The notes under the pieces are model-generated. The model was not told the origin of the DNA. It was given only the letters and a program-made list of their open reading frames with translations, and made no database searches. A DNA stretch of 62,396 nucleotides, filler included, from Dugesia japonica (lineage: Eukaryota): the NCBI GenBank assembly GCA_001938525.1. It is 6 parts of 6 records of this genome, joined end to end, with 100 filler letters (N's around TTAATTAATTAA, not from the genome) between each part and the next. Parts side by side here need not be neighbours in the genome. Positions count along the whole stretch, not along the records: positions 1 to 9,578 come from MQRL01544374.1; 5 more parts are not named here. One strand, written 5' to 3'. Numbering within the stretch: the stretch's first letter is position 1; each line of letters starts with the position of its first letter. A program made the position numbers and the translations under genes. This document shows positions 1-62,396 of the stretch, piece after piece.

Positions 1-1
1 T

Positions 2-331
2 CTATTTCATCAAGGAGGTGGTCATAGAGCCCGTAATTTAAATGTACAATACTTGATTTTATTTAAAAATAAAATAAATAAAACAGTGGCATATTTTCTA
101 GCAAAGCAGGCTTATCCTTATAATAGAAAATTTCTTATGGACTCATTCAAGGATGCAACAATAAATCCACATGAATATTTATTTCTGGATTTTACACAAC
201 AATGTCCAGATGAACTTAGAGTACGATCTGATATTTTCAATCAAAATGGAATTACAGTATANNNNNNNNNNNNNNNNNNNNNNNNNNNNNNNNNNNNNNN
301 NNNNNNNNNNNAATGGAATTACAGTATATAA
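2..331 (+). pseudogene. A32/FtsK-like packaging ATPase, C-terminal part
   Basis: LFHQG..R..NLNVQYLILFKN...LAKQ.YP...F.DAT..PH.YLFLD.....DELRVRS.IF matches the Maverick ATPase C-terminus; truncated by the window start and crosses an N gap. Confidence 0.88.
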
Positions 332-367
332 ACAATTGAACAATTAAAGTAATTATTTGATTATAAA

Positions 368-638
368 ATGTCTGAATTTAAAAAACGTTTTAGCTGATCA
401 GGTAAATGATAGTTGGATAAAGAAGAATAATTCAAAAATAAAAGGTAAAAAGCTGTCTGTAAAGAAAAAGAAACCAACAAAGCAGAATTCAATAAAGAAG
501 AAGACAAAAAAGAAGCATTCAAAGAAGAAGCATATAACAAAGAAACATGTAAAGAAACAGTTGAACGAGTTTAAAAAAATTTCAAAAAGCTTTGGAAAAA
601 AAATTTCAAATGTTAATGGAAAATGGGTCAAGATATAA
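368..638 (+). pseudogene. Small Lys-rich basic protein (putative DNA-condensing core protein)
   Basis: ATG at 368 needs a 1-nt frameshift to enter an extremely K-rich frame ending KWVKI; sits among virion genes. Confidence 0.5.
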
Positions 639-676
639 ACAATCTGATTGTTTGTATTTAAATAAACATTATAAAA

Positions 677-976
677 TTTAAACAAAGTCTTCCATTCTTT
701 AATATATTACTAAAGGTTCCAAAAGAATCGACAAGAAAATTATTACAGTTATTTCCAACATTTGTCATATATGATTTGCTAGAGATAATTGTGAATATTG
801 TTCGTGGTAACTTAATTATAAGTAAAAAGAAAAAACTAGAATTACAGCGTCATAAAAGATCATTGCTTTCAATTGTAAATACAAAGAATAAGAAATTGAT
901 GAGAAAAATATTACATAAACAAAATGGAGGCATCCTTGCTGCTCTATTACCAATCACATTAGCAGCATTAGAGTAA
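677..976 (+). pseudogene. Maverick small core protein with adenovirus pX-like C-terminus
   Basis: EIIVNIVRGNL..KHKR.L...ILHKQNGG|ILAALLPITLAAL: a protease-type xxGG site followed by a hydrophobic tail resembling adenovirus pX (MRGG|ILPLLIPLIAAA). Confidence 0.7.
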
Positions 977-1026
977 CTTGCCATCATTGTCAAGAATTTA
1001 TCTCAAATTTATATCAAATTATTGTT

Positions 1027-2043
1027 ATGGACAATATCGAAAAAATATAGACAAACCCTAAAAAATCCAGCAGTGTTTAAGGGAGTAGAGAAACTTTAAA
1101 ATGCAACACACAATTCGAAAAGCGAGACAAAAAAGTGGTAATCGATCCAGTGAGCGTACAGTCTGAACAAGCCTATGTTGAAAAGATTCCAAACAATACC
1201 GTAAAAAACCTTTGGTATTGATGATTTATGGCAAATAGATTTGACGGAAATAATACGTTTTTCAAAGATTTATAAAGGATACAAGTATATTTTGACATGT
1301 GTTGATGTATTTAGCAGATTTGCAAGAGTTGTACCAATAAAATTGAAATCTGCTAATGAGTCAAAACAATCTTGAAAGGGAGGCATTCAGATAATTTGCA
1401 AACTTATTTGGGAAAAGAATTTTATAATTCAAAAGTCAAATATATTATTAATCATCTCAAGATTAATCATTATTCTGTATTTCCGCAATATAAAGCTGCA
1501 TACGTTGAAAGATTTAATCGAACATTGAGATATGGATTGAAAAAGTACTTTGTACATACTGGTAATAAAACCTGGATACATGTATTACCGAAAGTAATCG
1601 ATAGTTATAATTATACAAGTCACAGAGGATTAAATAAAGCAAGACCCGTTGATATAACATCTGATAATTCAATGAAAAATTGTTGTCTTTTGAGACAACA
1701 ACCAAAAGTAATCAAGAAACCGAAATATAAAGTTGGTGATCATGTTAGAATCTCAAAAATATCAGCTTCACCATTCATCAAGAATTTCGATAGTAATTAG
1801 AGTAATGAAGGGTTTCAAATATAAAAAATCAATACCAAACAGAATTAAATCATGTATGTGATTAAAGATAATGAAGAAAATATCATTGTTGGAAAATTCT
1901 ATGAACAAGAATTACAAGTTATTCCACAACCAACAGCATTTAGAATAGAAAATATTATCAGACCAAAGGAAATTGGAAAGTATAAACAATTATATGTAAT
2001 GTGCCATGTATATGAAAGACCAAGTTGGATATCAGCATCTTAA
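1027..2043 (+). pseudogene. Retroviral-type (rve) integrase with C-terminal chromodomain
   Basis: DDLWQIDL, YILTCVDVFSR, GKEFYN, KAAYVERFNRTL, YKVGDHVRIS, GKFYEQELQ, FRIENII...SWI; disrupted by stops. Confidence 0.93.
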
Positions 2044-2074
2044 GTAGTAAATTAAACAAAGAAAAAAAAGAAAA

Positions 2075-3100
2075 ATGAGCAAATCGAATAATTTCTATAC
2101 ACTATTACCTAGTAATAGTTGTCCACGTATTCATCCTGATAATAAAGCAAGTAAATTCATTGTTGCAGTTGAAAATCCTATTTATTTGAATGAACAATGG
2201 GAAGTAACCTTGATGGACTTTACCTTTATATATTCTGCCTTTCAATTATATAACAAATCATACATCAAATATGTAACAAGTGATGATTATGAGAGAAATG
2301 TAGAAATCCTAATCAATAACAAAGAAAAATCATTGATGGTTCATGAGGTGATTTTGAGGTGATTGATGAAAGATCATTGTCAATCATATTAAAACATCAT
2401 GATTATGTTGTAATATTTGACAATTTAGAAAATGTCCAAATATTTGGATTTAATACTTTAATGAATAATATACAATCGGATTCTACCATACAATATCATG
2501 ACTTTAAAAACGATGATTCGATTAATGTTGTAAAAATAAAATTAGTGTTTTCAATAGAAACTATTAAATCTATATCTTTACAAAGCGAATATTACATATC
2601 GAATTTGGATCAATTTGGTAGTTTCAACACAAAAATGTAAAAGTCTGTTTTCAAAACACTTACTATAAAAAACAATGAACCATTCCGATTTTCGTTGTTG
2701 GAAAATGTTAAAAGTGTTACGTTCGATAATTCACTGGCAAAATCATTAAGATTAGACAAACAAACATATACTCGTGATTATAGAAATATAGACCACACTG
2801 AATTCAATGATGTTAAATATCCGAAATTAATCACTAATCCACATCAAATGTTCATCTATAGTAATTTTGTTGAACCTATAATTGTTGGTGATGTTAATGT
2901 TCCTTTGTTGAAATCTGTATGTTTGGAGAATTATGAAGATGATCAAGTAGCTCAAATAATAGTTAAGAATCCAATGTATTTACCAGTTGCCACTTCATGT
3001 ATAAACAATATAGAAATCAATATCAGAAGTGATAGTGGGGAATTAATCTACTTTGCTAAATACTAAAAAACTCATTCAACTCTACATTTTCGAAAAATAA
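2075..3100 (+). pseudogene. Minor capsid protein (penton, single jelly-roll)
   Basis: N-terminus FYTLLPSNS...PDN....F.......L...WEV.L; C-terminus MFIYSN.VEP.IVGD...PLL...NPMYLPV....IEI.I..D.G...LHFRK. Confidence 0.88.
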
Positions 3101-3550
3101 ATGTCTAATACCGATATTATTTAACTTTATAGTACTAGTCAAGCTCGTAAAGAATTGCCGTACTTTGTAGGAAAACAGTTTGGGTCTGGATGGTTGCAAA
3201 CAATTGGAAGATTTGCTTTGCATATTCTTAGACGTATTGGAAAATTCTATGAACAAGAATTATAAGTTATTCCACAACCAACAGAATTTAGAATAGAAAA
3301 GATTATCAGACCAAAGGAAATTGGAAAGTATAAACAATTATATGCAATGTGACATGAAAACAGCACATGATGTAATAAAATGATGTAAGCAAATATTTTA
3401 TCCTCTCTCAAAACAAATGGGATGATTAAATTTAAAGATTTTATGGCTTCTCCAGAAGTAACGAAAATAATACCAAAGAACAACATTATAAATGAATCTA
3501 ACATCAAAGGTTCTGGAATAAAAACTAAACATTCAAGTCTAAACAAATAA
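3101..3550 (+). pseudogene. pVI-like/core protein, interrupted by a 120-bp templated insertion
   Basis: ELPYFVGKQFGSGWLQTIGRFALHILRRIG...KTAHDV; homologous to the ORF at 58698-58970. Confidence 0.75.
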
Positions 3551-3579
3551 ATGAATGGCTATGGAACTATATTTGAAAA

Positions 3580-4972
3580 ATGATTTGTGGGAAAACTAAA
3601 CTTTGTATTTTTGATAGTCAAACACCTCAAGGGGTTATTGAATATGAATTATTTAAAGATGTGTTTCCAATGAATTCAATTTCTGAAAGTAGAAGGGATG
3701 TAGAGTTTTTTATAAATGGATCGCAAACTGATAATCCGGATTTGAATGATACATTATTGTATGTACAAGTAAGAGTTGTTGATAAATTTGGAAAAGACTT
3801 GGTTGAAAAGTTTGATATAGTACCAAGAAATTATATGTTTCATACTCTGTTCAAAGATATTGTTCTTTCATTCAACAATAACAAAATCAAAGGTGGTAAT
3901 GAAACTTATATTCAAAAGGCTAAGATTGAAATTGTTCTGAATTAAAATGGAGATAGTAAGAACATTTGTCTTCCCGCAATTGGTTATGAAAATAAAGATG
4001 ACAGACAAAAGTCAACTAAATTATCAAAGTCATTGTCTCTGTGCAATTCTTTGCAGCTGGACTTTATAAATCAACCAAAATATCTTATTCCTGGTGTTAA
4101 TGTATGTTAGGTAGATCTTCAATTGTTAAATCATTTTGCAAATCAGAATTCATATTGTTAGATATTTTTTATTTTACTACTACAAACTATATTTAATAAG
4201 ATAAAAATTATGAAATACAAGTATTTAAATATTAATATTTAGATATCTCAATTCCTATTAGGTGAGATTATTAATTAATAATTATTTCTTCATAATGTAT
4301 GCATTAGTTTGAATAGAGCATCCAATAGAATGGGTTTAGAATCTTCAACTGAAGAACCCAAATTTGTATTGCTCGATGCCAAACTGATGGTTTGAAGAGT
4401 TCCAGCTGAATCATCTATACTAATGGGTCATCAAATAGGACTTGCTAAGCAAAATGCTGTTTATTCAATAAGAAACAAGGAAATTGTAATTTATCCAATC
4501 AGTAAAAATAGTACAACGTTTTATAAGGAGCAAATCATTGGAGATCGTCGATTACCATACTTTTCGTTGATAATATTTAAAGCAGAGATCAACATAATGA
4601 ACACTTTAAAACATCAAGCTCGAATTTTGATCATTTCAATATCAAATACATAACTCTTTCAAAAAACAGCGATTATCGAGAATCATTTGTTCAAGATTTC
4701 GAAAATGATAATTACAGCACATCATACATATGATCAGTATTTAGAAATATGGGATATTTAAACAAAAATATGAATTGTGGAATAACACTTGAAGAGTTAA
4801 AAAACGAATATCCATTCTTTACCTTTGTACGTGCTCCGGATTTCGATATAATTCAGAGTCAATTGCTTCAACATGATAATATGACATTGGATATCAAATT
4901 TAGAACTGTTTTAACTACTACGGAGTTTTTGAAAACGAAATCCAAATTACATCAGCAGAGCAATACTAATGT
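3580..4972 (+). pseudogene. Major capsid protein (hexon, double jelly-roll)
   Basis: CGKTKLCIFD..TPQ..IE, VEFFING...DL.DT.LYV, QPKYLIPGVNV, YPFFTF...PD, LDIKF, YGVFENEIQI; frameshifts plus an insertion at 4107-4292. Confidence 0.9.
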
Positions 4973-5007
4973 AAAAAATCTCAATATCAGGAAAATAGTT
5001 GACCAAA

Positions 5008-5403
5008 ATAAAGTAAGTTTTGATTATTAATTTTGATTATTATTATTATTTTAATAGTTCAATTCAGATAATACAAATTGCTGCAAAATGGCTTGGATTA
5101 GAGTTTCTCGATGTGTGTCCATCGGATAAGCTTCCATTTATTCCAGTCAATAAAACCGTAATCGTCAATACTCAATCATTAAATCTCGTAGGAGATCATT
5201 GGTTAGCAGTGTAAAATAAGCCAGAAAATATACTGGTATTCGATCCATTTAGATTTTATTATCCACCAATGTTGGTCTCGCAGCTATAAAGATTATTAAA
5301 GTCTATTGTATTCAATAGAGTTTGATTTCAAGATTCATTTACAACAACGCCTGGATAGCATTGCTGATTTTGTTTGAGATACCAATATTGTTTTATAAAA
5401 TAA
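5008..5403 (+). pseudogene. Adenain-like cysteine protease; predicted 45-nt intron at 5013-5057
   Basis: D.LP, IVNT...GDHWLAV (His), VFD.F (Asp), FQ.....PG.HC..CL (catalytic Cys mutated). GTAAGT..TAATAG intron inside codon 2; start codon decayed to ATA. Confidence 0.85.
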
Positions 5404-5490
5404 ATGTTTTTAATTAAAAAATTATGTTTTCAATTGATTTGTGGTTATTTACTGGTAATGTAACACCAATGCAGTTCATATACAACTAAA

Positions 5491-5572
5491 TTATTATGTT
5501 GTGGTATTTTAAATCGAAAAATAATTAAACATATTACGTTGTAATATTTTTGAATTCATACACACATACATA
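5491..5572 (+). promoter_or_regulatory. Conserved non-coding motif cluster upstream of pPolB (element 1)
   Basis: TA(C/T)GTTGTRRTATTTT twice and ATACACACATACA; the same motifs recur at the equivalent place in element 2 (57174-57450, -). Confidence 0.5.
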
Positions 5573-5790
5573 GTGATTCGTAAAGAAATAATTATGTAAT
5601 AGCATACATGTTGACTAATTTACACACATTTAAGTAAAATGTAATTACTTTTATAATTTTTCACAGTTTTACAATTTTTAAAAAACAAAACTACGCTCAC
5701 AAATTTAGTTAGATTTTTTATCTATTTATTTTATTTTATAATTTTTATTATAGTACAATTAATAACAATAATAATACCAAGAAACAAACA

Positions 5791-8700
5791 ATGAAGCCAG
5801 TGATGAAGAATAATGAGGTAAAGTTATTCGTATTTTATTTGTAAATTTTATAATTATTATTTATAGAATATGACTAGAAATGATGAAGTTATCCAGATTA
5901 ATTTCAATGAGAATATGAAGACTAGAAATGACACTAATTTGATGCCTATGAATTTCGCTAATATGTAGATAATGAATAAAAATGATGCTCAAATGTCTTC
6001 CTTGGATATGTTGGAGATAAACACACCCCGTTAGTTTTTATTAATTTTAAATGAGATGTATTTAATTTTAATGATTTCTTTTCTTTTTACTAGTTTGTAT
6101 GTATCAAATATTTTTTTTATAGATTTTTCAAGTCTTTGTGATAACTATATTTTGATAATTGATAATAATAACTATATTTGGATAACTAAATTTTTAATAA
6201 TTTTTGATAATTGAGAAACCTTTATTACTAATGAAATAAATACGTTTGATAATAATAACCATATTTTAGATAATAATCCTATTTTATGATAATAATAGTA
6301 ATTATTATTTTTGATAATAAGAATTTTATTTTTATAATAATTATAATAATAATATTTATCATAATAACACTTTTAATAAGAATATTTATAACAAAATTTT
6401 ATTTTCAAATAAATATTTTCTCGTAGCTCTTATATTTTGATTAAACTTATACTGATACTTAGACTGTTCTGTTGTGATCATTACACAGTCTTTTATGCTT
6501 ATCGATTAGTTCCATCATCATTTGACTAGGGTTTCCATATATTTGTTACATGTGAAGTGTTGTAACATTTGTCAATTCTTCAACAACATGCTCCCTTATT
6601 TGCTTTTTGAATATTTTAAATAATAAATTAAAATAAAAAAGATTAGTTAAATAAATAAATTACAATTTTAAAACTATTTTACAGTATAATAAATTGAATT
6701 CGAGTGCAAACATTAAGAAATTATGCAATGATGTAATTTTTTATCACTGTTTCCAATTAGGTCATTACATTTTCTAACCTTTTCTTTTCTTTTACATCAT
6801 TTTCTGACCTTTACTGTCATTTTTCTAAACCTTAATAATCATAATAATAATATACATAATAACTTTTATATTTTAAGTCATTTTGATAATAATTATCACA
6901 TTTTTAATCATAATATTTTTATAATCTTTAGTAGTAATATATCACATTTTAATAGTTTTTATTTAATAATATGTTTTACCTTATATAAATATGCTATTTT
7001 CTTTAGCAACATGCACACAATATAAACATTATTGTGCAAGTTATGTCCACAAAGGAGAATGCCATAAGACTATGGAGAAATATTATGATATGAAATTCTC
7101 TGGGACAAAGTACTACATATGTCCTACATGCAAAACATTAAGTGTAGGTACATATACCAGTTTTTATAAAAAGCATTCACACCACATTAATCAATTCGAA
7201 ACGATTAAAAAACGAGTATTATTAAGAGACATACTTTCAGAGACTGATATAGGTGCTCCACTAACTAAGAGAGTAAGACAAGAACCATTAGTAACTGATG
7301 AAGCAATAGTTAATATTATAGAAAATGTTTAAAATAATGCTATAGTAGAAAAAGATATAGTATATATATATATATATATATATAGTTTTTAAGAACTATT
7401 AGGACAAAAATGGATGTAATTATGATGGAATAAATGAAGACGACAAAATTATCGAAAAATATTTTGAAGAAGAGGAAGAGTTTTTAAGAGAAATACAAGT
7501 TGGTGGATCATTAGATGAACCTACTATTGAATCAGATTTGTATGGGTGTCATCAGATACTTAAGTTAAATGTATCTCATCACAATAGTATTGAAATAGTA
7601 TTATCAAAAGTGTTAATAGAGAAATTGTTTCAAATAATTAAAGAATGAAAGGAATTAAAAATTCAATTTGGAATTAGCGTAGAATTTATTAGAATTTATT
7701 AGAGACGTGGATATTAAAATCTGTATGATATCAAATTGAGCTGTCCATCTCAGTGATACATTTGTCAAGGAAGGTATAAGAAATTTAAATGAGAAGATTG
7801 TAGTAAGGTGTGAATTAAGTAGTAGTTGGATTCCTAGCCGCATTCTTGAAATTAACTTTAAAATTACAAAAGCTAGTAATATTAGTAGAATTTCTAGAAG
7901 TAGCCATATTCCTACTCCTAAATACCTTGTCAGAAAACAAGCCATAGTTAATGTTAATAATAATGACAACATGTGTTTTATTTATAGCATTCTTGCAGTT
8001 CTTAAGCAAGATGAAATCGAAAAGAAAATCGACATCGTGTTGCAAAATATAAGGATTATATGTCAGAGTTAGTATTTGATGAGTTGGATATGCCAATGAA
8101 ACTTCTACATATCCCGAAATTTGAGAAACAAATCCAGCATATGCAATCAATGTTTTTTTCCTGGAACTCAAAATGATATAGTAATATATGATATAGGAAC
8201 TAAGATGATATAGTCATGAAGCATCCAAACTTGGATATTATTTATCGGTCAAAAGTGGAAGATGGATAGAAAATTAACCTTTTGCTGCTCGAACACGGCG
8301 ATAATTATCATTACAATGATGTAATGGATTTAAATAGGTGGATGAATAAAGATACTAAAAAGGATGGTGTGCGAATTCAGTCAATCTGGTGCCAAAATTG
8401 TTTAAATGGATTAAAGAATAATATTGTTTTAAAGGCACATGAAGCACTTTGCAGCAAAATTTAGACAGGTATAACTATGCAAAAATGCCTACAGAAAAAG
8501 AATTAATATTCAAAGAATACTCGAAAACGATGACTCCACTTTTTGGGATTTATGCTGATTTTGAGTCAGTTTTAGAAAAGAATCTAATTTATCATCAAAA
8601 ACATATTCCCATTTTAGCTGGACTTTTATTAGTAAATAATTATACCAACGAATTTAAATCCAGTCAATTTCTCGGAACAGAATGTTTTTTCGAATTTTTA

Positions 8701-9487
8701 TTGAAATTACAAGAAATTAGTCAGCACATCGTATACCCATATTATATAGAAAATAGCAAAAAGAACATGGAAATAACTTTAGAAGAAGAAATATCATTCA
8801 TACATCAATATATTGTTATTTATGTAACAAATCAATATTGCAACCAGTTCGTGACCATGATCATTTTACCGGAAAATATATACATCCAGCATGCAGTAAG
8901 TGTAATATAAGCAGAAAAATTAGATATGAATTACCTGTTGTATTCCACAATCTGAAAGGATATGATCTCCACCATATTCTCAGGTATGGTCTCAATCAAT
9001 TCCCAGAATGATATATCTCATGTATTCCTATAACGACTGAGAAGTTCTTATATCTTACTGCTCATCCGTCGAAAACAACAATAAGATTCATTGTCTTGTA
9101 CCAGTTCATAAATTTATCATTAGCTGCTGCTGTCCAGTCAATTAAAACCCCTCCTTTGAAATGAAAAGAGTTTAATGATGATCGCATTATAAAATCAAAA
9201 GGGACTTTTCCATATGATTTCGCCACAAGTTTAGATGTTTTAATAAAAACAACGTCGATGCCACCGAAATAAAATCACATGAGTGAAAAAGAATATTTAA
9301 AGGCAGTTGAACTTTGAGAGATCACTAATTGTAAAAACCTACTAGATTATGCGATGGTTTATCTTAAACTCGATGTCTTTTTGTTGGCTGATTTCTTTCA
9401 ACAATTTTGAGCCAAGTCTAAAGCTTAAAATAAGCTGGAATCATTGAATTTTCTCGTTATACCAGGCATGTCATGGGCATCTGCATT
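5791..9487 (+). pseudogene. Protein-primed family B DNA polymerase with spliced 5' leader exons (5791-5817, 5867-6029; main exon from 7007)
   Basis: Main body shows QVGGSL, SSWI, IVNVNN.DN.CF.YSILA, YADFES (ExoI), VRDHDHFTGKY, PVVFHNLKGYD (ExoII), KG.FPY, YLKLDVFLLAD (ExoIII) and PGMSW. It stops before the polymerase motifs. Leader exons are joined by phase-compatible GT-AG introns. Confidence 0.9.
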
Positions 9488-9578
9488 AGTAGTAGGGAAA
9501 TGACGACTTGCAGCTAGTATGGTAGCTCCAAACTCAGAAAATGGCATAAATAATAATACTACAACAAATTTCGTTAGC

Positions 9579-9678
9579 NNNNNNNNNNNNNNNNNNNNNN
9601 NNNNNNNNNNNNNNNNNNNNNNTTAATTAATTAANNNNNNNNNNNNNNNNNNNNNNNNNNNNNNNNNNNNNNNNNNNN
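9579..9678. other. Artificial contig spacer (N-run/TTAATTAATTAA/N-run)
   Basis: The same 100-nt six-frame-stop pad recurs at 18955-19054, 29279-29378, 42084-42183 and 50472-50571. Confidence 0.95.
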
Positions 9679-9715
9679 CCAGATTAAGCACGATTTAATC
9701 TGATGCTTTTAGATA

Positions 9716-10107
9716 TGGACGAAAATGCTCCCCAGAACGTGGCTAACCAGCATCTGTTATAACTCAGACCAAGCCGAACCTTTGGCGCAGAGGTGCAAAT
9801 CGCAGCTAGCTTTGATGGACAGTTAGCCACCACAACAAATTGGTCAAGAGCCTGTCAAGCTCTTNNGGAAAAGATAGGAATGTTGGTGTTTGAGATGACC
9901 CAACTCCGTCGACAAAATATTGAGTATACCCGGAGGGACGCAGCCCAGGGCATGAAGACATGGGAGTTGGAGGCCAAGGTGGAATGGCTCCGTTTGGAAA
10001 ACAAGCAATTAAGCGAGAGAGTACACTCCCAACCATCAACGTCGTCCGTAACTTCTCCTCCAAGAAAGATCCGGAAGATTTTAGTGGATCTTTCCGATGA
10101 TAGTTAA
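9716..10107 (+). pseudogene. GC-richer orphan coiled-coil ORF, probably from a mobile element
   Basis: ATG at 9716, one early stop, heptad-like segment (LEAKVEWLRLENKQLSERV) and tail SPPRKIRKILVDLSDDS; followed by a structured motif and (TTA)n. Confidence 0.4.
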
Positions 10108-10475
10108 TCACATTTAAATTTCATGTATATTGTATGTAAAATAGCATAATTGCGACAATGTGATTTTTCTTTCTTTGCGACTTCTATCGTAAATACATAA
10201 CGAATCCAAATTACACGCAGATGGTGCGCTCATGCACTCTTGAAGTTGGGCAAGAGTCACCGGGGCTGCCATCAACATACTCTCAGGACGAGTATTTAAA
10301 TCCCAGTTTGCGGGTTGTNNNNNNNNNNNNNNNNNNNNNNNNNNNNNNNNNNNNNNNNNNNNNNNNNNNNNNNNNNNNNNNNNNNNNNNNNNNNNNNNNN
10401 NNNNNNNNNNNNNNNNNNNNNNNNNNNNNNNNNNNNNNNNNNNNNNNNNNNNNNNNNNNNNNNNNNNNNNNNNNN

Positions 10476-10537
<62 letters not shown>

Positions 10538-11369
10538 TTAAATAAATAAAAATTAAATAATAATTTGGCAAAAGATTTTACTGTATAAAAAAATTAATTT
10601 CTTTTTATTTTTATTTTTAGAATTTATAAGTAGAATGAAAATAAACAATGTAAACAATGTTAGCCAATATATTACATAGGCAGTTGTCAAGCGAATTTTT
10701 GTTATGTAACTATATTTAAAATTGTAAACATCACGAAAATTTATTTTTATTAACAGTAAAATTTATTTAAGCTCTTTAAATCTAAAAAAATATTTTATAA
10801 TTTCCAATATAAATTATTTTATTTATTATTATTAATTTACTACTCAAATAAAGTCGAATCGGTTATTTATTTATTTGTATTTATTTCAATTTCATTTTTT
10901 ACTTAGAAACGTTAAAAAAAAAATTTTTCGCTTTATTTTACTAATTTTAAAATAAATTTTCTCCTAAGTTTTGTTATTATTGATTATAAAGTAGAAAGAA
11001 AATAAATATTTATATCTATGTGATTATCATAATTAATAATAATTCTTCGAGGGAGAACAACAAACATTTTCATATTACTGATCTAATTTTAGATTATTTC
11101 ACATAAATGTCAAGTGATTTCATTTGTTTATTTTCGAAATAATTTGAAAAATTATTTTTTCTTTTGTAACTATGAAGAAAATTTGCCTTGATATACAATG
11201 ATTAAAAACAAATTCCATTAAGCAAATAAAGTGATAATTAATTCAAGTAGAATGGAAAACTTTTCAAAATTGAAAATAAAATTTACAACCACTGTTTAAA
11301 CTTTTAACTCTTTTAACCTTCAAAAACAATACTATTTACTTATAATTAATAATATTTTTAATATAAATC

Positions 11370-11435
<66 letters not shown>

Positions 11436-11592
11436 NNNNNNNNNNNNNNNNNNNNNNNNNNNNNNNNNNNNNNNNNNNNNNNNNNNNNNNNNNNNNNNNN
11501 NNNNNNNNNNNNNNNNNNNNNNNNNNNNNNNNNNNNNNNNNNNNNNNNNNNNNNNNNNNNNNNNNNNNNNNNNNNNNNNNNNNNNNNNNNNN

Positions 11593-11660
<68 letters not shown>
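10476..11660. repeat. (TTA/TAA)n microsatellites flanking N gaps (10476-10537, 11371-11435, 11593-11659)
   Basis: Directly visible; similar tracts at 18889-18954, 50572-50614 and 62061-62100. Confidence 0.95.
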
Positions 11661-14081
11661 ATGATACTGACATTATAAACACCATTTTCAAAACTACTTA
11701 TAGATCTAGTTAGATAAATATGTTTAAAAGAATAAAATTAAAATAAAAAATCTTATTAGATATATGGAATAATAAATATATATAATATAAAAAATATTTT
11801 AAAATTACAAAAATCAGTAACCTACCCAAAATGAATATTTTCCAGTAGCAAATAAATAAATCCCAAAAAGAATTTTATTGTCTGCAATTAGATAGACGAA
11901 GTTTTTAACGGAAAAGTAATTTCTATTGGGAAAAGAGTGATTTTATCAAATTGTTGTGCATTCCCAGTAAATGTGCAGCACGGCAAGTGGTCAAATAACT
12001 TTTCGAAAAAATTCACATAAACAGTCTCGGCTGGTTGTAGAAATAGTTGATTATCTGACAGTTGAATATCAATGACTAGTCTCATCGTTTTCTCGGATTC
12101 TCTCTCACTCTCTATCTCTCTCTCTCTCTCTATTTTCGCATCGGAAATTTACCTTTGAGAACTGTTGCTGTCTAACAAAAAAAACTCGGATTGCGGATGC
12201 GATTAAAACAAAAAATAATAATAAAACATTTAGATAATTAGATTCCTAACTCAGAATTTTAAAATCAATTCCAGTTTGATTTGACAAAATGTGATAAAAT
12301 AACGGATTAAATTTCCACGCTATTTCGATCTCTAAGGATGAGGGGAAGAAAGTAGAGGAAAAAACATTATAATTATTAATGAGTATTTTGTTGTTTCTGA
12401 AATTTATCAAATAACAAAAAAAACTATTTTTCGATAAAATATCAATTAATATTTCAATTCGTCATTTTTGATTGCAACTGAATGATTATAATTTATTTAA
12501 TTAAAAAATTTTTCAAAATCACGACTTATCTATTTGATTAAATTTTTTTCTTTTTTTTTAATCTAACAAATCAAAAAAAAACTAATTGATAATAATAAGA
12601 AAAAACGATTTTGTTTTATTAAATTTTTATTAATAGGAAAAAAATATATTTCAATGAAATATTTGTAAATTTATTATTTTATTGTAATTAATGAAATATA
12701 ATTACATAATATGTTAATGCACAGTTCGGCACACATCTCAACACATCAGTATTTTCGGGAAACTTGAATTAATAATCTGTCAAATTTTTATTAACGTTAA
12801 AATTTAATCAAAAAGTTTTCTTTAAAAGATTTTATTTTCAATTTTTTCAGATTTACTAGTTAATTTAATAAAAACAAATTTCTAAAAATTTTATTTGAAA
12901 CGCAAAATATTTTTATCAAATTTTATTACTATTTATAATTATAAGTAGTTTGTTATAAAATAATTTTTTAATTCTNNNNNNNNNNNNNNNNNNNNTTTTT
13001 TTAAGTTCAAATTATAAATTATCGAATTTTTTATATTATATTATTATATTATTATTATTAATAAAAATAATTGTTAATAACTTTGTGGAAAAAATTTGGA
13101 CAAGTCAAAATAAATCAAGGATTCAAAGTTTAATATTTAGCTTTTAGATATTCTTTAGCTAACAATGGGCCAACCTCGGGTTCCAAATCATTCGGCGTGA
13201 TAATTGTTAAGTAAATCTTCAATTGATAATTTATATTCAAAATCAGAATAATTAAATGAAGACATTTTATTTCAAAATCTAACTCAATAAATATAAATTT
13301 TTTTGAAAAAGAAACTAAAAAATCATTTAACTTAATTTCAACAATTTCTTTTAGTTGAAATTTTTTAATTATTTCTTAATCATTTAAGTCTTCCTTATAA
13401 CAATAATATTTAAATTTTGAATAAATTTGCAAAAGGATATTTTCCTCCTAAAATTATCATATTAATACCGCTTTTTTATTGTTATAACTTGTGTTTCAAA
13501 CGTAACCAATCTATTGATATTTAAATTTTAAAACAGCTTCTGCATGTCATTGATAATTGCTCGGTGTACGAAGTATGGCACGCATGTCGTAAATTGCCGA
13601 CAGTACCGGTGCGAGTATCTTCTTCTCCGGCTTGCATGCTGTGACTACGAGCCGCATTATTTTTCTGTTTTTTTACTTGTTATAAACTTATCACAATCAA
13701 GGATTTATTATTCAGAATGTATAATAATAGCAGTTAGTTTTAACATTAATACATTATTTATGGTTTACAACTGCAGAATTAATTTCAAAGAGTTTCCTTG
13801 TTTAAGTTTGTAATGTTTCATTGTAATGATCCNNNNNNNNNNNNNNNNNNNNNNNNNNNNNNNNNNNNNNNNNNNNNNNNNNNNNNNNNNNNNNNNNNNN
13901 NNNNNNNNNNNNNNNNNNNNNNNNNNNNNNNNNNNNNNNNNNNNNNNNNNNNNNNNNNNNNNNNNNNNNNNNNNNNNNNNNNNNNNNNNNNNNNNNNNNN
14001 NNNNNNNNNNNNNNNNNNNNNNNNNNNNNNNNNNNNNNNNNNNNNNNNNNNNNNNNNNNNNNNTATAGAAACAGGTTTAAA

Positions 14082-14882
14082 CCAATCTCCTGGTAGTTTT
14101 TTTTATTCTAGATATTAGTTTACCTGTGAATAAATCGATTGATATTTTATTAAATTAAAAGCGTCGATTAATTGTTTTTAGTTAGTTGTTTTTTTAAATA
14201 TTTTTTTAGTTGTTTGGAATTTAATTTATTCTATCAAATTTTAATTGGTTAATTTATTTAATTATTAGAAATTACAGATTTTAGATTTATAAAAAATCCA
14301 TATTTTTATCGAAGCTTGTAATTTAATGAAATCTCAAACAAGATCAATAGTTAAGTCTAACAATAATTACTGCAATAATTGTAATTATAAAACTTGTTTG
14401 ATATTTTAATATTGGACTTTTCGTCATATTTGGCGTATTGTGTAACTGTTCAAACATAGATATGTTCTTATTACAAACAAATGGATATTCCAAATCTATT
14501 ATGTAAAAATTAACTTTTGTAATAACGAATAAGTAGGTACACAAAATTAATATTCTAAATTCGGAAGTGTTATTAATGATATATATATATATAATTATTG
14601 CAGTAATTATTCTAAGACTTAATCATTGATCTTGTTTGAGATTTCATTAAATTGCAAGCTTCGATAAAAATGTGGATTTTTTATAAATCTAAAATAAATG
14701 TATTTTCTAATAATTAAATAAATGAACCAATTAAAATTAGATAGAATAAAAAATAAATTCCAAACAACTAAAAAAATATTTAAAAAAACAACATTTTAAT
14801 CGACGCTTTTAATTTAATAAAATATCAATCGATTTAATCACAGGGAAACTTATATCTAGAATAAAATAAACTACCAGGAGAT
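14082..14882. repeat. Foldback: ~290-bp inverted repeat arms around a ~215-bp spacer
   Basis: ATCTCCTGGTAGTTT...AATTACTGCAATAATT (14082-14380) is the reverse complement of AATTATTGCAGTAATT...AAACTACCAGGAGAT (14593-14882), with scattered mismatches. Confidence 0.85.
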
Positions 14883-15476
14883 GGTAACAGTAATAATTTT
14901 TCTAAAGCAAGAGTACATCAATCGTAAATATGAATCATTTTAAAATTTTATGTCGAAACTTTAGAGTTATGTGTGAAGCATTTGATGATTAACTCTGAGA
15001 ATTCAAAAATTAATTGTCTGATGAGTCATTCTGTTTTTTATTGAATCGTTTTAGTAAATTTAAATTTTTCATTAAATTATTTTTATACAAATTTAATTTT
15101 CTAAAAATGGTTGGAGGGATTTTATATTTATAAATAAAAATAAATAAAAAAATATTTTATAAATAAATAAATTAATAGAAATTTTCTTTTTTTAAAAATA
15201 CATTGAATTTGAAAATGACACAAATAAATTTAAAAAAAATATACACTAGACTTTATAGAAGAATTAGCTAAATTAAACAACTCTTTAGAAGTTTACGTAT
15301 AAAGAAGAATACCCTTTTAGTATTTACCAATTACAAGATTGGCTACATGAATTTCAATCAGTGCGACTGATAACGTTTGGATTTAAAAGATTCGTTATAA
15401 AATGAAATCGATAATAGAATTCGTGTTAAAATTTAATTTAAAAGTAATAATGTTTTTTTTATTGGAATGATAATTA

Positions 15477-16943
15477 TTAGGTAATTGCATTAATTCTCGC
15501 TGTTTGTTTTAATTAACTAACTTATTAAATATTTCAGCGATAATTTAAATCAATCGGTAGGATTTGTTAAGTATTAATATTTAAATGTTAAAATAATTAT
15601 TTAGTTAAGTTGTACAGCAAACGAAAACCGATTCATTTAATATGACTAGTTTTATTCCAAAAAATGCCCATTTGCGGGAGGCGTTGTTTTTTGGTTTTCA
15701 TCTCAAAAGAAGTGCTGCAGAAAGTCATAGGATGCTTTCAGATCCTTATGGCAACCCTGCTCTGTCTGAAACATGCTGCCGAGAATGGTTTCGGCAATTC
15801 AAAATGGGTGACTTTGATTTGCAGGATAAATAATTGACATCCAGGGCAACCTAAGCGCATTTCAGATGAAGATTTATAATTATAAAGGAGTTGATCAAGG
15901 ATGGATCCAAAACAATTGAAACAATGACAGAAATCATTAATGTATTAGGTCTAGAAGTTAATTTTGTGGATTTTCTATGTTTAAATATTTCATTTTATAA
16001 ATAATAATTTATGAATTTTTAAAAATAAATTTTAGATAAGTATTATTCAAGCTTTTAAAAACATTAATTGGTATGATTTGTAAAAGTTTAATTTTATTTT
16101 GATTCTCATTTTAGTATTACNNNNNNNNNNNNNNNNNNNNNNNNNNNNNNNNNNNNNNNNNNNNNNNNNNNNNNNNNNNNNNNNNNNNNTCGGTAAATGG
16201 TTGCCTCATCAATTGAAAGAAGCAGATATCGCAAAACGATTAGACATTTGTCAGTCGCTGCTCAGCAGGCAAAGGCAAAGTCCTTTTTACATCGCATTGT
16301 TACTTGTGATGAAAAATGGATTTCTTTTGAAAATCCAAAACTAAAAAAATCATGGGTGAAGCCTGGTCAATCCAGAAAATCAACACCAAAACGAGACTTG
16401 CATGGAAACAATGTGATGTTATCAATTTTTGTGGATCAAATAGGGATTATTTATTTTGAGGTTCTGAACAAACGTGAAACAGTTGATGGTATGCGTTATC
16501 AACAACAATTAATAAAATTGAGGCAAGCATTGCACGAAAAACGGCCAATAGACTGTTCCAATAGACATGAGACTGTGTTATAACAGCATGATAATGCTCG
16601 ACCTCACGCTTCGGTTTTAGTGAGGAATACGATAGCAGAATTCGGATGGGAAGTTTTACCTTACCCGCCATACTCACCAAACATCAACGCAACATGGTCT
16701 TTGCGAACGGCACTTCAACAATCATTATGATGTCCAGAAATGGCTTGACTATTGGGCAAATTCCAATGAAGAAAAAAATTTTTATCTTGGAATTCATCTG
16801 TTGCCAGAAAGGTTGAGAAATGTTGTTAGCAATGATTGACACTACTTAGAATGAGATGTTATGTAAAAATAAATGTATTTGGAGTTTTGATTTACATTTC
16901 TTCTTATTATTAAAAAATAACGTGAATTAACGCAACTACTTAA
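15477..16943 (+). mobile_element. Mariner (Mos1-like) element, full-length but decayed
   Basis: TA-flanked TIRs TTAGGTAATTGCATTAATT / AATTAACGCAACTACTTAA; HTH (AAESHRML..CREWFRQFK.GDFDL), WLPHQL, TCDEKW, HDNARPH, PYSP. A second mariner-like TIR (TATTAGGTCT) is nested at ~15943. Confidence 0.93.
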
Positions 16944-17400
16944 TAGTATGAATAATAATTACGGTTATTGTTATTCTCTCTTCTCTATTAAGTTTTGCTT
17001 CCCATTCTCGTCTTAATATCATCTTTATCATTTAAACCTTTTCTGTTCTCGACAACAGAATTGTCTCAGTACTAATACCATTATTAATTTAAAGGTAGTG
17101 ACCACATTATATTTAATAAAAAGTCATTAAATTATTTCTATATTTTATATCTGGCAGAGGTTTCACGTATATATCGCCTTTGTCTATTCAAGATTTACTA
17201 TAACTTTTATGAATTGTAGTATTCCGCTAGGTATTTGGTTGTTCGGAAGTTTCATGTCAATTTTCAATTTGTGGCTTTAATATACGAATGATAGAAAATC
17301 AGTCACATATATACATATTCTAAAAGGTAAATGACATGTTAATTAATAAAGATAAAATTATTTGTTTAGATAATCATCAATAGTATTACGCAATTTAAAT

Positions 17401-17910
17401 ATGGAAGAAAATAAATTTCATTATAGGCATTTGATGATTTTCTTTTACCGGAAAGATAAAAATACCACACAAGCAACGAACAAAATTTGTTCTGTTTATG
17501 GTAAAGGTACTTTATCTGAGAGAGTGGTTTGAAAGTGGTGTGCTAGGTTTAACGCTGGTGGTTTAAATCTTGACGATAAAATACGTATGGGTCTTCACAG
17601 CACCACAGATGAAGATCAGATCAAAACACTTTTCGAGAATAATCCACAACATACGATTTGTAAATTAACAGAAATGTTAATTTATCATTCATGAGCATTT
17701 ATTGAAATCATGAAACGCGTTATGTTCAACGATTAGATATATGGATTCCCCAAGAATGGATTCTACATTGTAAGTGAAAATGAACTTGATGGGTCGCATA
17801 CACATATGTGACATGCTCTATAAACGCAACGATACGACACTATTTGTTAAGTAAGTAGTGGATTATTTATAATAATGTTGAGCGGAAAATACCCTAGGAA
17901 AAGTGAATAT
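17401..17910 (+). pseudogene. Mariner transposase N-terminal remnant
   Basis: MEENKFHYRHLMIFFYRK..NTTQATNKICSVYG....SER...KW.ARF..G..NL.D, then WIP and a degenerate catalytic start. Confidence 0.85.
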
Positions 17911-18887
17911 TTAAATATGTAAATAGTAGCTTATTTAAAAAAAATAACTACACAAAAATAGTAATAATTTCATAAAAGTTCCATTTATAGGTCGACATAT
18001 CAACTAATGTGATCTTCTTCATTACAGCCTAATTTAAATGTGGCCTCTAAGGGTAAAAAAGTTGCCCATCTATGTACTAGAATATTAAAAACCTAATTTN
18101 TTGAATGGTTATTTTCAAGAAAAAGGATTAGTGTAAGAAAATTGAACAAACCAATTTAATAAAACTAAATAGGTTATAACTTCTCAATACTATAAATGGA
18201 ATTTCTATTATTCGATTCAAATTACCATAAAGATAAATTAGTGCTAATCTGTATTTCTTAATTCAAATCACTGATACCACCTATAAAATTCAAAGTGAAG
18301 CAACTGAGTAAATTATTACTAGATGGTGACACATGAATAAAGTAAATAAATAAGAAACTTGACCTAATCTACACCCAGAAATTATTATTTTCAAATAATT
18401 TAAATGCGTCGTTAGAGATGTAATAAAACTTTATGGCCTATAGCCGTTGGTATAAAAATACTTTAAAGTTATGAAAATGGTTATAAAGAACAAGTCATAA
18501 AAGATTTACTGCAACAAAACTTCTTATAAAAAGATAATCGATGATTTGATTTACAAATATGAAACAATTACAGATTAATTACACAAGCAACAATATTTTA
18601 TGGAAAAAGAATAAATTATTGTTTATCAAGTGTATCTTTTGGTAGTATCTAAAATTTATATTCAATGTATCCATCCATATGATTGCTCATAGAATTTCAA
18701 ATTCACTTACAGACAATATTCATACAATTCAAAAATTATTTTGTACAAAATGCGATGAGAAACATCATTTTATAATTCGATACATTTTGTGTTGTTTATC
18801 AAATAGTTTTTTTAAATGTTCAAAAATTTCCGAAAATATTTGTTATTTAAATTTTGAAATATTATAAATGACGTTTTAATAAACAGA

Positions 18888-18954
<67 letters not shown>

Positions 18955-19054
18955 NNNNNNNNNNNNNNNNNNNNNNNNNNNNNNNNNNNNNNNNNNNNTT
19001 AATTAATTAANNNNNNNNNNNNNNNNNNNNNNNNNNNNNNNNNNNNNNNNNNNN

Positions 19055-21051
19055 GCTAGTTTTGGGGCTATCGGTGCAGTCCTTAGTCAATGCAAAGAGG
19101 AAAAGGAAGTGGTAATAGCGTATGGATCTAGACATTTGACAGCTCATGAAAAAAGATACTGTGTGACAAGGAAAGAACTATTTGCTATACATGAATTTGT
19201 ACAACTATTCAAACAATATCTGTATGGAAAATAATTTCTAGTAAGAACGGACCACAAAGCATTGGTGTTTCTGAACAACACAAAAAAACCAATCAGCCCA
19301 CAATTCTAGACGTAGATGGCGAATTTGGGAGAGTATGATTTTGAAATCAAGTTTAGAAATGGAGAAGAACACAACAATGCGGATGGGTTGTCGAGGCTAA
19401 ATGAAATTTTTTGTTCACAATGTAGCATGAAACACAGACGCAAAAGGAGAAAAGACGAGAGTGAAACATATCAATGGAATTCAACATGAGACCGATATAA
19501 TTACAATGATTCGACAGGCTCAGACAGAAGATTCAGAAATACAAAGTTGTGTAGCAATGTTGCAAGAAGAAGGTTTAGAGACTAAAAAGAGTGATCAAGG
19601 AAGTTACTCGAATAAATTGAAGCATGGATTGAAAATAGTGGATGATTTGTTAGTTGTGGAAAGAGGAAATAAATTTTTGTTAGTAGTTCCAACAAGTATA
19701 GTTGATAAAGTTATAAAAAATCATGAAGATTTATGTCATGTAGAAAGAAAAAAGCTATTTTCATACGCACAAGATGGTTATTTCTGGCCAGGGATGCGCG
19801 ATACAATTAATACAAGTATTGATAAATGCGAGATGTGTGCCAAAAGGAAAGTAGTACAAAGTCATACAAAAGAATCACTTATACTATGGAGAAGCCAAAA
19901 TTTTTTAGAACAAATTGTAGTGGACATAGCTTTTATGGAACAGAGCAAGTCTGAAAAGAAATATATATGGTGGTAATTATTAATCGTTTTAGCAAACTAG
20001 TCAGCTTATCTGTAGTTTCAAAAATGGATGAAGAGACGATTTATATTTTTATATATACGATATATAAACCGTTTTGGTAAACCAAAATCCATTTTGACTG
20101 ACAGGGGTAAAGTGTTTGAAAGTCAAGTGATGGCAAAGAAACTAGGAAAATTTGGAATTGTAAAGAAATCTAGTTCTCCGTATCAACACCAGTCTAATAA
20201 TTTGGTAGAACGGATGATCCAAACAGTGAGGGCTAAGATTACGATATCGATAAAAGGAAAATGTAATGAGAAAGATTGGGACATATTTTTACCGAGATTA
20301 GAATTTAGTATTAATGCTACAATACAAGAGTCAATAAAATTCTCTACTTTCAAAATCGTATTTTCTCGAAAGATAATTCTGCATACCAAAGAGGAAACGC
20401 TCTCAAAAGGAAGGACTGGCAGAAAAGAGATAGTGCGACATAATTTGAAGAATGTGGCACAGAAAAAGAAAAATGTCGAGAAACATGAGTGAGGACAAAG
20501 ATACCTTAAAGAGGGAGAGTGGGTATTAGTCCAAGTAGAACCACACAAACAAAAGAAAAACGGTTTGCTGTATGAAGGCCCATACCAGATAGTGAGATTT
20601 GTATCAGCACATCAAGTTGAAATGAAGATTCCAAATGATTTGCAAACCAGGCGAATAGAATGGCTAAAAAGATGGAAAACGTTTTGAAGGAGCGAAGAGT
20701 TATGGAAATTCGAAATATTTTTGTTTGAATAATACGAATTAACGTTATAATTTATATTTAATAAAGTGTCTATTCTTAGTTGTTATTGAAATATGATAGA
20801 GGACAAGGATATTGTAACTGTTTTCTTTTCAATTTGTACTTTTTTAAAAAATTTTTTTGAATTATTATTCATTCTTGGTAAAATAAAATGTTTAAACTTT
20901 TTCATCTCCATTTAGGGAATAAAGAACTACTTCGAGTAAATAAAACTTGGAAAAGGTTGATTAATGATCTGGAACGACGAAAGTGTGTATTGGATAAATA
21001 TTCGGATTTTCTTTCATGATTTTGATATTGATTATTTTAACTGTGATAACT
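19055..21051 (+). mobile_element. Ty3/Gypsy 3' half: RNase H, integrase, GPY/F domain and 3' LTR (20698-21051)
   Basis: ASFGAIGAVLSQ, YCVTRKEL, RTDHKAL, NADGLSR, HHCC zinc finger, TDRG..FES, HQSN.LVER, EGPY. A purine tract precedes an AGTTAT...ATAACT-bounded LTR. Confidence 0.9.
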
Positions 21052-21291
21052 TTACATATTTTTAAATTATTTAACTAGAATTTTTCTATTAATGTTTGAT
21101 ATATTTTTATAATTTTCTTTATCAACTATTAACAAAGCTTATCAGATATTTATTTTTATACTATTATACTATTAAAATTTTATTAAAATATTTGTAATTG
21201 TAATGATAATAATAATTTCCTGGCTTTTAATTTAATATTAAATTTAATAGGTTTTTTACAGTTATTAATCAAACTTAATTTGATATCTTAA

Positions 21292-21700
21292 CACAGCTGT
21301 CCAAAACGCAGCCCGAGAATCATTTTTCTATAATACATAAATTATTTCATGAAAAGTTAAATAGTACTTGCCATTAAATAATACACGCTTATGTCATTTG
21401 CTTGGCACGAAGATGAAAGGGAATACAGGCAACCAAGCTTCAAAATGTTTTTCTTCGAAAAAAATAAACGGTCGTTAAGAGTTTGCGCCAATTACTGTTG
21501 CTCGAATTTTCGTCTCTACAATTCAACTGACAACAATGTATATTCAATTCAAATATGCTCAGCAGTAGTTATCTTTGTGAAAGTACCTTTTCAACATTGA
21601 AATTTAAAAAATCTAAATATAGAAGTTCCATGACGAACAAATCGCTATCAAATTTACTGCGATTGGCTACTACAAACATTGAAATTGATATTAGTAAAAA
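21292..21700 (+). mobile_element. Internally deleted hAT (Charlie/SPIN-type) remnant
   Basis: 5' end CAGCTGTCCAAAACGCAGCCCG; dimerisation domain SSYLCESTFSTLKFKKSKYRSSMT...LRLATTNIEIDI; cut off by the element 3 terminus. Confidence 0.8.
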
Positions 21701-22024
21701 GTATTTAGATATTTACGCACGGTCACACATACTTCTTATTCTTCCCAATCCCCCTCTCGTTTTTGTTGGTGGATTCTAATTTGATTGGTTCTAAAATTTC
21801 AGTGTGTGATTACCTCATTTGTGGCTTAAATTTGATTGGTCGAATTTTTTTGTATGTGTTGATTACATCATGGTTACATAATAATTTCGTGATAATAATT
21901 ATTATTTTTTTTAATTGGTGATTTTTTTGTTTAAATTGGGTGAAATTATTGATTTTTTTGTTTAAATTAACGAAATTAATAATTTTTGAAATTCTTTATG
22001 TAAAATTTATTGAATATTTTATAT

Positions 22025-22131
22025 TAATATTGTCGGGGAGAAAATCACATTCGATAAGTTTTGTTTAATTTAAAGTTATTGTTTAAATTAAACAAAACTT
22101 ATCGAATGTGATTTTCTCCCTGACAATATTA
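22025..22131. repeat. Near-perfect hairpin with 50-bp arms and a 7-nt loop
   Basis: TAATATTGTCGGGGAGAAAATCACATTCGATAAGTTTTGTTTAATTTAAA-gttattg-reverse complement, one mismatch. Confidence 0.95.
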
Positions 22132-22200
22132 TTTAAAATATTCCCCCGGGCTTGTTAATTAGATTCTTGTCCAACAACTAAAAATGATGAGACATTTTAT

Positions 22201-22490
22201 TTAGGAAAAGTATTTATTTTTATAAACATTATATTTTTCTTTGGTAACTAATTCTTGGTTTAATATTTCTTTACAAATAGATTTAATTTTTTTATGTAAA
22301 TTATTATGACCTGCTTTCCCTACTGAAATTAATTTATGATAATCCTTCAAATAAAGATACTGGATCACTTTCAGTTTCATGATCTGAGTTTGAAGTAAAA
22401 TTAAAACCTTCACCTTTAATTAAATCTTCTTGAATTTCTTTCTCAACAGGAGCTGTGTTAATGGAAGAAACTTCTTCTTTCAAAGTTTTT
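22201..22490 (-). pseudogene. Conserved Maverick protein remnant with a C-terminal AG(H)NN helix motif
   Basis: KLISVGKAGHNNLHKKIKSICKEILNQELVTKEKY resembles the L...AGN....E...I...L tail of a Maverick accessory protein; recognised from memory only. Confidence 0.45.
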
Positions 22491-22849
22491 TTCCAGTTAA
22501 AAATTTATAATATTTAGATTTATGAGAAATTCTAATATTTATTTTTTTTAAATAATTATCTTTTAGATTATTTAGCAGGACAAGGATATCACTATGTAAA
22601 TAGTTATGTAAACAAATTTATTAAATTTAGAAATTTAGTAGATAAAAATCCAGATATTTTAAGAAGTACATTTTCCTTATATAAAGTACAAAAATTTTAA
22701 ATTGATAGAAGAAATTATAGATGAGCAAATTTAACATGAAAATGATTGATATAATCTCAGCTACTGCAGTAGTCGTAAACTTTTAATAAATCTAAAATTT
22801 AAAAAATAATTCTTTACCTTTTTTACCTTTTTCTCCTCTTCAAATAAAT

Positions 22850-23563
22850 CTTCAATCAATACATCTGCTTCTCTATCTAAATAATAATAATTATACTTTC
22901 CAATGTAAATTTACATTATAATCATATTCCATTTTACTGGAAAATATATTACTAAATAAATCATAATAACCATTGTCTTTATCTGTTTTGTTTAATTTAA
23001 AAAATATAAAACAATTAGCATTATTTCTAATAGAGTTTTTGTTTGAATTAAAATATGTTTGTGAAATGTAAATTACATTACAATTAACATGTCTTCCTCT
23101 AGTGAAATAACCTTTCTGTATTTATTGATCTTTTACATTTACAACATCATCAAACATTATTAAATTCTTTTTTACCTTGGATAATTTATCACAAGGAATA
23201 ATTTCATTTGGTTTATTAATCTTTGTTTATTTGTTAAATACGTATTTTCTATAAACCATTATATATTTTGTAATGATGTAATTAAAGAATCAGGAACTTT
23301 ATTTTGATGTTCAAAAAAAATAATATCTTGTTTTGTTAATACGTTTTCAAAACCAAGATAAAGTCAGATAATTGTAATTCAAAGTGATTTATAGTTGTAG
23401 AATAAATTATTAAAGTTTTATAATCTAAAAACTCTGGAGTTAATAACATTTTCATTAACAAAACGTTTTTACCATATCCTGAAGATCCAATTATTAATAA
23501 TCTAAAATTAGATTGAAATATTTTATAATTAAAGATATTTTTATTCCAAATCAGCGAAGCCAT
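22850..23563 (-). pseudogene. A32-like packaging ATPase
   Basis: Walker A RLLIIGSSGYGK, Walker B LIMFDDV, YFTRGRHVNCNVIYISQTYF, IRNNAN.FIFFK. Confidence 0.92.
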
Positions 23564-23754
23564 TTTTTTAAGTAAAAATCAATGTTCATTATTTTCATAA
23601 TCAGAAGTTATTTTATTATCTAAGAATTTTTCTATTTTTATTTTATATACAGTACGATCCATATCTTCTTTATCTGGTTTATTTACAACTGGATTTCATA
23701 TACCTATACTATATGGATCCATATTACTAAAATTAAAAATTTTAAAATAATTAA

Positions 23755-24006
23755 TCAAATCAGAAATTTCTTCATCTGTTCTATCTTCAATAGTATCCAT
23801 TTCCCAAATAAATCTGGCGGATTTCCTAAATTTATAGCTGCAAGTGATTTCTTCATATATTTTTCTTCTGATTCTTTTATAAATTCTTCTTTTAATTCTT
23901 CTTTAAATTCTTCTTTTAATTCTTGTTTAATTTCTTCTTTTAGAGTATTTTGTGATTCTTCTTTTAAAATACCTTTTAAAATAAAAACAAAAGAATTATC
24001 ACTCAT
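23755..24006 (-). CDS. Small Glu/Lys-rich ORF with (L/F)KEE tetrapeptide repeats
   Basis: 83-aa ATG ORF between the integrase and ATPase of element 3. Confidence 0.45.
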   Translation of the reverse strand: MSDNSFVFILKGILKEESQNTLKEEIKQELKEEFKEELKEEFIKESEEKYMKKSLAAINLGNPPDLFGKWILLKIEQMKKFLI

Positions 24007-24015
24007 TTTAATTTA

Positions 24016-24835
24016 TTAATTTAAAATTTTTAAAACAGTTTTCTGAAGTTCATTACTATAAAATCTACCCAAAATCTTTTCCTTATCTAAACCAGTAATT
24101 CCATAAGTAAAAGATTTTGTTTTATATAATTTTGTTACTACAAATATTTCATTTGTCCATTTAGCTGTAAATCCTTTTTCAAATTTATATTTAAATATTC
24201 TAACTCGGTCTCCAATTTTAAATTTTTGGTTAAATACTGTATGATAATTTTCAGTATTATGTTGATTTATTATTTCTTTTATGTTTTCAGGATTTTCACT
24301 AGCATATTTTAGCAATGTTTTTATACTAGAGTGAATTGTATTATTATATTCATCAACAACCTTTTGTAATAAATTATTATTCCATTTTTGATTTCCAGCT
24401 AAGTTAAAATATTTCCACATTTTAGTTTTTAAAGTTCTAATAAATCTTTCAGCAAAAACTGATTTTCCTTCATTTTCTGTATGATATAATTTAATAACAT
24501 TTTCTTTAGGAAATTTATCAAAATACTTTGATCTAATTTCTTACTCTTTATCAAACCAAATTTTGCTTGGTACTCCGTAACTAGTTTCAAATATATTTTC
24601 AAAAGCATCTTTTAATGATTCTTGATTTTTATTAGTCATTGGAACACAAAAACCAAATCTAGAATATTAATCAATAGAAACTAAAATATATCTAAATCCA
24701 TCAGTTGATTTTTAAACCAAATCAATAATATCACAACCCCAAGTATTATTTTTTTCTTTTATTATTACTTTTAGGAAATGTTTCGTTTTTCTATAATCTT
24801 TATGAAGTTCCTTGGCACGAAGTTCATTTGCAAGT
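24016..24835 (-). pseudogene. rve integrase of element 3
   Basis: ELHK, WGCDIID, FRYILVSID.YSR, PSKIWFD, AERFIRTLK, YNNTIHSSIK, FKIGDRVRI, WTNEIF, GRFYSNELQK; no chromodomain seen. Confidence 0.92.
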
Positions 24836-24889
24836 AAGGTTTCTTTATTTTTAAAATTATTATCATTACTTGAGTCTTTGTAGCGCTCA

Positions 24890-25355
24890 GACTTACACCA
24901 GCACCTAAAATAATTTTACCTTTCATTGCTAATCTTACCGAAGTCCGTTGTATTTTTTCAGAAGTAGTTGGATTTTCAATTTTGTTCAAATCATGAATTA
25001 AATTTACATCTGCAATATGTCTATCTCTTAAATCTTCTGACTTGTTAGATAAATCATGTTTTAAAGCTGCTTCATCAACTCTATTGATTGGTTCTTATCC
25101 TGGTTTCGGATTATTATTTTCATCTAATTTTAAATCTAATCTTGTTTATGAACCTGTATAATTATGTTTAAACAAATATCTTTCACCTGGATATTTTTTC
25201 CAAGTAAATGGTTTTAAAATTGCACTTGTTAATTTAGAAGATTGAAGATCTCCACCTTCAGGTTGAGCTTTTTTTAAAAAAATTCGTAAATGTCTAGCTT
25301 TATTTTTTCTAAGTAATATTTTGTTACAATTTTCACAAATACATTTATTATCCAT
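24890..25355 (-). pseudogene. Parvovirus-type phospholipase A2 protein with N-terminal Zn-finger-like motif
   Basis: CENC..RHL, EGG|D, HNYTGS*TRL, PINRVDEAALKHD, RHIAD, KIILGAG; two in-frame stops. Confidence 0.85.
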
Positions 25356-25440
25356 TTTATATATTTTAGAATTAGATAATTTTAGGACTACTTGCATAGT
25401 CAAAATATTAAACAAAATCCACATCTCGTTTATTTTCAAT

Positions 25441-26730
25441 CATAACAATTTTAGAATAAGTTAATTTCCTTTAAATATGTTTTTCTTTCAATACACCAAT
25501 ATAAAGTTCCTTTAAAATAACTATCTTTAGTTATATGTAAAGTGTCATCTACATTATTATTAATATTTAATTTATCATCTTGAGAACTAACATCAAAACA
25601 AAAGATTGGATACAAATTACCAAACTCTTATAATGATAATTGTGGTTCAGTGAAAAAGTCTTTACAACAATTTAAATAACTTAAAAAAAGGAAAAATTAT
25701 TTCATTATTATCAATATTAAATTTACATTCATTTATAGGATAATATGTATTATTTAATTGTATTTGAATACTTTTTAGAGAATAGTTTTTAGTTACATCC
25801 ACTTTTAGTTCTCCTTTTTACAATTTTTGATATTCTTTGAATAAATAAATTATTATTCTTTTGATAAGAAATCTCTGAATCTTTTACACCAATAAATATA
25901 TATCTTGGTTTATAAGCTAAATTAATTAATTTTAGTAAATAGTAATTTCCTGAATCTAAAGTTGTTTTTGAAACAATTCTATATAAAAATGAAACTTGAA
26001 TAGATTTAATTGTATTGATTTTTTCCCATAGATTTACTTCCATTTTTGGTAGTAATCTACATTTTGGAATATGTAATTCTAGAGTTGTCAATTTTAAAGT
26101 AGTAGTTGTATCTTTATCACCATAAAAGAATAATTTATCATTAATTTTTCTATTATATGTAAGTTCAATCATTAAATTATATAATAATCTCTTAAAACTT
26201 TGAGAAATCTAAATAAATTTTTTATTGGAAAATAACCTTCAAATTTCTTTTTAATATTATAAAGTTTCTTTCTTTTATAGCAACATAGATTTGCTCCCCA
26301 GCTAAAAACTTCTAAATCTTGTTTGCATCTGGAATCTATCCTAATAATTCTCCATATATATATTTATAGGCTGAACTAGTTGTAATAAAATTCAACATTG
26401 TTGATGATATTCCAGGATCATTAATTATTTCTAAATCTGACTATTCTAACGGTAATTTCATTGATTTAAATAAACTTGGAAACCAATTATTTTCCAAAGT
26501 TATTTTATCTTTGTGAGCATTTGTAACATCAATCTCTTTTTTAAAATATAACATTGAATTAAAAATGTCTAATGGATTTATGGATTGTAAAGATTGAAAA
26601 CCTATATCACCAGAAGACATTAAATTATTAATTGATCCAGATGAAGGTGAAATTCGCAAAACATCATTCTTAAGAAAAAAGTGATGAAAATTAATATTAT
26701 TATCAATATTAATTTTGTATTCATTTTCTT
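25441..26730 (-). pseudogene. Major capsid protein (double jelly-roll) of element 3
   Basis: LENNWFPSLF, IINDPGISSTM, FPIKNLF.F, LELHIP, KPRYIFIG, IQLNNTYYP, YPIFCFDVSSQ. Confidence 0.85.
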
Positions 26731-26970
26731 TAGTAATAAAATAACAAAAAAAAATTATTTATATTTTACTTGTATCTATATTCTATTTGTAGTTGTGTTT
26801 ACATTTTTATTTTTATTTGCATTTGCGTTTGCGTTAGTTTTTTACTTATAGTTTTATTTGTAGATGTTTTGTTTACATTCTGTATTTCTGTTTATGTTTA
26901 TGTTTTATTTGTGTTTGAATTTTTGTTATTAACCATTTCTATTTTTTATTTTTTTAAAATTTTATATTTT

Positions 26971-27093
26971 TAAAATAACAAAAAACTAAGACACCAAACA
27001 CAAGTAATGTATAAACGATGCATTCTCGTAGGTTTTGCAATTTATTTTCATAATACAAAATTTTATATTGTTATTTTTTCTAGATATTAAACG
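26971..27093 (-). pseudogene. Probable adenain C-terminal remnant truncated by an LTR
   Basis: YYENKLQNL...(frameshift) TCVWCLSFLLF resembles the Q..CG.(W/Y)C..FL catalytic segment. Confidence 0.4.
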
Positions 27094-28900
27094 TGTAGGT
27101 GAACAAAAATGGCTGAACCTTGGAGGAAATTCATTGCTTATACAATACTATTAGATGATCCTTGACTCATTAATATTATATGTTTAAGTTAAATTATTCA
27201 GACTTAGTATAATTAATGAAATCCATATATTATTTGTATTTTGAGTAAACCTATTATCAAAAATATTATTAAAATTATTTTCATACATTGTTTCAATAAC
27301 AGTTTTGTTTGAATTCCTTACTATTACATTACCTTCTCCGACATTTACAGTTCGACGGAGCAAATTCATCAAGGTCCGTTAGCATCCAATCGAGTCCGTT
27401 CATAATTGAATTTATCGATCAGCTTGTGTAGTTTTAACTAGACTATGCTCGATTACAGTATGTACATCTCTGGCAGTAATGCTTACAACTGTTCATATTC
27501 GGTCTCAAATATAAATTGCTAGAACTGTATAACCTTTATAAGATACAAACAGTTAGTCATCAATGTCAATATTTGGTTAGACTCAGATCCGCAAATTGGT
27601 AAAGAATTCAAAGTCAACTGTTATTAAATGAATATTTAAATTAAATCATTGCAGGAAATCATTACTTATTATCATTTAGGAAAAACATTTTCATTTAATT
27701 TAAATAAAAATAAATCCTTATGTTGGGGAAAATCAAGATCAAAATTGACACTCACATGCATACTCAACAAACAATTCACATGCACACATACAAAACGAAT
27801 AACAATAATCAGAATTCAAGATCAACATCCAGCAAATCGTCAATGAATTTAATTAATTCTCCGAACAATCATTTTACATTTCATCTTTATTAATTTATGA
27901 TTTGAACAATCATTTTACATTTTATTTATTGTGTTTTTAGCATAAAATTTTGTTTGCTTAGATTTTATTTAGTCATAAATTAATGTTTCTTTTACTATTT
28001 GCTTTTGTTTTATTGGGTTATTATCATTGATCGTAATTTTGTTTATTTCACAGTCCTCATTTTTTACGTATAGTTTTCATACCTGGAAGAAGGTTAACGT
28101 TTTGATTATTATAGTTACCAATTCTTATGGGCATGTTTCCCTCTTTTGGAATAAAACATCCAAGTACTATTGATATATTAAACTTTTTGCTAATTGATTA
28201 TTTCGTTCAAAAAATAGGTATTTTCGCTACGGAATCCTAATTTTACAAGCATTATACATTTGAATGAATATTCTATTTTTGCGTTGGACCTTAGATATAA
28301 GTCATTATTTGCTTTTTCATTATTTATGGGAGTTGATTTTGATAATCTATTATTTTCTAAATCTATAACATACCCTGTTAATTTTCATAATAAATCCATC
28401 CCCAAAATACAATTTTGTACCCCTTGATCTACAACTCGGGATGGGTGTTGTATATTTTTGTTTTCTAAAATAATGTTACACTCTATTATCTCTTTTATAG
28501 GTAGTTTATGGCCCATGAATGATTTTAATTCTTCTGACAGTCTCGTATCAAGATTCTCTTGTTGTTTTTTGTTAAGAAAAGTCTCTTTAATTATTGAGCA
28601 TGCTGCTCCAGTAGCTATTAATGAAGGTATAATATATCCATTTATTGATATTATCATAGTGGGCCTAGGAGTGTCCCCATTTATTACATATATTTCGTGT
28701 GATTTTTGGGGTGGAGTATACCTTGCCAATTTTTCATTTTCAAAATTTTATTTTATTTCGTTAAGTTTGTGTTTCTGATTGATATGGTTTATTGTCATGA
28801 ATGTCAAATTCTACATTTTCCTCTCTGTTTGATAAGTCAATTGTGTATGGTTGATTTTGTCTTTCCAATTTGGTGATTTTATCGTAGTGTTTTTGAATGA
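27094..28900 (-). mobile_element. Deleted LTR retrotransposon: aspartic protease remnant (28385-28729) and 3' LTR (27094-27328)
   Basis: ISINGYIIPSLIATGAACSII...CILGMDLL (DTG decayed to ATG); purine tract GGAGAAGG then a TGTA...TACA-bounded 235-bp segment. Confidence 0.7.
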
Positions 28901-29439
28901 TTAGATGTTTTGCTACAAAGGGACATATGCTTGCTGCTAATTTCCATGTAACACCAAGTACTGAATGTAATTGTTTTAGTGTTATTAGTTATTGACATGC
29001 TAATTTTAATAAAATTGATGCATAATAAATTAGTAGACAGAATGAAAATATACCACCAATTGCTTGTGCTCTCCCCAGAAACCTATCAATAAGGAAATTC
29101 CTCAAGAAAGTTGATTTTTAGGATTCTTGGTTGAATACTTCCATAGGATTAGTCAGTTTGGGTAAACTTGGTCAGTTTTAGGTAATTTTTGAACGATTTG
29201 GTTGGGAATTTATTCGGTGAGGTCAAATAAGGTGGATTTTTGATTGGTTCAGGTGAATTTAGTCACTTATTTCCTCGGNNNNNNNNNNNNNNNNNNNNNN
29301 NNNNNNNNNNNNNNNNNNNNNNTTAATTAATTAANNNNNNNNNNNNNNNNNNNNNNNNNNNNNNNNNNNNNNNNNNNNTATATATTCAATGTTTTATAAT
29401 TAAAAACATTATATTAAAATTAAATTATTTCAATTCATA

Positions 29440-30728
29440 TTTCAATTGGTAGCTTTGCCTGAACAGACATACAAAGATTTCTTCTCTGATCATCTGATTA
29501 ATTATGTAACCATCACCCATAAAAGACTACCAATTACTGAAGAGAATAAATTTAATAAAGAATTGATTAAAATTGCAGATAAATATGAAGACCGTATAAA
29601 ATCTTTATTTTTTGCAGTAAAATGTCATGAACCAGTTCCATCATCTATGTACTGTAATTTTAAAATAAAAGGAATGAATTAATAAAATATCGACACATTT
29701 GAAACAAGTAGGAATAACACTGAAACCAAAATTTTGCATGAATTAGTTGATTTACTAAAACTCTTAGAAATAAAAATTCAAGATCTCAGTAATAGTTCAT
29801 CGAAAGTCGAGAGTATATTTGAAAATGGTGTTCAATTAAGTGAATTAAAGGACACTATTTGTTCTGTTCTATATACATCATAAGAAAAATTGCAAAGCGT
29901 AATTATTTGGAAAAAAATCAAGTTTTTAGAACTGAATGGGAAGATAGGAACAAATTAAAACTCTTATTCCACGTCCTAATAAGCATCCAACCAACTTCCA
30001 CAACAACGTAAAAGAAATTTTTCAGTGTACTTCAATTTGATTTTAAAAAATATTTGATGTAAACTAAGTTGCAATGTGTTGAACGTTTTAGTATTTTTAA
30101 AAAATTATTTTTTTGAATAAAAATTGAATTTATTTTAAGAAAATTGAATAATTGAAATTTCTTATTTTTCACAAAAAGCAGAACTTTTTAAGGTTTCATT
30201 CCAAAAATATAAATTTTTAGAAGCATACTAAAAATAAAAATATTTTTTGAAGTTAATTTAAAAATAAAAACGAAACTAAAAAATAGAAAGAATTTAATAT
30301 TTAATTTAATTAGGATATATCCGCTTATTTTTTTTAACAAATGGTATTTCTTCAATTTTTCTATTATTCTATTTTTTTTAAAAAGTCAATTCCTGACGAA
30401 TACAAGGTCGAAATATCGAATTGTTATCTAATATCAATTAAAAAAACCAAAATTTTGATCAAAGCTTTTATATTAAATGAATTTTATAAAACGATCAATG
30501 GTTATGTCCAACAATTATTCTCGCAATAATTGCAATTGTAAAATTGATCTGTAAAATAATTTTAAAAATTTAAAAGTTCTATTTTTTTAATAAATTTTAA
30601 AAATTAACTCTATTTTCGATTTTTGGAAATTCTATGTTTATTATTTTTTTCGGAAATTTATGTTTATTTATTATTTGGGTACCTGGGTATATAAAAACTT
30701 GAAAACCCGGGTACTTGATATCCATTAT
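29440..30728 (+). mobile_element. hAT transposase C-terminal remnant and probable 3' end
   Basis: LISIQPTS....FS......L..L...K.F dimerisation-like segment at ~29960-30120; ACCCGGGTA sub-terminal motifs at 30677-30715. Confidence 0.6.
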
Positions 30729-30889
30729 TATCGTATTAAGTTATATTTCTAACACACTTTTTCTCTCTATTTTACTTTTCACTAATAAGAATTTTAAATT
30801 GAGCCGGTAACTATAAAGCATTTTGGAAAATCAATTGTATCCAATGCTTACTATTATTTCTTGTGTTGTTATTTTACAGCGTAAAAGGA

Positions 30890-31510
30890 ATACTATAATT
30901 TAAGAATATGAAGAACGGATAATGCCTTCAGAATACCTCCAAACGCATATCATAATCTTATTTTGATAAAGTTATGGTTTGTTAATTTTTGTTGAGCTTG
31001 GTCATTGTTCAACCACTGTGTGGAACGTTTGTGGTTATCAAAAAATACCCATTTTGTCATTGCACTTCATTATGCGATCGATGAAAGGCTCTTAGATATT
31101 CCCGAGAAAACGCGACGAGCAGACTTCAAAACGTAGACTTTTTTTGTTTTTCACTTAAGTTATGCGGAACTCATTTATCAAGCCTTGCCAAATTGTTTGA
31201 GATGATTCAAAATTGCTACATTTAAATTGCAGGCATTTAACTCTTGGCAAGTTTTCGAATAGTTGTGCGCGGATCTACCTTAACCAAGTCGTTCAATTTT
31301 TTATTGTCTACGGAAGCTGGATGTCCACAACGTTTCNCATCTCCCAGGCTATCATTTCCATCTATAAAATTTTGGAACCATCTTATCGAGCGCTTATTTA
31401 TCGTGCCATAACCGAATGCGCGAATGATATTTTTACATGCCTCTGCAGTCTTGTGGCACAGTTTGTACTTGTAAAGATAAATGGCATGCATTTGGGTTTT
31501 GTCCACATTT
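30890..31510 (-). pseudogene. Mariner transposase 5' half
   Basis: YKYKL.HKTAEACKNIIRAFG...RWFQNF.DG..SL.D..R.G.P; DPRTTIRKLA; (W)VPHNL. Confidence 0.88.
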
Positions 31511-31619
31511 GAAATCTTTAATTGAAATGACGGAATGTTTTGAAGTATCAAAACAAACACGAAATTAACATACATTCAAAAAAGTATTGTACAAATTGTT
31601 TTGATCTAAATAAAAAAAG

Positions 31620-33275
31620 AAAACGCATTTTATTCAAAATTTTATTTGGAAGATATGTTTTGGACAAATTTATGTTCATCATCAGTTACTGTTGTAAAAT
31701 AAGAGGGGAAAGTTTTTTAATAACAATCTAATAAAATAAGATTAAATTAATTTAAAAGCGAATGCGTGTAAATTTGAGTATTAAGAATTCGGTTAGGCGA
31801 CCCATGCAACTCTTTCAAAGTAATTACCTAAACTGTTGTCCAAACTGTAAACTCGTCGATATTTATTTTGCCTTTTATATTTTTGCAGATATGATCTAAA
31901 ACCGAACTTTTCTACTCAATTGCATATGCTCACGAACATATGTGCGAAGATGATGTTTTGTCTTTCCAATGTACATGGCATCACACCGGTTACAATTAAA
32001 TTGATAAACTAGATAAACGAGCAATGTTTTTGATGTTAAGGATGCGTTACTTAAATAACTGGAAGGTTTTTTAAAGTGAAAATGAATTTAAATTTATTAT
32101 CATCAATATAATGGTAGTTTTATAGTTATTTTTTCTTGATTATTTTTAATGTTTTTCTCTTGGTCCTTATGTGATGCTTAATACACCTTGTTTAGAGTAC
32201 TCTGTATATTATTATAAATCGTTTTCTTATTATATCTATTTGCTCAAAGACTACTATCTAATCTACAAAACCGTCATCAGCAAAATCTCAAAGCTTGATG
32301 ATGTACACCACACTCAATGAACTAAACCTTTTAAATATCCATTTTTATATCGATCATCACAAAAACCTTTAGGAGTGGTATACAGATCTGTGCCTGTTTG
32401 TTTTTTATAGAGTGCAGTATTATAGCTATAACCCTGACTACAAACAAAAACATCTAAGAATGGTAGTTTACTCTTTTTTAAAATTCTATAGTAAAACTTT
32501 TATTTGGATGAAGACTGTTCATATAATCAAGAAAAAGTAGTATATCATTTTGATCCTTAAAAATACGGAAGATGTCATCTACGTATCTTTTGCAATCTGT
32601 GGAATGATTACCAGAAAAATTAGTAATTCGTGACTCAATTTTAGGCAAAAGCATGATGCTAACATTGGTGCTGACGGAGAACATATTGCAACATTATCTT
32701 TCTGAGAGAACCCTTCTTTATTGAATGAAAAATTAACATCTTTACAACAAAATGCCAACAGTTCTTTCATGGCTATTTAATCAAATTTATAGTTTAAACT
32801 CGCGTGATGGCTTTTCAACACAAAATATATGGTCTCATTTATAGGGACGTTTGTGAACAGACTAACTATATCAAAAGAAACCATAATTTTCTTACCTGAG
32901 ATCAGTTGTTTATTTTTAAGCATAGCATAACATGGAATTTAAAACTAAACTATTTGTCGCTGAAAAAATAGAAAGGCAAAATAAGCATCGATAATTATAC
33001 AGTCATAAATAACAGTTTTCGTAATTACTTTGAAAGAGTTGCGTGCAAAGCTTTGAGAATTGGATCGCATATCCGGATTCTTAATACTCAAATTGACACG
33101 CATTCGCTTTTATATTTATTTTAATCTTATTTTATTGGATTGATTACGTAACAGATTTCATTAATCAGTATTTAAAAAACTTTCCCCTCTTATTTTACAA
33201 CAGTAACTGATGATGGACGCACATTTGCCCAAAACATATCTTCCAAATAAAATTTTGAAAAAATGCGTTTTCTTA
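31620..33275 (-). mobile_element. 5'-truncated Penelope-like element (RT + GIY-YIG) with an inverted pseudo-LTR
   Basis: MVSFDIVSLFTNVP, RYVDDIF, LPFLDV, LYKK.T.TDLY; VYQFNCNRCDAMYIGKT..HL....EH. 31620-31837 is repeated in inverted orientation at 33010-33275. Confidence 0.92.
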
Positions 33276-33433
33276 TATATACTAAAAATGAGGATTTTTA
33301 AAAAAATTAAAATACCAAGAAAATTTGTATTTTCAAATATATACGAGATAAAATGTTAATATTTTAATTTTTAAATTTATTAAATCCACTTTTTATAGGA
33401 TGGAGTAAATTCGATCTATTTCGTCATTAAAGT

Positions 33434-33558
33434 CAAAGAGTCATTTATAAACTTTAGCATGTCTCCATTAATATTCTAGTCATTTTGCATTCAATGCATT
33501 TGGATTAGAAGATTGTGGTGATTATTGTAGACATTCTAAAGTTTATAAATGACTCTTT
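33434..33558. repeat. 30-bp inverted repeat pair (MITE-like)
   Basis: AAAGAGTCATTTATAAACTTTAGCATGTCT / AGACATTCTAAAGTTTATAAATGACTCTTT; further short inverted pairs at ~33476/33668 and ~33911/34047. Confidence 0.7.
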
Positions 33559-36385
33559 AAATAAGCTCTCAATTGGATATAAAATGTTTTCACTTAATTT
33601 GTTTCGTATTTTTATGAATATTTATAATTATAAATAAAGATCAATTATTTTGATTGCAATGACGATTTTGAATGCAAAATGACTAGTTTTATTGCACTTA
33701 TGATGATATTGTTTGCAATAAAATTTAAATATTAAACTTTGACGATATTGATTGAAATGAAATTTAATTTATGTATGAACGACGTATTAGAATGCAAACG
33801 TTGCCTGAGTTGTTAATTCAAGTGAAAATTTTTCAAGTCAAAAACGGACATTATTTTGTAAAAAAATAGTGCCTACGAAGAATGTGAGAGATTCATTTTA
33901 GAATGAATACACTTTAAAACTTCTAATAATTCCTCTGGGGATTTTTTTTAATAAATGAGCGATTAATAGAAATATTTTTATAATTATTGGAAATAGGAAA
34001 TTTTTATTTAAGCTTGTATTTTATTGGAAAAATGAGGGAATATAAAATTATTAGAAGTTTTAAAGTAAATAAAATTTAGTATGGTTTGTAATTAGAACTT
34101 AAGCTACTTATATTGTAGAGTTTTTTTATTAAATTTATTTTTATGAAAATGTTTCATTCTGTTAAAATGAAAAGTCTAAAAGTCATTATTGAACAGAAAA
34201 GCAGACTGTAAAATGATAAAATATTAAAACTAAAAACATTATAATTAACTATTAGAAATCATTTGAAATACGAGCTTCTTGAATTAAATAGTTACTGATT
34301 TTGGGAGAACATAAATCAAATTAAGCTTTTAAAATAATTTTTTGTTGATAATGATCTTGAAATATTTTTTTTTTTGAATCATACTTACTATTTTGAATTA
34401 ATTTTAACAATAAAACCGATTATAAATCTCATTATTTGAGACTTATTAAGTTTAATATATTAAATTGAAAATTTTAATATTTAAAAATATAAAAACAATT
34501 CACAAAGAAAATTGAATATAACACAGGTGTGTTGCAAATACACAGTCTACACCCAAATTTTTTCTATTTTTGCCCACTGTTTTCCAAAATTTTATTACTA
34601 TTACCAAATGATATTGAAATAAAATCATTTCATTTTGATAAAAATTTTAATTTATATAATTCTTAATAAATTTTCTTACTATAGTTGTTTCCACTTTTTA
34701 CTTGTACCTATTTTTTGGAATCAATAAAAATGGAAAATCATAGAAAGTAAACTATATTTTGTAGTACTAATATAAATATTGTGTGTTATTTTAATAATTT
34801 TTAAAGTCCGTATTATATTATCAACTTCATCAACATTGTCACTCATTCTTTTAACCAGCACCGAAGTAAACAGAACTTCAAAGCCTGCGTCGCAGATGGC
34901 ACAAGTCAGAAAATAAAACATTTAAACCATAAACAGAGAACATCTTTGAAATTAATTTTGCAGTTGTAAACAATAAATAATAGATTAATGTTAAAACTAA
35001 CTGATAAGTTGATAACAAGTAACAAAAAATCGAAAAATATTGGAGTGCGTAGTCAGAGTATGCAGGCGAACGAAGAAAATCCTCGCACTGATACTGCTTT
35101 AAACCAACTCAACTGTTGTTCTTGTTATTTGCAGTTGTTCTGATGATTTTATCATACATAGGTAATTTAAAAATTAAAGTTNNNNNNNNNNNNNNNNNNN
35201 NNNNNNNNNNNNNNNNNNNNNNNNNNNNNNNNNNNNNNNNNNNNNNNNNNNNNNNNNNNNNNNNNNNNNNNNNNNNNNNNNNNNNNNNNNNNNNNNNNNN
35301 NNNNNNNNNNNNNNNNNNNNNNNNNNNNNNNNNNNNNNNNNNNTGTAAAGTTAATCGTCCAATAATCTCGATGTGTATATTTTAACAAAACACTAAATCT
35401 AACGACAACTTTTACGTTTTTTTTCTTGGATAGATTAGAATGTTTTTTGTTATTTTATACTTATTTTTAAAATGTTAAATGCTAAGCTATAATCACAGAT
35501 TAAAATCAGATTCTGTTCTGTAACAAATTATTCAACCAATCGACTATAAAGGCCAAAACAAATAGTGCGTGAACAAATAGTACACTGTTTTAAGTTTTAT
35601 AAGTATGATTTATATGATATTTAAAGATTAATACGTTTCTTTGTTTTTATGTGTACTATATTGTTTATGAAGTAATTCATTTGGTGATTTCCGAAAATAA
35701 TATATTAAAAAATTAATTTTACCATAATAGTAATATCAATAGTAATCTATAATAATATTATTAAAATAATAATAATAATAGAAATTATAATAATAATAAT
35801 TAGCATTTTTCGAATCTGATTACAAAAATACCATAAATTATTTTGAAATTATAGACGCTAATTTAATATAATCTGAATTATATTGAACCAGTAAAACTAT
35901 TCCTAAGAGGTCAACAAAAATTGATTACTTGTTGTCATTTCAAGTCTCCAAAACAACTAAAATTTAAGTTATTTTTAAATCTTTGCATGAGAAAATGAAA
36001 TAATTGCGAAATCAAATAATTTTATCAAATAAAATTTAACTTGGTAGAAATCAAATCTCATAAATTTCAAATAAATGACAATCGTTTTATTACAGTCCTA
36101 TTAAGTATTGATCCCACGATGGTGATCATTTATTGATCAAAGACAACTAATTAAAGAAATGATCAATTGAGGAAATTTTCATTTGTTTAAAATCATATTG
36201 AAATGTCTAATTATAATAATTAATTTATTGAAAAATTACATTAGTTTATTTTGTTAAAAATTTGTAAATAAATATAAAAATTTAATAATAACAACTTTTT
36301 TTTAATACCTAATTAATTTATTACAATATAGATAAGATTTAATCGAAAGTTAATTTTTACAAATAAATTACATAAAAATAATTAC

Positions 36386-36505
36386 CTTTGCTTCATAAAT
36401 AATCCCTTGTTTGAATGCATCTTCACTGAATAAAGGTATCCTAGTGTCCAAACAATCATCAGGAATATTTTTGTATTTTGTACTGTTGTGCACTTTATTC
36501 ATCAT
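36386..36505 (-). CDS. NOS1AP: NOS1AP/CAPON (PTB adaptor) first coding exon
   Basis: MMNKVHNSTKYKNIPDDCLDTRIPLFSEDAFKQGIIYEAK|gtaatt aligns with the NOS1AP N-terminus ([31 protein letters not shown]) and ends at a phase-0 donor after EAK. Downstream exons were not found in this block. Confidence 0.88.
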
Positions 36506-37311
36506 ATTTAATCATTGAATCTAATTCGAAGTGATTTAAGAAATTTCATTGGTGATCATCTAATTTATATTATTTAATTCAATTTTTATGAATTGACTGA
36601 CAAATAAAAGAATTAAGCTTATAATAATTAGAACGAATTAATGTTATGACTAGACTCAGAGCTTTGATGTTGCGCTTTCTTTCCTCAATTATTTGATATA
36701 ATAAAATATGTCATTTAGTACTGCCAAGCATAGCAAAATATAGCTTGTTGACAACCAATGGTAACTCTTTCAATTAGGGGAATTATTATCATCCAATATG
36801 TTTGCATTTTCTAAATTATAATAACATTATATCATAAGTATTTAGTATTTTAAATATTAATTTAAGAAAATAATATAAAAGCCGATAAAAAATATTTATT
36901 TTCATTTTGCTTAATTATACTTCATTCATTAGAATGTTTTAAAAAAAATTTTTATATCTATACTAAAAAATTTAATTTATTTAATTCTAAAATTTTAATT
37001 GAAAAAATATTTGAATTTTATAATGCGTTCTTTAAGGATTGTTTAAATTTTTTGTATTGTTTACATACAAATTAAAGATTTTGTTTTATTGATATGTTAC
37101 TACGAAATATTAAAATGTCTGAATTAATTTTTATTCCTTATATAACTTATCTATGTAATTTTTCATTATATTTAATATTTGATGCTTAAAATTTATTTTT
37201 AATTAAGATGTAAAATGTTAAATTTACTTTTTAGATTTACATATATTTTAATTTTTTTAATTTCCACGGAACAAAATCTTATATGTTAACATATCGATGA
37301 CATGAAAAGAG

Positions 37312-40300
37312 ATGACAACAGAATATTTTGATGCAGCAAATTCAGTATGTTCTAATTCGTTTGAGTCCATTAAGAGAAGACGGCTGTTATCAGATGATTT
37401 TAAGAACAGCGACTTAGACGGAGAAAATCTTATGGATTATTCAGGCGATAATTTTCCGTCAGAAATATCTGCGAAAGCATCTTCCAGTTCAATTCATGAA
37501 TCTATTACAAATATGTCTAACTCACATTCTACACCAGAAGACACATTTTCTGAAATTACACTAGCATCTCCAACCTCAAAACAGTGTAAACCAGATTCTG
37601 ATATAAAGGATTATGAACCGTCTAGAGAACAGTATTTGTTAAATACCAGCAATGATGCAGTTGGTAATATAAACTGCAATGAACTAACAAAACATATACC
37701 AACTTCTTCCAATAATCTTAAAAGTATTGATGATACAATTGAACTAGTTCTTTCAAAAATTAGAGAAGAAAATAATTTTTCTAAAAACTTTGATTTTGGT
37801 GATGCGTGTTATAAAGTTAAGTCCGATAATTCTAGTTTTATTAATTCTAATGATATATCGAATTGTGCTTCCAATGTTAATTTACAAAGTAATATTTCCA
37901 CAACACGTGTCTCAGTAGCAGCAGGGTCCATGGGTTCTGACAATATATCATATATAAAAGGAAATGTATCATGTCAAAATTCTAATATTCCTGCTTATAA
38001 TATCCCTAATTATTCTAAGCCGTATTCTCAGTTTTACAATTATAATTATGGAATTTCATCTCAGATGGCAGCAAGTTTTCCAAATCAGATTACTGCTCCT
38101 AACTATACAGAATATAATAAAATGGATTATTCTCGCTCAAATTACCTCAAAGAAAATGATAAAAATAAATTCTATTATCCTTTTCAATGTCAAAATCCTC
38201 AATTTAGACAATATCTTCCTAATTCGTATATAAACCAACAGTTTTATAAGTCGGATTCACAGAATATACCAGTCCACAATCCAGCCTATCAAATGTTTCA
38301 GAAATCAATGAAACGGAATTATTTTGATCAGATGTATAATGATGATGATAACCTTTTATGTAAAGATGGCTCAAAAAATTCTAATTATTATTTTAAAACA
38401 CCTCAGCCTAATACTTGCGGCTTAATGGAACAAGGTAATTCTAGTCGTAAGAAACGCACAAGTTCTGATTCTAATAAATTAACTCCGACCAAAAAACGGA
38501 AACTTACGAATCAATTTTCTTCAGCTAATAACTATGATGAATTAATCAAAAAATTAAAAATTTCAAATTACAATTTATTATTAATGAATCCAGCCATAAC
38601 TCAATCAGTTAGTATCCTATCGCCAAAAGGATTTGTTGATAGTTCTGGTAAATTTGGATTTGCTAAAAAATTTGCGCGTTATAAAAAGTATAGGTCTAGT
38701 TTGTATAAAATAAAAAAGCCTAAAACGTTCAGTGATTTTTCTCAAGAAGATCGATATTTATCTCATTATTTAGATGAAAACATGACAGGAAATTGTATAT
38801 TGTCTCAAAAAAGAAATTTAGAATGTGATGATTTTTCAGATATTATTTGTGGTTCTCCTGAAAATGAAAAAATACAAACTCGTACTGATAATTTTTACTT
38901 TCAACATTTATTAACAGATAATATCGATTGTGATCCAAGAAGTCCAGAGTTAATAAGCTCGTTCTCTAAAAACAAAGCTGTTCAAAATGTAAAAACTGAG
39001 TTAATCGAACCAAAAATTGAAGGAATGGTATATTCTAAATATCACATCACTCCAATTGTATCATATTCAGAAAACGAAACCAAACTAATTACGGAATTAC
39101 ATCCAACTAAATCACAGGAGTTAAACAGGAGTTATATTCAATTATCCGGTAGTTTTTTGAAACGCACGAAAATCAATGGGAAATCATTTTCTAATATCCA
39201 TATTGAAGAAGCTGTTAGTATAGCTTCATTATCGGCATCGAAAAATCAAAATTCCTGTTATTATTGTTACTCTCTACTTAGCAGTGTTTCATGTATTAGA
39301 AAAAACAGTAAATTATTTGGAATTGATTCTTCTGATGAGTTATTATTTTGCAGCAGTAGTTGTTATTCTAATTTTAAGTCTTGTAATTTAACCGATTGTA
39401 ATTCCGATAAAAAATCAACGAATAACAATATCACCTCGAACACTATTCAGTGTACTAAAGTATTAATTAAAACAACTCCTTATAAACCACCTAAAAATTA
39501 TAAAAAAGTGTGTGACTTTGAACAATATGTTCGTAGAAGGTTTCCCAGTGAAGGTCAAGGAGATAATTCATCAAAACCTGTAGTTCCAATAAATGATTCG
39601 ATTAAAAAACGATTGATTGGTTTAAATTATTGTTATTTTAAAAATGAATCATTGAAAACTATTTTTAAAGAAATTGAAAAAACCGATCAGAATTTATTAT
39701 TAAAAAAGTATTCTTGTTCATATAGAAAACCAGATTTAATCGATAATCGATTATGTATATTATGCAAAAATATTGGCGATAATGATGAAGATATTTGCGG
39801 TAGATTAATCAATATCGATGCGGATAATTGGGTTCATTTGAATTGTGCATTATGGTGTTTTGAAGTGTTTGAAACCGTTAGTGGATCTTTAATGGAAGTC
39901 GAATCGTCATTACAAAAAGCTATTAAAACGTTTTGTTCATTTTGCAACAATCCTGGTGCTGGAATTCAATGTTATCGGAGTAAATGTAGTTGTGTTTATC
40001 ATGTGCCTTGTGCATATAAAATTGGATGTATATTCTATACCGATCGTGGTATGTATTGTCCGAATCATGTCGTTCTAAATCATCCTATGCATTTACCATC
40101 GTTACGAGCTGAACGTCGAGTAAATATTCTCCGAGATGAAAGTGCACTTATCGCAGGAATGGTGACAGAAGATCAGGACGTGAAAATCAAATTTCGTACT
40201 GGTTCATTAACACTAAACAATATCGGTCAATTGCTTCCGGAACAATTGATTAGTGGAAATTACAATTCCTGTTCAATCATTTATCCAGTCGGTTATCATT

Positions 40301-41304
40301 CGACTCGGATTTATTGGTCATCGACTCAAATCAATAAACGTTGTAAATACGAATGTTTCATTGATGAGTCAGATGATATGCCTTTGTTTAAAGTGAAATT
40401 TATCGATAACGGCTGTGAAAATATGCTAACTGATAAATGTTGTGATAAAGTTTGGAAAATCATTTTAAATAAAATCGCTAAACTCCGCCAAGATTCCGGT
40501 TTGACGAGATTGTTTCCAGTTTATTTATCTGGTGAACAATTATACGGATTAACTGAACCGCAAATCATTCGTGTTATCGAATCTCTGCCTGGTGTGGAAA
40601 TGATTAAAAATTATGCTTTCAAATTCGGAAAAATGCAACTGATTACTGAAATGCCTTTAGCTATTAATCCGACAGGTTCCGCCAGAACCGAACCAAAACT
40701 CAGAACGTATGTTCGTCGATCGAAAGATTATCAAGAGAAATCGACAAAATGTGGAATTTTGAAAGCGAAACCGATTTATCAGCCAATAATTTATGAAACT
40801 ATCAATTTGAACAAAACTACTGCATTACTTAATTCCAGAACACAACAGTATAAACGATTGAAATACGAATGGAGAAATAATGTGATTTTATCCCGATCTA
40901 AAATTCAAGGTCTTGGATTATTTGCAGCTAAAGATTTCGAAAAATCAACGATGATTATTGAATATATCGGAGAAATAATACGAAACGAAGTTGGAAATAG
41001 TCGGGAAAAACTCTATCAAGCGAGAAATAACAGCATATACATGTTTAGATTGAATGAGGATTTAATTATCGATGCTACTGTTAATGGAGGATTGGCGAGA
41101 TATATCAATCATTCTTGTAATCCGAATTGTGTTGCCGAAACATTATCATTCGATTGTGGAAGTCGTATTATTATAACAACAAGACAACTTATTGAGCGGG
41201 GCGAAGAATTGACTTATGATTATAAATTCGATTTCGAAGATAATAAAGCTGATCGAATTCCCTGTTTGTGTGGGTCGATTAATTGTCGGAAATGGATGAA
41301 TTGA
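37312..41304 (+). CDS. trr: Trithorax-related H3K4 methyltransferase (C-terminal half of KMT2C/D, MLL3/4), 1330 aa, uninterrupted ORF
   Basis: Extended PHD (GRL....DNWVHLNCALW..EV.E), FYRN (IYPVGY..TRIYWS), FYRC, WIN motif NPTGSARTEP, SET (SKIQGLGLF, RYINHSCNPNC, GEELTYDY) and post-SET CLCGSINCRKWMN. Confidence 0.96.
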   Translation: MTTEYFDAANSVCSNSFESIKRRRLLSDDFKNSDLDGENLMDYSGDNFPSEISAKASSSSIHESITNMSNSHSTPEDTFSEITLASPTSKQCKPDSDIKDYEPSREQYLLNTSNDAVGNINCNELTKHIPTSSNNLKSIDDTIELVLSKIREENNFSKNFDFGDACYKVKSDNSSFINSNDISNCASNVNLQSNISTTRVSVAAGSMGSDNISYIKGNVSCQNSNIPAYNIPNYSKPYSQFYNYNYGISSQMAASFPNQITAPNYTEYNKMDYSRSNYLKENDKNKFYYPFQCQNPQFRQYLPNSYINQQFYKSDSQNIPVHNPAYQMFQKSMKRNYFDQMYNDDDNLLCKDGSKNSNYYFKTPQPNTCGLMEQGNSSRKKRTSSDSNKLTPTKKRKLTNQFSSANNYDELIKKLKISNYNLLLMNPAITQSVSILSPKGFVDSSGKFGFAKKFARYKKYRSSLYKIKKPKTFSDFSQEDRYLSHYLDENMTGNCILSQKRNLECDDFSDIICGSPENEKIQTRTDNFYFQHLLTDNIDCDPRSPELISSFSKNKAVQNVKTELIEPKIEGMVYSKYHITPIVSYSENETKLITELHPTKSQELNRSYIQLSGSFLKRTKINGKSFSNIHIEEAVSIASLSASKNQNSCYYCYSLLSSVSCIRKNSKLFGIDSSDELLFCSSSCYSNFKSCNLTDCNSDKKSTNNNITSNTIQCTKVLIKTTPYKPPKNYKKVCDFEQYVRRRFPSEGQGDNSSKPVVPINDSIKKRLIGLNYCYFKNESLKTIFKEIEKTDQNLLLKKYSCSYRKPDLIDNRLCILCKNIGDNDEDICGRLINIDADNWVHLNCALWCFEVFETVSGSLMEVESSLQKAIKTFCSFCNNPGAGIQCYRSKCSCVYHVPCAYKIGCIFYTDRGMYCPNHVVLNHPMHLPSLRAERRVNILRDESALIAGMVTEDQDVKIKFRTGSLTLNNIGQLLPEQLISGNYNSCSIIYPVGYHSTRIYWSSTQINKRCKYECFIDESDDMPLFKVKFIDNGCENMLTDKCCDKVWKIILNKIAKLRQDSGLTRLFPVYLSGEQLYGLTEPQIIRVIESLPGVEMIKNYAFKFGKMQLITEMPLAINPTGSARTEPKLRTYVRRSKDYQEKSTKCGILKAKPIYQPIIYETINLNKTTALLNSRTQQYKRLKYEWRNNVILSRSKIQGLGLFAAKDFEKSTMIIEYIGEIIRNEVGNSREKLYQARNNSIYMFRLNEDLIIDATVNGGLARYINHSCNPNCVAETLSFDCGSRIIITTRQLIERGEELTYDYKFDFEDNKADRIPCLCGSINCRKWMN

Positions 41305-42612
41305 TTGATTATTGTCGAAATTTACTTTTCTCGATCTATTTCTTTGACTTTCAAGATTCCTTTTTAACACATTGTAAATCTTGTGCATATTTTGTCTATT
41401 TGTAAAATAAGAATTTGTAAATTATTTTGTTAATTTGTAGATGTTACTTTCAAAATTACGTTATATGTGATTAATTGTTATGTTTTACAACTTTTTTTCA
41501 CGATTGTATCATAGTTTAATACATAATTTCTATCATTTTTAATTTGTACCGGAGCATAATCAAGCTAATGATAAATATAAATTCGGAGATGAATTGTTTA
41601 ATTTATTTTGTTATTTTAAAATGCTGTGATAAAAATTGAGATGGTATAACTTAATATACCAGTTTAATTTACATTTCTATTAACACTGAATTTCATGTAA
41701 TACAAACCTTTATCGATATATTTAGGTGTGTGCGTTGAAAGAGAGCCTTACAATTTACAAGGAAATTACATTCAAATTAATAACCATCAGTAGCTATGAC
41801 TTTCATCTATGAGAAAATAATCTACATTTTTCAATCTCTTCCAAGGATTGGAAATGGTACGTATTTTCTTTCGCCAATGCTTCCAGTTTTTNNNNNNNNN
41901 NNNNNNNNNNNNNNNNNNNNNNNNNNNNNNNNNNNNNNNNNNNNNNNNNNNNNNNNNNNNNNTCAAACCATTGTCGCTGTAAGTCGCTACTAGTATTCTG
42001 TGAGTTTCGGCTTATTTGGTATATACTTCTGAATCTTAAACTACCAAAAAGCATTGTTATATTAGAGATATTAGAACATTTTTNNNNNNNNNNNNNNNNN
42101 NNNNNNNNNNNNNNNNNNNNNNNNNNNTTAATTAATTAANNNNNNNNNNNNNNNNNNNNNNNNNNNNNNNNNNNNNNNNNNNNTAAATTATACGTAATCA
42201 GTTAATTTTGACACGAATGACCTTGTTTAAATATTATTATTCATTTTACTAGCACGTTCTTGTTTATTGTGTCAAATACGAAAATAGAGTTCTCACCTTA
42301 TGGTTAGAAACATAAATCAGCAGATATAAATTACTTTGACTAATACTCAATAATGAAAGTACTTATAATAGAATATTAATTAATTGCATGTGCATTCAAG
42401 TGTTGTTGATACATTTTACCAGCGAAATCTCTAACTGATATTATTATTTTAATATTTTAAGCGACACTAATTCCTAATTTTTTTAAAATAATAAAATTTA
42501 GTACTAAAATAAATTTTCTAGAATGCTTTGCGATTATAATAAAATTAATTTTTCGGTTTTCAAAATTTTAATCTGTAAAATAATCGGTTTTACAGAGAAT
42601 CCATTTCTCAGT

Positions 42613-42925
42613 TAATTGGCGGTCATAAAGTATGTCACGCTATTTTTTACAATTTTTTCCTTCTCCCTTATCACAATTCTTGGACCCTTGTTGAAAGTAC
42701 GTTATACTCTGGAACTAAAAAATTTTTTTATAAATTAACTATTTATTAAAAAAAAATCTAAAACACAATACGCTAGTGACTTATTCTGTCAGAATACGTC
42801 CATCACAACAGAAAGTTAAACATCACTGTCAATATCAGGTTTTACATGTATGATAAAATAATTAAAATGTGTGACGTAACGTGCGATTTTTACCCTCTCT
42901 CCCCCTTGTCACAAACTTTCACATT
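42613..42925 (+). mobile_element. Non-autonomous DNA transposon remnant (Harbinger-like end)
   Basis: TTAA.TGGCGGTCATAAAGTATGTCACGC start and CCC..TGTCACA / GTGACGT motifs typical of invertebrate MITEs; family assignment is tentative. Confidence 0.4.
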
Positions 42926-45621
42926 TAGATATATAATTAAATGTGTTAGTAAAGGGTACTAANCAATACGATTTGTTAGAAAAATTATCATTTTTTCATT
43001 TCACCTGATATAAACAATAGATTAAACTGCAAATTAAGTTTGTGCGAAATTTTGGAATTGGTTTTCTTTATAATGGAAATTTCCATGAACACAATTCTGC
43101 CTCATATTCTAAAGTCTAGTGTTTAATGTAACTGACTGGAGACGCTATGCTATGCAGAAATGTTGACCTCATTCTAATATAGTACCAATTTTTTAAATTA
43201 TTAAACATTCCAATTAATATTTTTCGAATTATAATTAATCAAATATATTTTAATAATAATGGCAAATTTTTAATAATTACTTTATTTATTTTTAATTTCT
43301 ACTCTTAATTTTTTATTTAATTATAATTTAATTAATTAATTGAATTATATTTTTTTAATTATCTCACCTTTATTTTTTAAAAGGTTTCAGACATATTTTT
43401 TTTCGTTAGACACTTTATTTATAAAATTTGTTTGATTATTATTCTTTTGTGTGTTAAATTATTTATTCAATAAGATTTTTAATCTTGTTTAATATCAGAG
43501 ATAATTTCATATGGTCAGATCATTTATGTGAAACAGTAAAATGCCAAATTTGCAGTTTTTTTTAATTCTAAAGCATGATTTTAAAACANTTATATCAGTG
43601 TTGTCCAAAATTTGTGAATCCACGTAACCCATGAAAAAATTTTCATCGTAGCTGACCCCTCCCTTCTCCCAGAGTTAAAACATTAAATGCGATTAGTAAT
43701 ATTTATTCAGGTACATTTTTGAAGACTAATAACTTTTATTATAATACTAGTGTAANNNNNNNNNNNNNNNNNNNNNNNNNNNNNNNNNNNNNNNNNNNNN
43801 NNNNNNNNNNNNNNNNNNNNNNNNNNNNNNNNNNNNNNNNNNNNNNNNNNNNTATCGAATTAATCTCAAAAACCAAAAAAACAAATTTTGATCGAAGCTT
43901 TTGTTTTAAATGAATTCAAAAAAATAAAAATTTAGATAATTAATCAATTTGGTCAGGCAAATATATACTATTTATATAAATTATTCAAACTTGAATATAG
44001 ATTGGAGCAAATAATAAGTACATATTTGTGTTGGTCATACTATTTGGTAATATCCGTTAGTATTGTAAGAGTAATTCATATATGATACATATCTGGGAAA
44101 TTTTTTTGGTTTAAATAATTTGGTATGTTATATTGTATCATATTAAAATTATTTTTAGAAATATTTTCAGAAATTATTTAGAATATTTTATAGTAAAAAA
44201 GTATATTAGAGATTTTCGAAATAGAAGACATGTTTTCAAAGTTTTTTGAAAATTTAATTTAAATAATTGTTATATATTGTATTATATTGAAAATTATTTT
44301 GAATAATTTAAATTGAAAAATTATTTTGAATAAGAATATTTTTCAAATTATAGTAAGAATATTTTTTTGAAATATTTGTAGTAAGAAATATAGAATTTTA
44401 GTTTTCTTTGTTTTAAGTTGTAAATTCTGTATTTATATAAACCATTTTTCATAAGTTTTATAGCAAACTGGAAACAAAATGCTAATAATTAAAAATATGT
44501 ATTAATTTTACGTCTCAGTTAAGTCAATTTCGATAAATGAACTTGTTCTTGTGATATTGAGTTATAGATAGTTTGTGTGAGATTGTTTTAATGTTGATTA
44601 ACTTCATAATTAAATAAATTTTTATTTTAATTACTCAGGAGATATAAATAAGAAAAATACTACTTTATTGTTAAGTTTTATTTCAATAGTAATGATAGTC
44701 AGGGCTGGAACAGAATCTAAAATAAATTTAATGTAAGGAAGTATTAAAATAGGCAACTCAAAACATAAAATGAATTAATAATCAAGAAAATGATAATCTA
44801 ATAGGAAATAAGTCAACGGGAAAATGTAATAATTAATTTCATAAAATCTAGATAATCACTAATTAACGAAAGGGAAAAATTAATTATTTTACAATAAATG
44901 AATTATTATGGCGGATGTCATAATGTTTCGACGATTTTTTAATTAAAAAATATTTCTGTAACAAATATTAGAAATTTAGAGATAATTTCTATCATTTCTT
45001 TTAATCAAGTAATATTTTTAACAATAGTCAATAACGTTTCAATATTTAAATTAACTCAATCGTTTCATATTTTTCTAAATCTGATTTTTTTCATCACAAT
45101 ATGCTTACTAAGAGTAACATAAAATTTTCCCAGAGATTTGATCAATTATTTATTGTTTGACATATAGAAATCCCAGTGACTTCAAGTTGGTCTAAAGTGC
45201 GATAAAGCTCACTTTTCTGATTCGATTAGATCATAGTTCCTATAAATTATAAAATTTGCGTTTCATCATCATTCATAACGTTCCACTGTGCTTACCGTTA
45301 ATCATTTTGAACATATTATAAAATAATTTCTTCTGAAAAGATATCAACGTAAGTAAAAATTGTAGTAATTTTGTTCTTAGCAAGAACTCCTAGAATTTCG
45401 ATATAATTAAACGCTAAAACAAACCGCACGTCCTGAATTCTCTATTTATGATAATTCTGCACTTCTAAATCTGGCCACCTTAATTATTAGGAACTTTTTT
45501 ATTTTATGGTGCGGATATTATAATTTTATTTCATTTCATAAAGATAACGTGTAAGTTATTTGTATTTATGTTATCAGAATCAAAACAAATAATCTTTTTA
45601 ACATAAGGTATATTCTATACG

Positions 45622-46361
45622 TCAGTGTTTATGAAAGGAGGTCCTGTGGTCCCTAAAGTTGTGAGGTGCTACTACAAAAAAATTACAAATTGAGGGCTAC
45701 AGTAGATAAGAAGGGAGCTACAGAAATAATTTGTATAGAAATGAGATTTTGTTGTTTAATATGTTTGAAGATTAAATTAACGGTTAATGAAGTATTTAGT
45801 TAAAAATATACGATTACTTTTGATTAAAATTTTTGAAATTTGTCTGCCGTTTACTATGTTAAATTATTTAGTTTGTTTAAATATTAAATCTCAAAAAGAA
45901 AATTTTCAAACAGCGTTCTTAACTAAGTAATTTTATTACTTATCTTGGGTTTCGAGGTTTTATTTAACTCTTCCTCTATTTAATTATTCACGTTTTATTT
46001 GACCGTGTCTCATACACTGTTATCATCTACCTCATGTTCATGTGGGTTTTTGCGGTAACCCATCTTAAGAAAAATCTCTAAATACTATACTCAGATTTAT
46101 GATTTCAACTTCAAATAAAAGCATGATTTCGACGATACACTGTATATTTATTTCAGTAAAAACCAAGGTCGAAAAATATTGTTAGATCTTGTGGGGAGAA
46201 ATAACAATTTAATATTTATTAAATCTGACTTACACTACCGTCCTGATAAGTTGTGAATGGTGGGCCTAAATTTCCTCACCACACGTGTTAACTCAAGATG
46301 TGTATTTTAATAAGTGATTTTATAACAGAACACAGATAATATATCAGTGTTTGAACCACTG
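45622..46361. mobile_element. hAT-like MITE remnant
   Basis: CAGTGTTTATGAAA...TTTGAACCACTG ends and repeated GCTAC sub-terminal motifs; no clear TSD. Confidence 0.4.
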
Positions 46362-46681
46362 TAATATTATCTAATAAAAATTTAAGTGATTTAAAATCGA
46401 AACAAATAATAATCTAAACAGATTTATATTTGTACTACAAATCCAAATATGACCTTTTAACTTTATGAATTTTTCTACTGCTAAGATTTAGATAAAAATT
46501 TATGTGTGTAAAAAAACTGATTTTGCAATCAGTATATATACAAATTTTTTGTTTGCGATTAGTTATCAGAATTCTAGAATAAACAAAACATTTACTGAAA
46601 TGGTAATTTTTATTTATTTAATTTAGAAATCAAAATTTCTCTTAATCTAGAATAAATAAATAAAATTTATATTGAAATTTA

Positions 46682-47800
46682 CGTTACTAAATTTAGTAAT
46701 TAATTTTAAGAAAAGTTTTTTTTATTATTTAACCTTGAGTAATTTAATAAATTGACAAATTAAAACAAATACAAATAGAAATTTTATGAATTAAATTACT
46801 AAATTAAATAAATTAATATAAGCTTAGTTTACAACCCTAACATATCATCCCCCCAAAAATATGTTTTTGTCCCAAAAAATAAAATATTTAAGTCATTCAT
46901 ATACATAAAATAAAATTCATAACATCAACAAAATTTGATCACTAAAATAAAATGTAAATGATTGTTAATATACACCACATAATAATGTCTAATAACAAGA
47001 TAATGGCGAACGGTAGTAGCTGAATACAGCTATAGTTCCCATTTTGGACTGAATTGTTGATTGGAATGATTGTGGATTGGAATGGCAACAATAAAGAACG
47101 AGAGTAGCTAGAAACGCTAGGGTTCTTATCGTGCTTCGATTGCAGATAGAGTAGAGTGGTAGTAGCCAGAAACGCTATGACTCTCTCTATTTGAATGTCC
47201 ATTTATTTCTTACTGGTACTCAGATCAGATTGACCAGGGCTTGGACCCGATTATGAAGATTTCTTTTTCTTTGGCCTAGATGGTGGAACGTGAGGCAACG
47301 TTTTCGGATTTGGGATTATTTATGGACGTTTCTTTGATATAGGTTTAGTCGTAAGATACTATCCTGTGGTTCGTACATTCTCCCAATATACCGATTTGAA
47401 TTGCTGATACCAACACTGCATAGAATAGGTATGATTAGCTCTTAAATTTGTGATATTAATCTCCTTGTTTTTATACCCCATGATATAATCTGTTCCTTTT
47501 CCCTCGAAAATAAATGTTCTGTAATATTGAAATTTTGAATCGACTGTTGTTTGAATAGAAAACATGTGATACCATCTTCGTAGTATCATTTTCTCCATAG
47601 GTACTGCTTTTGGCTCGAATATCTCTGGCTTTTTTATGCTCGTTAAGCAACTGAGTATGGTTATAAACATGCCAGTGATAATCGTTATCCTATTTCGAAT
47701 AGGATACCTATTTCCTTTCAAATCTTGTTTGGTTAGATCTTTTCTTTTATCTTATTTTTGCATCTCTTTCTTTTCTTCCTCGCCAGGATAGTACTTGTTA
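46682..47800 (-). mobile_element. 3' end of an LTR retrotransposon with a membrane-protein (env-position) ORF
   Basis: One frame 47790-46942 with stops: RYPIRNR, hydrophobic leader, FN3-like ITNLRANHTY, P/S/T stalk and C-terminal TM; then PPT GGGGGGATGA and LTR start TGTTAGGG at 46842. Confidence 0.65.
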
Positions 47801-47849
47801 CATCTATTTATTTAAACATAATTTTAATACCAAATTTGTTTCTGATAAT

Positions 47850-48955
47850 TCTTTGAGAGATATGATGGTAACAACGATAAAATATGGATGCTCGGAAGCA
47901 AGCTGAGACAAATTACTACCAAGAATACAATTTGCTATGAATACGACCCAACAGAAATCATCTGGATTGTCTCTTTTTGAAATCATCTTTGGAAGAAGGA
48001 TAGTTTTACATGGGTTACTGCAGCAAGAAAGTTCAGATCATAAAAAAATGAAGGAAGTAGTAGATGGAAACTTACATGATGAGGCTAGAAAGTTAAGCAA
48101 ATATGAATTTGACAGATGAACATATAGACAATTTAATGAAGGGAAGAAGTATTGGTACAGGTGGATCCAGACAAGCTGAATAAAGACGGTTTAAAATATG
48201 AAGGTCCATATAAAATAGTTAAATTCATAAGCTCACACCAGGTGCATTTAGACTTTAGAGGTAAACTCAAACCCATAAGATTGGAATGGCTGAAGAAGAT
48301 TGAAACTTAAAATTAGAAAAGAGAGTAGTTGTATATCAGTTATAAATTGATATAAAAACTTTGTTTAAATATTATCAGTTTAGTAATTATTATTTGAATT
48401 TTAGTAAATAATTATTATGGAAGAATCTTGTGTTCTAACTATAAACAATCCAGAAATTGAATTATTTATCTTTTATGCAAATGGCAGGAAGAATCACTGG
48501 AAGAAAACGGATGGTCATTCAACAGCAATCCAGCAAATACGATATTGAACCTTTTGTATTTGCTGGGACTCGAGGGAACTGATACAGAGCCTTGGTGGAT
48601 CCCCAATGACAAAATATAACAACAGAAAGAAATGCCCAGGAGTTACAGGAATAAATTATAAATCGGGAACAAAGACATAAAGAGAGCCTGCAGAAGTTAT
48701 CTAATGGCAAACCGAGATTGAGAGTTAATGTTCACGACAACATCTGAGACAGCAGGCATAACTGACGGAAAAAGCAAAGGCCATGACTCTGGAGCAGCAG
48801 AAAAATAAGAAATAGTCGAATAAATTAATGTCACGAATCGATATTACCTTACAACAAATCTTACGGCCGATAGAAGAAGATAATGTAAAAAGAACTGATG
48901 TATAAACTAATTGATATTAGGAACCAATACAATTTCTTCCAAATTTTGTGTAACT
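47850..48955 (+). mobile_element. Ty3/Gypsy integrase C-terminus and probable 3' LTR (48327-~48955)
   Basis: LLPRIQFAMNTTQQKSSGLSLFEIIFGR and KYEGPYKIVKFISSHQV..RLEWLKK are homologous to 20280-20680; purine tract then AGTT...TAACT. Confidence 0.8.
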
Positions 48956-51555
48956 ATTTTATTAGATATAAGTTCATAATTACTAATCAGTTATATACAT
49001 GAACGTATTAAAGTTTCGATCATTGAAAATTCACTATTTTTCGTTTAGTGAGCAATTTAAAGATTACCTCATCCCAGGCAAACTTTAGAAAGAAAGAGTG
49101 CGTCATGTACAAAAAACTTCAATCTAAGATAAAGGAGTTCTAACAGTGGAATTTAAGGCTTTGAGAACAGAATACCAAACTGAATGAAAGAGACTTGGCT
49201 TTATCTCAATCAAACCAAATTCGTTTATTTAGCCGAATGAGAATTCAACAAAAAGAAAAATTAAAGAAAATAATATACAACAAATATAATTATTAATTAA
49301 ATATAGTCCACAGAATAACCATAAAAAATATATAAATAATCTCGAAATAATATTTCTATTATTTCAATTAAAATTAATTGTTAAAAATTAATTAATAAAC
49401 AAGAAATAAAAGGGAAAATATTATCCCAAAAACTGGAAAAATTACCTGAAAATAGAAATCAAATAAACAGGAAATCCTATCATATTGCGGTCAATAAAAC
49501 AAATTAACTAGAAAATCAAAAAATAAGCAGTAAGTACCCTCCAATGAAAATTAGAGGAGCGTCTATCAAAAAGTATAAAAGAACCAAAACAGTTAGTCAA
49601 GTTACCCCTTTTAATTGAAAAAAACCCAACAATACGCAACAATCTGTTGAAAAAGGAAATTTGTGTACTCTAACGAATAGAAGATAAAAAATAAATAAAT
49701 TCCTGTCTAAAATTTCATCATCAATTTTCATTTAGGAATTTCCACAATACTAGTTTTAAAACAATTATAATCACCAGATACAGATTCTCAATCGTCGTAA
49801 TTACCGAATTGTCATTGTGGTCGTCCGAAAAAATTGACAACCATTCAACATTGGCATTCAGTAAATAGCTTAATTACACATAAAATTGCTCCATCCAGAG
49901 TAACGACCAGTCTAATTGTAATCTGATTCAATCAGAATTAAAATAGAAAATCACCCAGTTTAAAATAAAAGCTATCTAATTCATCGTAAATTAACTCCCA
50001 ACGTCGACTAAAAATATCGACAGAAAATAGTCAGAAATGTCGGAGAAAAATTAAATCAGATAATTTATTATCGATAGCCAATAAATTGCTAGAAAATATT
50101 TCCAGAAATTCGTTCAATCCATTTTCCATTCTAAATCAAGAAATTATCGATCACAGTAAATCGTCCAAAGTATTTTCAAGAAAAATTTGTTTAAGGCCAT
50201 CTATTTTCCATCCAAAATTTAGTTGCAAATCCACTTTTTTCAAGAAGATCTTTAATTCCTGTAGTCACTAACCAGGAACTATTGCAATGTTTTATTCTAG
50301 CTTTATGTTTTTAATCCACAGATTCATTTCTTAATTTTCATTATTAATTTAATAATTTTATACGTCTTAACTAATGGATATATCTTTAATAGTGTAAAAA
50401 TAGATGTTGTTTAGTCGCATTAATTGTAATCGGCAGTTTTTTAAAATATATTTGTTTTTGTGTAGCTACTTNNNNNNNNNNNNNNNNNNNNNNNNNNNNN
50501 NNNNNNNNNNNNNNNTTAATTAATTAANNNNNNNNNNNNNNNNNNNNNNNNNNNNNNNNNNNNNNNNNNNNAATAATAATAATAATAAATAATAATAATA
50601 ATAATAAATAATAAATGTTAAAAGTTTCAAAAATAAATAAAAAGTTTTATGATTTTTCCGCTAATTTCAATTTAATTTATCTCGTGGGCCGGAAAAATGT
50701 TCAAGTGGACCTCGTGTTGGTCACCCATGTACTAGACCAAGCCTTTCCTGAATTTATTCCTATTTAATACTCATTACAACTGTTTCGGAAAACAATGAGT
50801 GCAACAATTTGTTCTAAACTGATATAATGAACACGGCGCATATTTCTGGCTTCGGACTCACATAAAATAAATGCTATGTCCATGATGTACAACGCTAGTA
50901 GCGAACGTATTAAAATTAGAAAAGCTGGTTTTTCTGTNAAAAATTAATTTTTAATTTCTTTTTAAATGATTATGTTCTTTGTGTGTTTTTTCAAAATTGT
51001 ATATTTAAAAATATTCTATTAAAATGGGTTACTCCTTCAACAGTTAAAGAAAACTCAAATATGTATATAATTAATAATTTTATTGCATTAATCGTAATTT
51101 TATCAGAAAGTTGATATGAAAGTTATTGATGCAAAACTCAATATAAATGATTTGACAACTGAAGAACAAAAAGAAGAAATAAGGCGGAATTATTTACGAC
51201 GATATCATGGAGATAGACGATATTATTTTAAATATGTAAATTTGGACAAAAATGAGCAAACACTNNNNNNNNNNNNNNNNNNNNNNNNNNNNNNNNNNNN
51301 NNNNNNNNNNNNNNAAATAAATGCTATGTCCATGATGTACAACGCTAGTAGCGAACGTATTAAAATTAGAAAAGCTGGTTTTTCTGTAAAAAATTAATTT
51401 TTAATTTCTTTTTAAATGATTATGTTCTTTGTGTGATTTTTCAAAATTGTATATTTAAAAATATTCTTTTAAAATGGGTTACTCCTTCAACAGTTAAAGA
51501 AAACTCAAATATGTATATAATTAATAATTTATTGCATTAATCGTAATTTTATCAG

Positions 51556-52037
51556 AAAGTTGATATGAAAGTTATTGATGCAAAACTCAATATAAATGAT
51601 TTGACAACTGAAGAACAAAAAGAAGAAATAAGGCGGAATTATTTACGACGATATCATGGAGATAGACGATATTATTTTAAATATGTAAATTTGGACAAAA
51701 ATGAGCAAACACTTGCATATCATCAAATGAATGATAATTATAAAATTTACATTGTGAGTTGGGAATAATTTCTGAAGAATAATTATCAATATTATTAATT
51801 TAGACATTTCAAGTTTTTATCAAACATCTTGGAATGAATTATTCTTTGGAGGTGTTTGACAAGCTTTCGATTCATGTTTTTAAAGAACGTATCAAGGGTA
51901 AATTAAATGTATCAAATGTGGAAATTGGACTGATTTTCTGTGGTGAAGCTCTCCAGGATTCAAATGTAATAGGTGATTACGATATCCAGCCAAATGATTA
52001 TATACTAACAACAGCCACGATAATTGGTGGAGCTTAA
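51556..52037 (+). CDS. Tandem ubiquitin-like domain protein ending IIGG-A (exons 51556-51753 and 51804-52037; 5' exons uncertain)
   Basis: A phase-0 50-nt GTGAGT..TTTAG intron joins a divergent UBL-like exon to TFQVFIKHLG..YSLEV....I..FK.RI......LIFCGEALQD..VIGDYDIQ....IIGGA*. Confidence 0.75.
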
Positions 52038-52451
52038 AAAATTATATCATTTATTATTTTGTTATCTTACAATTTGTTTCACTTACTTTAGTTTTCAATT
52101 AATATATTAATTTATTATTTATTAATTTTAGTGTAATGTGTTACAATTCTTTATGATGGATTGTAATTTAAGTGTGATTGATTATAATTTTTATGTGTTG
52201 GCTTAGAAATTGTATGTGTTGACTTAAAAATTTACTTGTTCAGTGTTAATTTCCATGAATCAAATTAGACTTTGTGAGAGGGATTATAATTTTAATTTGT
52301 TGGTTTTAATTTTTTACTGCTGACCTAGAAATTTTATTATCTTCTATGTATTCTTTGATTGTTTTTGAATNCATCTGTTTAATTTTCAATTAATATATTA
52401 TTGATGAAACTCTCATGATAACATTAAACATTCAGAAACAGATATTTTTGA

Positions 52452-52879
52452 CAGAGCTTTGGATCAGTTCAATTTTTATGGTGCCCCGCTCTGGCTCCAC
52501 TCCGGCACTACATCCCTGCTCCGGCCCCACTCCATGCTTCTAGGAAAATTTTTAAGAATTGCAAATCTTCCAAAGCTGAAAGAAAGAAAGATTTTTTACT
52601 CTAAATTAACTAAATAAGCTTTATTTCAAATTTTTACACAGCTCTCAAATTTTGCGATGAACTTAGTAACATCCTATAGCGGGGATCGACATAAACTCCA
52701 GCAAGGAAATGCGTGTACACAATGTATGTATGACATAGAAATTGTATAAACTAGTTAAGTATTTCTACTTTAGTACGTTTAGTAAGTTTATTACATATGT
52801 ATTTTTAATAAACTAGAGGAGTGGAGCAATCAAAATTATTGTGCTCCGATCTACGCTCCAACTCCACTCAAAAGCCGTG
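52452..52879. mobile_element. hAT-like MITE with GCTCC/GGAGC sub-terminal repeats
   Basis: CAGAGCTTTGGA ... TCAAAAGCCGTG imperfect TIRs, with clustered GCTCC and ACTCC motifs at both ends. Confidence 0.55.
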
Positions 52880-53074
52880 ATTTTAGGGCGGGCAAACATA
52901 GTTATTACATTATCACTAGGTGTAATAATAGAAGAAAAGTATTATATAATCCCTCATTCACATCAAACTAGCTACTGTTACGGTTATTCTGTTTTATAGT
53001 AAATACAGTGTTTTCCAATATATAGAAGGCCTAGTAGGAATTTTGTGATTTTTTAAAATATAAGATCTACCCCG

Positions 53075-53180
53075 AATATAATAAACAAACCATTCACAGA
53101 TTATTTGCGTGATGAAGTTAATGAATATATTGAACATCGAATCACAAGAAATCCAAAGGGTAATTTTATAAAGTCTGATT
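53075..53180 (+). pseudogene. Pogo/Tigger DDE transposase fragment
   Basis: INKPFTDYLRDEVNEYI...TRNPKGNFIKS. Confidence 0.6.
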
Positions 53181-54571
53181 TAAATCGTCTTGAATTACAC
53201 GTTGAACCATCGGATGGCATATTTGAAAATATTCGGATATTTCGTCAATAGTCATATTACTATATTCTTCTATACACTTTTTAACATTATCAATGTTAAG
53301 TAAACGTTCCTCGCTTTTACTACTTTCACTTCCTTTCTGGCGCTGAAATGTTGTCTCATAAGTCTTCTTATTTTAAAACACTTATATATTCCTGCGGCCA
53401 TGCTTTTAATTTTTACTTCTAAGAGTTTCAATTAAGAAATATATTTTATCATATGTGCATTCCATAATAATCTGAAAGTAATTTATAAAACAGATTTAAA
53501 GTTGCACTTACCTATTCAATTAATTAAACACAATTTTAATTGGAAATATTCATAAATATTTAAAACTTAAAAAAGATCAGTTTTTTCGATATAGCCTATA
53601 TAATAGTAATTAATTAGGTGAAAAATACCTGGAGAAAAATTTCAAATGAATGTTTTTTAAATTCCCTTTGTTCTGATTATCTCGATAAAACATATTCTTT
53701 CTATGAAACAGCTATTTCTAGAAATGAATGTTTGGTGTCGTTAGCTTTAGCTGAATTGGAGAATTACAAAGTTTAAATTGTCAGAACCTAGATAATTTTT
53801 ATTATAAAGTGATGACATAGTCATATTTGAATAAATATTTCTTAAAAGTTTTCTCCGAATATATTTTTCATAAAACTTAATATAAGGCAGTATCCTATAT
53901 ATTGAAAAACACGGTAGCATATACCTACACTTAAACATAGTAAAATTTCATAATTTTATATTCAATAGCCAATCTTTGAGTACTTACGTAACACTAAAAT
54001 AAAAATTTTTAATTCGACGGACCAGTGATAAAACTTTTCTCAAGGTAAATACATTTGTAAAATAATGATCATAGAATTTTCGTTTTATTAATATTAAATG
54101 CACCCATCAATTTGGATGTTCAGGATTCCCATAAATATTTCATTTACAAAAATTTCAAAATTTTAATATCATTGTAATAACATAGTCTGTTCACCCAGAT
54201 TTCCACAAAACATTTTAAATTATCGTTCAAACACTTGGAAATTTAAAGACGTTCGACTTTCCACATGAATTTCTGTAATAGTAAACTCCAAACCGACCAG
54301 CACAAGGAAATAATCACGCAAATTCACCTAAAACTAACTCTTTGAGTAAAGACTTGACTAAGATTGTCCAATAATTACCCAAACTGAGGATTCACTAGAA
54401 AACAATTGACCAATATTGCCTAAAATGAGTAAATGACCGAAATTACCTAAACCAAATAAACAATTGACCAAACTCGCCTAAAATAAACCAAATTTGACCT
54501 CACTGTGCAAATACTTTACAGAATCATGAGTAAATAATTGACCCCGACTGATCAATCTCAAGAAAATAATT

Positions 54572-56940
54572 TACCTCCCATCTTGGTGGCATTGTTGTTA
54601 TTTCAACCAAACCTTCTAAACTGGTTGCATAATTATAAGGAAATATCCCTTTTGACATTTTTAATCTGCTGTTTCTAAATTCATTTGTTGTCAAAGGTGT
54701 CTCTTTTAAGGATTTGACTGCTGCATCCAATGAAGAGTTTATGAATTGGTACGAGTCAATATATCTGATTGTAAATTCTTTCAGATGTCCAATGAGGCAT
54801 AGGAATCTTTCTGATGTTGTTGGTATACATGATTTGGTCCAATGCGGAAATTTATTTAATCCATACTGTAATATATGGTGAAGGTCATATCCTATTAAAT
54901 TATGGAAGACTACCGGTAATTGATAATTGATTCTTCTGCTTAAATTGCATTTATTACAGACCGCTTCTATATACTTACCTGTAAAATGGTCATGATCCAT
55001 AACTGGATTACACAAATGACATATTGTACTATGCTTAAATTCCATTTTTGGTCGGGGTCATAATTCTTTTCTTTTTTCTTCTTTAATATAATATGAATAT
55101 ACTATATTATTACCGATTTCCTCCACTGCCTTTAGGAATTCATATCCGCATTCATTTACAATAAACTGGCTGTATTTGACTTCATTAATAAAATTATTCA
55201 CCAACAACAGTCCAGCTGAAGCAGGTAAGTTTGTCTGGAAATGCTTTTCATCGCTTGGTAATACTGATTCGTAATCAGCATATATAACAAAGGGTGGAGT
55301 TAAAGTTTTGGAGTAATCTTGAAATTCTAGATTCTTTTCTGTTGGCATCTTGTATAATGTGGTGCCCGTCTGAATTTTCTCACAAATTGGCTCATAAGTC
55401 TTGTAAGCCATAGTATCCCAGAATCCATTAAGACAATTTTCACACCAAATTGATTGAATTCAAACACCACCCTTTTTAATATCTCTGTTCATCAATCTAT
55501 TCAAATTCATTACGGCAGTGTAATGCAATTTGTTGGCATCTTCCAATAACAATAAATTGATCTTTTCTCCATCGCATTTAGACCTATGTATAATGTATAA
55601 ATTTGTTTGTTTCATGATAACGTCATCATCTTCATCCACTGATTGAGGATTCCAAAAGAAAACATTAATTGATAAGCCCGGGCTTTGCTTTTCAAATTTT
55701 GGTGTATTTGTGAGCTTAATTGGCATGTTTATTTCATCAAATACAAGCTCGGACATATATTTGTGATAATTAGACACCCTACATTTATTATTTCTAACTT
55801 TATCTTGTTTGAGAATAGCCAAGATACTATATATAAAACATTTATTGTTCCTGTTATGAATATTTTAAATTGCTTTTTTCTTATAAATATTGACTGTGGT
55901 AGTTATATAACTATGACCAGATAGCTTACTGATGTCTGATACTTTGGGGATTTGAAAATTTATTTCCAATATGCGGCTCAGTATCCAACTAGATCCGAGT
56001 TCGCTTCTTATAGCACTCTTCTCATTTAACTGTTTTATTCCATCTTTGAAAAAAGAATCACTCAATGGAACAGCTCAATTCGATAATCTACAAGTTTTGT
56101 TTCGTCTTCTTTTTCGAATTCGACATTTATCACAAATTGGATCTTGACATTTTTTAAATCTTCAATAATTTTGAATAACTGTTCAATCAATGAGTTTGGA
56201 AAAACGATTTCTATCGTATTCCACTTCGAAACATTCATTTTTAATATCTGGTGACATTTATATAAGCCACTTTCTATTATCACATATTCATTGAGGGAGC
56301 CACCAACTTGTACTTCTTCTTCATCCATAAAACTTAGCTAACTATATCGTCTTCATTCATTTCATCTATGATTTGAAAGTCGGTCCAATGATCTTCAATT
56401 ATCTGAGATTTTAAACTGCCCTAAGTGTTCTGCATGCAAGCTATATAAGTCTAAATATTCACCTATTCTTATATACCTACATGATGGACATATGTAATAC
56501 TTTTCCTCATAAAAGGATTGTGCATAGTATCTCTCCATAGTACTATGACAGTCGCCTTTATGAGTCCGATTTGTACAATAATGTTTGTACATTGTACAAC
56601 ATTCTGGAAAAAATAAGTTTATTACATTTTATAAAATTATTTAAATTTCATTTAAAATAAATTATAAAATAAAAACTAACTTTTATCATAAATAGGAGCA
56701 GCAACAAGAGCAGCAATAACAGAATGATTATAATTCTAAAATAAATAGTTTTAACAACTATGAAGTGTTNNTAATAAATTTACCTTAATTAAACTCTTTC
56801 TCTTGATACCTCTACCATCTTGATTTGAATGATTATAATTCTAAATTAAATTAATAATCATTAAATAATAAAACTAAATATACATTATCAATCATTAAAA
56901 TTGACGAATTCTTATTTCTATTACCGTTTATATTGTTCAT
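54572..56940 (-). pseudogene. pPolB of element 2 with microexon leader (56884-56943, 56784-56840, 56681-56735; main exon from 56603)
   Basis: YKHYC/YYICP.C block, QVGGSL, GSSWIL, YADYES, CHLC..DHDHFTGKY..CNKCN, PVVFHNL.GYD, KGIFPY. Leader exons are in frame across 43-, 48- and 77-nt GT-AG introns. Confidence 0.9.
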
Positions 56941-57940
56941 AACCTAAAAACAATTAATTAACAATAATGAAAATCATTAGTTTACCAATTCTTTGGTCAA
57001 CAATGTTCTCAATATGCTTTGATTGTTGATAATCTAATAAATATATAAAGGAGATACAAAAAAAAACATACTTACTTATCAAAATTGTCGCTTTTAAAAA
57101 ATGTTTTATAAAAATTATGAAAAATTTCAAAAAGTATCTACTTTTATAATATTAAAATAACTTTTCTACCCCTTTGTATGTGTGTATCATATATTTTATA
57201 TCCCCATTAAATTATTTTTGTGTGTATTTAATTTTTCTATCTCCAATGTATGTGTTTATCATACTTTTTCTATTCCCTCAGTAAGTGTATATCAAGAAAT
57301 TTTAAAATACTTCATAAAAAACGTAATATATTTAGTAAATTTTAAAATACTTAATTAATTTTTAAAATACTACAACGTAGTATATTTAATTGTAACAAAA
57401 AAAATTTTTTTTTGATAAAATAATTTTAAAGTACCACAACGTAGTATATTGTTGCATTTACAAAATTATTAGTCATGAAAATAACAAAAGGCATGTTTTT
57501 TATTAAGGTCAATTAACTGCTTTATAGTTTTATGATTTTAAAAAATTTAACTATTTTTAAATTAAATAGAAATAAATCAACTGTTTTCATATAATACATT
57601 TATTTACATACAACATATACATTTTCAACTACNNNNNNNNNNNNNNNNNNNNNNNNNNNNNNNNNNNNNNNNNNNNNNNNNNNNNNNNNNNNNNNNNNNN
57701 NNNNNNNNNNNNNNNNNNNNNNNNNNNNNNNNNNNNNNNNNNNNNNNNNNNNNNNNNNNNNNNNNNNNNNNNNNNNNNNNNNNNNNNNNNNNNNNNNNNN
57801 NNNNNNNNNNNNNNNNNNNNNNNNNNNNNNNNNNNNNNNNNNNNNNNNNNNNNNNNNNNNNNNNNNNNNNNNNNNNNNNNNNNNNNNNNNNNNNNNNNNN
57901 NNNNNNNNNNNNNNNNNNNNNNNNNNNNNNNNNNNNNNNN

Positions 57941-58046
57941 ATATACTCCCAAACACGACGATCCCAACAATTTTGATCCAATTTGATTAATCTAAAAACA
58001 ACTAATAAAGTAAAAATATGAAAATTAAATAAAAAACTTACTTCAT
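57941..58046 (-). pseudogene. Adenain N-terminus of element 2 with a 40-nt intron (58002-58041)
   Basis: ATG AA|gtaagt...tattag|T TGT TTT TAG ATT AAT CAA ATT reads MNCF*INQIGSKLLGSSCLGVY; the rest lies in the N gap. Confidence 0.75.
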
Positions 58047-58078
58047 AATGTGTTTATTTGATTATATTAGATATTGTT

Positions 58079-58624
58079 TACACTAGTACTGTTCTATTAG
58101 CATTTATTTGTATTTCGCTTTCAAATACTCCATATAATATAATATAAGTCAACAATTTAGCAAATTTTATATCCAATCTCAAATTTCCTTGTTGAGGTAA
58201 TTGACTCTGATTAATACCAAAATCTGAATACCAAAAGTACAAATGTAAAAAACGGATATTTGCTTTTAAATTCTTTAAGTGTTATTCTACAATTCATATT
58301 TTTATCTAAATATCCCATATTTTGAACAACAATTTGCATATATGTTGTACTATAATCACCGTTTTGAAAATCTTGAATATATGTCTCTCGATAATCAATG
58401 TTTTTCGATAAAGTTATGGAAGTAGCATATAAATGTTGAAATGTTGAAGTAGAGGTTTTATATTTACCATTATATTGATCTCCATTTTGAAATGCAATTA
58501 AAGAAAAGTTGGGTAAACGGCTCTCACCAAAGATTTGCTCCTTATAAAATGATGTACTATCTTTACTAATTGCAAACGCAACAATTTCCTTCTTTCTTAT
58601 CAGATAAATTGCATTTTTCTTATT
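58079..58624 (-). pseudogene. Hexon C-terminal third (element 2)
   Basis: NAIYLIRKKEI..FYKEQIFGESRLP..MGYLDKNMNC..YPFFTF..GNLRLDIKF..YGVFESEIQI; aligns with 4450-4972. Confidence 0.92.
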
Positions 58625-58697
58625 GATGATAACGGAAAATTCATAAGGTTTCCAAAAGATACAAAAACACATTTAATTTTACATTTTAGAAATATTA

Positions 58698-58970
58698 ATG
58701 TCTAAACCCGATATTATATCATTGTATAGTAACAGCGAAGCAGGCAGAGAATTGCCTTACTTTGTTGGAAAACAGTATGGTACCGGATGGTTGCGAACAA
58801 TGTGTAAATTTGCGCTCCCTATTCTTAAGCGTATTGGTAGTTTTGGTATGAAAACTGCTCAAGATGTTATTGCCAACAATAGAAAAATATTACCAACATT
58901 GAAATCTAATGCATTGGCAGAACTAGGTGATGTAGTGTCTTCGTTACCAAGTGGAGTAACTAATAAGTAG
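58698..58970 (+). CDS. pVI-like/core protein (QxGxG|W amphipathic helix), 3'-truncated
   Basis: ELPYFVGKQYGTGWLRTMCKFALPILKRIG; directly follows the penton tail (DDNGKFIRFPK...LHFR), as in element 1. Confidence 0.75.
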   Translation: MSKPDIISLYSNSEAGRELPYFVGKQYGTGWLRTMCKFALPILKRIGSFGMKTAQDVIANNRKILPTLKSNALAELGDVVSSLPSGVTNK

Positions 58971-59270
58971 ATAGATAGTGGCAGTCCGCACCATGCACAC
59001 ATTCAGTAACCCCCTCGGCCACCGATTAGTGATGTAATTAGTGCGATTATCTGAAATTTGATAGTTAATCTATGATGTAATTACATCATCGGTAATTTAA
59101 TCCATCAATTAAATTTATTATGCAATTTTTAATTGCTAATATTTTTTACAATAATTTTTTGGCGGTTAAAATTTTTTCAATGATTTTAGTTGGCAAAAGT
59201 TTTTTCCTATGATTTTAGTTGGCAAAGGTTTTTTCTTGTGGTTTTAGTTGGCAATATTTTTCCTGTGATA
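58967..59270 (+). mobile_element. Putative Maverick-type terminus with ~29-bp tandem repeats (59172-59268)
   Basis: Begins AGTAGATAGATAGTGGC, matching AGTAGATAGATACTGGC at 62299; about 3.5 copies of TTTTTTCC.ATGATTTTAGTTGGCAAA. Confidence 0.55.
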
Positions 59271-60381
59271 ATTAAGTTATATCATTAAGTTCAAGTAAAA
59301 ATTATTAAGTTACAATTTGAAAATATTATGTATAAATATTAAGTTTAAATCATTACAATAAAAATTATAATGATACTTAACTTAACAATGTAAATAAAAT
59401 CATTACAATAAAAANNNNNNNNNNNNNNNNNNNNNNNNNNNNNNNNNNNNNNNNNNNNNNNNNNNNNNNNNNNNNNNNNNNNNNNNNNNNNNNNNNNNNN
59501 NNNNNNNNNNNNNNNNNNNNNNNNNNNNNNNNNNNNNNNNNNNNNNNNNNNNNNNNNNNNNNNNNNNNNNNNNNNNNNNNNNNNNNNNNNNNNNNNNNNN
59601 NNNNNNNNNNNNNNNNNNNNNNNNNNNNNNNNNNNNNNNATTCATAATTTCCTTTGTCATAAACATCCTTAGAAAAATCATTTATTTTTTCAGTCTAAAA
59701 TATAAATCAATAAGAGTAAATTAATTATTTAAACTTACCATATTTGTTGAAATAGTTTTCTTTTAATTCAATCTGTTAATATCTAAAATTTTTTAAAAAA
59801 TCTTTAAAATAAATTAACAAATAAATATTCACTTATTTTATATATTTTTGAAGGTCATTTACCGTTTTATTTATTTAACTCAGTTAAACAAAAATTAATA
59901 AATAATTTTCATATAATAATAAATCACCAATCATTTTTAATTTGATATACTTAAACAAAAATTAATTTAATATTAATTTAAAATTTATTAATTAAAAACT
60001 TTTTAATTAAAATCTTATGAACTTTTAAAACATTTTCAAACCAATAAAATCTTAATTTTTTTAAGAATATATGTGATCTTATTCGCTTTCGTTTTTTTTC
60101 TTTTTCTTTTCTACTGAACCATAATATAAATATCCATTTATCATGTCTCTGTCTTATTATAATCATATGTGATGTTATTATCATGAAGTAATTTCAACAC
60201 AAATCTTATCAATATAAACATTTTTAAAGAATATCTCAAAATACTTCGCAAAAAATATTTCAAGAATTCATTATAAGAACGCCGATGTTTTTCAAATCTA
60301 TAAATATCCAAATTAAATCTTAGAATGCTCTATGACGATTTTTAATTATTTATTGATTTATAATAAAATTTGAAATAAATA

Positions 60382-60891
60382 ATGCTTCAAAACTGGCAGA
60401 AAATTGCATTTTCCATATTGGCAATCTCTATATGTTTCATTGTTTTAAATTACTATTTTAAACCGAGCTCTAGTTCTGTAGAGAAACTGAAAGATAGTTA
60501 TAAACAAAAAACGAAGCATTGCACTGAAATGGAGACCATTAAAAAAGTGATTCGTTGTTGTGAAGATATTTGCCGTGAAGATAATAAATATTTCGATCAA
60601 ATAGAATGTGAATATGGAATTTCAAATAAACAATGCAAATGTTATCATGGTTGTGAATTTAATACGTTATTTTGTAAGAAGTTAGTTTATAAAAGAATTT
60701 GTTCATCTCCAATATTTCAGTCTACATTTCAAAATGTTGATAATGATCCAAAATTTGATAAAAGCGTAATAATTTTATACATTCTTGTTGGAGTAATTTA
60801 CGGTATTATTATAATTGCTGCTATAAAATATGCCATGAATCTCGACAAATCTAATATTCATAAAGAAAATCATCCCGGGCGTTTTATTTAA
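60382..60891 (+). CDS. Intact 169-aa Cys-rich membrane protein of unknown family
   Basis: N-terminal hydrophobic segment, about 10 Cys in the middle and a C-terminal TM (VIILYILVGVIYGIIIIAAI); AATAAA-like signal after the stop. Confidence 0.7.
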   Translation: MLQNWQKIAFSILAISICFIVLNYYFKPSSSSVEKLKDSYKQKTKHCTEMETIKKVIRCCEDICREDNKYFDQIECEYGISNKQCKCYHGCEFNTLFCKKLVYKRICSSPIFQSTFQNVDNDPKFDKSVIILYILVGVIYGIIIIAAIKYAMNLDKSNIHKENHPGRFI

Positions 60892-62060
60892 TATGAATAA
60901 TGGATAAAATGTTAATAGTTTATATTGGAATGTAATGTTTTTTAATTTTTGAGATTATTTAATCGACATAAAATTAAACAAAAAAAATAGATGAAATAAA
61001 ATTGCCATTTCAATTTATATTAGTACAAATTACGTTGTAAATTAACATTGTACGCGGAAACACTTGTTGACCTTTGAATATTTAAATCAATAACACTAAA
61101 ACTCTCAATAAGAACTGATATAAATCAGAAAGAAACTATAAATAGTTATTATTCAAAAAAACTAACTTACTTGATCTTTTAATAAAAATTTTTAGAAGTA
61201 TTTTGTAGTAATAATTAATTTTTAAAAAACCTTTCTTCGAAGTCTTTAAGTTGTTCAGATTTTCTAATTCGATTCTTACTTTTCATTTTCTACTGAATCC
61301 TTTTTTCTAGATTTCTAGAATTTATCGTCTATTTTCTATAGTGGTTTTACTTAGTATATTTAATTATTAGGATATTATTAGGCTTATGGCTACTTGATAT
61401 ATGAGTTTTCTTATTCATTATTTTGTTATGCCTGTTGTTTATTTGTTTAACGTCCTTGATAAAATAATCGGTTTTTTAGTAAATTAAAAAAGAAAAAGCA
61501 TTTGGAGCTCAATAGAAATATTTTCAAAGCAATAAAAATAAAGTCCATGAAATCAAAGACAAATTCGGTAATTGGTAGAAAACCTCATAACATTAGTTGG
61601 ACAAAAACCACCTGAAAACTCGAAAAAAAAATGAAAAATACAAAATCATTAAAAATCAACCATAATAGAATATATTTTTTAATAAAGAAAATTAATAAGG
61701 AATAAGAAATAAATAAATAAATTTATTATAAATAAAAATAAGTTTAAAACATAAATATAAAAGACTATTTTATGAATTAGACTCATTCATACATTAAAAG
61801 TGCTATTGCTAGGGGATAATGAACTGTCGGTCCTACTGTGGAGGAAATGTTAATAACAGAATAACAAATAATAATTATAAACAATTGAACGAATAATAAA
61901 GAATAAAATCAAATAATGGACATTTAGATTTGATTGGTAAAAATTCTAGTGTGAGATTACGCCTTTTTCTTGAAATCCTGCAAAACTTGACTGACCAGGT
62001 TCGAATTAAATACTAAAAAATTAAATTTTTTAAATTTAAATAAAAAATTTAGAAATTAAA

Positions 62061-62099
<39 letters not shown>

Positions 62100-62298
62100 G
62101 TTGGGGTTCCACCTGAGTTAGGTGAAGAAATTGTGGCTGGGGAAAAACCTACCTCAGGGAACCCTTTCAAGAATTTAACCTAACGCCCCTAAGTTAGGTA
62201 TTCAGCGAATGGTGGTTGACCTCTCACCTAATGGGAGGTGCACGCCCATTCGCCTGTGGATTTGGGTTCACTATTTTCCCTATTATTCCGAATTTATT

Positions 62299-62396
62299 AG
62301 TAGATAGATACTGGCGCACATAGCCACTCCTCCCCCATTAAGGTCAAATTTTTTCAAGGTCAAAGTGGCTCATTATACTCGATTCTGATTGACTGA
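62299..62396 (+). mobile_element. Second AGTAGATAGATA-type terminus (runs off the window)
   Basis: 16 of 17 nt match the start at 58967, followed by a GC-richer block with a C-run and AAGGTCAAA twice. Confidence 0.5.

What the first reader, a model, noticed from the sequence alone, without database searches (positions are those of the whole stretch)
5008..5060. Conserved spliceosomal intron in codon 2 of the Maverick maturation protease
Element 1 reads AT(A) AA|GTAAGT-45 nt-TAATAG|T TCA ATT CAG ATA, giving (M)NSIQIIQI. Element 2 (58046-57990, -) reads ATG AA|GTAAGT-40 nt-TATTAG|T TGT TTT TAG ATT, giving MNCF*INQI. Position, phase 2 and donor are identical while the intron interiors differ, and splicing yields the usual MNxxQI adenain start. 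Maverick core genes are generally described as intronless. Inference: protease expression depends on host splicing, which could act as a late-gene timing switch.
Basis: partly seen in the sequence, partly recalled or inferred. Interest (0 to 1): 0.72.

Follow-up and report, generated by a model that had tools for sequence, protein, structure and literature searches.

The report
Tiny intron in Maverick protease gene
A family of virus-like jumping elements in a likely flatworm genome has its capsid-maturation protease gene split in the second codon by a very short, conserved GT-AG insert that is most likely a host-spliced intron, although the core genes of such elements are described as intron-free; splicing was not seen in the RNA tested.

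Summary
Observation confirmed. Two decayed Mavericks carry a phase-2 GT-AG segment in protease codon 2 (5013-5057, 45 nt; 58041-58002, 40 nt). 61 of 81 scored genomic copies keep ATG+GT+AG; only 4 of 81 have an unspliced in-frame ATG. Ten uninterrupted metagenomic relatives (50-71% protein identity among representatives) have the same junctions, with interiors no more alike than shuffles; two members of the same clade lack the segment precisely. The clade carries further candidate short introns, five more in element 2. The host is likely a planarian-type flatworm. Its 31 predicted short introns are 40-61 nt, against 37-41 nt for this one. No spliced read was seen in four raw RNA runs with low junction depth. 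Verdict: very likely a real, old intron of an intron-bearing Maverick lineage. The late-timing-switch idea is untested, and intron-less alleles show the intron is dispensable. Not found in print in 8 searches; this scan has noted intron-bearing Polintons before in other genomes.

The parts
5008..5012 (+). Protease exon 1 of element 1 (start-codon position reads ATA, then AA); broken copy
   Evidence: ATG at this position in 77 of 81 scored copies
5013..5057 (+). Predicted spliceosomal intron, GTAAGT...TAG, 45 nt, phase 2, 11% GC
5058..5361 (+). Protease exon 2 (adenain, peptidase C5 family), with in-frame stops
   Evidence: uninterrupted relative L033 hits PF00770; family profile hits adenovirus proteinase 1avp at E 6.5e-5
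3565..4974 (+). Major capsid gene of element 1 (broken), ending just upstream of the protease start
   Evidence: tblastn with the L063 gene; stop read
2..3090 (+). Packaging ATPase (2-259), integrase (992-2073) and likely minor capsid (2066-3090) remnants of element 1
   Evidence: L063 queries typed by Pfam (ATPase, rve); capsid labels rest on gene order and recalled motifs
7526..9488 (+). PolB remnant of element 1
58042..58046 (-). Protease exon 1 of element 2 (ATG AA)
58002..58041 (-). Predicted intron of element 2, GTAAGT...TAG, 40 nt, phase 2
57941..58001 (-). Start of protease exon 2 of element 2 (TAG at codon 5; N gap follows)
58078..58627 (-). 3' part of the major capsid gene of element 2
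56604..57075 (-). Five further candidate GT-AG introns (42, 42, 43, 48, 77 nt) in a gene upstream of polB in element 2
   Evidence: GT..AG kept in 75 of 90 copy-by-intron cells; indels 99 over 252 nt inside vs 45 over 434 nt outside; multiples of three 10 of 99 vs 20 of 45
54578..56101 (-). PolB remnant of element 2
   Evidence: (PF03175)

Best explanation
The segment is most likely a genuine, old U2-type intron in codon 2 of the adenain gene of a Maverick (Polinton) lineage, which the host spliceosome would have to remove before an active element could make its capsid-maturation protease. Shown: conserved ATG-RA|GT and AG|T junctions, free interior and length, a stop in the unspliced frame, precise intron-less alleles, and many other short GT-AG segments in the same clade. 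Inferred: the element is transcribed by host RNA polymerase II in the nucleus; the intron was gained once at or near the base of this clade; it is kept because damage to its splice sites knocks out the protease, while precise loss is tolerated (L065/L068). It most likely works as an ordinary constitutive intron and not as a timing switch. The two copies in the window are dead.
For: Own genome: 61 of 81 scored copies (87 examined, 6 dropped as truncated upstream) keep ATG, GT and AG together; lengths fall evenly over the three frames (29/27/25); only 4 of 81 have an upstream in-frame ATG without splicing. A 26-letter acceptor-form pattern has 194 matches and the junction-spanning form has 0. 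Of 41 metagenomic loci, 10 have ATG-RA|GTAA...AG|T at the same place (37-47 nt), 2 (L065, L068) read Met-Asp-Ser contiguously there, 3 are truncated, and none of the 26 more distant ones shows the pattern by eye. Interiors of 8 representatives: 0.63 identity observed, 0.63 shuffled, 28 pairs; exon-2 proteins 50-71% identical. All intron-bearing rows plus L065/L068 form one clade, support 100/100. Of 121 homologous proteins, 26 start Met-x exactly two residues before exon 2, and 28 end their leader in Ser, most of them after an F/Y/I/L-rich stretch as expected from reading through AG|T. Other candidate short introns in L061, L063, L065, L066, L068, L073, one backed by a contiguous homologue in L067. 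Host short introns are 40-61 nt.
Against: No spliced junction was listed in four raw RNA runs laid on L033 (6-26% of each run read). Reads carrying intron sequence are present (5 of 18 in X22 and 2 of 6 in X24 show an indel inside it), but junction depth was only about 1-10 on the likely sense strand and both strands were covered, as expected for passive transcription of relics. The intron (37-41 nt in 75 of 81 copies) is shorter than 30 of the 31 host introns predicted here, or overlaps only the shortest (40 nt), so efficient splicing in this host is not shown. Genomic copies are related by descent and were picked by similarity, so the 61 of 81 is not independent evidence. Gain versus loss for L065/L068 is unresolved (AU p 0.089).
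Confidence: 0.82

Rival explanations
1. The intron is real and also regulatory: being at or below the host's minimum size, it is spliced poorly or only late, and so limits or delays protease relative to capsid protein.
For: 37-41 nt against 40-61 nt for 31 predicted host introns. It is the shortest candidate intron in each of L061, L063, L066, L073 and by 1 nt in L062. Strong GTAAGT donor. Only intron-retaining reads seen. Splicing and a leader control late genes of adenain-bearing adomaviruses and adenoviruses (10.1101/341131, passages).
Against: Precise absence in L065/L068 and in all distant relatives; 43-47 nt in L062/L064/L067/L070; many other introns in non-structural genes, so introns are a general trait of the clade; no time-course data.
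Confidence: 0.15
2. The segment is not spliced locally: the protease is made from another start (an upstream in-frame ATG, a downstream ATG, a far upstream leader spliced to the AG, or the flatworm trans-spliced leader), and GTAAGT is part of some other signal.
For: No spliced read. An open unspliced frame from an upstream ATG exists in 4 of 81 copies. Adomavirus late genes use acceptors just upstream of their ATG.
Against: 77 of 81 copies have no unspliced in-frame ATG and segment length is not tied to frame. In L061, L063, L066, L071 the first in-frame ATG without splicing leaves only 33-55 residues. An AUG-ending spliced leader (recalled) joined at this AG gives the wrong frame. Intron-less alleles have Met exactly two codons before exon 2. 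A far leader does not explain the fixed ATG-RA|GT 37-47 nt upstream.
Confidence: 0.08
3. A chance or post-insertion feature: an AT-rich insertion or introner that entered one copy after integration and was amplified, with no role in active elements.
For: Introners populate Polinton-like elements of dinoflagellates, mostly after integration (PMC12166617, abstract and passages).
Against: Same position and phase in uninterrupted elements whose proteases are only 50-71% identical and whose intron interiors are unrelated; at least five own-genome families share it.
Confidence: 0.03

Closest known systems
Vertebrate Mavericks (PMC8097293) and nematode Mavericks (10.1101/2022.07.12.499685)
   Same: Core gene set: polB, rve integrase, packaging ATPase, two capsid genes, adenain directly behind the major capsid gene.
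   Different: Those core genes are reported as intronless (passages); in nematode Mavericks introns are in host-derived cargo. Here a core gene is split, the protease is short (about 114 aa predicted), and further candidate introns lie in and upstream of polB and in accessory genes.
Introner-containing Polinton-like elements of dinoflagellates (PMC12166617)
   Same: Spliceosomal introns inside Polinton-type elements.
   Different: Those are transposon-made introns, mostly gained after integration (abstract). This one is short, unrelated in interior sequence between families, and shared by divergent uninterrupted elements.
Adenovirus and adomavirus late genes (adenain L3-23K / LO8)
   Same: Homologous protease behind the major capsid gene; late genes expressed by host splicing (10.1101/341131, passages).
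   Different: There the splicing described joins a leader to acceptors upstream of the ATG; here the intron interrupts codon 2 of the coding sequence.

Membership tests
U2-type spliceosomal intron | GT donor with GTRAGT-like consensus and YAG acceptor | tested here: met
U2-type spliceosomal intron | Removal restores the family's reading frame and N-terminus; precise intron-less alleles exist | tested here: met
   L065/L068; 26 of 121 homologues start Met-x two residues before exon 2
U2-type spliceosomal intron | Interior and length free to change while junctions are kept | tested here: met
   0.63 observed vs 0.63 shuffled; lengths 37-47 nt in all three frames
U2-type spliceosomal intron | Size within the host's spliceable range | tested here: inconclusive
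   37-41 nt vs predicted host introns 40-61 nt, n=31
U2-type spliceosomal intron | Excision seen in RNA | tested here: inconclusive
   no joint listed, low depth; contigs likewise
U2-type spliceosomal intron | Branch point and lariat | not tested
   no call
Maverick/Polinton | polB, rve integrase, packaging ATPase, capsid genes and adenain in one element | tested here: met
   the capsid genes of L063 had no Pfam hit, so their labels rest on gene order and recalled motifs
Maverick/Polinton | [quoted passage not shown] | tested here: inconclusive
   none found; element 1 runs off the window and the contigs are partial
Maverick/Polinton | Intronless core genes (as described in the literature) | tested here: not met
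   this finding; it marks a variant lineage
Adenain (peptidase C5) | His, Asp, Gln and Cys catalytic residues in order | tested here: met
   H47, D62, Q91, C98 invariant in 23 sequences; PF00770; 1avp
Introner (transposon-derived intron) | Many near-identical copies at unrelated sites, with terminal repeats or target duplications | not tested
   no search for the interior at other sites; interiors differ between families

The most novel reading that the evidence does not exclude
An intron-rich lineage of flatworm Mavericks has kept, across roughly 45% protein divergence, an intron at the lower size limit of the host spliceosome in codon 2 of its maturation protease, and uses its slow or conditional splicing to set when and how much protease is made during particle assembly.
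Probability: 0.15. Interest if true: 0.75.

Novelty: new variant of a known kind. Interest (0 to 1): 0.52.

Why it matters
Published surveys state or assume that Maverick/Polinton core genes have no introns and find these elements with ORF or prokaryotic gene callers. A lineage with conserved introns is mis-called by such tools: many database proteins here have false N-termini read through the intron. The intron also argues that these elements are expressed in the nucleus with the host spliceosome, and that the protease has stayed under selection, which bears on the open question of whether animal Mavericks make virions. It gives a simple RT-PCR marker for true expression of a late gene, as opposed to read-through of relics.

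Tried and rejected
No RNA holder on record was listed by the run search; this is no evidence on expression. Contigs of four runs (X20, X4, X3, X7; RNA only by guess or unknown) showed no joint at the predicted intron (L033 1517-1555); the joints listed had non-GT-AG ends; contigs cannot show absence. IMG/VR viral contigs gave no relative. Fusion of major capsid and protease by a donor at the capsid stop codon (G|TAA): possible in own-genome families 1 and 2 and in L073, absent in L061-L063, L070, L071: rejected as not conserved. The next AG in exon 2 of element 2 as acceptor: wrong frame, and other copies read CAG there. A shared poly(A) signal for capsid and protease mRNAs: no consistent AATAAA after the protease stop (0 of 10 intron-bearing metagenomic loci within 150 nt), so this model has no support here. 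Terminal inverted repeats not found. The intron scan listed none in L076 and L084-L086, but one search shows intron-like segments behind the L076 protease, so the scan's blank is filter-dependent. The Atlas look-up of the host SET gene did not name the host. PMC1450207 (Kapitonov and Jurka 2006) and PMC11426020 (Koonin 2024 review) are not held, Repbase could not be searched, and no supplements were read: an earlier mention of such introns there cannot be excluded.

Full report
Observation. The window is AT-rich (26% GC) eukaryotic DNA with two decayed Mavericks in opposite orientation. Element 1 has ATPase, integrase, two capsid genes, protease and polB remnants at 2-9488 (+); element 2 has capsid, protease and polB remnants at 58627-54578 (-) (queries from the uninterrupted relative L063, typed). 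At the protease start, element 1 reads ATAAA|GTAAGT...TAATAG|T (segment 5013-5057, 45 nt) and element 2 ATGAA|GTAAGT...TATTAG|T (58041-58002, 40 nt); unspliced, codon 3 is TAA in both. The downstream frame is an adenain: an uninterrupted copy hits PF00770, the family profile hits adenovirus proteinase 1avp at E 6.5e-5, and His, Asp, Gln and Cys are invariant in 23 sequences. Both window copies are broken by stops.

Copies in the same genome. Three searches gave the 30 best loci each (150, 40 and 150 matches listed, lower bounds). After removing duplicates, 87 were examined and 6 dropped as truncated upstream. Of 81, 77 have ATG, 73 GT, 73 AG and 61 all three; 75 have a 37-41 nt segment; lengths fall 29/27/25 over the three frames; 4 have an upstream in-frame ATG without splicing. 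At least five sequence families share the arrangement. An exact pattern for the acceptor form matches 194 times and the junction-spanning form 0 times, so no intron-less copy of these families was found. These copies share descent and were picked by similarity, so this shows the state of the families, not selection.

Divergent relatives are the stronger test. A scan of metagenome contigs gave 41 loci. Ten (L061-L064, L066, L067, L070-L073) have an uninterrupted exon 2 and ATG-AA or ATG-GA|GTAA...AG|T at the same place, 37-47 nt long; L065 and L068 read Met-Asp-Ser-Leu-Gln-Ile contiguously right after the capsid stop; three are truncated; the 26 more distant loci show no such pattern by eye. 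Exon-2 proteins of eight representatives are 50-71% identical, while intron interiors of eight representatives are no more alike than shuffles (0.63 vs 0.63, 28 pairs). In a 17-row capsid-plus-protease tree, all carriers and L065/L068 form one clade (100/100); the place of L065/L068 inside it is open, and a tree with the carriers alone as a clade is not rejected (AU p 0.089). So there was one gain, followed by a precise loss or preceded by an early split. Among 121 homologous database proteins, 26 begin Met-x exactly two residues ahead of exon 2 (including two close relatives, P0005 and P0025, that begin Met-Asn-Ser; whether these come from spliced RNA or intron-less DNA could not be checked), 28 have a leader ending in Ser, mostly AT-rich read-through, 18 start inside the gene, 34 have other starts and 15 could not be anchored.

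The intron is one of many. A scan of 14 metagenomic loci listed candidate 40-51 nt introns in accessory genes and in the 5' region of polB of L061, L063, L065, L066, L068 and L073; one is backed by a contiguous homologue in L067. L065 and L068 thus lack this intron but have others. Element 2 itself has five more candidates upstream of polB: in 19 other copies GT..AG is kept in 75 of 90 cells, indels are about four times denser inside than outside, and 10 of 99 inside against 20 of 45 outside are multiples of three (counts are relative to element 2, and AT-rich runs are indel-prone).

Host. COX1 in the genome reads sensibly only with AAA=Asn and ATA=Ile, NCBI table 9. With the 26% GC this points to a planarian-type flatworm (inference; table 9 is shared with echinoderms). 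Predicted short introns in host chaperonin genes are 40-59 nt (n=10; 11 junctions tried) and in myosins 43-61 nt (n=21). A planarian paper gives a short-intron peak of 45-85 nt (PMC13594981, passages). The Maverick intron is therefore host-like in composition but at or under the lower edge in size.

RNA. Four raw RNA runs of the same species were laid on copy L033 at 80% likeness: 33, 562, 396 and 493 reads were laid, from both strands although the libraries look stranded, junction depth was low, intron-retaining reads were present and no joint reached the listing threshold of 3 reads. This is a weak negative, as expected if the reads come from relics transcribed passively and only one of five or more families was used as reference. 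Splicing is therefore not shown.

Mechanism. Shown: junction conservation, frame logic, intron-less alleles, clade-wide candidate introns. Inferred: nuclear transcription by host polymerase II, removal by the U2 spliceosome, a Met-Asn-started protease of about 114 residues, and retention because splice-site damage is lethal to the protease while precise loss is neutral (confidence 0.82 that the intron is real; it most likely acts constitutively). The timing or throttle reading gets 0.15: its only support is the short length and the unspliced reads, and the intron-less alleles and longer variants speak against necessity.

Comparison with what is known. I read passages ('find') of 15 papers and no supplements. 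PMC8097293 reports no introns in intact vertebrate Mavericks, in agreement with Kapitonov and Jurka 2006; 10.1101/2022.07.12.499685 calls nematode core genes intronless, with introns in cargo; PMC9356565 and PMC10120064 assume no introns in such elements; PMC12166617 reports introners in dinoflagellate Polinton-like elements, mostly post-integration; 10.1101/341131 shows spliced late transcripts in adomaviruses. The other passages read had nothing on spliceosomal introns in core genes. Seven searches on Polinton/Maverick/adintovirus terms and one on planarian intron length showed no report of a conserved intron in a Maverick protease; two key papers were not held. The scan's own notes hold several intron-bearing Polintons from other genomes (unchecked, seen after my own result); none matched this protein or place.

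Verdict. A real feature and very likely a real intron: a new variant of a known kind (an intron-bearing Maverick lineage), well supported by comparative evidence, unconfirmed by RNA, with no test behind the regulatory claim. Interest 0.52.

Noticed in passing
L063:1639-2097; L071:1182-1604; L076:3757-4161; L084:5373-5756: TATA-binding-protein-like gene in several related Mavericks (PF00352, E 2.7e-17; tblastn); no match in the window.
   Followed up: partly
L062 and L064 after the protease match; L065, L067, L076: A second candidate GT-AG intron (about 43-55 nt) at the 3' end of the protease gene, with the same short last exon in L062 and L064; donor-like GTAA(G/T) at or just after the protease stop in L066, L068, L069, L073.
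   Followed up: partly
L063:1224-1266 (+), L063:12041-12089 (-) and upstream; L061, L065, L066, L068, L073: Candidate 40-51 nt introns in accessory genes and in the 5' region of polB.
   Followed up: partly
window about 5819-5866 (+): Intron-like GT...AG segment in a small frame between the protease and polB of element 1 (by eye).
   Followed up: no
window about 24000-26800 (-): A third, different Polinton-like relic with helicase-like, phospholipase-A2-like and double-jelly-roll hits below Pfam cut-offs and a weak integrase match.
   Followed up: no
window 37306-41304 (+): Host MLL/trithorax-type exon, 1332 codons open, with PHD, FYRN, FYRC and SET domains.
   Followed up: partly
window 16197-16580, 19431-20489, 28388-28747: Mariner-type transposase, and LTR-retroelement integrase and protease fragments.
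   Followed up: no
Own-genome family 1 copies (L002-L030): A second ATG lies between the capsid stop and the protease ATG, mostly opening a short or out-of-frame upstream ORF; absent in family 2.
   Followed up: partly
L061-L073 and own-genome copies: The donor lies 6-13 nt after the capsid stop in 10 of 10 metagenomic carriers and 36-42 nt in most own-genome copies, inside the distance at which a downstream junction would not trigger decay of a read-through capsid mRNA (recalled rule); may just reflect compact gene spacing.
   Followed up: partly
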